Shown piece by piece: positions 1-48,479 of a DNA stretch of 48,479 nt (the first letter of the stretch is position 1; each line of letters opens with the position of its first letter). The notes under the pieces were generated by a model. The model made no database searches, was not told where the DNA came from, and saw only the letters and a list, made by a program, of their open reading frames with translations. Source of the DNA: Candidatus Saccharimonadia bacterium (GTDB lineage: Bacteria > Patescibacteriota > Saccharimonadia > Saccharimonadales > Saccharimonadaceae); contig JALQVV010000079.1 of NCBI GenBank assembly GCA_023260255.1, positions 1-48,479 on the forward strand, read 5' to 3'. The position numbers and the translations under genes were made by a program.

Positions 1-75
1 AAAAGAGACGCCGCCGGGGATAGTGAACAAGAAGTAGAAGCATTGCGTAAAGCATTCGACATACTTCAGAATTGA
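1..75 (+). CDS. 3' end of an upstream gene (partial, product not assignable)
   Basis: Frame 1 is open from the window edge (...EALRKAFDILQN) to TGA at 73-75. Only 24 codons are visible. Confidence 0.3.
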   Translation, partial: KRDAAGDSEQEVEALRKAFDILQN

Positions 76-85
76 TTTCTTGATT

Positions 86-120
86 ATACAAAATATGTCC
101 GATCAGACATAAAATGTATA
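86..120. promoter_or_regulatory. Conserved 35-nt block with near-palindromic core TGTCCGATCAGACA (96-109); candidate transcription-factor site
   Basis: 30/35 nt are identical to 46747-46781. The core is a perfect palindrome in the second copy. The block lies upstream of a plausible promoter. Confidence 0.45.
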
Positions 121-137
121 GTGTACGTATAAGTAAA

Positions 138-166
138 GTGACAAAAGCATAAACATTTTTTATACT
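138..166 (+). promoter_or_regulatory. Candidate sigma70-type promoter for the 175-1965 gene
   Basis: GTGACA (138-143), 17-nt spacer, TATACT (161-166). This would give a very short leader before the ATG at 175. Confidence 0.3.
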
Positions 167-174
167 GGTGACAT

Positions 175-1965
175 ATGAATGCCCTCCAGCTGAACTATTG
201 GCTGAAGCAGCACTGGAAGTTGCTGCTTATTTGTATTGTCGCTGTTATGGTGCTGGCCGAGGTGATTTTTCAGATTGTGTACCCGAGCAGTCGGCTCATA
301 CCTGGAACAACCGTTGATGGGTTGAATGTCGGCGGGTTAAAAGTCGCTGACGCTGCCAAAAAATTGGATGATGCCTACGGCGGGCTGAAGCTAAATATTT
401 ATTTTGGTGATAACAATGCAGCGTTTCAATCACCCAAAATGAGCGAAGTCGGTATAGGGGTTGATAATACTGCGCGGTTGTCGGTATTGAACTATCCATT
501 CTATCTGCGGATTATTCCAACATCGATTTGGTGGGCGCCAGCACTCAGTAAGCCAGGCGAGATCGCCTACACGTACGACAAAAACAAGATTGCTGACTAT
601 ACGACCAGTAAAGTGGGTGATGATTGTAGTATTCCACCACAAAACGCTAGCCTAAAACTCGTTGATAGTCAGTTGCAGTTGGTGCCATCGGTTGTGGGTG
701 GCAAGTGTGACATTACTGAATTTCAGCAAAAACTAGCCGAAGTAAAGCCAAATCCGGACGGTGATAACCAGGTGAGGATTGCGATCGATGCCACACCGGC
801 ACCGGTGAGTGATGATATGGCACGGGCGCTCGCAGCCAAATTAAACAGCCGGCTTGCAACGCCGATGCCGATCACTGTTGATACTGCGACTGACCAAATT
901 CCGGGGCGAGTCGTACTGAGTTGGCTGGACTTTACTGCTGTCGTGCCGGAGAAAACGATTGATAACAGCGCCAACCAAACGGCGAGCCTGAAATTCAGCG
1001 TTAATCAAAAACGCATGGAAGATTATCTGGACCAGGGCATTGCCGCCAAGCTCATTAAAAAGCCAGGTGTGAGCAAGGTAACGACGCTTGATTTTAAAGA
1101 AACGTCGCGCGTGGATGGGGCAAATGGCCGGGGAATTGATCTAGCCAAGACGTCGCAATCAGTTGAAGACTATATTAACAATAAAGTGCAAAAAGCCACG
1201 GGTGCGACGATGGTTGTCGGGCCGACGGTTGTCTATACACGTAGTTACACGCCAACGAGCAATGGATTTGCGGCGCTGCTTGCCCAGTACGCACAAGATA
1301 ATCCGGGGACCTATGCTATGGCATTTACCGAACTATCTGGTGTTGCTCATCCACGCAGCGCGACCTATCGTGGTGATGACAAAATGCCGACGGCGGGTCT
1401 TCACTCTCTCTACCTTGCCTACACCGATGTCATGGAAGAATATGCAGGCACCGCGCGGCCGGTCGACAAAATTAGTGGCGATACGAATGCTGCCGATTGT
1501 TTTAAAGATATGCTGCAGAAATTCGACGAAGGGTGCCGAATAGGGTTCTACAATTACTTTGGTCACGCAACGCTCACGTCACGTGCGAAGGGACTAGGGC
1601 TGACAAACACGGTGTTTGCTGGAGAAGATTCGCAGACATCGGCAAATGATGTACAAAAACTGCTCGTTGGTTTGTATAAAAACCAGATCGCTCGCATAGA
1701 AGGCGGTCAAAAAATCCTGAGTGCTATGCGGTCGATCCGTGAAAACGAAGGTATTCCTGCTGGCGCAGGTGCCGGACAGATATCGCATGTGATCGGTGAA
1801 TCCGATACGACGCATAATGATGCCGGGGTAATCTACAGTACTAATTACGGTGCGTATGCGCTGACGGTTCTAACGGATAATACGACATCATGGGACAAGG
1901 TGTCAGGGTTAGTCAAAAAGATCCAAGCCTTAAAAGCAGTCAAAATTCCACCAGATGCACGCTAG
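175..1965 (+). CDS. Membrane-anchored exported protein with a C-terminal class-A beta-lactamase-fold (serine-hydrolase-like) domain that lacks a recognisable S-x-x-K motif
   Basis: 596-aa ORF with an N-terminal TM helix (WKLLLICIVAVMVLAEVIF). The region after the TM resembles the YoaR/VanW-type putative peptidoglycan-binding segment (DGLNVGGLKVADAAKKLDD). The C-terminus shows class-A-like strings (GDTNAADCF, GESDTTHNDAGVIYS...YALTVLTDN). The position equivalent to S-x-x-K reads AGLHSLY. Confidence 0.55.
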   Translation: MNALQLNYWLKQHWKLLLICIVAVMVLAEVIFQIVYPSSRLIPGTTVDGLNVGGLKVADAAKKLDDAYGGLKLNIYFGDNNAAFQSPKMSEVGIGVDNTARLSVLNYPFYLRIIPTSIWWAPALSKPGEIAYTYDKNKIADYTTSKVGDDCSIPPQNASLKLVDSQLQLVPSVVGGKCDITEFQQKLAEVKPNPDGDNQVRIAIDATPAPVSDDMARALAAKLNSRLATPMPITVDTATDQIPGRVVLSWLDFTAVVPEKTIDNSANQTASLKFSVNQKRMEDYLDQGIAAKLIKKPGVSKVTTLDFKETSRVDGANGRGIDLAKTSQSVEDYINNKVQKATGATMVVGPTVVYTRSYTPTSNGFAALLAQYAQDNPGTYAMAFTELSGVAHPRSATYRGDDKMPTAGLHSLYLAYTDVMEEYAGTARPVDKISGDTNAADCFKDMLQKFDEGCRIGFYNYFGHATLTSRAKGLGLTNTVFAGEDSQTSANDVQKLLVGLYKNQIARIEGGQKILSAMRSIRENEGIPAGAGAGQISHVIGESDTTHNDAGVIYSTNYGAYALTVLTDNTTSWDKVSGLVKKIQALKAVKIPPDAR

Positions 1966-1995
1966 ATACCTCAGTTGATGAGGCGATGCTTCTTA

Positions 1996-2004
1996 TGCTA
2001 TGAT
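1996..2004 (+). promoter_or_regulatory. Extended -10 element TGcTATGAT for the 2041 gene
   Basis: The cttaTGcTATGAT context matches the same signature at 13461-13469 and 21926-21934. Confidence 0.3.
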
Positions 2005-2040
2005 AAAGCAAGCATCACGTAGAAAATGGAGTAAACATAC

Positions 2041-2625
2041 ATGGAGAACGGACCGTTTCGGGCGCCACGTCCAGTGGATAGGAGCGCCAATAACCGATCC
2101 GAAACCGTACGGCACGTAGCCGAACAACCGGAAGACACTATCGTGGAGACACCTCGTAAAACACAGCGCTTTACCCCTAAGGAGCCAAAGTCGAAAAAAC
2201 CGTACATCCTGGCGGCTGTTGCTGCAGTTGTGGTTATCGTGTTGGCGATTGTTGGCTGGATGCTACTCGGCAAACAGAGCGATAGCGCAACGGGTATTGA
2301 TAGTAGCAAATATCAAGCGGTGTTTTTCACCAACGGCCAGGTATACTTTGGTAAGCTCCAATCATTTAATAACGAGTACATGAAACTGACGGATATTTTT
2401 TACGTGCAGGCACAGCAAGATGCGAATAGCGATAAAAAGAATCCACAACAGACAAGCAGTGGAAACAACTCAGACAATCTTACGTTGGTAAAACTAGGTG
2501 AAGAAATTCATGGTCCCCAGGATGAGATGATTATTTCTAAGGACCAAGTGCTATTCTATGAGAACCTCAAGCCAGACGGTAAAGTATCGTCAACAATCAA
2601 GCAGTACAAAGATTCTCACAAGTAA
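2041..2625 (+). CDS. Hypothetical single-pass membrane protein
   Basis: 194-aa ORF with a charged N-terminus and one TM helix (YILAAVAAVVVIVLAIVGWMLL). A GGAG-like RBS lies upstream. Confidence 0.7.
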   Translation: MENGPFRAPRPVDRSANNRSETVRHVAEQPEDTIVETPRKTQRFTPKEPKSKKPYILAAVAAVVVIVLAIVGWMLLGKQSDSATGIDSSKYQAVFFTNGQVYFGKLQSFNNEYMKLTDIFYVQAQQDANSDKKNPQQTSSGNNSDNLTLVKLGEEIHGPQDEMIISKDQVLFYENLKPDGKVSSTIKQYKDSHK

Positions 2626-2646
2626 GAGAGGCCTGGTGCGTCTGCC

Positions 2647-2838
2647 ATGCTAAAAATGAAAGGCCCGACAATGAGCCGTCCGCTAAGGATGCTCATAGGT
2701 ATTGTTATTGCGATCGCCGTCATAGGAGGCTTAGCAGGGGGAGCACTCGCGACATATAATTGGTATGAACATAATTTTGATGGTACACCCCAGTCGGTGA
2801 CGACGATCAAGAGTCAACCCAAGACCGAAAAGAAATAA
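2647..2838 (+). CDS. Small hypothetical membrane protein
   Basis: 63-aa ORF with one clear TM helix (MLIGIVIAIAVIGGLAGGALA). Several in-frame ATGs make the start uncertain. Confidence 0.45.
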   Translation: MLKMKGPTMSRPLRMLIGIVIAIAVIGGLAGGALATYNWYEHNFDGTPQSVTTIKSQPKTEKK

Positions 2839-2842
2839 TCAA

Positions 2843-3949
2843 TTATTTTAGTGACTCAGCGTAAGCTGCCCAGGACTTGTCGTCAATTTTCCCGGTGGAC
2901 TTCATCAGGATTAGCAGGCTATCCTTTGCCAAGATGACCGACTGAGGGCCTTGTGTAGAAGTACCAACGTACATCGTTAGGCTGTCGTTTGTGATTTTGT
3001 CGGTGGCGGAATAGCTTTTGGCGAGTTCGGCAATACTTTTGTCGACATCTGGCTTGAACGAATCGGGAAGTGGCTGCTGACTAATATTCACTTTCACACC
3101 GTCAATGGTGTCGGCATAGGCAAATACGGGCGCCCGGTCGGGTGGGCTGACGCGGTGCCATCCACCCAGCGATTCGATAGATTTGTCACCGGGCAGCATA
3201 GTTGCATATTCAGGTTTTTGATCGGTTTTGGTTGACGTGACAGTTCCGGGTTGAGTTTTGTTCACACCGGGCAATCCGGGTACAAAATGCCATACAGATG
3301 CACTAACGATAGCGACTGCTACAATACCGATTGCAATGATACGGCGGCGCGTCCAGTGAATGGCCCGGACTTTGGTAACAAGTTGATTGACTGTCGGTAA
3401 TTTGGATAGCGCTGGCAGTTTAGGCACTGATCCGAAATTGATATTGATCTCTATGGATTTGGCCGCTTCTGTTGCTGCGATTGGGCGCGGGGAGGGTGGT
3501 GTTTGTATGGTGGCCTGCTGCGCTGCAATGTGAGCGTGGGTGGATGTGGGACTCGTTTTGGCAGGCGGAGTACCGGGATGCACCTCATCTTCGAGGTCGG
3601 CCTGTAGCGCCCATTTTAGGTCATCTTTCCAGGCAAGGAATTTTTTGTGGCGCAAAAACTCATAGGCCCGACGTGGTTTGTTATCTGGATGTTTGATATG
3701 GAATGCTTGAGCGATCCATACGCCCAGCACGTCGCGGAGGCTTTTGTCGTCGTCCTGTTGACTGATAGGGATATCGTCAAACCCAAGATCTTGACGAACA
3801 TCGGCGAGTGACTTGGGGCTTGTGGGCGACGGCTGGGGTGGTGGGACAGCTGGCGAAGGGCTAACCTGACGAGCAGGTGCAGCAATGCTTCCACGAGGAC
3901 TGTGGTTGCGGTGCGGAACTTGCAGATCTCTTGTACCCATTTGTTTCAT
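2843..3949 (-). CDS. Proline-rich single-pass membrane protein (hypothetical); last gene of the giant surface-protein operon
   Basis: 368-aa ORF starting 14 nt after the stop of the 1918-aa gene. It has a Pro-rich cytoplasmic N-terminus, one TM (IIAIGIVAVAIVSASVW) and an extracytoplasmic C-terminal domain. Confidence 0.75.
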   Translation of the reverse strand: MKQMGTRDLQVPHRNHSPRGSIAAPARQVSPSPAVPPPQPSPTSPKSLADVRQDLGFDDIPISQQDDDKSLRDVLGVWIAQAFHIKHPDNKPRRAYEFLRHKKFLAWKDDLKWALQADLEDEVHPGTPPAKTSPTSTHAHIAAQQATIQTPPSPRPIAATEAAKSIEININFGSVPKLPALSKLPTVNQLVTKVRAIHWTRRRIIAIGIVAVAIVSASVWHFVPGLPGVNKTQPGTVTSTKTDQKPEYATMLPGDKSIESLGGWHRVSPPDRAPVFAYADTIDGVKVNISQQPLPDSFKPDVDKSIAELAKSYSATDKITNDSLTMYVGTSTQGPQSVILAKDSLLILMKSTGKIDDKSWAAYAESLK

Positions 3950-3963
3950 TATATAACTTATCC

Positions 3964-6900
3964 TTAGTAATCGTATTTCGGTGTATCGAGTGGCGTCTGG
4001 ATACCGTTAATAAATGTGCGGCCATGCATTGAGCGTTGTGATGGGGCGGCGGTGTAGCGCAGGGATATGTCGGTGATTGTCGGTCCGCGAGAGGTATCAT
4101 CAGGGTAGCCGAATGAAGCTTGAGCATCGATCGACAAATTCAAGAAATAGTAGCGACCACAGGACATATTTGTCCCGCTGCTATCGAGTGGGGAGTAGGT
4201 TCCAAGTGAGCCCAGCGCCAAACTGCTGATTGTGGTTGTTTGACCCCAGTTGGACATTTGTGTCGCCGAACACTCAATACCAGGATCTCCGTTTGGATCT
4301 GTACCAAGACCGGGGACTCTGACACTTGGATCTGACATGGTCTGATATTTTAACTGCCAGCTCGAACCGATGGAGTTATCAATACCATTGACCAAGTAGC
4401 GTGTGGGGTAGACATCCGTGTCTGTATCGAATGCAATCGAGTATTTTGCTATTTGTGGCTGGGTAAACAGGGTGGTCTGCTGGACGTTTGGTGACACTGC
4501 TGCGTTTGGACAAAAGCCTCCTAGGAGGTAGGCCTTGCCGTTATTGTAGATACTGGCTGCTCCATATCGGGCCCCACTAAAGAAAGTATTTGTTTCAAAC
4601 CAGTTGCCAATTCCTGTGGGATTATTGCCCGATGCAATAGTTGTATTGGCGCTAATAGGTGCAACCATGGTTGATGCCGAACAAGCCGCTCCGTTTCGAT
4701 AGCCCCCCATGACATAAATGTAACCATTGGCTGCAAACGCATCGGGGAGTGTTAATCCAGCCGGAAGGGACGTTGAGAAAGTCCAGCTACCAATGTCACC
4801 TGTTGACGTATCTATTTTGGCGTACTGGGTATCGCTCAGATAGGTACCACCCACAGCGTTAATGCCTCCCAAGAGATAGAGATTATTTGCATAGGCAACT
4901 GCGGCCAGATTCATACGGCTAACACTAAAGGTGTTTGCGCTCGAAGTCCAAGCGGAGGTGATGTTTCCTCCTGAGTTAAGTTGAGGACTTATATAAACTG
5001 TATTGCAAACACTGTTGGTGCAAGACCCGCTGCGACCGCCTACGATATACATGCGGTTATTCCAGACGGCACCTCCAAAGAACGACCGTCCTTGGGGGAG
5101 ATTGTTCGAAGCGGTACTCCAACTCGTGATGTTGCCGTTACTTGCCGGTGTGGCGTAATAAACAGTTGATTCATTTGTCGAGTACCCGGCCGTGACGCCC
5201 CCTACGAAGTAGAGCGTACCGCCGACATTGAATAGTTTTCCTCCACCCAGTCCTTTAGGCAGACTTGCCGTTGTTGCGGACCACGTGCCAATAGCGCCAG
5301 TGGTAGAATCGATCTGGGCTCGCTGGACGTCAGAGGCAGCTCCACTACAGTCGTTGGCCGAAAAGGTTGTACACCCACCAGCCACATAGATATACCCATT
5401 CCATACCGTACTTCCTTGATAATAGCGAGCAGTCGTGTATGAGTTTGCGGCTGTGGACCATCCAGCTGGGGCACCACTATTGTTGTTATAGATATTAAAT
5501 CGCTCGACTGCCGTTGTTGCGGCTGAACAGTTCGTGAGGGTTGTACCAGTCGTACACCCGCCAATAATATACGCGTATGAATTGGAAACCGCGATGGCAA
5601 GGCCCCAGCGTCCGGTAATAGTGACGACTGATTGTCTCCAACCACTCGAATCAAGATTACCTGTGTCCGTGTTTATTTTTACGTAGCTGATATTATTTTT
5701 AATACCAGATGTTGCGTTGATCCCACCCACGACATACAAGTAGCCGTTGTAGGCAAACACGGAACTTCCACGGACTGCCGTTGATAGGGTCTGGGAAGAT
5801 TCTACCCATCCGCTTCCGACGGTAACGATATTGTTACTACTATTAAACTTTGCATAGCGTGTCGTGGCAAGTTCGGTTACTCCGGGTGCCGAGCCGCCGA
5901 CAAGATAGATGTAATTACCATAGATCGCCCCTCCGGCATAGCCAAGTCCTACGCCCGATGCTCCCGTAACTGTCCCAAGTTGCAATTGGCCAGAAGTGCT
6001 ACAACCACCGACGGCTCCACTTGCGGTAATGTTACATCTGTATACGTTTTGGGTATATGTAGTACAGCCAGGCCCGCTTGCGGTAGTACAGCCGCCTATG
6101 ATGTACATATATGCTGGGTTTGAACCGGCGCCGGCTGGATTGGCCCGCACCGCAGCATAGGTATACTTCACCGATGTGGCGCCGATGGAGGTCATTGTGT
6201 CTGCTGACCAGGCGCTTAAGGCACCCGTACTCGGTGTGACCGTCGCACGGTATATCGTGTTTTTCAATGCGGCGCCTGACGACCCTCCCACAAGATAAAT
6301 TGCGTCATTGTACACAACCGGTGCCGCTGCGGACATGCCGCCCGATATTGTTGCAGAGAACACACACCAACCGCCTGTTGCTGATGACCCCGATGGACAA
6401 CTTGCGGGCTGCACGAGATCCCCCGTTGCGGAGACTTGGGTAAATGCAACACCCCCTGAGGTTGCCGAGCAGGCGGTGTTGGTACAGCCGCCAATGACAT
6501 ACAGGTAGCCATTACTGACGACAGTTGTGTTTAAGTAGTAGCCAACCGATCCAGTTGCAGGGAGGTTACAGTTTGCTGGTGTCGTACCGGTGCAAGGTGC
6601 TGCACCGCTTGCAGCTGACGTAGTGATAGTTGAGACGTCGCCATCTTGTTTGATGGTGCCGTAGCTAATACCGTTTTGCGCTCCACCACTACAGACGCCT
6701 GTTGTTGCGCTTTGTTGCGAGCAGCCGCCAAGACTGTAGAGGGTATCCCGCCAGGCGAGCAAGTTGACACCCATGGCTTGCTTTGTCACACCGCTGACTG
6801 TGGACCATGTACCGAGGCTGCCATCGGCATTAATACTGGCGATTTGCGTATCGGATAATGTTGTCGTGCAATAATTACTCCCACTGTCGGTAACGGAGCA

Positions 6901-9720
6901 GCCACCGGTAAGGTATATATAGCCACCCCATATAACAGCATTTGCGCCACCGCCTGTCGTACGACCAGTAGTAAAATCATTTGTGTGTGCCCAGCTGCTT
7001 GCGAGTGTGCCATCACTATTGATTTTTATGTAGTAGGTGTTTGAGGTAAATGGGGTACCACCAACCGATCCCGCTCCTCCTATTAGGTACAGGTAATCAT
7101 TGTAGATAAGCGCCGTTGCACCAAATGTTGCACCAGGGCCGCCAGATGTGAGAGCGGTGCTGGTGGACCATGAACCAAGTTTGCCATTGGGGAGGATATC
7201 TGCAACCCAGACCGTACTGTTTGCAGCACCAACCGCCGAGCTGTTATCGAGGCCCCCAATGAAATACATCTTGTTGTTATAGGCGACGGCTGCTCCCTGG
7301 ATACGTTCGGACGGCAAGGTCATGTTTGTGTCATCATGATACCAGTAGACCCAGTTGGCCTTATTTGTATCGGTAGGGTGCCATAGCCGAGGTTCGCCAT
7401 TTGCCCCTAACTTGGCCACATAGACAGTTTTGAACTTATGATTGCTGACTCCAGGGCCTGATTCGTCATTGCCACCCATTGCATAGAGGTAGCCATTGTA
7501 GGCAACAAGTGAAAAGTTAGCGCGGTTTGCCGGCAGGTTATATGAAGGCGAGGAGCACCAGCCACTACACGTGCCGCTACCAGGATTTGCATTAACGACG
7601 GTGCCGTTGCCCGTGTCAAATTGGGCCCAGTTGACGGAAGCGCCAGCAAGATTACCCGAACTCGGGGTGCTGATGATAATCAGTCCATTAGTGCCAGCAG
7701 TGCCATCTGAGTTAGCATTCACAGAAGCGCCGCCTTGTCCTGCAGTGCCTCTATCGGTGTCGCTACTATTGCCGGGAGAGGTCCCAGATCCTGCTGAGTT
7801 GGTGACACTTGATCCAGTTGTATAGCTTGAACCACCACCGCCACCACCGCCGGCTGTGTTGCCTGTGCTATTACCTTGGGCACCACCACCGCCACCATAG
7901 TAACCACCGCCACCACCGCCACCGTTGCCGGCGCCGGTGAATCCTGTGCCGCCTGCACCACCACCGCCACCACCGCCGTTGGCATTGCCGCCCGTGTTAC
8001 AGCCTCCGACGTATTGACCGCCGCCACCACCAGTAAGCGAAGATCCGGCGGCACCATTACAATTTCCGACGCCACCTGCACCACCCGCGCTTTGTGTTCC
8101 GCCACCACCGCCATTGGTCTGGCCAGCTACGTTCGGGGATCCACTCACGCCGGTTGTTCCACCACCTGCACCACCTGCACCACCGCCACCTATAGTATTC
8201 ATGGCACCGCCACCACCGCCACCACCAGCTGCTATAAGGAGCGGTGTGCCGCCACGGAAAATACTTGAATAACCGCCACCACCGCCACCAGTGAGTCCGC
8301 CACCACAGAAAAAGCCTGAGCAGGTTGTTCCGGGTCCGCCACCCCCACCGACATAGAGTGTCAGAGTCTCGCCGGGTGTAACGGAAAGGGTCGATGCGAC
8401 GTAGCCACCGCCACCACCTGCGCCACCGGGATAGCCTGCGTAGCTACCAGCACTACCGCCACCACCGCCCCACATTTTGACAGTGATTGATGATGCATCC
8501 ATGGGGACCTTGTAGCTCACCGATCCTTGGGTGCTCACGATTGTGCTGCCGCCCGTTGCGGATGAACCACCCACTTGGTAAAGGAATCCTCCCGATGCAA
8601 CAGCGCCGCCACTGAATTGTCCCGTTGGAAGGGTAGTAGTGCTTTGCCATGAATCAAAGCGTGCGCCGGTCGTCCGGCCCTTTTTGATTAACTTGTTGGT
8701 GACATCGAAGTTGATGTTTGATTCATTATTACCGTACATGAACTGGGAAGCGGTGACGACGTAAATGGAGGGGTCAATCGTCAGTGGGTAAGATCCCTTT
8801 TTGAGTCCACTCACCGCAACTTTTAGTGATGTGCCATCCAGTTCGTAATGGGCAGATATACTACTTGCCCCTTTGCCGGTTTCCTTGATTGTTGGGGCGG
8901 GTATCACAAATAGGCGGGTATTTTTCGGTGCATTTTGCCGAGCCTTTTGGAGGAGGGCTGCGTCTTTTTCGGTACCGGTCGTGATATTGCCGCTGAGCAG
9001 AGCATTACCATAGATACCTATGCTTCCGTCGGTTTCCTTGCGTGCTTCCAGATTATCACCAAGCTTTATTTCATATTCGAACAAAGCTGTATCTGCATTG
9101 GCCGACTTTAGGACAATGTCTTCTTTGGCGCCTACTGCTGTCATTGTATAAACAGCCCAGCCATCGTGATTTGTCAGGGGATAAACTATGCGGTTGCCAT
9201 CTTTTTGGCCTGCTGCAGTAGGGAATTTTGGAGTGAGCGTGAAGTTCACTTTGTTGGTACTGTCAGAAACAGAAACGCCTTTTGATGCATCCGCATAGGC
9301 AGTTGCGGTGACGCCACCACCAGCACTTGTTGCTGCACCCGCTTCAAGTGATTGTTTGCTGTCAAAGCTAAACATCTGCTGCTGCGCATTATAGGTGAGG
9401 TTCTTTGCCATTAGGGGTTCTCGTTCCATCAGTAGGGATTCGGCGGCACCGAGGGCATAGGTTTTCTGAACAAGGAAAGGATCAAGAACGGCGGCAATTT
9501 GAGCAACCAGCAGCGCACTAGCGATAAACAGAGTACCACTCCGCAAATGGCGGTTGCGCCACACGATGGTTGATTTGAATCGCCGAGCAAAAACAATCAA
9601 TAGTCGCCGTGCGATTCCAAAAAACCTGGCAACAGGGGAGTGTCGACCGCTTTTTCGCGGCACTGCCAGGCGGATTGTAACCCCTCGTCTCTTTATCTGG
9701 TTCACCTTTTTGATTTCCAC
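3964..9720 (-). CDS. Giant (1918 aa) cell-surface protein: signal anchor, glycine-rich (ALK/LTK-type Gly_rich-like) domain and at least 17 Kelch-like beta-propeller blades
   Basis: Uninterrupted ORF with a GTG start after AAGGGG. N-terminal TM is LFIASALLVAQIAAVL. Gly-rich strings include ITVKMWGGGGGSAG...GGAGGGGGYVASTLSVTPGETLTLYVGGGGG. The blade signature h-Y-h-h-G-G recurs (YLYAMGG, MYFIGG, YLYLIGG, YIYLTGG, YLYVIGG, AIYLVGG and others). Confidence 0.85.
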   Translation of the reverse strand: MEIKKVNQIKRRGVTIRLAVPRKSGRHSPVARFFGIARRLLIVFARRFKSTIVWRNRHLRSGTLFIASALLVAQIAAVLDPFLVQKTYALGAAESLLMEREPLMAKNLTYNAQQQMFSFDSKQSLEAGAATSAGGGVTATAYADASKGVSVSDSTNKVNFTLTPKFPTAAGQKDGNRIVYPLTNHDGWAVYTMTAVGAKEDIVLKSANADTALFEYEIKLGDNLEARKETDGSIGIYGNALLSGNITTGTEKDAALLQKARQNAPKNTRLFVIPAPTIKETGKGASSISAHYELDGTSLKVAVSGLKKGSYPLTIDPSIYVVTASQFMYGNNESNINFDVTNKLIKKGRTTGARFDSWQSTTTLPTGQFSGGAVASGGFLYQVGGSSATGGSTIVSTQGSVSYKVPMDASSITVKMWGGGGGSAGSYAGYPGGAGGGGGYVASTLSVTPGETLTLYVGGGGGPGTTCSGFFCGGGLTGGGGGGYSSIFRGGTPLLIAAGGGGGGGAMNTIGGGGAGGAGGGTTGVSGSPNVAGQTNGGGGGTQSAGGAGGVGNCNGAAGSSLTGGGGGQYVGGCNTGGNANGGGGGGGAGGTGFTGAGNGGGGGGGYYGGGGGAQGNSTGNTAGGGGGGGSSYTTGSSVTNSAGSGTSPGNSSDTDRGTAGQGGASVNANSDGTAGTNGLIIISTPSSGNLAGASVNWAQFDTGNGTVVNANPGSGTCSGWCSSPSYNLPANRANFSLVAYNGYLYAMGGNDESGPGVSNHKFKTVYVAKLGANGEPRLWHPTDTNKANWVYWYHDDTNMTLPSERIQGAAVAYNNKMYFIGGLDNSSAVGAANSTVWVADILPNGKLGSWSTSTALTSGGPGATFGATALIYNDYLYLIGGAGSVGGTPFTSNTYYIKINSDGTLASSWAHTNDFTTGRTTGGGANAVIWGGYIYLTGGCSVTDSGSNYCTTTLSDTQIASINADGSLGTWSTVSGVTKQAMGVNLLAWRDTLYSLGGCSQQSATTGVCSGGAQNGISYGTIKQDGDVSTITTSAASGAAPCTGTTPANCNLPATGSVGYYLNTTVVSNGYLYVIGGCTNTACSATSGGVAFTQVSATGDLVQPASCPSGSSATGGWCVFSATISGGMSAAAPVVYNDAIYLVGGSSGAALKNTIYRATVTPSTGALSAWSADTMTSIGATSVKYTYAAVRANPAGAGSNPAYMYIIGGCTTASGPGCTTYTQNVYRCNITASGAVGGCSTSGQLQLGTVTGASGVGLGYAGGAIYGNYIYLVGGSAPGVTELATTRYAKFNSSNNIVTVGSGWVESSQTLSTAVRGSSVFAYNGYLYVVGGINATSGIKNNISYVKINTDTGNLDSSGWRQSVVTITGRWGLAIAVSNSYAYIIGGCTTGTTLTNCSAATTAVERFNIYNNNSGAPAGWSTAANSYTTARYYQGSTVWNGYIYVAGGCTTFSANDCSGAASDVQRAQIDSTTGAIGTWSATTASLPKGLGGGKLFNVGGTLYFVGGVTAGYSTNESTVYYATPASNGNITSWSTASNNLPQGRSFFGGAVWNNRMYIVGGRSGSCTNSVCNTVYISPQLNSGGNITSAWTSSANTFSVSRMNLAAVAYANNLYLLGGINAVGGTYLSDTQYAKIDTSTGDIGSWTFSTSLPAGLTLPDAFAANGYIYVMGGYRNGAACSASTMVAPISANTTIASGNNPTGIGNWFETNTFFSGARYGAASIYNNGKAYLLGGFCPNAAVSPNVQQTTLFTQPQIAKYSIAFDTDTDVYPTRYLVNGIDNSIGSSWQLKYQTMSDPSVRVPGLGTDPNGDPGIECSATQMSNWGQTTTISSLALGSLGTYSPLDSSGTNMSCGRYYFLNLSIDAQASFGYPDDTSRGPTITDISLRYTAAPSQRSMHGRTFINGIQTPLDTPKYDY
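7653..8538 (-). repeat. Low-complexity GGN-codon tract encoding the glycine-rich domain
   Basis: Long runs of ccaccaccgccaccacc on the plus strand. These also create spurious long ORFs in other frames. Confidence 0.8.
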
Positions 9721-9792
9721 ATCCCCTTAGGGGACCACTCACGTATGATAGGGATATTTTACCATAACCGTATCAAGGAGCAAAGAGGTGAA

Positions 9793-12700
9793 CTATCTGT
9801 TGCTAAACGTGAATCCAAGATCGCTGACGTATGCATTAGCGTTTGTCATAGAGCGAAGGGTGATCTTGAAGACGATACTGTCGTTAGCAGCAAAGTTACA
9901 GGTAGAGGGGTCAGAGCCTCCTGTCGCAACAGCTTGATCCCATACATTCGCGCTGCTAGCGACAGTAACTGAGTTGCCGCAAGGCATCATCCCTGAACTG
10001 TTACTCTTATATATTTGATAGGTTATTCCTGCATTTGTTGTATTGTCGACGCGGCCCTTGATAGAGGTCGATCCAGAGTTGAATGCCTTAAAGGTTGAAG
10101 GGAGCTGATAGGTAACATAGATGCTGTAATCTTGTGATGATGATTGAGGAGAGGTCCATTTGTAGAAGTTTCTTGTTTCGTTGGTGTTACAAATTTGAGG
10201 ACCATTCGTCGGATCATTAATATTGAGGAAGTCAGAGCAGATATCTGATGTCATGGTACCAACACCCGTACCATGCATCACTGCATTTGTGTATTCTGGC
10301 GAAATCGTAATGATATTGTCAGGTGCTGATCCACAAGCTCCCCAGCCATCGGCCTCGTAGCATTGTAATTTTCCGATCGTTGTATCGTAATACATTGAAC
10401 CAAGTAATGAATCATTGTTCTCGGCAATTGGTGCAGAAGCACCTCGGTCGACCGTAAGCAATGTCGGAGGGCCACCACTCGCGCCACCACCAACCTGGAC
10501 ATTGGCCGCTGTATTCGTTGCGAGTGACATTGTGAAGTTGTCGACAGAGAATGTCCTTGCAGTTGATGCAGTCTCGGCGAAGTAAACATATGGATTGGTT
10601 GCTGCCGTTGAAGTGGTCTTTATGTAGCAGGTGATTTGTGTCCAGCTGCTTGTGCTAATGGTTTGGGTATTGTAGTCGACACAGTCAACGTAATTACCTG
10701 CATTAGTATCTGTTGCACCTGTTGGTGAGTAGCGGATCTTGAAATCTGTAAAGGACTCTACGGACTTCGCGTAGACAGATATGCGGTAAAGTGTGTCAGT
10801 AAGAGGGTTAATAGACAGCTTGTTACGGATTCCGGCATTTGCCGCACCTACGCTAATTGCTGCCTGGGCGCTATCGCTTGCATCATACCCATCGCTCGTA
10901 TTACGTGTAGGAGTGACCGTACCGAGGCCAGCAGATACCCAGTTGGAAGCGAAATTCGTGTTATCCACTACGGAGCCGTCGGTTGCATAGTTGAGGTTGC
11001 CAGCGACAGTAACGCTGAGGTTATCGACGTAGAAGGTACGCGCAACACCTGTTGTCTGACGGATTAAGATGGCATTGTTTGATGAAATGCTCGACGACGG
11101 TGCCTTGAACGAACAGTCAATCCTTGTCCAGACACTTGTCTTGATTGCCTTACCAGATGTACAGAGGACAGAGGTTGAAGTGCCATCAGCAGAGTAGTAC
11201 ACATCCATATCGGTGAATGTTCCGCTTGAAAGACGTGCTGTAAACGACACGTTATAGGTCATATTTGCGTTTAGGGCTGCTGAAAGTTGGTTCTTGATAC
11301 CATGTCCTGCAGTTGCGCTTGTCGTGACCGCAACTGACCCTTGGCCTGTATTGATAAAGTCGCCAGCCGTGTTGTAACGAGTGACGGTGCCGCCAGCAGG
11401 AGCTGCGGACCAGGTGTTTGATGGGAAGGTTGTGGCGGTGCTGCCAGCCGTTTCGGCGCCGGCGTTGCTTGCATATTGTGGGACATTGCTATTCACCGCG
11501 AAGAGGGTGCCGGCTGATGCATTCTGGACTTCAAGCAGTGTTCCATTGACCGGGTTCGTACTACTGTCACGGATCGTGAGGCCATTGGTATTAGAGCCAC
11601 TACTGACAATCAACTCAGCACCGCCGGCGCTTTGCAGTGTATTGTTGTATGCCGATTGCAGGGTGGTTGAGTTTGATGCACCGGCCACGGTCCAGTCGCT
11701 CCCATTCCAAATGAGTGTTGCACTGGTGTTCTGGCGCATAGATGTCAGATTGCCAGTACCACCGCCATTGAGTGATAGTGTGAAGTCGCTCGAGCCATTT
11801 GCGGCAGTTATATATACGATGCGTCCGGCGGTCGTATTGGTTGGATCGGGGATGTTGGCCGTTTGACCAGCTGCGCTGAAGCCGACGATGATTGCAGAAG
11901 TGCTGTTGATGCTCGCTGCAGTTACGGTACAGGTACTGGCGACCAGTGCGCCGCCGGTGTAACAGTTGGCATCATTTGAAGTAGTCGAGAATGTCGGTGT
12001 GCTGATGACGACCAAGCCGTTTGTACCAGTGCCGACACCGCTACCGCCGCTCAGTGTCAAATTGCCGCCATTTGCGTTACCGTTTGTCGCTGATCCTGCC
12101 TGCAGGGTAACATCTCCACCTTGAGCGTTAGCGGCTGTGCTGCTGGTGCCCTGAATCGTAAAGCCATTTGCGGTCGAGGCCTGTCCGCTTGCGTCAGCAT
12201 TTCCAACGTACAGTGTGTTACCGCTGCCAGAGAATCGGGCACGTTGAGTTCCGTTTGTTGCGATAGTCGTGTCGTCTTTGGACTGGATAGCTGTCGTGCC
12301 ACCTGCTATGGTTGTCGTGCCGGTACTAGTGTTGTTGCCGATTGTAATTGTCTGAGAGCCGCCAGATGCAACTCCGACACTGATCGCACTTGCGTTGGTG
12401 GTACCGATTTGGATAGTGCCATTTGACCCACTACCGCTGCCAGTGCCTGCATCAATGGCAACACCGCCGCCGTTACCACTGCTGCCCGTGCCGTTGCCAC
12501 CTTGAAGAACAAAGCTACCACCGTTGCCGCCACTGGCGCTCCCTTCGCCGCCCTGGAGCCAAAAATTGTGTGAGTCGCCGCTGCTGGCAGGTGCCATTGT
12601 GAGGACATGGTCGTCATCGTTGCCGAAATACAGATCACCATAGTTGTCGATCGTGAATACATCCGTTGAAGCTCGTTGCAGTTGAAGCAGGTTGCCACTG

Positions 12701-13311
12701 CCGGTCTTGTTGATGAAGATACTGCTCGTATTAGTGCTGGTATCAGTCTGGACACCCTGGGCAAGCTGCACAAAGTTGCTCGCCGTTTTGCCACCAAGCT
12801 GGGCAGAGTTAATTGCAAATGGTACAGAGGTAATCCGTTTCATCGGCAGCATTTCGCCGTCAGCTGTACAGCTGGCACCACCAAACGATGTACATGCCTG
12901 GTTTGACCCAGCAACGTTCATAGACAGCCATAGGCTGTCTTGATTCCAATCAACTTGTGTACCGAATGCATTGAGCGATCCGAGGTTTACCGAGAAGTAG
13001 CCATTTTTCACCTCCACGCCGTTTGTACCGCCGTTGTTAATATATGATTCGGTCCATTTCAGTGTACCGCCACCACTTTCCGATCCGTCCCGATAAATCT
13101 TGAACTGGATATTGTAGTTGCCATCAGGAACCACACCACCGCCGGCTGTCAGTAGTCGACCTTGAAAACTTAGCGTCTGGTTGATGCCTGGTGCCGCGTG
13201 CGAAACAACACCAAATAATAGCGTTGTGATTAACGCAACAAACATCGCAACAAGCCCTGCTATTCGCAGTGCATGACGCTGTTTAAAAACAGTGGGGAGG
13301 TGACACCACAT
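9793..13311 (-). CDS. Large (1172 aa) secreted or surface protein with Gly/Ser/Thr/Asn-rich beta-rich regions and two tandem CBM_4_9-like jelly-roll domains
   Basis: N-terminal signal anchor is IAGLVAMFVALITTLLFGVVSHA. Two paralogous ~160-aa segments end in ARTFYVDNLSVTV and ARTFSVDNFTMSL (about 10539-11514). It is the first gene of the minus-strand operon, 72 nt upstream of the giant gene. Confidence 0.8.
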   Translation of the reverse strand: MWCHLPTVFKQRHALRIAGLVAMFVALITTLLFGVVSHAAPGINQTLSFQGRLLTAGGGVVPDGNYNIQFKIYRDGSESGGGTLKWTESYINNGGTNGVEVKNGYFSVNLGSLNAFGTQVDWNQDSLWLSMNVAGSNQACTSFGGASCTADGEMLPMKRITSVPFAINSAQLGGKTASNFVQLAQGVQTDTSTNTSSIFINKTGSGNLLQLQRASTDVFTIDNYGDLYFGNDDDHVLTMAPASSGDSHNFWLQGGEGSASGGNGGSFVLQGGNGTGSSGNGGGVAIDAGTGSGSGSNGTIQIGTTNASAISVGVASGGSQTITIGNNTSTGTTTIAGGTTAIQSKDDTTIATNGTQRARFSGSGNTLYVGNADASGQASTANGFTIQGTSSTAANAQGGDVTLQAGSATNGNANGGNLTLSGGSGVGTGTNGLVVISTPTFSTTSNDANCYTGGALVASTCTVTAASINSTSAIIVGFSAAGQTANIPDPTNTTAGRIVYITAANGSSDFTLSLNGGGTGNLTSMRQNTSATLIWNGSDWTVAGASNSTTLQSAYNNTLQSAGGAELIVSSGSNTNGLTIRDSSTNPVNGTLLEVQNASAGTLFAVNSNVPQYASNAGAETAGSTATTFPSNTWSAAPAGGTVTRYNTAGDFINTGQGSVAVTTSATAGHGIKNQLSAALNANMTYNVSFTARLSSGTFTDMDVYYSADGTSTSVLCTSGKAIKTSVWTRIDCSFKAPSSSISSNNAILIRQTTGVARTFYVDNLSVTVAGNLNYATDGSVVDNTNFASNWVSAGLGTVTPTRNTSDGYDASDSAQAAISVGAANAGIRNKLSINPLTDTLYRISVYAKSVESFTDFKIRYSPTGATDTNAGNYVDCVDYNTQTISTSSWTQITCYIKTTSTAATNPYVYFAETASTARTFSVDNFTMSLATNTAANVQVGGGASGGPPTLLTVDRGASAPIAENNDSLLGSMYYDTTIGKLQCYEADGWGACGSAPDNIITISPEYTNAVMHGTGVGTMTSDICSDFLNINDPTNGPQICNTNETRNFYKWTSPQSSSQDYSIYVTYQLPSTFKAFNSGSTSIKGRVDNTTNAGITYQIYKSNSSGMMPCGNSVTVASSANVWDQAVATGGSDPSTCNFAANDSIVFKITLRSMTNANAYVSDLGFTFSNR

Positions 13312-13460
13312 TCTTCGTTTTTGTTTCTATATCTGTTGTTTTATAGAAAATTATTTATTTCACTTAGACGTGTGGTGCCATCAAAGCTTGCGGCCATTCT
13401 ACCACAAGCATATTGGGGTAGCAATGATTCTGTGAACGAAATACTCTCGCATGATTCTTA

Positions 13461-13469
13461 TGCTATAAT
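13461..13469 (+). promoter_or_regulatory. Extended -10 element TGcTATAAT for the F1 ATPase operon
   Basis: cttaTGcTATAAT lies about 45 nt upstream of the GTG at 13512, in the divergent intergenic region shared with the surface-protein operon. Confidence 0.4.
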
Positions 13470-13511
13470 TACCCTCAAGCGCCAAGAGAGCGCAGGGAGT
13501 ATAAACAAACA

Positions 13512-14354
13512 GTGAGATTATCGCGGACTATTCTTAGCCTGGTGGCTATCGTAGTGGCTACTGTTGCTTTGGCGTCTCCTCTGTCTGCCGCCAATTACGG
13601 AGGTGGAAGCGTGCAGGGCTATGCTGCTGACGCTCCACTTGATAATGGCACTATTGTGCAGCTGACTGGCAAAGATAGTAACCGTGTCAAAATCGCGACC
13701 CAGTCTGATCTACAAAATATGTTTGGGGTGACAGTCGATCGCAGTCAGCTGTCGGTAACACTATCGAACGAAGGGCTCGAAAACGAAGTGTTTGTGGCGG
13801 TATCGGGCACATACAATGTATTGGTGAGCACACAGGGCGGCACTATTGAAGCGGGTGATTATGTAACGCTTTCGTCGGTCAATGGTATCGCAATGAAAGC
13901 AGGCACCGAAGAAAAAACGGTATTTGGCCGTGCTGCGAAGTCGTTCGATGGCAAAGGTGTGACATTGGGCACCACTACCCTTAAAGATACAAATGGCAAA
14001 ACGAATCAAACGGTCAAGCTGGGGTTGATCCCGGTCACTATTGATATACGACGTAACCCCAACACGATCAGTACAACCGCCAATCTGCCAGACATATTAC
14101 AACGTGTGGGGCAGGCTATCGCTGAAAAGGAAGTTAGCCCAATCCGTATCTATCTGAGCCTCGCGATCACTGCTGTCAGTTTGGTTGCGGCTATTGCAGT
14201 CCTATATTCCGGTATCCGTAGCGGAGTAATATCGATCGGTCGTAACCCAATGTCTAAAAAGTCCATTTTCCGCGCACTTCTCGAAGTAATCTTAACGAGT
14301 GTGCTTATTTTAATTATCGGCCTATTTGCGGTATATTTACTACTGAGGTTATAA
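13512..14354 (+). CDS. Exported protein with a C-terminal two-helix membrane hairpin; first gene of the F1 ATPase operon (function unknown)
   Basis: 280-aa ORF with signal peptide LSLVAIVVATVALASPLSA and a ~190-aa soluble domain. The C-terminus is LSLAITAVSLVAAIAVLYSGIRSGVISIGRNPMSKKSIFRALLEVILTSVLILIIGLFAVYLLL. It ends 28 nt before the next gene. Confidence 0.75.
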   Translation: MRLSRTILSLVAIVVATVALASPLSAANYGGGSVQGYAADAPLDNGTIVQLTGKDSNRVKIATQSDLQNMFGVTVDRSQLSVTLSNEGLENEVFVAVSGTYNVLVSTQGGTIEAGDYVTLSSVNGIAMKAGTEEKTVFGRAAKSFDGKGVTLGTTTLKDTNGKTNQTVKLGLIPVTIDIRRNPNTISTTANLPDILQRVGQAIAEKEVSPIRIYLSLAITAVSLVAAIAVLYSGIRSGVISIGRNPMSKKSIFRALLEVILTSVLILIIGLFAVYLLLRL

Positions 14355-14382
14355 CGCGCAGAATAGGTGGGCTCAAACGAAC

Positions 14383-15147
14383 ATGGGATTGTTTCAACAC
14401 AAAAATCAGTCGCAGCAAAAATCGCCGAGCGATCAGGCGGCCGATGCTGCTATGCGTTTGTTTGACGATGATTTTCGTGAAGAGCTGCGTACCCAAGGCA
14501 AGTTGTATTTTGAACGAGTGATCAACGAAAACGCGGCGCTGTTCAAACAGGATCTGGATGCAACTGTCGCCCACATTAATACTGAACTACGCCAACACGT
14601 TGCCCGACAACTCGATGAACAATTTGCCGAGATCACCCGGACCAATACCGAACTTCGTCAACATGTCACCAACCAACTCGATGAGCAGTTTGATGAATAT
14701 AGCAAGACGATGCAACAGGCGCAAGAACTTGCCCTGCAGGCACTGAATCGCAGTGCACAAGCACTCGAGGATCAGCACAAACAACTCAGTGTCTCGTTGG
14801 AAAAAAGCATTGCTCACCAAGATGCCATGCTGACGGGCGCAGTCGAGGAAACCCAGGCGCATTTGGCCGAGATGAAAGATGCTCAGTCGGCAGCGCTTGA
14901 ATCATTGAATCGTAGCGTTCAAGCATTACAAGAACAGCATCAGCAACTCAGCGCACTATTGGAGAAAACAGTCACCGATCAGCAGGCACGGCTGGTTGAT
15001 GCATTTGAACAAAATATGGGCCGAATCATCGAGCATTATTTGCTTGGTGCACTCGGTGATCAGTACGATCTCAAAGCACAGTTACCATCGATCATCAAAC
15101 AAATGGAAGCCAACAAACAGGCGATTGTGGATGATATGAAACTATGA
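14383..15147 (+). CDS. Coiled-coil protein with internal repeats and no TM segment; occupies the position of the peripheral-stalk b subunit
   Basis: 254-aa ORF, Q/E/L-rich with heptad-like sequence. Its stop overlaps the next start (ATGA at 15144-15147). Confidence 0.75.
   Translation: MGLFQHKNQSQQKSPSDQAADAAMRLFDDDFREELRTQGKLYFERVINENAALFKQDLDATVAHINTELRQHVARQLDEQFAEITRTNTELRQHVTNQLDEQFDEYSKTMQQAQELALQALNRSAQALEDQHKQLSVSLEKSIAHQDAMLTGAVEETQAHLAEMKDAQSAALESLNRSVQALQEQHQQLSALLEKTVTDQQARLVDAFEQNMGRIIEHYLLGALGDQYDLKAQLPSIIKQMEANKQAIVDDMKL
14578..14709 (+). repeat. Tandem 66-nt (22-codon) repeat inside the coiled-coil gene
   Basis: NTELRQHVARQLDEQFAE and NTELRQHVTNQLDEQFDE. A second, longer duplicated unit (LNRS.QAL.(E/D)QH.QLS..LEK.(I/V)...) follows at about 14740-15010. 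Confidence 0.8.
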
Positions 15148-15662
15148 GCGAATCTGTAGCCGCACCAACTGAATTCGCACTACCACCGAGTGTTATCACA
15201 AAGACCGATGTTTCGCGTCTGGTGGCTGAGATCGAAAAGATTGACAATCAATTAACCACCGCTGAAGTGCATGCAAAAGTGGGGGTTGGTACACAAGAGG
15301 AGCCAATGGTCTCGCAGCGCTTGGCTGATTTTTTGACGCAAAACCAACTGACATTGAGTGGTGATGCGGGGGGTAATGATCGCAGTGCATTGATCAAAAC
15401 GCTGCATCAAATGAAAGACAATCTTCCGGTTATTCATATGACATTCGCGGTTGAAGCCGATCAGGAAAGTCTGGCGCAATTAGTGCAGTGGCTGCGAGCC
15501 TCGATCCATCCGCATGCAGTCATTGCGGTGGGGCTTCAGCCAGCACTTATTGCAGGTGTCTATCTGCGTACTCCTAATCATGTTCATGATCTCAGCTTGC
15601 GAGCACAGTTACAGGGCGGTCACGACTTGCTGATCAAAGAGCTGGAGGCTTTCCGTGGCTAA
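15144..15662 (+). CDS. atpH: ATP synthase delta (OSCP)-like subunit, divergent
   Basis: 172 aa. The C-terminal half fits the delta pattern (VIHMTFAVEADQESLAQLVQWL...AVGLQPALIAGVYLRTPNHVHDLSLRAQL). The N-terminal half is not recognisably delta-like. It lies directly upstream of alpha and overlaps it by 8 nt. Confidence 0.6.
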   Translation: MSESVAAPTEFALPPSVITKTDVSRLVAEIEKIDNQLTTAEVHAKVGVGTQEEPMVSQRLADFLTQNQLTLSGDAGGNDRSALIKTLHQMKDNLPVIHMTFAVEADQESLAQLVQWLRASIHPHAVIAVGLQPALIAGVYLRTPNHVHDLSLRAQLQGGHDLLIKELEAFRG

Positions 15663-17304
15663 CGCAAAACAATTTGAAAAGTTGGTTGCAGCGGGTAATC
15701 CGGTCGGCGAGATTATTGGCATCGATTCATTCATGGTGAGCGTGCGGGGACTGCAACCTACCAATGTCCACGCAACCGTGCGGTTTGATAATGATACGCG
15801 TGGCTATGTGCACCAGGTATTTGAAGACCATGTCGTGGTGATGAGGCTTGACCCGACGCCACTCCGTATTGGTGCAGTGTGCGTCATTGAGGGGCGCGAT
15901 ATCATGACACCTGTTGGCAAAAATTTCATTGGCCGTGTGGTGAATGTTTTTGGTGAACCGATCGATGGTAAAGGTGATATTGTGGCCGATCAAGAGTGGG
16001 ATGTTTTTCACCCAGCACCAATGTTGTATGAACGCGAGCTATTGGATACACCAGTCGAGACGGGCGTGACACTGCTGGACCTCGAATATTCACTGGCTCG
16101 TGGGCAGCGCATGGCAATGTTGGGTGACAGTAAGGTGGGCAAGACGGCGCTTGCAGCTCAGGCGGCAATTAATCAAAAAAATACCGACATCACGGTTATC
16201 TATGTGCTGATTGCTAAACGTCAGCATGACGTCGCCGAGCTCGTGAGCAACTTGGAAAAAAACGACGCCCTCAAAAAGGCGGTCGTCGTCGTTACCAACT
16301 CGTTTGAATCACTCATTCTCACCTACTTAGTACCCTATGTTGGTGCTGCACATGGCGAATATTTTTGGCACAAACTAAACATGGACACACTGGTGATTTA
16401 TGACGATCTCACCGCGCATGCACAGGCATATCGGGAAATTTCGTTGATCGCTGGCGTCAGTCCAGGTCGTGACAGCTACCCAGGTGACATGTTCTACACG
16501 CACTCGAGTTTGCTCGAACGCGGCGGCAAAACAGAGTCAAATCATGCCAGCCAAACCCTGATACCGATCGTCTATGCGCCGGGTGGCGATATTACCGCTT
16601 ACCTGCCAACCAATATTATGTCGATCACGGACGGCCAGTGGATTTTGGATGGTCAGATTTTCAAAGATACGATGCGCCCGGCAGTGAGCACGGGATTGTC
16701 GGTGACGCGTGTTGGTGGTGTTGGCCAAAACAAGCGTCAAAAAGCTTTGGCCGATCAACTCAACCGCACCTTGGCCGGCTATCGAAGCGCCGAAGAATAT
16801 GCGCACTTTGGTACCGAGCTATCACCCCAGGCACAGGCCGACTACGACAAAGGCAAGGTGCTGTTTAAATTGATGAATCAAGCGATTGGCGAGATTTATA
16901 ATTATACCGAACAGCAATTTATCATGAGTATCGTGTTGGAGAGCAAGCCCGAGGAAATTATCAATGTCGATTTGCTTAAGCAAAAAGTACATAACTATGC
17001 GCCAAAGTTGCAAGAAGACAAGAAAACACTCGAGGGCAATTTTGATGAGTTGGCGGCCGCTCTTAAAGCCGAAGTAACAACGATCGACGAAGTGAAGAAA
17101 GCGGCAATCGAGAAGCAGGCCAAAATCGATGCTGAAAAGAAGCGTCAGGCCGAAGAAGCTGCAGCCGCCGAGGGTGCCGCTCAACCAGCTGCACCGGCAA
17201 CAACAGAAAAACCAAACGAAAAGCGGGATGAGAAAGAGAAGCAGACCGAAGATAAAACAGTCGGCGAATTACAGCAAGCGCTGAATGAGGTATCAAAGAA
17301 ATGA
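15655..17304 (+). CDS. atpA: F1 ATP synthase alpha subunit, divergent, with a ~70-aa K/E/A-rich C-terminal tail
   Basis: Alpha-like strings include GRVVNVFGEPIDGKG, VIYDDLTAHAQAYREISL, PGRDSYPGDMFYTHSSLLER and PTNIMSITDGQ. The P-loop reads GDSKVGKT where GDRQTGKT is canonical. GTG start. Confidence 0.85.
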   Translation: MANAKQFEKLVAAGNPVGEIIGIDSFMVSVRGLQPTNVHATVRFDNDTRGYVHQVFEDHVVVMRLDPTPLRIGAVCVIEGRDIMTPVGKNFIGRVVNVFGEPIDGKGDIVADQEWDVFHPAPMLYERELLDTPVETGVTLLDLEYSLARGQRMAMLGDSKVGKTALAAQAAINQKNTDITVIYVLIAKRQHDVAELVSNLEKNDALKKAVVVVTNSFESLILTYLVPYVGAAHGEYFWHKLNMDTLVIYDDLTAHAQAYREISLIAGVSPGRDSYPGDMFYTHSSLLERGGKTESNHASQTLIPIVYAPGGDITAYLPTNIMSITDGQWILDGQIFKDTMRPAVSTGLSVTRVGGVGQNKRQKALADQLNRTLAGYRSAEEYAHFGTELSPQAQADYDKGKVLFKLMNQAIGEIYNYTEQQFIMSIVLESKPEEIINVDLLKQKVHNYAPKLQEDKKTLEGNFDELAAALKAEVTTIDEVKKAAIEKQAKIDAEKKRQAEEAAAAEGAAQPAAPATTEKPNEKRDEKEKQTEDKTVGELQQALNEVSKK

Positions 17305-17410
17305 TCTGCAACTATAGGGAAAAGAGCAGCCAGAGTCGGTGGATTCATTCCGCGACACTGCGCGATGAGAAAAACCGCCAGGTTTGTCTTATGAGCCGGA
17401 GGCGCAAGTT

Positions 17411-19718
<2,308 letters not shown>

Positions 19719-19719
<1 letters not shown>

Positions 19720-20033
19720 TGGCCGACGAAACCCCAACGCCAGCAGTTACCGAATCCGAACAGCCGGCCAATACGCATGATGGCAAACCAATCATGGAGG
19801 TAAAAGTCTATGCGCCGTTCCAGGTGTATTTCGAAGGGAGCGCCTACAGTGTGAGCGCGGTCAATGACACGGGGCCATTTGATATTTTGCCTCGTCACCA
19901 TAATTTCCTTTGTATGCTAGTACCCTGTAACTTGGTTGTGAAACCTGTTGAAGGTGATTCAAAAATCATCAAGGTTCATCGCGCACTTATGCACGTCAAG
20001 GCTGACCGTGTCGTGGTGTTTATGGATGTCTAA
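19719..20033 (+). CDS. atpC: F1 ATP synthase epsilon subunit, short form (beta-sandwich only)
   Basis: 104 aa, with its start overlapping the beta stop (TAATG). It is epsilon-like (VYAPFQVYFEGSAYSVSAVNDTGPFDILPRHHNF...) but has no C-terminal helical hairpin and carries a ~25-aa N-terminal extension. Confidence 0.75.
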
Positions 20034-21052
20034 CCCGCAACAAAATAATCAAACGCAAAGGTTTTGTTCGCTGCCGGGGCACTGTTGGTACACAAACTAA
20101 ACCCTTTCGTGTCGCGATCAACGTAGTAATCCATTGTTGCTGCGCCAGATCCTACAGGACTGATAATGACCCGTGGTTGGCTGGCGAATGCCCGTTGAAA
20201 ATTCACCTTCACGATGCAGCCCGAACCATTGGGACCATTGCCAGAATTCATGTTAATTGTTCCCGAAGTATCCGAACCGTTAATTGATACGGATCCACCG
20301 CTACCCAGAATGCCGCTCCCAATAATAGAACGGCTCGGTGATGGGCCAGTGAAGCTCAGGTGGTTAGGAAGTTGCAGTACACCATCACCACTCAAAATGA
20401 GTCGGGTGACGGTGATCTGTGACGCCGTAACTGTGCCGCTAAATGACGAGGCGCCCGATACGTTTAAATCACGGAGCGTTGTGGTGCCCTGGATGGCGGT
20501 ATTTTGTGCTACTTGCAGACTATTGATTTGTGTCGCGCCAAGATTGGTCTGGCCTGATATGGTGATATTTGGTGCCTGAATACTGCCGCCCACTTGCAAA
20601 TTGCCTGCGACGTTCAAGTTACCGCGAGCTAATGTTTGCCCCGAAATAACCGCATTGCCCTGAATGGTGAGTGTTTGCGATGTGTTGCCAACTGATGTGT
20701 CGGTATTGGCTAATTGCTTGAGAGCCTCGGGTGTCAGGTTTTGCGATGCAATGTTTGGTGTTTCGGGTGGTTTTTGGCTATTGAGATAATTCACAATGGT
20801 GACAGCTGCCGCCACAATCACCATTAAAATAAATAGCAGCAAATACACGTTCACCCGACGAAAGAATCGCCGTACAGGCGAGATCTTTTTTTCTGCCGGA
20901 TTATCCTTTGATGCATCGGTCGTCGTTGCCTTTTCGGCAGCTTCTTGCTCCAAATCATCGGGCGTGCGACTTAATGCATCAGCTGGGGCTTGCTGCTCAT
21001 CTTTTGAATTTTCGCCATCTTCCGGCGGCGTATTAGATTTGTCGGGCTCCAT
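20030..21052 (-). CDS. Single-pass membrane protein with an extracellular beta-helix-like repeat region and an H-type-lectin-like C-terminal domain
   Basis: 340 aa with an acidic N-terminus and TM VYLLLFILMVIVAAAVTIV. Degenerate repeats follow (NLNVAGNLQVGGSIQAPNITISGQTNLGATQINSLQVAQNTAIQGTTTL). The C-terminus (IVKVNFQRAFASQPRVIISP...DTKGFSLCT...FAFDYFV) fits the H_lectin pattern. Confidence 0.6.
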   Translation of the reverse strand: MEPDKSNTPPEDGENSKDEQQAPADALSRTPDDLEQEAAEKATTTDASKDNPAEKKISPVRRFFRRVNVYLLLFILMVIVAAAVTIVNYLNSQKPPETPNIASQNLTPEALKQLANTDTSVGNTSQTLTIQGNAVISGQTLARGNLNVAGNLQVGGSIQAPNITISGQTNLGATQINSLQVAQNTAIQGTTTLRDLNVSGASSFSGTVTASQITVTRLILSGDGVLQLPNHLSFTGPSPSRSIIGSGILGSGGSVSINGSDTSGTINMNSGNGPNGSGCIVKVNFQRAFASQPRVIISPVGSGAATMDYYVDRDTKGFSLCTNSAPAANKTFAFDYFVAG

Positions 21053-21134
21053 ATGTATGTTTCGGTTATGCTTGTCTACAGTCTACTACACTTGCCGGAT
21101 TGGTACCAGTAGGTGATAATACAGAGTAAAGCTT

Positions 21135-21875
21135 ATGCGAAAACAGAGAGTGTGGTATACAGGGAGATTTCTACTGCTCGTGGCAGTGATTGCTGGTATC
21201 AGCGCGCCAGCAGCCTTTGCGCAGTCGTCCAAATCAACCAATTACCAGGCCACCGAGACACAGTTTGGTGCTGGGTCTACCAAGGAACAGTGCTCCAGTC
21301 AGTACTGTACGCGCACCTCAATTGGCGATATGGCCGTTGGCGATAGCGATAGCAGCCAGCACACGGCTACGTTTGGCCCTATTACACCGGACGAGCCCAT
21401 GCTCGAGGTAATTGTTGACCCAGGGGTATCTAACCTTGGTGTCCTGACAGCCGAGCACACCGCGACCAAAACGACCACTGTGCAAGTTCGTAACTATCTG
21501 AGCAACGGCTATGTTCTCCAAATCACTGGCAATCCACCCAAATACGCCAATCACACATTAGCCGCACCATCATCACCAACTGCTTCAACACCGGGTACCG
21601 AACAGTTTGCCATCAATGCAGCCGACAATTCCACGCCTGATATTGGTGCGGCGGCCATCCAGGTACCATCAGGTCAGTTCAGCTTTGGTGTTGTCGATGC
21701 TGGATACAGCACGCCCAATCTATTCAAATATGTCAGTGGTGATGTCGTTGCCCGCAGCCCCAGTGCATCCGGTCGTACTGACTACACCATTAGCATGATC
21801 GTCAACATTGCCAACAATACGCCGGCCGGACATTATCAGGGTGATTTTGCAGCAGTTGTCATACCCGTTTATTAA
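21135..21875 (+). CDS. Secreted 246-aa paralogue of the surface-cluster family (C-terminal PAG-Y strand); minor subunit candidate
   Basis: Signal peptide is LLLVAVIAGISAPAAFA. It shares GTEQFAINAA and the C-terminal NNTPAGHYQGDFAAVVIPVY with the 613-, 365- and 411-aa proteins. Confidence 0.75.
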   Translation: MRKQRVWYTGRFLLLVAVIAGISAPAAFAQSSKSTNYQATETQFGAGSTKEQCSSQYCTRTSIGDMAVGDSDSSQHTATFGPITPDEPMLEVIVDPGVSNLGVLTAEHTATKTTTVQVRNYLSNGYVLQITGNPPKYANHTLAAPSSPTASTPGTEQFAINAADNSTPDIGAAAIQVPSGQFSFGVVDAGYSTPNLFKYVSGDVVARSPSASGRTDYTISMIVNIANNTPAGHYQGDFAAVVIPVY

Positions 21876-21889
21876 ATTTTTGTAAATTG

Positions 21890-21999
21890 TTGTGGAAAAC
21901 TCTATTGCACATCACATATTACTTATGATAAAATTCGCCCGTACCCCTTGTATAAGGAACTAAAACAAACATTAAAGAATTAGGAGATATACAAACACC
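21890..21999 (+). promoter_or_regulatory. Promoter and leader of the 613-aa subunit gene; paralogous to 27119-27233
   Basis: Contains the shared box TTGTGGAAAACTC (21890-21902), TTGCAC (21905-21910), extended -10 TGaTAAAAT (21926-21934), the shared leader AAAACAAACATTAAA and an AGGAG RBS. Confidence 0.5.
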
Positions 22000-23841
22000 A
22001 TGTATACACTCAAATCAATCGTGCGACGCGGCTCGATGCTTGGTGCATCCGTTGCTTTATTGGCAGCAACGGTCATCCCAGCGGCGCCCGCATTTGCCGA
22101 TGCGTTGAACCCGCTGACAGAGCGTAGTTTGACGCTTTCAAGCTCATCACCGGGCTGGGCATTTACGGACGGTTCGGGCAATACCACCTATGCACCACCT
22201 AATAGCGGTGCGAACGGTCAAAAAACAGGTAACTACTTTGATTTCAAAGTTAGTAGCGCAGCTACTGTTAAAACGTTCTCGTTTCAGTACTGTACTACTT
22301 CGGCTGGTAGCTGTGAAATCCCAGGTAACGACGTAGCGCGAGGTACTGACACGTCGACGACGAGTGACTTGAATGTCAATTATCCGTCAGCCTCGGAAAT
22401 TGGAAGTAGTGACTTTGCCACGGTTGTTGATAGTGCAACCGGCACAGTGAAGGCTGTTCCTGGTTACGTAAACAATAACCCTAAATATCAGGCAGCTGGC
22501 GGTACCGGTGATCCAGCCGAGGCGGCCAAGAACGTTGCAGGTAACTTCATTGTTATGCGTAACGTTGCTGGTACTTGGACGCAATCTACTGGCTGGACGG
22601 CACAAGCACATAACGTTGATGATGGTACGGGTGTAACTAATAACTACATTACCCTTACAAATGCCAGCGGCGTTGCACTGTCAGTTGGCCAGCAAGTGAA
22701 GGTGTTGTTCTTTGCAACTGGCACTAATTACATCACTAACCCGGGTGCAGGTGCGTTCTTCGTAAAAATTAATACGTATAATGTACCGTTTGAAGATTCA
22801 GTAACACCTACTGCTCCAGCAGTGAATAGAAGTGGTCTTCAGCCTGCTACGGACACCAATGTCATCGACGGTGGTGTAACGGTAGCGAACGTGATGAACC
22901 AATCAATTCAGATTACGACAAAGGTATTGGAAACGATGGAATTCTCTGTCGGTACCGTTGATCCAAATACGCTCACAAGTGCTGAACTCGCTGCGTCTGA
23001 TTACGCTAGCGCTACCCATATCCCTTGCGGTCGAGTTCTGACTCGTATGACTCCAAGCGATCCGCAGAACGTTTTGCAACTTGGTAACCAAAGTGCTGAA
23101 AGTTCGCTAGAAACAGCCAAGGCATACGCCACACACTCATACTGGCGACTTAGCTCCAACTCATCTGGTGGTGCGACGGTATACTACTCCGGCCATACGC
23201 TTGCCAACACCTCAGGTGATGAAATCCGACCTATAAACGGTGGTAATAATACCGCAGCAACCTCAGCGCCAGGCTCAGAACAGTTTGGCCTCGCGCTTGC
23301 CACGACTGCTCTATCTGGCTCACCAACCTTTAACACAGGTACTCATGGTGTTAACTACGTACAAGACCGTGATACTGGTAAAGTTTGGGAAAACGGTGCT
23401 GACAACGGCAAGATCGGTATTAGCAGCGATACACTTGAAGATCTCGGTGCAGTGTATACCGGTACGGCACCTGCATTGTGGAGTCCCAACGATTCTAACT
23501 GGGATTACACGACAACTCCTCTGAATCAGAGCTACCATACCTCACGTCTTGATCCACTTGCGCCACTGGCTAATTACGGTAATGGCTCAGGAAGAATCAA
23601 CGGTGACGACAGCTTAGACAAGAATGGTGTCGCATTCGGACAGCCTGGTTATGATACAACGAATGCGCAGTTTGCCTTCGATAAAATGTCAGACACAGTG
23701 CCACGTGCTGTTGCATCTGAATCTGATCAGGTTGTCGACTGTGTAACTGCCAAGGTGCGTTACGTTGCAAACATCGCTGCAACCACACCTGCTGGTATCT
23801 ACACGACCAAAGTTAACTGGATTGCAGCCCCTCAGTACTAG
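22000..23841 (+). CDS. Secreted 613-aa major subunit candidate of the WxL/Csc-like (or pilin-like) surface cluster
   Basis: Signal peptide is LLAATVIPAAPAFA. Family motifs are ERSLTLSSS, FSFQYCTTSAGSC, VLETMEFSVG and GSEQFGLALA. The C-terminus is ATTPAGIYTTKVNWIAAPQY. It has its own promoter and is followed by a terminator. Confidence 0.8.
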   Translation: MYTLKSIVRRGSMLGASVALLAATVIPAAPAFADALNPLTERSLTLSSSSPGWAFTDGSGNTTYAPPNSGANGQKTGNYFDFKVSSAATVKTFSFQYCTTSAGSCEIPGNDVARGTDTSTTSDLNVNYPSASEIGSSDFATVVDSATGTVKAVPGYVNNNPKYQAAGGTGDPAEAAKNVAGNFIVMRNVAGTWTQSTGWTAQAHNVDDGTGVTNNYITLTNASGVALSVGQQVKVLFFATGTNYITNPGAGAFFVKINTYNVPFEDSVTPTAPAVNRSGLQPATDTNVIDGGVTVANVMNQSIQITTKVLETMEFSVGTVDPNTLTSAELAASDYASATHIPCGRVLTRMTPSDPQNVLQLGNQSAESSLETAKAYATHSYWRLSSNSSGGATVYYSGHTLANTSGDEIRPINGGNNTAATSAPGSEQFGLALATTALSGSPTFNTGTHGVNYVQDRDTGKVWENGADNGKIGISSDTLEDLGAVYTGTAPALWSPNDSNWDYTTTPLNQSYHTSRLDPLAPLANYGNGSGRINGDDSLDKNGVAFGQPGYDTTNAQFAFDKMSDTVPRAVASESDQVVDCVTAKVRYVANIAATTPAGIYTTKVNWIAAPQY

Positions 23842-23876
23842 ATCTAGTAATCTTGTTGACTACAGTATAGTAAATC

Positions 23877-23904
23877 AAAACCGGTCCCAAGTGGGCCGGT
23901 TTTG
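23877..23904 (+). terminator. Intrinsic terminator after the 613-aa gene
   Basis: AAAACCGGTCCC-AAGT-GGGCCGGTTTT: a 7-bp GC stem with one bulge, flanked by an A-run and a T-run. Confidence 0.7.
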
Positions 23905-23922
23905 TATAGTACAATAACAGGT

Positions 23923-24999
23923 ATGCAACATAAGTTGTTTCGCTTTCATGCGCTTGCGCATCCGTTGCACCACATGGGGGTTGTGGATTTCCTATGTTTG
24001 TTTGTGGCATTGTTTATGTTTGTTATACCGGTATCGGCGTCGACGCGCTTCCAGGAGCGCGGACTATATATGAATAGTACGACCCCAGGGGCAACAACTT
24101 CCTATACAGTATCATTTCGTTACATGACTCCTGTCACAACTGGTTCAGTAGATATGCTGTTTTGTATCAATCCAATTCCGTATGAGCCATGCGTGACACC
24201 ACCTGGTCTGGATGTATCGAACGCTGTATTGAGCGACCAGTCGGGCGAGACAGGGTATACGGCCGATATTCGGTCAGCGAATCATATCGTACTGACGCGT
24301 ACACCATCAGTAATATCGAGCGGTGATATGTCATCATACAAATTTGATAATATTGTTAACCCTACAGATACGGCCACATCGTTTTCGATACGTCTCAGTA
24401 GTTATGCGTCCACCAATGCCACGGGTCCACTTATTGACTTTGGGTCGGTGAAGGGACAAGTGACAAATGGCATCACAATCGAAACGCAGGTGCCGCCTAT
24501 GCTGATATTCTGCGTGGCGGAACAAGTATCTGAGGATTGTAGTAATACGAATGATAATTATTACACCGACATGGGCCAGTTGGATGCTAATTCGACACTG
24601 ACAGCGCAGTCACAAATGGCTGTCGGCACCAATGCGACTGGCGGCTTTGCAATCATGGCCAACGGCGCACCCCCAGCAGCAGGTACGAATGTGATTGATG
24701 CGCCATCCGTACCAACACTAAGCGAAAAGGGCAGTAATCAATTCGGAATTAACTTAGTCGCTAATACGTCGCCAGCTGTTGGTAATGACCCCGAGGGAGC
24801 ATTTGCGAATGCTATACCATCCCCTGATTATAGTGTGCCTGATCAGTACAAGTTTGTATCAGGCGATGTTGTTGCGTACTCACCAAATGTCAGCTTGGTG
24901 CGAAAATTCACTGTTAGTTATATTCTCAATTCGAGTCAAGATCTGCGCCCCGGTGTGTATAGCACAACGATCACCTACATAGCCAGCGGCCGCTTTTAA
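23923..24999 (+). CDS. Secreted ~358-aa paralogue of the surface-cluster family
   Basis: The track start (TTG at 23902) lies inside the terminator, so I prefer the ATG at 23923 (ATG at 23974 is also possible). Signal-like segment is FLCLFVALFMFVIPVSAS. Family motifs are ERGLYMNSTTPG, MLFCINPIPYEPC, PPMLIFCVAE and GSNQFGINLV. The C-terminus is LRPGVYSTTITYIASGRF. Confidence 0.7.
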   Translation: MQHKLFRFHALAHPLHHMGVVDFLCLFVALFMFVIPVSASTRFQERGLYMNSTTPGATTSYTVSFRYMTPVTTGSVDMLFCINPIPYEPCVTPPGLDVSNAVLSDQSGETGYTADIRSANHIVLTRTPSVISSGDMSSYKFDNIVNPTDTATSFSIRLSSYASTNATGPLIDFGSVKGQVTNGITIETQVPPMLIFCVAEQVSEDCSNTNDNYYTDMGQLDANSTLTAQSQMAVGTNATGGFAIMANGAPPAAGTNVIDAPSVPTLSEKGSNQFGINLVANTSPAVGNDPEGAFANAIPSPDYSVPDQYKFVSGDVVAYSPNVSLVRKFTVSYILNSSQDLRPGVYSTTITYIASGRF

Positions 25000-25046
25000 T
25001 GATAAAATACGGCTTATACTTATACAAATAAAACGTGAGGGATAAA

Positions 25047-26114
25047 ATGAAACGCTTTACGAGCATTGTCAGTGCCGCGTTTGCAGTCGTGATTGCTGCT
25101 GCTTATACTATCGCAATACCAGTTCAACCAGTCTCAGCCCAATCTTCGGCGGCGCTGAGTATCGCACCAAAGAAAAACTATGTTATTGAACCGGGCAAAT
25201 CGGTTAAAGACAAGCTGACCATTCGCAACCTTGATAATTCCTCACCGCTACAATTGACTCTTCGTGTTGTTGACTTCACCTTTACCGATGATGGCGGCAC
25301 GCCAAAACTGTTTTTGGCCGAGGATGCGCCCCAAACCACGTGGTCACTTAAACCATTTATGACAGTTCCAAAGAGTGTCACCATTCCAAAAAACGGTAGC
25401 AAGACACTTGATATGAGTGTAGCAATCCCAGCAGGTCATGGTGCGGGTAGCTATTATAGCGCTATCATCTATTCAACGGGCGCTCCTGACGGCGGTAATG
25501 TCGGCCTAGCAGCATCTGGTGTAACATTGGTATTTACTAATATTCCAGGCAAGGTAAACGAAGATCTCAAACTAGAGAAGTTTGGTGCATATAGGGAGGC
25601 CACGGCTAATAACCCAGCGAGTTACCTGTTTCTCACTACCGACGAGCCACAAAAGATTGCTTATACCCTGAAAAACAGTGGCAACGTCACCGAGGCGCCT
25701 GCCGGTAGTATTACACTGAATGGATGGTTTGGTAGTCCGATTACTATCAATAATGTGAATCCTAATGGATCACTGGCGCTGATTGGTCAGTCCCGTACAT
25801 ATACTGCATGTATTAAGCTGAAGGATGCAGAAGTTGACTTTAATGGGCAAAAGACGAAGTCGACAGCCTGTGATTCACCTGGTCTATTCCCGGGTTACTA
25901 TTCTGCCAAACTCGATTTATTCTATGGCCAAAACGGTAATCGCACCCAAGAAATCATTGGCAGTGCAGGATTCTGGTACCTACCTTGGTGGTTTATTATC
26001 CTGGTGATTGTCGTCCTTGCGATTCTAGCCTTTGTTATCTGGCGTGTCTATGGCTGGGTGCGAGTCAAACTGTACGGCCCTCAGTACAAAAAACGCTCGT
26101 CACGCCGCCGATAA
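25047..26114 (+). CDS. DUF916/DUF3324-like (WxL-interacting-protein-like) protein with a C-terminal TM anchor and basic tail
   Basis: The ATG at 25047 is preceded by GAGGGA. It has a signal peptide and the strings LSIAPKKNYVIEPGKSVKDKLTIRNLDNSSPLQLT, PKNGSKTLDMSVAIPAGHGAGSYYSAIIY and PGYYSAKLDLFYG. The C-terminal TM is WWFIILVIVVLAILAFVIW followed by KKRSSRRR. Confidence 0.7.
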   Translation: MKRFTSIVSAAFAVVIAAAYTIAIPVQPVSAQSSAALSIAPKKNYVIEPGKSVKDKLTIRNLDNSSPLQLTLRVVDFTFTDDGGTPKLFLAEDAPQTTWSLKPFMTVPKSVTIPKNGSKTLDMSVAIPAGHGAGSYYSAIIYSTGAPDGGNVGLAASGVTLVFTNIPGKVNEDLKLEKFGAYREATANNPASYLFLTTDEPQKIAYTLKNSGNVTEAPAGSITLNGWFGSPITINNVNPNGSLALIGQSRTYTACIKLKDAEVDFNGQKTKSTACDSPGLFPGYYSAKLDLFYGQNGNRTQEIIGSAGFWYLPWWFIILVIVVLAILAFVIWRVYGWVRVKLYGPQYKKRSSRRR

Positions 26115-26166
26115 AGCTTAGGTATCTTTCGTAACAGGCGGGGGCACGGTACAATAAGGCACAAGC

Positions 26167-27102
26167 ATGATGGGTAAGATTGCGACAAGCAGCGTGCGGT
26201 GGGCATTCCTGACGATAATCAGTGTGTGCTTGCTGGTAGTGTTTGGATATGTACAGCGTGCGTCGGCAATCAATCCACTACCAACGCCCGATCCCAAGCC
26301 GGGATCATACGGTATCGAAGCCACCAAGCCAAAACCACCGCCAACTCAAGGCGCAACCATCACCATCCCGGGCAATGGTGCTTCGTTCAGTTCGTCACCA
26401 ATTGAAGTAAGGGGTATTTGCCCCAATGGCCTGTTGGTGCAGGTGTACAACAACGGAGTGATGGTGGGGTCGGTTATGTGTGCGAATGGCAGCTTTGGTC
26501 TCCAGGTCAGCCTGTTTGCAGGTACCAACGAACTATCAGCTATTGTTTATGACGAGCTTGATCAGGCCGGGCCGACATCCAATACGATAACAGTGACCTA
26601 CAGCGACACGCGCTTTACGGCGTTTGGCGCGCTCGTTACACTTACCAGCTCGTATGGACGTCGCTCGGCGCCAGTAGGCACCCAGCTTAGCTGGCCGTTG
26701 CAGTTATCCGGAGGTACGGGGCCGTATGCATTTAGCATTGATTGGGGCGATGGAACCAAGCCTGAACTCAAAAGTCAGTCTCTGGCAGGCCTCGTGACTA
26801 TCACGCATGTGTATAAAAAAGCGGGTATATATCAGGTGAATATCAAGGTTACGGATGTCAATGGCGTTAGTGCATTCCTGCAAGTCATTGCAGTCAGTAG
26901 TGGTAAGGTTGACGGTTCGACGTCAGGATCCGCAGACGACAAGGCAACAAATACTACCACCGGTCCACCACAGATATTATGGATACCTACGGCCGTATCG
27001 CTAGTATTACTCTTCCCGGCGTATTGGTTAGGTCGCCGTAGTCAGGTCCTTTCACTCCGCAACAAAATGCTCAAAGAGCGTGACAGCTACAAAGAGAAAT
27101 AG
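26167..27102 (+). CDS. Membrane-anchored protein with Ig-like and PKD domains
   Basis: It has a signal peptide and a PKD signature (GGTGPYAFSIDWGDGTKPE...ITHVYKKAGIYQVNIKVTDVNGVSA). The C-terminal TM is IPTAVSLVLLFPAYWL, followed by a cytoplasmic tail. Confidence 0.8.
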   Translation: MMGKIATSSVRWAFLTIISVCLLVVFGYVQRASAINPLPTPDPKPGSYGIEATKPKPPPTQGATITIPGNGASFSSSPIEVRGICPNGLLVQVYNNGVMVGSVMCANGSFGLQVSLFAGTNELSAIVYDELDQAGPTSNTITVTYSDTRFTAFGALVTLTSSYGRRSAPVGTQLSWPLQLSGGTGPYAFSIDWGDGTKPELKSQSLAGLVTITHVYKKAGIYQVNIKVTDVNGVSAFLQVIAVSSGKVDGSTSGSADDKATNTTTGPPQILWIPTAVSLVLLFPAYWLGRRSQVLSLRNKMLKERDSYKEK

Positions 27103-27118
27103 TGATCTCTCTGTAAGA

Positions 27119-27233
27119 TTGTGGAAAACTCGTGTAAAAAGTACTTGACAAGCATAAGCATAGCTGTGATACACTAGACCCGTTCCTAGACAAAACAAAA
27201 AACATTAAAAATGTGAGGAGAGAAGGAGGAATC
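27119..27233 (+). promoter_or_regulatory. Promoter and leader of the 411-aa subunit gene; paralogous to 21890-21999
   Basis: Contains the shared box TTGTGGAAAACTC (27119-27131), TTGACA (27145-27150), TGaTACACT (27167-27175), the shared leader AAAACAAAAAACATTAAAA and an AAGGAGG RBS. Confidence 0.5.
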
Positions 27234-28448
27234 ATGAATTCCCTGAATCTTAGATTACCCAGTCGACGGACTGGTTATATAGCAGCTGCATTGATGTTGG
27301 TGATGACATTTATCTCATCCGCATTTGCATCAGCTGCACAAGTAACAGAAAGAAGCATTGAACTATCAAGTTCTGCCAAGACCGCAACAAACGTTACTTA
27401 TAATTTGACGTTTACACCTGTGAGCGCGGCTGGTGCGACGGCACTGCAATTTTGTAGTAACTCACCGCTCATTGGTGCATCATGTACGGCCCCTACTGGT
27501 ATTAATGTGGCTAGCGCTGCAGAATCTAGTGCAACGAGTGTCTCAAAGCCAAGTGTGGCTGCAGGCATGGGCCCTGTAGTGGTTATAGAAAAGTCGATTA
27601 CTGCTTCGGCAACAACACTGACAGTTACGGGCATTACTAACCCATCATCTGCTGGTGCTCTCTATGTTCGTGTCATTACTTACGACACCAAAGCTCACGC
27701 AGAGGCTGACTATACCGCAACGGGTGATAGTGGTGATAATGATGGTATTGGCGGCACTGGTGCGGCCGCTGCAGATGCTGTAGATAATGGATCTGTGGCG
27801 CTATCAATCACCGATACTATCGGTGTGTCCGCTGCGGTTCTTGAAACGTTGCTCTTCTGTGTATCTGGTCAGACGAATGAATCTACAGCTACTAACCCAA
27901 TTGCTGCTGGTTGTGCAAGTGGGCTGACTCCACCAACGCTTACCCTTGGTGAGACAACAGGTAATGTAAAAGCCCTTTCAGCATCTGCAATTAGCACGGG
28001 CGATATCTATACGCAGATTTCGACAAATGCCGCAAATGGGGCAGTAGTTAACCTGAAAAGCAATGTAGCTTGTGGAGGCCTGAAACGAGTCGAGGCAACA
28101 GGTTGTGATATTGCACCTGCGGGGACTACTGGCTTTACGACCGCGCCTAATGCACTATTTGGTGTCAAGGTTAATGCAGATAGCGGGACAGACACTACTC
28201 AGAGCGCAACTGGCACATTTCAGGTCGCTTCTGGTGCGAACTATGACGGAACAACTTACAAATTGAAGTATCTTGCAAATAACTCTGCAGGCGTCACTAG
28301 CGTCTATGGTGATCCAATTCTTGATACAAACGGTACGCAGCCAAGTAATCGAAATATGAAACTTACTTTTGGCGCAAGTATTAATAACAATACGCCGGCA
28401 GGTCTCTACAAAGCAGACCTTAGCCTCATCGCAACTGGTAAATTCTAA
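27234..28448 (+). CDS. Secreted ~404-aa major subunit candidate of the second module of the surface cluster
   Basis: The ATG at 27234 follows AAGGAGG. Signal peptide is AAALMLVMTFISSAFASA. Family motifs are ERSIELSSS, LQFCSNSPLIGASC and VLETLLFCVSG. The C-terminus is NNTPAGLYKADLSLIATGKF. A terminator follows. Confidence 0.8.
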   Translation: MNSLNLRLPSRRTGYIAAALMLVMTFISSAFASAAQVTERSIELSSSAKTATNVTYNLTFTPVSAAGATALQFCSNSPLIGASCTAPTGINVASAAESSATSVSKPSVAAGMGPVVVIEKSITASATTLTVTGITNPSSAGALYVRVITYDTKAHAEADYTATGDSGDNDGIGGTGAAAADAVDNGSVALSITDTIGVSAAVLETLLFCVSGQTNESTATNPIAAGCASGLTPPTLTLGETTGNVKALSASAISTGDIYTQISTNAANGAVVNLKSNVACGGLKRVEATGCDIAPAGTTGFTTAPNALFGVKVNADSGTDTTQSATGTFQVASGANYDGTTYKLKYLANNSAGVTSVYGDPILDTNGTQPSNRNMKLTFGASINNNTPAGLYKADLSLIATGKF

Positions 28449-28466
28449 AATATATCATTGCTTACC

Positions 28467-28498
28467 AACAACACCCTCACTACGGGGGTGTTGTTTTG
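28467..28498 (+). terminator. Intrinsic terminator after the 411-aa gene
   Basis: AACAACACCC (28467-28476) pairs with GGGTGTTGTT (28486-28495). A T-run follows. Confidence 0.65.
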
Positions 28499-28567
28499 TG
28501 CAAAAGCGCTTGCAAACGTAAGCATATCTGTTATGATGGTACTAATCACGTAAACGGGAAATATAGT

Positions 28568-29590
28568 GTGTTGGTAAAACAACGTGCAAAAACAAACATT
28601 TTTTGGGTAATGGTTGCTGCTGTGGCCGCAATTACTTTCAGCTTGCTGATTGGCTCACAATCGTTTGCTCAGTCAAACAGTACAACGGCTAACGTATTAA
28701 AAGTTTCGCCAGTTCGTAGCGACATCGAAGTCAAACCAGGTGAGAGTAAAAAAGTACAGACGACCATCACCAACCTGACAAAAGGCTCGATCACTGTTAA
28801 GCCAATTATGAATGACTTTATTGCAGGTGATGAGCGGGGTACCCCGGCACTGATTCTTGATGAAGATAAATTTGCGCCAACCCATAGCCTGAAACGGTTT
28901 ATGAAACCGCTCCCAAACATTACCATCGAGGCTGGCAAGGCTCGCACAGTTGATGTGGTCATCACTGTGCCCAAAGATGCTCAAGCTGGTGGCTACTTTG
29001 GTGCGGTTCGTTTTGCACCAACATCTCCCGATGGTGGCGGACAGGTCAACCTGAGCGGTAGTGTGGCATCGCTGATCCTATTGAGCGTCCCTGGGCCAAC
29101 CGTTGAAAAGCTAGAACTGACAGAATTCAATATCTTACAAGGTGGTAAATCAGGCTCATTCTTCCAAAGTTCAAACGACCTACAGGCGACGGCTCGATTT
29201 ACAAGCAGCAGTAATATACAGGTCGGTCCATTCGGTAAGCTATCTGTTAAACAGGGCGATAAGGTTATCTATGACACTGACTTCAACAACAAAACCCAGC
29301 GCGACATGATCTTACCTGACAGTGCTCGCCGTTGGGACTTCCCGCTGAAAAACATCGGTAGCTTCGGCTACTACACGGTCAGTGCAACGTTCACCTACGG
29401 TCAAAAGAACCAAACCATTGAGGTAGAAAAATCATTCTGGGTCGTGCCATGGATTGTCATTGCCGTTGCGGTTGGCGGTGTACTGCTACTTATCTTGCTA
29501 ATTGTTGGTATCTGGTTGTTCCTCCGCAGCTACAAACGCCGCATCCTTCGCAGCCAGGGTGGCTTTGGCCGCAACCGCTATCGCCGCTAA
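28568..29590 (+). CDS. Second DUF916/DUF3324-like (WxL-interacting-protein-like) protein with a C-terminal TM anchor and basic tail
   Basis: Paralogue of 25047-26114, with LKVSPVRSDIEVKPGESKKVQTTITNLTKGSITV, VITVPKDAQAGGYFGAVRF and YYTVSATFTYG. The TM is IVIAVAVGGVLLLILLIVGIWLFL, followed by RSYKRRILR. The start is uncertain: the track start at 28496 overlaps the terminator, and I prefer the GTG at 28568. Confidence 0.7.
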   Translation: MLVKQRAKTNIFWVMVAAVAAITFSLLIGSQSFAQSNSTTANVLKVSPVRSDIEVKPGESKKVQTTITNLTKGSITVKPIMNDFIAGDERGTPALILDEDKFAPTHSLKRFMKPLPNITIEAGKARTVDVVITVPKDAQAGGYFGAVRFAPTSPDGGGQVNLSGSVASLILLSVPGPTVEKLELTEFNILQGGKSGSFFQSSNDLQATARFTSSSNIQVGPFGKLSVKQGDKVIYDTDFNNKTQRDMILPDSARRWDFPLKNIGSFGYYTVSATFTYGQKNQTIEVEKSFWVVPWIVIAVAVGGVLLLILLIVGIWLFLRSYKRRILRSQGGFGRNRYRR

Positions 29591-29634
29591 CGGTTGACGA
29601 AACAGAGGCGAATAAGTATAATTCGCTAAGGTAT

Positions 29635-29709
29635 TCCGGCGTAGCTCAGCGGTAGAGCATTCGGCTGTTAACCGAAGGGCCACTGGTTCGAATCCAGTCG
29701 CCGGAGCCA
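29635..29709 (+). tRNA. tRNA-Asn (anticodon GTT), CCA encoded
   Basis: A full cloverleaf can be drawn by hand: acceptor TCCGGCG/CGCCGGA, D arm GCTC/GAGC, anticodon arm TTCGG-CTGTTAA-CCGAA, 5-nt variable loop, T arm ACTGG-TTCGAAT-CCAGT, discriminator G, CCA. Confidence 0.93.
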
Positions 29710-29748
29710 TGAAAAGACACCCCGATGTGGGTGTTTTTTCATGGCTCC
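29703..29748 (+). terminator. 20-bp hairpin plus T-run immediately after the tRNA; its 5' arm includes the tRNA 3' end
   Basis: GGAGCCATGAAAAGACACCC (29703-29722) pairs with GGGTGTTTTTTCATGGCTCC (29729-29748), with one G-U pair. The loop is CGATGT. Confidence 0.6.
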
Positions 29749-29794
29749 GCCAGATTGAGTTTGAATCAGTGGGTGACAGCTTTAGCTGGCACTA

Positions 29795-29895
29795 CCACTG
29801 GTTCGGCGCAGCGAATGAAGCGAAGAAAAGCACGAAGTATTTTTCTGAGCGAATGAACGAAGGAGGCTTTAGCCGATACCCAGTCGCCGGAGCCA
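29795..29895 (+). repeat. Split duplicate of the tRNA-Asn 3' portion (att-like scar)
   Basis: CCACTGGTTCG (29795-29805) equals tRNA 29680-29690. CCAGTCGCCGGAGCCA (29880-29895) equals tRNA 29694-29709. In the copy the two pieces are separated by 74 nt rather than 3. Confidence 0.75.
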
Positions 29896-30245
29896 AGCAA
29901 TAGCCATCCGAAAGGATGTTTTCTGCCTGATAGAAATGAGAAGATATATTTTCAAATTATATAAAATAACACTTCTAAGAGGAATGAACCTTACCTCCCC
30001 AGCAAGTGTGCGTATGAGAGTCGCTTTTAACGACTATATATTTACGGCCGATGAGGCAAGGGTATTCTACGAGGAACGGCTTGGATTATGAATAAAGACG
30101 AAGTAACTGAACTTAGGAAACGGATGTTTTAGCGTCGGCAGAACTTATATATGATATTTACATAGAGAAGAAGGATGGTGAGGCCAATGATGATCAGAGA
30201 GGATCTAAACATACCCTTAAGCAACATAGACTAATTCCTGGTAAC

Positions 30246-30752
30246 TTAGAAGATATCGATTAATGCTTGAAGTTCAGGAAGTCTTGCCCTTGCTTCGTCG
30301 AGCATACTTTTCGTGAATAATCTTTTATATTCACGTTCGTCTGTTCTTTTGGGCTCTGAAATATACGTTTTCTCAAAATATCCTTTCCACCGAGAGTCAC
30401 TTAGCAACTTACTCGGCTCGAGTATGTTCACTAAAAGTTTCTCAAGCATAGGTATGCTCTTTAAAATTATAAGATCGTTTTTTTGTCCGAATTCTTCGAT
30501 ATTTGTGTAGATGCTATTTTCCCAGTCTTGATCCCGGTCTCCATCGATTTTCAAGTATTTGTCTTCGTAAAAGCTACCCACTCTAACTGCAGTCTCGGCA
30601 AGATTGATCTGATCGCCCCCAGTTCCAGGTTTAATGTCAACATTGTATGTTTCACTGGCGTAAATAGACTTTATACACTCCAAGAACGCCTTATCTGCTG
30701 CTCCTTCACAATAGATGAGGCGGGTTCTTTTTGTACGATGGATCCGTGGCAT
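30246..30752 (-). CDS. RloB-like (TOPRIM-like) small protein; partner of the upstream AAA ATPase
   Basis: 168 aa. The N-terminus KRTRLIYCEGAADKAFLECI fits the RloB / DUF4435-type xxCEGxxDxxF start. Its ATG abuts the ATPase stop (TAG-ATG). Confidence 0.55.
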   Translation of the reverse strand: MPRIHRTKRTRLIYCEGAADKAFLECIKSIYASETYNVDIKPGTGGDQINLAETAVRVGSFYEDKYLKIDGDRDQDWENSIYTNIEEFGQKNDLIILKSIPMLEKLLVNILEPSKLLSDSRWKGYFEKTYISEPKRTDEREYKRLFTKSMLDEARARLPELQALIDIF

Positions 30753-31991
30753 CTAGGCTCCAATTTTTGGGCGAGCCCCATACGCACCGGCAATGTATCT
30801 AGTGTAGTAGTTGTCTGTTGATTTCACGCCCTCTACTTCATCAAGTCGCCACGATTCAGTTTTTCCATGCTCATTCTTTTCAACTAGAATTATCTGTCGA
30901 CTGTCAAATGAATTGAGAAGCCGGTGGTTGTGTGTGCTAAACAGCAACTGTGCCTTGTTGGGATTGGTTACTGGACTCATGAATAGCTCGACAAATGCCT
31001 CGACAATATCAGGGTGTAAGAAGGCGTCGATTTCATCAATCACGGCTATGCCGCCGTTTTTTACTGATAATGCTTGCATAATGCAGTCCAAAATTACAAT
31101 CATCCTCTTTGTGCCAGAAGACTCCTGTTCTATGAGGGTATTGAAATTGTCCTTTAAGAAACTGTGCTTTATCCCATACGCTATGCGTTTGTTAGCACCA
31201 GGAACTGGAAGTTCGGTTTCATGTCTGAAAAAATCGTTGAACCCAATATCATATTTAGTCAGGGTTTCTTTAACTTTTTTACTAACTGGGTTATTGTTAT
31301 TTTCTGATAATCTGTGAAGACTTCTTTGCACTAAACGATCGAATGCATGTGACGAATCTTCCTTGTTACCTTGAACCCATAAATTATATTCAAAAACATC
31401 ATCACACCAATAATCCGATATAATTTTCGCTAAGTCACTTGGATTTTCTCTTTGCATGATTGAAGACACCATGCTTGCATTTCTGCGTAGCTCTGAAGTA
31501 CTTGATATACCGAGGACTTTATCAGTTAATTCGTAAGACTTTGTAGCACGATTCCATGTTCGCGATACCAGTGTCTTTAAAGTAATACGTTCTTTTGTCT
31601 TGCTATATTCTTTGAGCTCTTCCTTGATAATTTTCTTATCATCAAGGATAAATGAGTATTCAAAAACTCGATCATTGACAGTAAACTTAGAAGCTATTTC
31701 AGATGGCTTTCCGTTACACGCTGCATGTGGTTCGAAAAGAATATCTTCCTTTGGATCGTTATGGTATGAATAGCCAATCAGATATTTTAGGAATGCAATA
31801 CCTTGTAGGACTTTGGTCTTTCCCGATGCATTCGGGCCAATTACGGATTCAATTAAAGAAAGGCGACCAGCAATGTTGCCGTGATCAACAAAAAGATTAG
31901 TCCTAGGGGCATTCCCATCAACAGCAAAGTCGACTGTTACGCCATCTTCACCAATTGAATAGAAGTTCTTAACCGTGTAATTAAGTATCAT
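30753..31991 (-). CDS. AAA_21/AAA_15-type (ABC/OLD-like) ATPase, RloA/AbiLi-like
   Basis: 412 aa. The N-terminus is MILNYTVKNFYSIG. Walker A is GPNASGKTK, Walker B is IAVIDEIDAFLHPD, and the H-loop region is LLFSTHNHRLL. The gene is AT-rich relative to its flanks. Confidence 0.8.
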   Translation of the reverse strand: MILNYTVKNFYSIGEDGVTVDFAVDGNAPRTNLFVDHGNIAGRLSLIESVIGPNASGKTKVLQGIAFLKYLIGYSYHNDPKEDILFEPHAACNGKPSEIASKFTVNDRVFEYSFILDDKKIIKEELKEYSKTKERITLKTLVSRTWNRATKSYELTDKVLGISSTSELRRNASMVSSIMQRENPSDLAKIISDYWCDDVFEYNLWVQGNKEDSSHAFDRLVQRSLHRLSENNNNPVSKKVKETLTKYDIGFNDFFRHETELPVPGANKRIAYGIKHSFLKDNFNTLIEQESSGTKRMIVILDCIMQALSVKNGGIAVIDEIDAFLHPDIVEAFVELFMSPVTNPNKAQLLFSTHNHRLLNSFDSRQIILVEKNEHGKTESWRLDEVEGVKSTDNYYTRYIAGAYGARPKIGA

Positions 31992-32000
31992 AATACTTAC

Positions 32001-32029
32001 AGTATATACAATTTACCGTTGTAAATCAA
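32001..32029 (-). promoter_or_regulatory. Candidate promoter of the ATPase/RloB-like operon (near-leaderless)
   Basis: Minus strand: TTGATT (32029-32024), 17 nt, TATACT (32006-32001). The ATG at 31991 lies about 10 nt downstream and has no SD. Confidence 0.4.
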
Positions 32030-32067
32030 TACCTTGCATTATATTTGCGAGGTTTGCCCTTAGAGTA

Positions 32068-32095
32068 TTGACTTTGAATGAACTTTCGCTATAAT
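32068..32095 (+). promoter_or_regulatory. Near-consensus sigma70 promoter facing the YegP-like gene
   Basis: TTGACT (32068-32073), 16 nt, TATAAT (32090-32095). Confidence 0.55.
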
Positions 32096-32263
32096 GAGGG
32101 GTAGCCATGTGTGAATAACATTTGGGTATAAGGGGTAGAAATGAGAAAAGCGCCCTTCGAAAAGGCGCTCCCTTGTAAAATTTTGTATGGTTTTACCTTC
32201 TTATTCTACCATGACACAAACATAACGGCGCTAAATAAGGGTATATGGCGTGCGAGATACAAA

Positions 32264-32452
32264 ATGGCCACTTACATTATTCGTAAGGATAACAAAGGTG
32301 AGTACTACTGGGTTCTTCGTTCAGACGAGAACTACAAGACGGTCGCTATGAGCAGCGAATCATATGATTCAAAGTATGGCGCCAAGCAGTCAATCGCTTG
32401 GACTCAGGCAAATGCTAAAACTACCAGTATCAAAGACGATACCGGCGAGTAG
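32264..32452 (+). CDS. YegP-like (DUF1508) small protein
   Basis: MATYIIRKDNKGEYYWVLRSDENYKTVAMSSESYDSKYGAKQSIAWTQ matches the DUF1508 pattern. The upstream 41 codons of the track ORF (from 32141) are not DUF1508-like, so I prefer the ATG at 32264. Confidence 0.75.
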   Translation: MATYIIRKDNKGEYYWVLRSDENYKTVAMSSESYDSKYGAKQSIAWTQANAKTTSIKDDTGE

Positions 32453-32459
32453 TTCCTTC

Positions 32460-32700
32460 GGTCGAGCCTTCGGGCTCGACCTACCGTGTACTTTAAATAT
32501 TTAGCTGTGCAGTAGTAGTTTTGTTTCAAACAGTCGCAAGTACCCACGTGGTTAATGGAAGCCGTTCGCGGCGGAAAGGACTTTGGCGTATGGTAGAGAA
32601 TTTCGTCACCTTGGTGACACTTTCAAACTTCTTCATTACGGTTAACAGTACCACCCAACTACTACTGCTTTGCGGCTAAATATTTAAGATGAAATTTTTT
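32460..32700 (+). ncRNA. Candidate structured RNA (~200-240 nt, class unknown), downstream of or a 3' extension of the YegP-like gene
   Basis: The 9-bp hairpin GGTCGAGCC-TTCG-GGCTCGACC (32460-32481) has no U-tract. A long closing helix pairs 32491-32505 and 32509-32520 with 32675-32688 and 32657-32668 (about 25 bp with one internal loop). Inner hairpins are GCCG-TTCG-CGGC (32561-32572) and GTCAC-CTTG-GTGAC (32606-32619). A T6 run sits at 32695-32700. Confidence 0.45.
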
Positions 32701-32892
32701 GCGCGAGCACTAGTACAGAGAAGAGAAAGAGTAAAGGGAAGGTGAGGTGCTTTTTCTTAGAGAGAATTTATATAGGGGGAGTAGGCTCGTAAGCGTAGAG
32801 ATAGGACAAGTTCTAGAAATATCTACCTCTGTTTGCTGTTCAAAATCGTTGCGAAGTACGTCCACCAACGTACGCCAATCCATAATAGACGA

Positions 32893-32924
32893 AATCAGAA
32901 CTGAATCAACAGTTCTGATTTTTT
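32893..32924 (+). terminator. Strong intrinsic terminator with no credible ORF upstream
   Basis: AATCAGAACTG (32893-32903) pairs with CAGTTCTGATT (32910-32920). The loop is AATCAA and a T-run follows to 32924. Confidence 0.75.
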
Positions 32925-32978
32925 GTACCTACAATAGAGATTGAAACCGAGATAGTCCAATTTTGTTACAATAAGCCA

Positions 32979-33557
32979 ATGACAGCAGAAAAGATGACAT
33001 TTCAAAGCGAGCAGGACATAACACGATTGCTTGAAAAAGACAGTTGGCGGATGGATGTTTTGAAAGCGGCAGCGGAGCTGGATTTACCAGACTGGTGGAT
33101 AGGAGCTGGCTTTTTACGAAATGCGATCTGGGATGCGATGGAAGGTAAAGACTCGCCACCAACTCGTGATGTGGATCTTGTTTACTTTGACGCAAACAAT
33201 ACCGAGCGAGAGACGGACTGGGCATATGATGAAAAAATGAGGGAAGAGTATCTATTCGCCGAATGGGAGATAAGAAACCAGGCTCGTATGCACTATGTTG
33301 ATGGATTTGACCCATTCACTTCTACAACAGATGGAATCGCCCATTGGGTAGAGACGGCGACATGCGTGGCTACAAAGCTTGAGGATGGTCAGTTAAAATA
33401 CTTATTCTGCCACGGTACAGATGATCTGTTTGGACTCATTGCTCGGCCAGTTGCCGAGTTTAAAACTGAAAAATTATTGCCAGTTTTCTATGATAGGATC
33501 GAAAGAAAGAAGTGGCGAGAGAAATGGCCAAATCTTAGAGTTGAAGTTAATGACTGA
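32979..33557 (+). CDS. Nucleotidyltransferase family protein (NTP_transf_6 / DUF925-like)
   Basis: 192 aa with LPDWWIGAGFLRNAIWD...RDVDLVYFD, typical of this family. Confidence 0.6.
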   Translation: MTAEKMTFQSEQDITRLLEKDSWRMDVLKAAAELDLPDWWIGAGFLRNAIWDAMEGKDSPPTRDVDLVYFDANNTERETDWAYDEKMREEYLFAEWEIRNQARMHYVDGFDPFTSTTDGIAHWVETATCVATKLEDGQLKYLFCHGTDDLFGLIARPVAEFKTEKLLPVFYDRIERKKWREKWPNLRVEVND

Positions 33558-33577
33558 GCTAAAGGTATAATCAACAC

Positions 33578-33994
33578 ATGACGCTACAGGAAATATTCGA
33601 CTTCATAAAAGATCAAAAGCTTGCTGTTATTAGTACGGTCGATGAAAATTCAGTGCCAGAATCTGCCATCGTAGAGTTTGGGGAATATGGTGAATTCAAT
33701 CTAGTGATTGATACCTTTACGCATTCTCGTAAATACCAAAATCTTATAAAGAATAGTGAAGCCGCGTTTGTCATTGGCTGGGACGATGACATCACGATTC
33801 AAATAAATGCTACGACCCACTTGTTAGAAGGTGAAGAACTGAACCAAGCAAAAGAAAGTTACTTCGCAAAGAACCCACGCGCCAAAAAATGGGATAACCG
33901 GGAGGAGGTAGCTTACTTCGGATTTATGCCTAAGTGGATTCGTTACTCTGATGTAGGGATGGATCCGTGGCATATTGAAGAGTTTGAGCTATAG
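33578..33994 (+). CDS. Pyridoxamine 5'-phosphate oxidase-like FMN-binding protein
   Basis: 138 aa. LAVISTVDENSVPESAIVEF...FVIGWDD is a PNPOx-like split-barrel pattern. Confidence 0.65.
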   Translation: MTLQEIFDFIKDQKLAVISTVDENSVPESAIVEFGEYGEFNLVIDTFTHSRKYQNLIKNSEAAFVIGWDDDITIQINATTHLLEGEELNQAKESYFAKNPRAKKWDNREEVAYFGFMPKWIRYSDVGMDPWHIEEFEL

Positions 33995-34001
33995 TTTATT
34001 T

Positions 34002-34529
34002 ATGCCTGCATATCATATCGCTGGACCCTCAGGATCGGGTAAAAGCACCGTTGGTAAAATTCTACAGCAATGGGGCTTTGTAGTTATTGAAACCGATTCC
34101 GAAGAAGGCTTAAGCGGTTGGTATAGTAATGACACTGGCAAAAAAGTTATCGAAACGCCGATACAACCTTATCCTAAAGAGTGGGTGGATGCTCACCGCT
34201 GGCTTTGGGACAAATCTAGAATGGACGAGCTACTTGGCTCTGTTGGCACTGAACCGGTGTTTTTCTGTGGCGGTGCATTTAACGAAAAAGATTTTTATAG
34301 CTCGTTTGAAAAACGATTCGGTCTTTGCGTCGATAAAGACACTATGACTGTACGTTTACAGCAAAGAGAACCAGAACGCTGGGCTGATGGTTCTGCTGAG
34401 CTTAGCCGCCAACTTGAGTGGAACGAAAAATTCAAAGACTTTTGTGTAGCTTCGGGTGCGATCGTAATTGACAGCTCGGTGTCGCCCGATGATGTGGCAG
34501 ATGCCATTTTAAGTCATGTACAAAACTAA
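34002..34529 (+). CDS. P-loop NTPase / small-molecule kinase-like protein
   Basis: Walker A is IAGPSGSGKSTVG, near the N-terminus if the ATG at 34002 is used. The track TTG at 33975 overlaps the previous gene. Confidence 0.55.
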   Translation: MPAYHIAGPSGSGKSTVGKILQQWGFVVIETDSEEGLSGWYSNDTGKKVIETPIQPYPKEWVDAHRWLWDKSRMDELLGSVGTEPVFFCGGAFNEKDFYSSFEKRFGLCVDKDTMTVRLQQREPERWADGSAELSRQLEWNEKFKDFCVASGAIVIDSSVSPDDVADAILSHVQN

Positions 34530-34634
34530 ATGGATAATTCTTGCTTCACTATAGTTATAACTTCCTCTATCACTCTGAGCCAAGTAAATGCACTTCGCAA
34601 CTCGCGGGTGCGTCTATTTTGCTATAATCACACC

Positions 34635-34874
34635 ATGGTTAAATGTCAGGTTTGCGGATGTAAAACAATATCAGAGCATGGTAGTTATGATATATGTGAA
34701 GTTTGCTTTTGGGAAGATGATGGAGTGTATGAAGATCCTGATGAGGTTTGGCATGGGCCAAATGGCGACTTGAGTCTCACTCAAGCAAGAAAAAACTATC
34801 AAGAATTTGGCGCAGTTGAAAAGAGATTCGTTGATAAAGTTCGTAAGCCGTACTCATCTGAGATTGCTGAATAG
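34635..34874 (+). CDS. Cysteine-rich CPCC-domain protein
   Basis: CQVCGCKTISEHGSYDICEVCFWEDDGV...GPNGDLSLTQARKNY matches the CPCC family. The ATG at 34635 is preferred over the longer track ORF. Confidence 0.8.
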   Translation: MVKCQVCGCKTISEHGSYDICEVCFWEDDGVYEDPDEVWHGPNGDLSLTQARKNYQEFGAVEKRFVDKVRKPYSSEIAE

Positions 34875-34899
34875 TTTCGAAATACATCCACTAGTGAGA

Positions 34900-34940
34900 G
34901 CCATAGAAAACCCCGTCTTGAAGGCGGGTTTTTCTATGGC
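34900..34940. terminator. Long imperfect hairpin, bidirectional-terminator-like
   Basis: GCCATAGAAAACCCCGTC pairs with GGCGGGTTTTTCTATGGC (16 of 18 positions pair), with A/T runs in the stem arms. Confidence 0.65.
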
Positions 34941-35108
34941 CTCTGTTTTAATGTTTATCCAAATTGGTTGGAGCAGTTGATAGTACTAGAACTTAATATT
35001 TTTACGCTCATGTTTGCATTGTAATCAATAAACATCAAAATATGTATAAATGACAGATTCTGGAACCAAGCGAAACTTGGTTTATGAGAAAGGACGTAGG
35101 AGAGAATT

Positions 35109-35411
35109 ATGGAACGGGAAATCATATCAACTAGCGTCGCCAATCTTCCGCCAAGTACGATTGGCGAAATCCAACAGGATCATGAGATTTGGGAGGAAAT
35201 TGATGGTGGTGCAAAGCTAATGGTGACCAGGCACATTTTACCGACACCGAATCGAGACGAACTCATCGCACTGAGCGTGAGCGGTGAGCCAAGTGAGCGC
35301 CAGCGGGTCATTGATGAATTTAGTGAAGTGTTTGGTGAACCCGCGCAGATTGATCAGCAACCCCAAGTACGGAATTATGTGGATATGGTTGCTTGGATTA
35401 AATTAACTTGA
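35109..35411 (+). CDS. Hypothetical protein (100 aa)
   Basis: ORF with a GGAGAG RBS. I recognise no motif. Confidence 0.55.
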   Translation: MEREIISTSVANLPPSTIGEIQQDHEIWEEIDGGAKLMVTRHILPTPNRDELIALSVSGEPSERQRVIDEFSEVFGEPAQIDQQPQVRNYVDMVAWIKLT

Positions 35412-35473
35412 GTCTGATAGTTTCGAGGTGTATCTACTACGCGAGCAAGTACATCGATATCTGACAGTGCGCC

Positions 35474-35502
35474 TATAATTATAATTGACTAGCTAGTCAA
35501 TT
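35474..35502 (+). promoter_or_regulatory. TATAAT -10 box followed by a perfect 20-nt palindrome AATTGACTAGCTAGTCAATT; probable TetR operator
   Basis: TATAAT is at 35474-35479 and the palindrome at 35483-35502, 17 nt upstream of the tetR-family ATG at 35520. Confidence 0.7.
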
Positions 35503-35519
35503 AATGATTTACTGAATAC

Positions 35520-36086
35520 ATGGCTCGACCGAAAAGTAATGACAAAAGGAATAATATACTTGCCGCCTGCAAGGTGGTGATCGCTCGCGATGGACTGAAC
35601 GCTACTACTGCGGATATTGCCAAAGAGGCGGGGATTGCAACCGGATCATTGTTTACGTATTTCCCTACGAAAACGGATCTTTTAAATGAACTATACGTCG
35701 TTTTGAAGACAGAAATGACAGCTGCTCTTACGGACAAATTGTCAGGTAAGAATAATAGAGAAAAGCTGCACAATGGGTGGGCTGCGTGGACGGATTGGGC
35801 GGCTATAAATACGGAAAAACATGTCGTCATCGAGTTATTAAGAAATAGTGATCAGTTGACCAAAGAGTCGCGGGCATTTGGCGATGCAGCAATCAAACCT
35901 GTGTTTGATTTGATTAACGCTAACGTAGTCAAACTAGAAACCAACTATCCAAACGATTTCTTGTACGAACTGATTGACGCGATTTCTATCAAAACCATGG
36001 ATAAGATGGCCGCACGACCAGACAAAGCTGCCGAGTATCGTGAAGCTGGGTTTGAAACCGTATGGAAAATAATAACGAAGGGGTAA
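35520..36086 (+). CDS. TetR/AcrR-family transcriptional regulator
   Basis: The N-terminal HTH is ILAACKVVIARDGLNATTADIAKEAGIATGSLFTYFPTKTDLL. Confidence 0.9.
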   Translation: MARPKSNDKRNNILAACKVVIARDGLNATTADIAKEAGIATGSLFTYFPTKTDLLNELYVVLKTEMTAALTDKLSGKNNREKLHNGWAAWTDWAAINTEKHVVIELLRNSDQLTKESRAFGDAAIKPVFDLINANVVKLETNYPNDFLYELIDAISIKTMDKMAARPDKAAEYREAGFETVWKIITKG

Positions 36087-37003
36087 TGATGAAAAAATGG
36101 ACAACTGCTGACATACCGTCGCTTAAAGGAAAGAACGTGATCATAACGGGCGGCGCTGGAGGTTTGGGTTTCGAAGATGCACTTGCGCTGGCAAAGGCCG
36201 GAGCAACGGTGATCGTTGCTGGGCGCGACGCAGCGAAGGGTGAAACAGCACTTGCGAAAATACGCAGTGATGTGCCTAGTGCAGATGTGAGTTTTGAGTT
36301 GATTGACCTTGCTGATCTTGCGTCGGTCGCATCGTTTAGCGAGCGTATATCGGCCAAACTTGATAAGCTGGATATCCTTATAAACAACGCGGGTGTCATG
36401 ACGCCACCGAACCGTCTGGCAACAAAAGATGGTTTTGAGCTTCAGTTCGGTACTAACTATCTCAGCCACTTCGCCCTTACTGCACACCTGCTGCCGCTTT
36501 TGAAAAAGGCGAAGGGCAGAGTTGTAAGTCTATCAAGCGTTGCAGCACGCGATGGTGCAATCAACTTTGATGATCTTCAGGCTGAAGAGTCCTACAAGCC
36601 AATGCCTGTTTATGCTCAATCAAAAATCGCCTGTTTGATGTTCGCGTTTGAACTGCAAAGGCAGAGTGACAAAAACGGTTGGGGAATCACCAGTATTGCT
36701 GCGCATCCAGGTCTTTCAAGGACAGAACTATTGGTAGGTAAGAGTGACGGCAGAGGTCTGTCGGGCGTTGTAAGGAAGTATGCGTGGTTTCTGTTCCAGC
36801 CGGTTGCTCAGGGCGCATTGCCAACGCTATTTGCTGCAACTTCTCCAAGCGCCGAACTAGGTGGCTATTATGGCCCGCACGCACTCCGCGAGACGCGGGG
36901 TTATCCGCACAAGGCATTCATTCCCAAAAACGCTCTTGATGGTGAGGTATCAAGGCGACTCTGGGATGCTTCTGAAAAACTTGCTCGCGTCAGCTACAAT
37001 TAG
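36086..37003 (+). CDS. SDR-family oxidoreductase
   Basis: ATG at 36086 overlaps the tetR stop (TAATG). It has VIITGGAGGLGFE, NNAG and a Y-x-x-x-K motif (YAQSK). Confidence 0.88.
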   Translation: MMKKWTTADIPSLKGKNVIITGGAGGLGFEDALALAKAGATVIVAGRDAAKGETALAKIRSDVPSADVSFELIDLADLASVASFSERISAKLDKLDILINNAGVMTPPNRLATKDGFELQFGTNYLSHFALTAHLLPLLKKAKGRVVSLSSVAARDGAINFDDLQAEESYKPMPVYAQSKIACLMFAFELQRQSDKNGWGITSIAAHPGLSRTELLVGKSDGRGLSGVVRKYAWFLFQPVAQGALPTLFAATSPSAELGGYYGPHALRETRGYPHKAFIPKNALDGEVSRRLWDASEKLARVSYN

Positions 37004-37048
37004 TGCTCTGTTTGTGACCGATAGGTATAACCACTTTGGTCTATAGAA

Positions 37049-37080
37049 AAAAGAGCCTGGCCATTAGGTCGGGCTCTTTC
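37049..37080. terminator. Bidirectional terminator between convergent genes
   Basis: AAAAGAGCCTGGCC-ATTA-GGTCGGGCTCTTTC, with an A-run before and a T-run after. Confidence 0.7.
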
Positions 37081-37098
37081 GATCTTAAGCACCTTTAG

Positions 37099-37995
37099 CT
37101 ACGGCGTTACCAACGAAACCCTATTAGCGCCGCGCTCAGTCACAATCAGTGAACCTGCTGGGAACGGTGCACGGGCGCGGGCGACACTTGATGGACCAGA
37201 AAGACCGCTAACGCTACCGGTTGCGCGGCCATTTAGGTCATATTTCCGAATCTTGCCACCAAGATAATCTGCGACAAGGATTCCATTATTGTCCACGGCC
37301 ATGTCGTCAAAGTAGGTAAGAGCGCTAAAGATTGTCTTTGCTTTGCCGTGTGATCCGTCGGCGTTGATAGTGGCATGTCTGACAAACATACTATCGGTCC
37401 AATAGATCACGCCATTTGCGTACTTGATGCCATTGGTGAATGTGCCAGCACCATTGAGCCAGACCTCGCTGCGTGCAATCGTGAGCGGGTCCGATGCTGA
37501 TGGTGTGAGGCGCAAAATCCGGTTTAGGAAAGTACTTGCGACATACAAGCGGCCTGAACTATCTGCAGTCAGTCCGTTCGCAAGGATCGTTCCCTTCATG
37601 GTATAAATTCGTTTGAACGTAGGTGTGGCACTGGCAGTGGCTGCATACAGATATGACGTACCATTGGCCGTACAGTTCACATAGATAGTTCCTAGTGCCT
37701 GGACAATTCCTCCAAAGCCGCAACTTTGTTTTGGCGCACGCTCAACGACGGTCACCTTGCTGTTAGTTCCTGGAACGATCTCAAAGATACCGTTGTTGCC
37801 GGTAACGAACAGACGACCATCACTTGTATAAGTTTGATTCTCTGCAGCGGTGACAGAAGCAAGGGTTGTTTTGGCTGTGCTGGTTGCATCGGCTGGCGCC
37901 CAGAACGCGACAACCGCGACTAATACGACTGCAAGTAGAATGATTGGTTTGTGTGTTTTAACGAATTTGGTTATTTTGTTTGTGATTTTGCGCAT
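37099..37995 (-). CDS. Secreted six-bladed beta-propeller protein (SMP-30/gluconolactonase/LRE-like)
   Basis: It has a signal anchor. Repeated motifs include GRLFVTG, GRLYVAS, NGIKYANGVIYWTDS and NNGILVADYLGGKIRKY. Confidence 0.6.
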   Translation of the reverse strand: MRKITNKITKFVKTHKPIILLAVVLVAVVAFWAPADATSTAKTTLASVTAAENQTYTSDGRLFVTGNNGIFEIVPGTNSKVTVVERAPKQSCGFGGIVQALGTIYVNCTANGTSYLYAATASATPTFKRIYTMKGTILANGLTADSSGRLYVASTFLNRILRLTPSASDPLTIARSEVWLNGAGTFTNGIKYANGVIYWTDSMFVRHATINADGSHGKAKTIFSALTYFDDMAVDNNGILVADYLGGKIRKYDLNGRATGSVSGLSGPSSVARARAPFPAGSLIVTERGANRVSLVTP

Positions 37996-38120
37996 TAGTC
38001 AGTCTCCTGATGATATGGGGGAATAATATACTCGCTTATCCCATTTGTCAACCTTAAGAGGTATCAATTAATAAATTTGCAGATCGAACTCAAGAAATTT
38101 AAATTTGTTATGATTATGAA

Positions 38121-38834
38121 ATGACCGATACCGCCTTAAATCTTGTTTCCGCAGTTGCTATCGGATTGATTATCTTTATCATGTCCCTGCTCAAGGCAGG
38201 CTATCTCAAGGCATTGGTGTACAGCCTGCCAATACCTATCACGATTGCTCTTGTCGCCACTGATGGTCATGTAAATGCAACGAATGTTATTGGACTTTTC
38301 ATTCTTTCTATTTTTTTGTGGGCAGTGCATTGGTTGGTCAAACGAGGCACGAACATTTATGTTGCGGATGTTATAGCGTCAGTAGCATACATTATAGTTG
38401 GTTATCTGGCAGTGACGTATATTCATATATCATTTTTTGCCAGTGTACTGGTATATATGGGTGCCTGGCTGGTTTTTGTCATCCTTTACAGACATAGCAC
38501 TGAAGGGAAGATGAAAGTTGCCCCCGCGGTGAAACCAATCATTAAGCTGCCAGTCGTGACTACTTTGGCGTACATTCTCCTCAGTTTGAAATCATATCTT
38601 GCCGGAATTGTCGTAACATTCCCTTTTAGTGGCGTATTCGCAGTTGTTGAAAGTCGTCATACTCTCAAAACACTCGCCGCTGTATTTACCCGTAATTCAA
38701 TCGCTATTTTAGGCTTATTCGTGATGATGTTTTACCTCGATGCAATGAATCTTGGTGTGAGGATACTCATAGGTTGGGTAGCCTATCTTGCTATTCTTTG
38801 GATCGTCACCAGGGTTGTGAAGTACGCACGGTGA
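38121..38834 (+). CDS. Polytopic membrane protein (hypothetical, about 7 TM)
   Basis: 237-aa ORF dominated by hydrophobic helices. Confidence 0.7.
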   Translation: MTDTALNLVSAVAIGLIIFIMSLLKAGYLKALVYSLPIPITIALVATDGHVNATNVIGLFILSIFLWAVHWLVKRGTNIYVADVIASVAYIIVGYLAVTYIHISFFASVLVYMGAWLVFVILYRHSTEGKMKVAPAVKPIIKLPVVTTLAYILLSLKSYLAGIVVTFPFSGVFAVVESRHTLKTLAAVFTRNSIAILGLFVMMFYLDAMNLGVRILIGWVAYLAILWIVTRVVKYAR

Positions 38835-38891
38835 TAGGGTTAAAGTCTCTTGAACGATAAATGGCCAAACTAGTTTTGTTATTATTAGCGT

Positions 38892-39167
38892 ATGGCAACG
38901 ATAGAAAAGAAAATGTGGCCTGACTCATACGAGAAGGTTCTGTCCGGAGAAAAAACATATGATCTCCGACTGGCAGATTGGCATGTCGAGCCAGGGGATA
39001 CGATTCTCTTTCGGGAATGGGACCCGGCAACAGAAGATTACACGGGGCGTCGTATGGAGAAAAAAGTTGGCTATGTCGGGAAAACCAAGGACTGGGAAGT
39101 CTGGCCACAAGAAGATATTGAAAAGTATGGCTACCAAATCATCTCTTTAATAAACAATGAGGAATAA
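38892..39167 (+). CDS. DUF3850/ASCH-like small protein
   Basis: KKMWPDSYEKVLSGEKTYDLRLADWHVEPGDTILFREWD...YTGRRMEKKV matches the DUF3850 pattern. Confidence 0.6.
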   Translation: MATIEKKMWPDSYEKVLSGEKTYDLRLADWHVEPGDTILFREWDPATEDYTGRRMEKKVGYVGKTKDWEVWPQEDIEKYGYQIISLINNEE

Positions 39168-39170
39168 CCT

Positions 39171-39605
39171 ATGAACAAAATGCAATTCCATATTGAAATC
39201 AACGTTCCTAAAGAAAAAGTTTGGGATACTCTATGGCGGGATGAAACATTTCGGGAATGGGCAGGACTTATTGATCCGGGAACTTACCTGGTGGGGGAAC
39301 TGAAAGAGGGTAATGAGGTGCAGTTCATATCTGCAAATGGGTATGGAGTGACAAGCCTTGTTGCAAAGCTTATTGAGGGTGAATATCTGCTATTTCAACA
39401 CCAAGCGGATACACAAGATAGCGGAGAGCGTGAGCGTGAAAAAGAGTGGACTGGGGGCGAGGAAAGCTATTCACTCAGCGAGAAAGATGGCGTGACGACG
39501 CTGACCGTTGTATTCGATATCCCGCCTGAACAAGAAGAGTACTTTGCGGCTAACTACCCTAAAGCATTGGCGCGGCTCAAAGCACTTGCCGAAAGATCCG
39601 AATAA
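39171..39605 (+). CDS. SRPBCC (AHSA1/START-like) domain protein
   Basis: FHIEINVPKEKVWDTLW...TTLTVVFD... is a typical SRPBCC layout. Confidence 0.7.
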   Translation: MNKMQFHIEINVPKEKVWDTLWRDETFREWAGLIDPGTYLVGELKEGNEVQFISANGYGVTSLVAKLIEGEYLLFQHQADTQDSGEREREKEWTGGEESYSLSEKDGVTTLTVVFDIPPEQEEYFAANYPKALARLKALAERSE

Positions 39606-39628
39606 AGTGCTTATGGTATATTAAGCTC

Positions 39629-40393
39629 ATGCATAAAACAATTAACGCAAAATCACTTCGCCTTTATAACATCTTAGCGGGTTTTGTTCACTTAGCACAG
39701 GGCATCGCCATTCTCATTTTGAGCAAGGAATTTCTCTTGCATGTGAGTGGTAGTTTTTTGCAATTTAATCCAACTTCACAAAGTCTCGAACCGGCAACAA
39801 CGACGTTGTTTGACGTTTCATTGCCGTGGCTTGTAGCTGTTTTCTTTTTCTTGTCCGCTATAGCCCATTTTAGTGTTGCGACATTCTACAATAATCAATA
39901 CGTTAAGTTGTTGGCGCAAGGTATCAATAAAGCGCGCTGGATCGAATACGCGTTTTCAGCAAGCATCATGATGGTCGCCATCAGCTTATTAGTGGGCGTG
40001 TATGACTTTATGAGTCTGGTAATGATCTTTGGCCTTGTGGCAATAATGAACCTTATGGGGTTGGCCATGGAAGTCTATAACCAGACGACTCGAAAGACAA
40101 ACTGGCTTAGTTTTTGGATAGGTTGTTTTGCCGGAATAATCCCGTGGATTGTCATTGCCTTTTATATGTGGCTGGGTGCCGACCAAGGCTCGGCAGCACC
40201 AACCTTTGTTTACTGGATTTTTGTGTCGATCTTCCTGTTCTTTAACTGTTTTGCTATCAACATGGTATTGCAGTACAAAAAGGTGGGTCCGTGGAAGAAT
40301 TACTTATACGGTGAGTTTGTATACATTATCTTGAGTTTGGTCGCCAAATCATTGCTTGCATGGCAAGTCTTTGCGGGCACTCTCCGTCCGTAA
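39629..40393 (+). CDS. Heliorhodopsin
   Basis: 254 aa with 7 TM helices and family-diagnostic strings: AGFVHLAQ (His21), LSAIAHF (His80), ARWIEYAFSAS (Glu106, counterion position), FWIGCFAGIIPWIV, FLFFNCFA and YIILSLVAKSLLAWQVFAGTL. The putative Schiff-base Lys240 is at codon 40346-40348. Confidence 0.88.
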   Translation: MHKTINAKSLRLYNILAGFVHLAQGIAILILSKEFLLHVSGSFLQFNPTSQSLEPATTTLFDVSLPWLVAVFFFLSAIAHFSVATFYNNQYVKLLAQGINKARWIEYAFSASIMMVAISLLVGVYDFMSLVMIFGLVAIMNLMGLAMEVYNQTTRKTNWLSFWIGCFAGIIPWIVIAFYMWLGADQGSAAPTFVYWIFVSIFLFFNCFAINMVLQYKKVGPWKNYLYGEFVYIILSLVAKSLLAWQVFAGTLRP

Positions 40394-40445
40394 TCAATAT
40401 AGTTATTAGGTGTTGGTTTCTGCTCCACCCTCGGTTTGGTATCAT

Positions 40446-41009
40446 ATGTATATGGACAAAGCAGCACCGACGATTCATTTTAAGGCCAAGCTCTACACAT
40501 TGAAAAAGTGGACTATTTTGCGCTTGCCAGATAAAGAAAGCCGCATGTTGCCATCGCGCGGGCAAGTAGCGGTAACGGGTACAATCAACGGGCATGAATT
40601 TCAAACGGTACTGGAGCCCGATGGCAATTGGGGGCATTGGATGCGGGTCAATAAGGAGCTGCGGGATATCGCTGGTATTGATGCTGGTGATACTGCTACG
40701 CTCGAGCTGACGCCAACCAAGCAGTGGCCTGAGCCGGTAGTGCCAAAAGATTTTGCAAGAGCGCTCGATACAGCGCCGCAAAAAGTCAAAGACAAATGGC
40801 GTGACATTACACCTATGGCCAGGTGGGAATGGATCCGCTGGGTTGATGCAACGGGCAATATGGATACCCGTGCTGTGCGGATTGAAAAATCAATATCGAA
40901 ATTAAACGGTAGCCATCGCCGCCCTTGTTGCTTTAACCTTGCAGCCTGTACCGATAGGTATCTGTCCAAAAGCGGTCGATTGATGGAGCCCGAACAAGCC
41001 GCCGTATAA
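40446..41009 (+). CDS. YdeI/OmpD-associated family protein (DUF1905 plus YdeI-like domains)
   Basis: WTILRLPDKESRMLPSRGQVAVTGTINGHEFQTVLEPDGNWGHWMRV is DUF1905-like. ITPMARWEWIRWV...TRAVRIEKSISKL is YdeI-like. The start is uncertain (40446 or 40452). Confidence 0.72.
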   Translation: MYMDKAAPTIHFKAKLYTLKKWTILRLPDKESRMLPSRGQVAVTGTINGHEFQTVLEPDGNWGHWMRVNKELRDIAGIDAGDTATLELTPTKQWPEPVVPKDFARALDTAPQKVKDKWRDITPMARWEWIRWVDATGNMDTRAVRIEKSISKLNGSHRRPCCFNLAACTDRYLSKSGRLMEPEQAAV

Positions 41010-41034
41010 ACAAAAATCGCAAGTTTGTTATTAT

Positions 41035-41436
41035 ATGCTTATGGCAAAAAAGAAAATCAGCCGTAAGCAATATATTGGAGTAGTCGCATTTGTCCTATTG
41101 GCTATTGTCGCCATCTTTGCGACGACGGCATTTCTGATAACACGAGGGAGTTATGCGCCGGCCGCAACAAGTAAGCCGGGCGACGTAACAATTACTGGTA
41201 CGATACTTTGCCTGCCCCACAAAGATACGAGTGGCCCGCAAACAATGGAATGTGCGTATGGGCTAAAAGATGAAGCGGGGAATTATTACGGCCTAGGGGA
41301 CAGTGATACAGGGTATAAAAACATCAGTAATGCACCAATGAACACCCAGGTAAAAGTCAGCGGAACACTGAAAAAAGAAACCAGTACAGTATACCCAACT
41401 ATCGGCACTATAGAAGTTACGCGTATCGACCGCTAG
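41035..41436 (+). CDS. Hypothetical membrane-anchored small protein
   Basis: 133 aa with the N-terminal TM IGVVAFVLLAIVAIFATTAFLI. ATG at 41035 or 41041. Confidence 0.65.
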   Translation: MLMAKKKISRKQYIGVVAFVLLAIVAIFATTAFLITRGSYAPAATSKPGDVTITGTILCLPHKDTSGPQTMECAYGLKDEAGNYYGLGDSDTGYKNISNAPMNTQVKVSGTLKKETSTVYPTIGTIEVTRIDR

Positions 41437-41540
41437 AGGTGCATTTTTTACAGCACTTCTCACGATAGTTTTCCGTTACACTAGTGGTATTATCACCAAA
41501 AAATAAAACAGCCGAATAATGCGAGAAAGGCCGGTTATTC

Positions 41541-42554
41541 ATGGACCAAGATATCCTGGCGCCCGAAAAGGCGGACAAAAATGACTATAAGGAAACAGAT
41601 GTATTTGCCTGGGCGAACAACCTGTTGCAGTACAAAGAAGAACTGAAGATTGAGTTGTTTTTACTGAACAAAAACTACATACCGTATCGAACCAATCTGG
41701 CGAATGATCTGCGGTCACAACTCGAACCGCTACTGATCGACGGACTGTTGGAGTATTTGTTCGAAGGTGCCGAAAAGGGCATGATCGTCCGTGGATTTGA
41801 AGAAGCCGAGGCGGAAGCGGGTGTATTGCAGCGTACCCAAGTGTTCAAGGTACCAAACGCTTATGCGACGTTCAGTTGGTTTAAAACTCAAGAACACGAA
41901 ATTGAAACATTTGATGGCAAGGACCATGACTTTTCGCGTATGAAAGGTATTGTTGCCCGCGTCAGTCATCCACAGATGAAACACACTGTCTATATTGCAA
42001 AAGTCCTGCCGCGTTCAAATGTCATGCAGGGTAACGCGGGTTGGATGTTGCGCGGTGGCAAGTTTGTGCCGTTCGACGCTGATGCGGCACTGCGCATCCC
42101 GAGTGACAATCAGCTACTGATTATTGATCAAGACATGTATGTATTCAGCCAGTCACGATTGAAGCAGTTATTTGCCTATGACGCCAAAGAAGCTTCGATT
42201 GCCGCCAAAAAGGTTGCCGAAATCGATGCTAACTTCAAATTATCGTTCCCCGAGGGTCAGTCCCTGCAAACTCTCGTTGAGGGCAAACGTAGTCTGGTCA
42301 AAAAATTGCAAGATGTCCAGGCGGGCCGTATCAAACAGGAAGAGTTGTTGACTCACGCCGAAGATATGGGTATCGAACTAATGCAAGACGACGCCGGCGC
42401 AATTATCATCATGGACGAAAAGGACCTCGGTAAATTCGTTAATTTGCTTAACGATGATTATATGGAATCCGCCCTGACTGGTGAGCGCTATGAAATCCTC
42501 AAAAAACGCCCGCTCAAACCAGATGAGAGTGAACCAGCACCGGCACTAGGATAA
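41541..42554 (+). CDS. KwaB-like (DUF4868) protein
   Basis: 337 aa. The central LRIPSDNQLLIIDQDMYVFSQSRLKQLF and C-terminal FVNLLNDDYMESALTGERYEI resemble the corresponding KwaB/DUF4868 segments, recalled from memory and not HMM-verified. Confidence 0.55.
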   Translation: MDQDILAPEKADKNDYKETDVFAWANNLLQYKEELKIELFLLNKNYIPYRTNLANDLRSQLEPLLIDGLLEYLFEGAEKGMIVRGFEEAEAEAGVLQRTQVFKVPNAYATFSWFKTQEHEIETFDGKDHDFSRMKGIVARVSHPQMKHTVYIAKVLPRSNVMQGNAGWMLRGGKFVPFDADAALRIPSDNQLLIIDQDMYVFSQSRLKQLFAYDAKEASIAAKKVAEIDANFKLSFPEGQSLQTLVEGKRSLVKKLQDVQAGRIKQEELLTHAEDMGIELMQDDAGAIIIMDEKDLGKFVNLLNDDYMESALTGERYEILKKRPLKPDESEPAPALG

Positions 42555-42564
42555 AATAGAATAT

Positions 42565-42912
42565 ATGGCTAAAGAACCAATTGTCCGAGAAGATGACAAT
42601 GAACTGCTGGGTTTTGTCGCTCAGGATACTGCGGGCTGGACTGCACAGACGATTTTTGGCTATGTGTTTGCGAGGGAGACAGATAGGGCTGCAGCCGAGC
42701 GAGCGGTACGCGACGAGGGTCTCAGTATTTTAGCCGGCATGTGCCAATACTACGACAAAGATGACCGAGCCTGGCACCCCTGTAAATTGAAAGAAGTTTA
42801 TGAAACCCGAGTCGTGGTGATCCGAACCAACGCTATGGGCTACGAAGACCCTGACGATTACAAACAAGTCACCATCGTCAACCCGTCTGAGACCACGCTT
42901 GTGCAATCATAA
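42565..42912 (+). CDS. Hypothetical protein (115 aa), co-transcribed with the KwaB-like gene
   Basis: It starts 10 nt after the previous stop. I recognise no motif. Confidence 0.6.
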   Translation: MAKEPIVREDDNELLGFVAQDTAGWTAQTIFGYVFARETDRAAAERAVRDEGLSILAGMCQYYDKDDRAWHPCKLKEVYETRVVVIRTNAMGYEDPDDYKQVTIVNPSETTLVQS

Positions 42913-42989
42913 TTATTTCGCACGGAATGCTCGTTTTTTGTTATCATGGTTATGACAATAAACGTACAGATAGAGATACGGGGAACAAT

Positions 42990-44684
42990 ATGAGCCATAA
43001 GTGGGACTACGAAGTAGATTATCTCGTCGCAGGGACAGGAGCTGCAGGATTAAGCGCGGCGATCACAGCCAGAAGAAACGGATTAAACACCTTGGTGATC
43101 GAAAGTATGCCAAAGTGGGGCGGCACGACCGCGCGCTCGGGTGGTGGGCTGTGGATGCCGGCAAACCCGCTGATGCAACGTGACGGCGAAGATGATTCAA
43201 TCGAAGTGGCGTTTCACTACATGAAAGAAGTTGTTGGTGAACCCGGACCATGGTCAAATGATGCTCGTAAGAGGGCGTTTTTGACTGGTATTCACCATTT
43301 TGTCACCATGATCGAAGAAGAAGGCGTCAAGTGGCATCGTACCAACCCCTACCCTGACTACTATCCTGACTTGCCAGGTGGCCGAACAACCCGCGGTATC
43401 GAAGTCAAAGCATTCAACGTACGAAAACTTGGTAAATACCGTAAGCTCGTCATGCCTGGGGGGATACCAGCTGCTATGTACAGCAACGAAATGAACTGGT
43501 TGTCACGCGCATGGTCATCACCAGATGGGTTCTACCATGGCGCTCTGTTTGTGTTTCGTAACCTATGGGGACTGGTCACTGGCCGCCAATTGGTCGGTAT
43601 GGGTCAGGGGCTTGCGAGTGCGTTGATGTGGATTACGCTTAAACACGAAACGCCTGTATGGCTCAGTTCGCCACTCAAAGACCTTGTCGTCGAAGATGGT
43701 CGTGTTGTTGGTGCGATCGTTGAGAAGAAGGGCAAGCAAGTACGTGTCAAGACAAAGCGCGGCGTTATGCTAGCTGCTGGCGGTTTTGCACATAACAAAG
43801 AATGGCGCATGAAATACCAGGGTATTCCTGGCTGGTCGGCGTCACCACAGGGTCAGTTGGGCCAGGGTATCGAAGCAGGTGCCAAAGTTGGCGGTGAACT
43901 GGCAATGATGGAAGATGCCTGGTGGGGTGCCACGATGGCGAGCGTAAATGACAACGACGAATATAGCTTCCTGCTGAGCGAACGTTCAGATCCATTTAGC
44001 TTGATTGTCGACCAAATCGGCAATCGATTCTTGAACGAGTCAGAAAGTTATGTCGATATTGGTCACCATATTCTCAAACACAACAAAGAAACTGATGGTA
44101 AGGCTATTCCGTCATGGCTCGTTACCGATAAACGCCACACACAGAAATTCCTCAACACCACGACATTGATCCCAGGGGTGAAAAAGAAATTCCTTGAAAA
44201 AGGCGAGATTGTTCAGGCTGATACGTTGCCCGAACTCGCACGAAAGATGGGTGTCGACAAAGAAGCATTCCTGGATACAATCCACCGGTTCAATCAGTTT
44301 GCAGTCGATGGTGTCGATCAGGACTTCCAGCGCGGACGCACAGTATATGACAATTTTTATAGTTTGCCGAGCCATAAACCAAATCCGAATCTGGGTACGA
44401 TCGAAAAAGGTCCGTTTACGGCGTATAAAATCTATCCTGCTGATTTGAATACCAAGGGTGGCCTGGTAACCGATGAACACGCACGCGTTCTTCGTAAAGA
44501 CGGTTCGGTTATTGAAGGCCTGTATGCCGCCGGTAACAACACAGCTAGCGTAATGGGGCATACCTATGCTGGTGCTGGTTCAACGCTTGGCCCTGCAACG
44601 GTGTTTGGTTTTCTTGGTGCATTACATGCAGCACAGCCAGCATGGCGCAAAGAAGTCATTGATGGAAAGGACCTCTCTGCCTAA
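42990..44684 (+). CDS. FAD-dependent oxidoreductase, 3-ketosteroid-delta1-dehydrogenase / fumarate-reductase-flavoprotein-like
   Basis: The ATG at 42990 follows GGGGA. It has DYLVAGTGAAGLSAAITARRNGLNTLVIESMPKWGGTTARSGGGLWMP and a C-terminal GLYAAGN motif. Confidence 0.8.
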   Translation: MSHKWDYEVDYLVAGTGAAGLSAAITARRNGLNTLVIESMPKWGGTTARSGGGLWMPANPLMQRDGEDDSIEVAFHYMKEVVGEPGPWSNDARKRAFLTGIHHFVTMIEEEGVKWHRTNPYPDYYPDLPGGRTTRGIEVKAFNVRKLGKYRKLVMPGGIPAAMYSNEMNWLSRAWSSPDGFYHGALFVFRNLWGLVTGRQLVGMGQGLASALMWITLKHETPVWLSSPLKDLVVEDGRVVGAIVEKKGKQVRVKTKRGVMLAAGGFAHNKEWRMKYQGIPGWSASPQGQLGQGIEAGAKVGGELAMMEDAWWGATMASVNDNDEYSFLLSERSDPFSLIVDQIGNRFLNESESYVDIGHHILKHNKETDGKAIPSWLVTDKRHTQKFLNTTTLIPGVKKKFLEKGEIVQADTLPELARKMGVDKEAFLDTIHRFNQFAVDGVDQDFQRGRTVYDNFYSLPSHKPNPNLGTIEKGPFTAYKIYPADLNTKGGLVTDEHARVLRKDGSVIEGLYAAGNNTASVMGHTYAGAGSTLGPATVFGFLGALHAAQPAWRKEVIDGKDLSA

Positions 44685-45790
44685 TGTCGTTTTTTCACCG
44701 TGACGTTCACCACGGGCCGCAAGCTTCAAACAGGCCGCAGTCAGAGCCGGGCCAGTTGAGCGGAGATAACACTGTTGCTGAATGGTTGGATCACCCTGTT
44801 GGCGGAGCGATTTTTCGCGATATGCTGCACAAGGCTGGACAGAATGAGAGCGTTTTACGGATTGTGCGCAGGCTATCATTGAACCGGCTGATTGAAATGA
44901 GCAAAGGTCAGTTCACCCAGGAAATGCTGGACGACATGGTCCGTCGGGCAAATGCAGGTGAGATGCCAGATGGTGCGCCAGTACCAGCCGAAACGACGGC
45001 ACCGGCTAAAACCGAAGAGCCTCTCCCTGAATGGAAAGAAGTCGTAACGCCCGGACGTTTTGATGGTAAAACAGTCATTGTGACTGGTGCCGGGTCAGGT
45101 ATTGGCCGGGCTACGGCGTCACGGGTAGCACGCGAGGGTGGTCGGGTGATTGCAGTTGATATTTCCGAAGAGCGACTTGGGGATCTCAAGCATGAACTAA
45201 ACGATGCAGACATTACAACGATAGTCGGTGACATCACCAATGACGAAAGCATTGAAAAAATCATTCATGCAGCCGGTGATCGGATCGATGCGCTCGCCAA
45301 CGTGGCCGGAATTATGGATAATATGACGCCTCTGCACGAAATGTCCGATGATGTCTGGAACCGCGTTATGAGTGTGAATGTCCTTGGTATGATGAAACTC
45401 AGTCGCGCAGTGTTACCAACCATGTTGAAACAACGTGCCGGGGCGATTGTGAACGTGGGATCAGAGGCCTCACTAAAATCATCTGCCGCCGGGACTGCCT
45501 ATACGACATCGAAGCATGCTGTTGCCGGACTCAGTAAAAGCATGGCATTTATGTATGGTCCCAGCGGTATTCGTACGAATGTTGTGGCACCGGGTGCGGT
45601 ACTGACCAATATCGAGGCCAAATACGAGTCCGAACTAGGTGCTGATCGCGTCAATAGTATCTTACCAACTGCACCAGACGCTGTTGAGGCACCGGTGCTT
45701 GCTGCAAGCATTACATTTCTTCTCAGTGATGATTCGGTGAACATCAACGGTGCTATTTTGCCGTCTGATGGTGGCTGGTCTGTACAGTAG
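44684..45790 (+). CDS. SDR-family oxidoreductase with a ~115-aa N-terminal extension
   Basis: The start overlaps the previous stop (TAATG). It has TVIVTGAGSGIGRA, NVAG and YTTSKHA. Confidence 0.85.
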   Translation: MSFFHRDVHHGPQASNRPQSEPGQLSGDNTVAEWLDHPVGGAIFRDMLHKAGQNESVLRIVRRLSLNRLIEMSKGQFTQEMLDDMVRRANAGEMPDGAPVPAETTAPAKTEEPLPEWKEVVTPGRFDGKTVIVTGAGSGIGRATASRVAREGGRVIAVDISEERLGDLKHELNDADITTIVGDITNDESIEKIIHAAGDRIDALANVAGIMDNMTPLHEMSDDVWNRVMSVNVLGMMKLSRAVLPTMLKQRAGAIVNVGSEASLKSSAAGTAYTTSKHAVAGLSKSMAFMYGPSGIRTNVVAPGAVLTNIEAKYESELGADRVNSILPTAPDAVEAPVLAASITFLLSDDSVNINGAILPSDGGWSVQ

Positions 45791-45856
45791 AGAGTGACTT
45801 TTCTCACCGCACATAACCATCTCTTTTCTCATACTGGAAGTGAAAGGAGATGTTTT

Positions 45857-46291
45857 ATGGTGCATACGAATATCACAGCAAGTGATCTAGGATTACGATT
45901 GGAGCGGAAAGAGCGAGAATTGTTCAAATGGTTTCTCGCCTCTTATTTGTTTGGCAAACGAATCCAGCAAACTGTTGCTCGTCAGACTTGGGAAGTTTTT
46001 ATGAAACATGGTGTCGATACACCGCAAAAGATTGCTGGATCATCGTGGCAGCAACTGGTTGACCTACTGGGCGAAGGACAGTATCGGCGCTATGACGAAT
46101 CGACCGCGCGCAACCTCCATGAAATGGCGCACGAACTGATTCGCGACTATCATGGCAACTTATTGAATATGTATGATTGCTGCGATGATGAAAAGGAATT
46201 TATGAAAAAGTTGCAGAAACTAAAAGGTGTTGGGCCTAAAACGTCCGAAATATTCATGCGCGAAGCCGGACCTGTACTGGCAAGTGTGTGA
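45857..46291 (+). CDS. Helix-hairpin-helix protein (HhH-GPD-superfamily-like)
   Basis: The ATG at 45857 has AAGGAG 7 nt upstream. The HhH motif is LQKLKGVGPKTSEIFMRE. Confidence 0.5.
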   Translation: MVHTNITASDLGLRLERKERELFKWFLASYLFGKRIQQTVARQTWEVFMKHGVDTPQKIAGSSWQQLVDLLGEGQYRRYDESTARNLHEMAHELIRDYHGNLLNMYDCCDDEKEFMKKLQKLKGVGPKTSEIFMREAGPVLASV

Positions 46292-46726
46292 TTGCCGCTA
46301 TATAATGAACACATAACCAAAGCTGAGAACAAAACAGTAGCGACCAATGCCAGCGTCGGTGAGTTTTTAACGCAGCTGGACGAGCAGCAACGGCGCGATA
46401 GTCAACAGCTGATTGAAATTATGAAAGACATTACGGGTGAGCCACCGGTAATGTGGGGTACGAGTATCGTGGGGTTCGGTACGGTGAGTCTGACATATGC
46501 CAGTGGCCGCAAACTTGATTGGCTGCGGATTGGATTTAGCCCCCGAAAGGGTAAATTGTCACTCTACGTCACCTTTGATGCTCAAAAATACAAAACTCAG
46601 TTGGATGAAATGGGTAAATACAAAATAGGAAAGGGCTGTATTTATATCAATAAACTGGACGATATCGATAGAGATAAATTGACCAATATCATTCGTACTG
46701 CCTATGCAAAAGGTTACACAGCGTAA
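46292..46726 (+). CDS. DUF1801 (YdhG-like) domain protein
   Basis: VGEFLTQLDEQQRRDSQQLIEIMKDITGEPPVMWGTSIVGFG...SPRKGKLSLYV. TTG start directly after the previous stop. Confidence 0.65.
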   Translation: MPLYNEHITKAENKTVATNASVGEFLTQLDEQQRRDSQQLIEIMKDITGEPPVMWGTSIVGFGTVSLTYASGRKLDWLRIGFSPRKGKLSLYVTFDAQKYKTQLDEMGKYKIGKGCIYINKLDDIDRDKLTNIIRTAYAKGYTA

Positions 46727-46746
46727 ATCTATAATAGATATAAACA

Positions 46747-46781
46747 ATACAAAGCATGTCCGATCGGACACAAGATGTATA
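46747..46781. promoter_or_regulatory. Second copy of the conserved 35-nt block; perfect palindrome TGTCCGATCGGACA at 46757-46770
   Basis: 30/35 nt are identical to 86-120. It lies just upstream of the promoter at 46788-46817. Confidence 0.45.
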
Positions 46782-46787
46782 AATAGT

Positions 46788-46817
46788 TTGTCATAACTAT
46801 TTTGGTCATGATAGAAT
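46788..46817 (+). promoter_or_regulatory. Candidate promoter for the riboswitch-controlled transcript
   Basis: TTGTCA (46788-46793), 18 nt, extended -10 TGaTAGAAT (46809-46817). Confidence 0.4.
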
Positions 46818-46837
46818 AAACGAGCACGTTAATTAAC

Positions 46838-46995
46838 AAATGTATCCAGAGCGCAGCGAGAGAACTAGCTTGATGACCTGCCGGCAACCTGATTTCAAGG
46901 TGCCCCTTCTAGCCCTAGCGGAAAGATAAGTAATCTTACAAACTCCTTTGTCTTGCCGCGCGGGCGGAAAGATACGTGAAAGGAGTTTTATTTTT
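46838..46995 (+). promoter_or_regulatory. SAM-I-clan riboswitch (aptamer ~46838-46932, minimal P4) with a terminator and SD-sequestering expression platform
   Basis: Core elements appear in the canonical order: AUCCAGAG (J1/2), GCAG...GAUGA...CUGC (P2 with k-turn GAUGA), GGCAACC-loop-GGUGCC (P3) and GAAAGAUAAG (J4/1 and P1). The terminator pairs AAACTCCTTT (46940-46949) with AAAGGAGTTT (46979-46988), followed by TATTTTT. An alternative pairing is 46918-46926 with 46951-46959. Confidence 0.7.
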
Positions 46996-46996
46996 A

Positions 46997-47521
46997 ATGC
47001 CAACAATAGAAACAGCCCGTCTGGCGGTAGCACCGGTATCAGAGAACCATCTTGAGCTTTCTATTGAGGAAGCTTTTGCGTGGCAGGAAATTATTGCCAG
47101 TACCGAGCAGGAGCAGCGAAAAAAGCGTGATGACATTCGTTTTAGTCTTGCTGGCAGGGCACTGTACCTTGTCGTTTTCGAATCGACACGCAGTGAAAAC
47201 GCTGATCCGGAAGTTATTGCAGCACTTGATGAGGCAGCTCATCGAGAGGCTCTTGGCTCCCAGGCGCTTCTCCACTACTACGCAGACACACCAGACGAAA
47301 ACGGTCGTGCTCGGTCATGGTGCCTATGGGTGGATGACAAGAGTGCTCGCCAAGCTGTCGGTGGTCCAGCACATCAAGAGGCTATGAGTCGTGCGCCGGA
47401 ATTTTATGGCGAAAATTATGCCGTACGTTTATTTAGTGTTATTCCGCACGATGAGGGAATCATTTTTTACGAACATACACATTCCCCTACTAAAAGTACG
47501 TCATCACAAGAAAGAGAGTAA
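46997..47521 (+). CDS. Hypothetical soluble protein (174 aa) under riboswitch control
   Basis: The ATG at 46997 has AAGGAG 11 nt upstream, inside the terminator stem. I recognise no family. Confidence 0.7.
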   Translation: MPTIETARLAVAPVSENHLELSIEEAFAWQEIIASTEQEQRKKRDDIRFSLAGRALYLVVFESTRSENADPEVIAALDEAAHREALGSQALLHYYADTPDENGRARSWCLWVDDKSARQAVGGPAHQEAMSRAPEFYGENYAVRLFSVIPHDEGIIFYEHTHSPTKSTSSQERE

Positions 47522-48431
47522 TAAGTATCGCGCCGCACATTATAATAGCGGCTGCAGCGATCTGAGTCAGGTCATGCACTTCAGCGAAATGTGCCAATCG
47601 ACCCCCGCGAAGGAGGGTGAAATTAGTATGATCCATAATATAAACAACACTGACGACCAGGGCGATCATAAGAAGAAATATGCCGATACTCACAATAATT
47701 GGGACAAGTGTAACGGTTGATCCAGGAATAGCGGTAACGAGTCCTCCAGTGCTATTGACCAGTAGATTTTGACCCAAAAAGCCAATGGCGCCGACAAGTA
47801 GTGGCGAAAAGGGAAGTTTCGTCGTGAGCTCGCTTGTCGTTGCTGCGGAAGGTGAACGGTGAGTAATGGGGGCGGCGGGGTGTGGTGCAGCGGCTGCAAC
47901 CGTTTGTGCAGGTAAGTTCCCTGCAGAATTGTTTTGTGATGGAGGAGTGGTTGGTGATAGTGCTACCACTCTATTTTTCACCTGCGCGGGTATGCTATCT
48001 GGGGTGGCAGGATTGGTTACTGTGTTTATGAGTGCAGGTACTACTGGGGTATTTACGGTGACATCAATAAGTGGTGGAGACGTTTCCTGAGGAGAAGCAG
48101 CTGGTAGTGCCACTTCGGCACCAAGTGTATCTGGGGTTGAGTTGATTTGGACGGGTATGAGTTGATTCGTTTGATCGGTAATTGGGGTCACGATCTGATC
48201 AAGCACAGTGTCGCCAATTGGTAAGTCCACTTCTGCGATGACGGGGAGAGCTACTGCCGAGGTTGAAGCAGTGGGGAAGGTAGCCAAAAATAGGCTGGCG
48301 GCGAACAGGCAAACTGCAATACAGAGCATCCTTGCTGTCGTACCTATTGCGCGTGTATTCATAGGCAGCACCTTATTCCCCTTTGTTCCATTGTAGCAAA
48401 CCACCACAGCTGTAACAATTTTCACATTCAA
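47490..48431 (-). CDS. Hypothetical Pro/Thr-rich membrane protein
   Basis: 313-aa ORF (alternative ATG at 48362). It has a signal-like MLCIAVCLFAASLFLA and two C-terminal TM helices. Its 3' end overlaps the convergent gene by about 30 nt. Confidence 0.6.
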   Translation of the reverse strand: MNVKIVTAVVVCYNGTKGNKVLPMNTRAIGTTARMLCIAVCLFAASLFLATFPTASTSAVALPVIAEVDLPIGDTVLDQIVTPITDQTNQLIPVQINSTPDTLGAEVALPAASPQETSPPLIDVTVNTPVVPALINTVTNPATPDSIPAQVKNRVVALSPTTPPSQNNSAGNLPAQTVAAAAPHPAAPITHRSPSAATTSELTTKLPFSPLLVGAIGFLGQNLLVNSTGGLVTAIPGSTVTLVPIIVSIGIFLLMIALVVSVVYIMDHTNFTLLRGGRLAHFAEVHDLTQIAAAAIIMCGAILITLFLVMTYF

Positions 48432-48479
48432 ACCTCGCGATGGTCGGTATAGTAAAACCTGTCATTACTAAACAAGGAG

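Follow-up and report, generated by a model that had tools for sequence, protein, structure and literature searches.

The question raised by this locus is what kind of surface assembly is encoded by seven genes at positions 21135-29590 of a 48,479-nucleotide stretch of Candidatus Saccharimonadia DNA (the window), in which a sequence-only reading had seen a duplicated cluster of WxL/Csc-like or, alternatively, chaperone-pilin-like genes.

A conserved seven-gene operon

All seven ORFs lie on the + strand and, from the gene calls and a reading of topology, all of their products are exported, as had been claimed. The sizes first given agree with the refined starts at 21135 (pamT), 22000 (pamA), 23923 (pamE), 25047 (pamD), 26167 (pamR), 27234 (pamB) and 28568 (pamC), which yield products of 246, 613, 358, 355, 311, 404 and 340 aa, respectively; in a strain with a 99% identical PamT, genes of the same lengths are called. 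Every one of the seven products carries an N-terminal hydrophobic segment with an AxA-like site behind it; in PamD, PamC and PamR the C-terminus adds a TM helix and a basic tail.

NCBIfam profiles name PamT (NF058579, CPR_pilus_PamT, 312.3 bits, cut-off 240) and PamR (NF058578, CPR_pilus_PamR, 388.8 bits, cut-off 300) directly, and the Pam_pilin_C profile (NF058581, cut-off 55) is reached by PamT (155 bits), PamA (56.1 bits) and PamE (152.5 bits). We consider it very probable that these genes are the orthologous counterpart of the pam operon known from ultrasmall CPR (Candidate Phyla Radiation) bacteria, class Saccharimonadia, and work by the strand-exchange pilus mechanism proposed for it. 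The system is already known, since the Pam pilus was described in 2026 by Troman et al. (bioRxiv 10.64898/2026.03.03.709456, a preprint that has not been peer reviewed) and is covered by NCBIfam models; the earlier remark that the type was not known to be described is therefore out of date. Its chaperones, however, prove to be related to the WxL-interacting proteins (WxLIP) of Firmicutes, a link of which the preprint makes no mention.

The operon order PamT-PamA-PamE-PamD-PamR-PamB-PamC is the order implied by the accession numbers given for Ca. Mycosynbacter amalyticus in the preprint. A synteny survey, proposed as a check by the sequence-only reading, demonstrated that the pam genes are co-conserved: the seven-gene order was kept in 43 of the 51 Saccharibacteria loci that were long enough to be counted, and it is strictly conserved though the orthologues are merely ~45-70% identical (PamT is at most 66% identical to that of any GTDB species representative). 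In Saccharibacteria the pam locus adjoins the ATP synthase genes, and atpC and a divergent 340-aa gene lie directly upstream of pamT in 60 of 64 related loci. In the window this gene occupies 20030..21052 on the - strand and corresponds to the 'tail fibre-like' protein of the preprint, which is central in the neighbourhood network reported there. Its product combines a disordered N-terminus with a single TM helix and a region of beta-helix-like repeats and scores 26 bits against Pfam Bactofilin, below threshold; its membership in the Pam system is uncertain. Large surface proteins with Kelch and CBM domains are also encoded nearby.

Such neighbours, and the fact that Ig-like and PKD domains are common among surface proteins, would suit secreted Ig-like adhesins or S-layer-type proteins that are unrelated to one another and co-located without mutual assembly. 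We regard this as extremely unlikely, as it is already contradicted by the strict gene order at such divergence and by the filaments of the orthologues seen in cryo-EM (Troman et al.), and the family-specific NCBIfam matches also speak against it.

Pilin subunits and their expression signals

Four products of the orthologous pam operon correspond to pilin subunits. The putative single-domain tip pilin encoded by pamT (21135..21875, +) comprises the acceptor C-terminal domain alone, without an N-terminal domain and without a linker (donor) strand; among its 759 homologues, every named one comes from Saccharibacteria. The large major pilin gene pamA (22000..23841, +; RBS AGGAG) encodes a mature protein of ~60 kDa with 4 Cys (two pairs), and both its operon position and its Cys count agree with the PamA of the preprint. 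The minor two-domain pilin gene pamE (23923..24999, +) was read from ATG 23923; its longest ORF begins at TTG 23902, within the pamA terminator, and the 358-aa form is the one called in the near-identical strain. The small major pilin gene pamB (27234..28448, +) starts at an ATG behind AGGAGG, the 404-aa gene being called in the same strain too, and its mature product of ~37 kDa with 6 Cys (three pairs) corresponds to the PamB of the preprint in operon position, Cys count and size. PamB scores 35.1 bits against Pam_pilin_C, below the cut-off, which counts against the Pam reading.

The proposal that the four subunits are paralogous was supported by the shared Pam_pilin_C match of PamT, PamA and PamE and by the 35% identity of PamE and PamT over the C-terminal domain (BLASTP E = 2e-20), with PamB left at its sub-cut-off score. 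The C-terminal strands quoted for all four were exact, each with an invariant Gly at the 15th position from the C-terminus and an aromatic last residue. Chaperone-usher pilins have a conserved C-terminal motif which this Gly and terminal aromatic parallel, and the likeness claimed for these strands was borne out. The two internal motifs proposed as common to all four stood only in part: ERS(L/I)xLSSS is exact in PamA and PamB alone, PamE has a degenerate form (ERGLYMNSTT), PamT, without an N-terminal domain, lacks the motif, and G(S/T)(E/N)QF is degenerate in PamB. Putative linker strands with alternating hydrophobic residues occur in PamA, PamB and PamE (SIQITTKV, TIGVSAAV and GITIETQV, respectively). 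The AF2 model of PamT (pLDDT 67), compared with a PDB set without a Pam structure, gave the PapGII pilin domain, CfaB and Csu pilin as best matches, which are weak (E 0.02-0.07, best 0.017) and weakly suggest that the subunit fold may be pilin-like.

The two large subunit genes have expression signals of their own, as had been proposed. The DnaA-box-like 13-mer TTGTGGAAAACTC occurs exactly twice in the window by exact search, at 21890 and 27119, each copy lying just 5' of a -35/extended -10 pair and ~110 nt ahead of pamA or pamB. The pamA promoter (21890..21934, +) consists of the box (21890-21902), -35 TTGCAC (21905-21910) and extended -10 TGaTAAAAT (21926-21934), and the pamB promoter (27119..27175, +) of the box (27119-27131), -35 TTGACA (27145-27150) and extended -10 TGaTACACT (27167-27175). 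In related loci the box is conserved 5' of pamA in 37 of 70 and 5' of pamB in 18 of 62, and none was found there 5' of the five non-major pam genes. Intrinsic terminator-like hairpins, G+C-rich and with T tails, follow pamA (23878..23905, +; AAACCGGTCCC-AAGT-GGGCCGGTTT, then TGT) and pamB (28467..28499, +; AACAACACCC-loop-GGGTGTTGTT, then TTGT); both were read directly from the sequence and were not reported by the pattern scan. Separate strong promoters and terminators fit the roles of pamA and pamB as bulk subunits.

Putative chaperones related to WxL-interacting proteins

The genes pamD (25047..26114, +) and pamC (28568..29590, +, from GTG 28568) encode membrane-anchored chaperone-like proteins. 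Both have a signal peptide, two Ig-like domains, a C-terminal TM helix (307-344 in PamD, in the numbering of a 359-aa ORF) and a basic tail, in agreement with the sequence-only reading, and they are paralogues (27% identity, E = 7e-25; hhalign of the families 99.9%). PamC exceeds the threshold of Pfam PF06030 (DUF916) with 31.5 bits against 27.3, and PamD remains below it with 20 bits. PF06030 is found in most of the best 120 homologues of PamC, one of which bears the name 'DUF916 domain-containing protein [Ca. Saccharimonadales]'. In hhalign comparisons with 12 Firmicutes WxLIP, PamC reached 98.5% over its full length and 96.7% for its ectodomain, the PamC/PamD ectodomains 97%, and the PamD family 91.7% (E = 8e-7). 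With the same Pam-free PDB set, the PamC AF2 model (pLDDT 82.6) had as its top Foldseek matches 9i1y_A (E = 3.8e-11) and 9i25_C (E = 7.8e-11), both WxLIP of E. faecium, followed by CfaA, DraB, CsuC, FimC, SafB and Caf1M (E 1e-9 to 1e-6). These data demonstrate that the two anchors are DUF916-like, as first suspected; the DUF3324 also ascribed to them was undetectable by sequence with Pfam and hhalign.

Given the genuine homology of PamC and PamD to DUF916/WxLIP, the locus might encode a WxL/Csc-type complex, whose subunits would be held at the wall non-covalently by DUF916-DUF3324 WxLIP and serve as adhesins rather than as a filament. The parallel cluster logic (a small single-domain subunit, larger ones with a shared C-terminal domain and a TM-anchored two-Ig protein) is in line with this, and the weak best local hhalign matches of the Pam pilins to WxL fall on the two WxL-motif positions. 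However, the probability of those matches is an insignificant 3-7%, PF13731 (WxL) has no match in the four subunits or in 113 C-terminal domains (4 from the window and 109 orthologous), the Pam subunits have neither the dual W-x-L motif nor an LPXTG partner, and the 50 best fold matches of the PamT model do not include the WxL chain of 9i25. Further, the Pam orthologues form filaments by cryo-EM (Troman et al.). A complex of the WxL/Csc type is very unlikely, and the subunits are not WxL-domain proteins.

The chaperone-usher matches of the PamC and PamT models would agree with a classical or archaic pilus of this kind (Pap/Fim/Csu/SCPU type) from a diderm. Against this, no Pfam match to Usher or PapD was obtained for the scanned proteins encoded in and around the pam region; PamC and PamD in particular match no PapD family (PapD_N/C), a result that also counts against the Pam reading, and the Pam proteins match neither Fimbrial nor SCPU (PF05229), the latter having been suggested earlier. 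Both chaperones are TM-anchored rather than soluble, the fold of PamC is nearer to WxLIP than to any chaperone-usher chaperone, the strand donated is a linker within the pilin and not an N-terminal extension (Troman et al.), and all homologues with a name belong to CPR organisms. We consider such an origin highly improbable.

Proposed assembly and relation to known systems

Under the preferred reading as a Pam pilus, all seven products would be exported by Sec. PamT, PamA, PamE and PamB would share an incomplete Ig-like C-terminal domain with an open groove, and PamA, PamB and PamE would have an extra N-terminal beta-sandwich and a linker strand that may be donated to the open groove of the next subunit by donor-strand exchange. 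Lacking this strand, PamT could only accept one and would therefore be placed at the tip. PamC and PamD, as two-Ig PapD-like chaperones tethered to the cytoplasmic membrane by the C-terminal helix, would cover the pilin groove from export up to strand exchange; in a cell that lacks an outer membrane, an usher would be superfluous. Membrane-anchored PamR may stop growth and hold the fibre, and pamA and pamB would be expressed from their own strong promoters, with their own terminators, as bulk subunits. In Ca. M. amalyticus, PamA/PamB filaments and donor-strand exchange were reported by cryo-EM and mass spectrometry, whereas the action of the chaperones, the order of the subunits and PamR as anchor are AlphaFold-based proposals (Troman et al.). 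For the window, the present analysis establishes orthology, synteny, topology, the fold and family of the chaperones, and how promoters and terminators are laid out. By these cryo-EM data, the chaperone-pilin-like alternative of the sequence-only reading was the correct mechanism, and its idea of a surface fibre system without sortase or usher agrees with the result that LPXTG, TLxTC, sortase and usher were all looked for and not found.

The anchor candidate pamR (26167..27102, +) encodes the PKD protein of the earlier reading, passing Pfam PKD_4 (29.3 bits) and PKD (26.7 bits), each above threshold. NCBIfam calls PamR 'RbmA-like', after the tandem-FnIII biofilm matrix protein of Vibrio cholerae, and the two-Ig model of PamC also has RbmA (4kkp_B) in its list of fold matches. 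PamR differs from RbmA in its Pfam PKD-type domain, its C-terminal TM helix (270-288) and a strand at the N-terminus that is proposed to plug the last pilin; unlike RbmA, it is no secreted matrix protein.

Compared with the WxL/Csc clusters of Lactobacillales and Bacillales, another host phylum, PamC and PamD resemble the WxLIP (DUF916-DUF3324-TM; structures 9i1y and 9i25) in architecture and in size (~340-360 aa), and in both systems a strand of the anchor is predicted to complete the incomplete beta-sandwich of a partner subunit. The WxL domain with its two W-x-L motifs and the small LPXTG protein set those clusters apart, as does the DUF3324 half, which sequence comparison does not reveal in PamC and PamD. 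For WxL proteins the description is one of adhesins bound to peptidoglycan rather than of filaments (Hassan et al. 2023, PMC10599100).

With chaperone-usher pili (Pap, Fim, CFA/I, Csu), the Pam system shares the PapD-like two-domain chaperone fold, the incomplete Ig-like pilin domain with donor-strand exchange assembly, and the conserved C-terminal strand, with Gly ~14 residues before the C-terminus and an aromatic in the last or last but one position. It differs in having no usher, no outer membrane and no Pfam-level sequence similarity, in its membrane-tethered chaperones, in its two-domain pilins donating an internal linker strand, and in a fibre that is extended, not coiled (Troman et al.).

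The Pam system of M. amalyticus belongs to another species in which filaments were seen, whereas the present one is known from genes and models; PamA here is somewhat larger (mature ~60 kDa versus the reported 55.3 kDa), and PamB falls below the pilin-domain cut-off. The two share the identical seven-gene order, the adjoining ATP synthase and 'tail fibre-like' genes, PamT and PamR equivalog scores above the cut-offs, two Cys pairs in PamA and three in PamB, TM-anchored chaperones, and a CPR bacterium (Saccharimonadia) as host.

The Pam pilus operon of the window

This analysis identified the seven plus-strand genes at 21135-29590 as a Pam pilus operon, a system that is already described and has curated family models (NCBIfam release 20). 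ORF1 matched the equivalog model 'CPR-type pilus protein PamT' (NF058579; cut-off 240 bits) in full (11-246) with 312.3 bits, and ORF5, which carries a C-terminal TM helix, matched 'pilus system RbmA-like protein PamR' (NF058578; cut-off 300 bits) with 388.8 bits. The Pam_pilin_C model ('Pam pilus system pilin subunit', NF058581; cut-off 55 bits) was exceeded by PamT (155 bits), PamE (152.5) and PamA (56.1). PamB stayed under this cut-off with 35.1 bits; its operon position, size and cysteine pairs still agree with PamB. Two membrane-anchored chaperone-like proteins, PamC and PamD, were also found, each with a signal peptide and a C-terminal TM helix. The sequence-only reading, largely right overall and correct that the seven-gene cluster is real, had taken the system for a type not known to be described; this was superseded by the publication of the Pam pilus in 2026 (bioRxiv 10.64898/2026.03.03.709456) and by the NCBIfam models. 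Therefore, the pam locus itself is not novel.

The published data come from Candidatus Mycosynbacter amalyticus, in which cryo-EM of shed filaments identified two pilins, PamA and PamB, and revealed donor-strand exchange through linker strands in the filament, in these orthologues only (bioRxiv 10.64898/2026.03.03.709456). [quoted passage not shown] The order implied by the M. amalyticus accessions, PamT-A-E-D-R-B-C, is that of the window. The preprint gives two and three cysteine pairs for PamA and PamB, respectively, with which the four and six cysteines in the window translations agree.

The start codons were refined via ribosome-binding sites, two terminator hairpins and the gene calls of a strain with 99% PamT identity, giving pamT (21135-21875, 246 aa), pamA (22000-23841, 613 aa), pamE (23923-24999, 358 aa), pamD (25047-26114, 355 aa), pamR (26167-27102, 311 aa), pamB (27234-28448, 404 aa) and pamC (28568-29590, 340 aa), all on the plus strand. 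Each of the seven products starts with basic residues, followed by a hydrophobic segment and an AxA-like site, in agreement with the claimed export of every gene product; PamC, PamD and PamR additionally carry a C-terminal hydrophobic helix with a basic tail behind it. The proposed conserved last strand with a terminal aromatic was recovered in all four subunits as G-x-Y-x(11)-aromatic, the glycine always being the 15th residue from the end. The other motifs quoted for the subunits are present in the translations; ERS(L/I)xLSSS is exact in PamA and PamB only, and PamT lacks the N-terminal domain. The division into two modules, each closed by an anchor, is reasonable; PamC and PamD are clear paralogues (hhalign 99.9%).

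Conservation, promoters and neighbouring genes

A PamT alignment scan of the GTDB species representatives matched 315 genomes, with a top identity of 66%, and the window is accordingly unlikely to be M. amalyticus itself. The best 80 loci, which were compared, belong almost entirely to Saccharibacteria/Saccharimonadales by record title, including cultured TM7i, in which the operon is canonical (L038). The synteny survey that the sequence-only reading had suggested showed that the genes are co-conserved: at least 8.5 kb of downstream sequence was available for 51 loci, of which 43 carry the seven genes in the window order and five, all more distant, have a one-module operon (PamT, one pilin, PamE, one chaperone and PamR). 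Across the related loci, PamA and PamB are the least conserved (median identity 45-46%), and PamR, PamE and PamD the most (62-70%).

Additional genes were observed in two loci: the strain with 99% PamT identity (JGI metagenome 3300050046, 131,845-bp contig) carries a further gene, of 461 aa, between pamA and pamE, and one related locus, L082, has an additional PamB-like gene between pamT and pamA. Together with the one-module loci (L087-L091), these genes indicate that the pilin repertoire varies, even between very close strains. Typical Saccharibacteria atp-pam blocks were also observed on contigs assigned to MAGs that are labelled Sulfuriferula, Rhodoglobus, Verrucomicrobiia and Dongiaceae (L022, L030, L035 and L048); since these contigs are short (5-15 kb), binning contamination is probably the explanation, rather than occurrence outside the CPR.

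The two large subunit genes, pamA and pamB, were claimed to have their own paralogous promoters and terminators, and the regulatory layout bears this out. The window contains exactly two copies of the 13-mer TTGTGGAAAACTC, at 21890-21902 and 27119-27131 on the plus strand, each just upstream of a -35 and an extended -10 element and about 110 nt before the start codon of pamA or pamB. The pamA promoter combines TTGCAC with TGaTAAAAT, and the pamB promoter TTGACA with TGaTACACT; the spacing between box and -35 element differs between them by about one helical turn, and both leaders contain AACATTAAA. G+C-rich hairpins with T tails lie directly 3' of both genes; they were read by eye, and a consensus terminator scan missed both of these real-looking structures.

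When the 80 related loci (1.25 Mb in total) were searched for the box with up to two mismatches at 30-250 nt upstream of genes, it preceded pamA in 37 of 70 loci and pamB in 18 of 62, and none of the other five pam genes. The pamA and pamB positions account for 55 of the 77 box matches in the 1.25 Mb of related loci. The consensus, TTGTGGA(A/T)AAC(T/C)(C/T), is kept in many Saccharibacteria, and the commonest variant, TTGTGGATAACTC, includes TGTGGATAA, a perfect DnaA box that reads TTATCCACA on the complementary strand. This DnaA-box-like element, common to both major pilin genes, offers a handle on the regulation of pilus production.

Directly upstream of the operon, atpC and a divergent 340-aa 'tail fibre-like' gene were found in 60 of 64 loci. 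In the window, this gene (20030-21052, minus strand) is divergent from pamT and overlaps the end of atpC; its product combines an acidic, disordered N-terminal part with one TM helix and bactofilin-like beta-helical repeats (26 bits, just under the Pfam threshold). On the minus strand, two genes that precede the ATP synthase operon are predicted to encode giant surface proteins, one of 1918 aa with Kelch repeats (3964-9720) and one of 1172 aa with a CBM_4_9 carbohydrate-binding domain (9793-13311); the latter gene is also present in the near-identical (99% PamT) strain. Both proteins are possible host-attachment factors.

Directly after the pam operon lies a tRNA-Asn gene (29635-29709, plus strand) with a near-consensus promoter, TTGACG-17-TATAAT, at 29594-29622. 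It is followed by a low-GC stretch (about 40% vs about 49%; 30-36 kb), which starts with an AbiLi-like AAA ATPase gene (30246-31991, minus strand; PADLOC PDLC02335, 217 bits). A 168-aa partner, which matches no family, overlaps this gene, and the two probably form a defence pair of the AbiL type, carried by an island that inserted at the tRNA.

PamC, PamD and the WxL-interacting proteins

The kinship of PamC and PamD with the DUF916/WxLIP family, the WxL-interacting proteins of Firmicutes, is well supported. The PF06030 model (DUF916, now WxLIP_PGBD) scored 31.5 bits in PamC, over the threshold of 27.3, and 20.0 bits, just under it, in PamD; it was also found in most of the 120 best PamC homologues, one of which NCBI names a DUF916 protein. 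A permissive tblastn search of plasmids with PamC gave six weak matches, four on Enterococcus genes annotated 'DUF916 and DUF3324' and a fifth on an unannotated Enterococcus record. In profile comparisons with 12 WxLIP from 11 Firmicutes WxL loci, hhalign gave 98.5% for the PamC family (E = 3e-15, 267 columns), 96.7% after removal of the signal peptide and TM helix (E = 4e-10), 97.4% for the PamC N-domain alone (E = 1e-11) and 91.7% for the PamD family; a reversed-sequence control of the PamC comparison gave 0.4%. DUF3324 (PF11797, WxLIP_HBD) had no Pfam match as a second domain in the seven Pam proteins, and the C-domain alone reached a non-significant 1-11% in hhalign; Foldseek aligned 274 columns of the two-domain PamC model to 9i1y_A.

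The AlphaFold2 model of PamC (pLDDT 82.6) had 9i1y_A (E = 4e-11) and 9i25_C (E = 8e-11) as its top Foldseek matches in the PDB; the first is entitled 'WxLIP from Enterococcus faecium', and the second is this protein 'bound to long WxL'. These two were followed by the chaperones of chaperone-usher systems, CfaA, DraB, CsuC, FimC, SafB, Caf1M and EcpB (E 1e-9 to 1e-6). The WxLIP were reached by profile-profile and fold comparison only: a PDB sequence search with single PamA, PamB and PamC and with the PamC-family profile returned no relevant match from a PDB copy lacking the Pam cryo-EM models. The modelled fold of PamC independently confirms the preprint's 'PapD/FimC-like' statement, with WxLIP closer than any chaperone-usher chaperone. 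As WxL and DUF916 are nowhere mentioned in the preprint (bioRxiv 10.64898/2026.03.03.709456), the label 'WxL/Csc-like' holds for the anchors, proposed as DUF916-like from the start, and does so more fully than the preprint suggests.

The same label did not hold for the subunits. PF13731 (WxL) had no match at E <= 1 in the four Pam subunits, and no Pam pilin has the dual W-x-L motif, the sole single match being WRL at 382 in PamA. The suspected SCPU relationship was likewise unsupported: neither SCPU nor Fimbrial had a Pfam match in the four subunits, and a census of 113 pilin C-terminal domains (four window domains and 109 of related loci) gave no WxL, SCPU or Fimbrial match at E <= 10 and one stray Adhesin_Dr match (0.045). 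When the C-terminal domain of the Pam pilins was set against the WxL domain in hhalign, the probability stayed at 2.8-7.2% however diverse the Pam profile, which was built from the PamT family alone, from the four paralogues or from 240 C-terminal domains of 80 loci. Subunit homology is therefore rejected as unsupported. The PamT model (pLDDT 67) gave weak PDB matches, the best being chaperone-usher pilin domains, namely that of PapGII (E 0.017), CfaB and the Csu pilin, and the WxL chain of 9i25 was absent from its top 50 fold matches; this chain could not be picked out by sequence, because a small WxL protein had no sequence match in the PDB.

The motifs of the two subunit types follow the same order: (F/L)G... 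comes first, then G(W/Y)xLxV, and last a C-terminal strand of the form GxY...(W/Y/L)x(L/I)..P. The weak local matches coincide with the two WxL-defining positions, NGYVLQI against GWxLxV and the C-terminal G-x-Y...W/Y-x-L/I strand, which makes a whole-system relationship between Pam and WxL conceivable, if unproven. Small WxL proteins of the Firmicutes clusters on plasmids (L001-L011) were observed to end in ...G-x-Y-x-S/T-x-L-T-W-x-L-x-D/N-A/T-P, which the Pam pilin end, ...P-A-G-x-Y-x(4)-V/L-x-W/Y/L-I-A-x-P/G (e.g. ...PAGIYTTKVNWIAAPQY in PamA), resembles. Additionally, according to the literature, WxL proteins have a mobile N-terminal strand that acts as a cover of their WxL platform (PMC9772566); this recalls a donor strand that complements its own subunit.

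Assembly, origin and comparison with known systems

In the window, orthology, topology, chaperone fold and family, and regulatory layout were demonstrated. For the orthologues, the filament structure and donor-strand exchange are experimental, and the chaperone role, subunit order and anchoring are proposed from AlphaFold models (bioRxiv 10.64898/2026.03.03.709456). In the proposed mechanism, all components would be exported by Sec, and the membrane-tethered PamC and PamD would cap the pilin groove. Assembly would nucleate on PamT, which has no donor linker, and elongate as PamB and PamA, the products of highly expressed genes, join by donor-strand exchange, after which PamE would be incorporated and PamR would terminate and anchor the pilus.

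Pam pili are thought to be the threads by which ultrasmall parasitic CPR bacteria reach and hold host cells. The pam operon is widespread in Saccharibacteria. The window contributes a further orthologue of a known kind; the remaining value is the unreported kinship of PamC and PamD with WxLIP, together with the conserved promoter box. By placing the Pam chaperones in the DUF916/WxLIP family, a 'CPR-exclusive' pilus gains a Firmicutes relative, and the poorly understood WxL clusters gain a mechanistic model of chaperone and strand complementation. We consider it a tentative and rather unlikely idea that Pam pili of the CPR and WxL/Csc clusters of Firmicutes are diverged versions of one ancient monoderm assembly system. 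In such an ancestor, a membrane-tethered DUF916-type chaperone may have completed the incomplete beta-sandwich of exported subunits by strand insertion, and the Pam and WxL subunits could share a homology too distant for sequence methods to recover. If this were true, WxL proteins might undergo donor-strand exchange and form short fibres, and the Pam pilus would have originated inside Terrabacteria rather than by transfer from diderm chaperone-usher systems.

Among known systems, sortase-assembled pili have an LPXTG sorting signal, a pilin motif and a sortase, and the pam system departs from this set: none of the seven Pam proteins contains an LPXTG-like motif, and the six-frame translation of the window contains neither a sorting signal nor a TLxTC motif, as the reported lack of sortase and LPXTG had implied. 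The reported lack of an usher was likewise upheld among the seven Pam proteins and the large neighbours scanned. Chaperone-usher pili use a soluble periplasmic PapD-family chaperone, whereas PamC and PamD are TM-anchored and alike in fold only, PapD (PF00345/PF02753) having no Pfam match at E <= 1 among the Pam proteins. The WxL/Csc clusters of Firmicutes contain a small LPXTG-anchored protein (CscD/SwpA) and two or more proteins that end in a WxL domain, whereas neither was found in the pam cluster. As regards the anchors, the job predicted in the literature for the WxLIP of Firmicutes is the one proposed for PamC and PamD.
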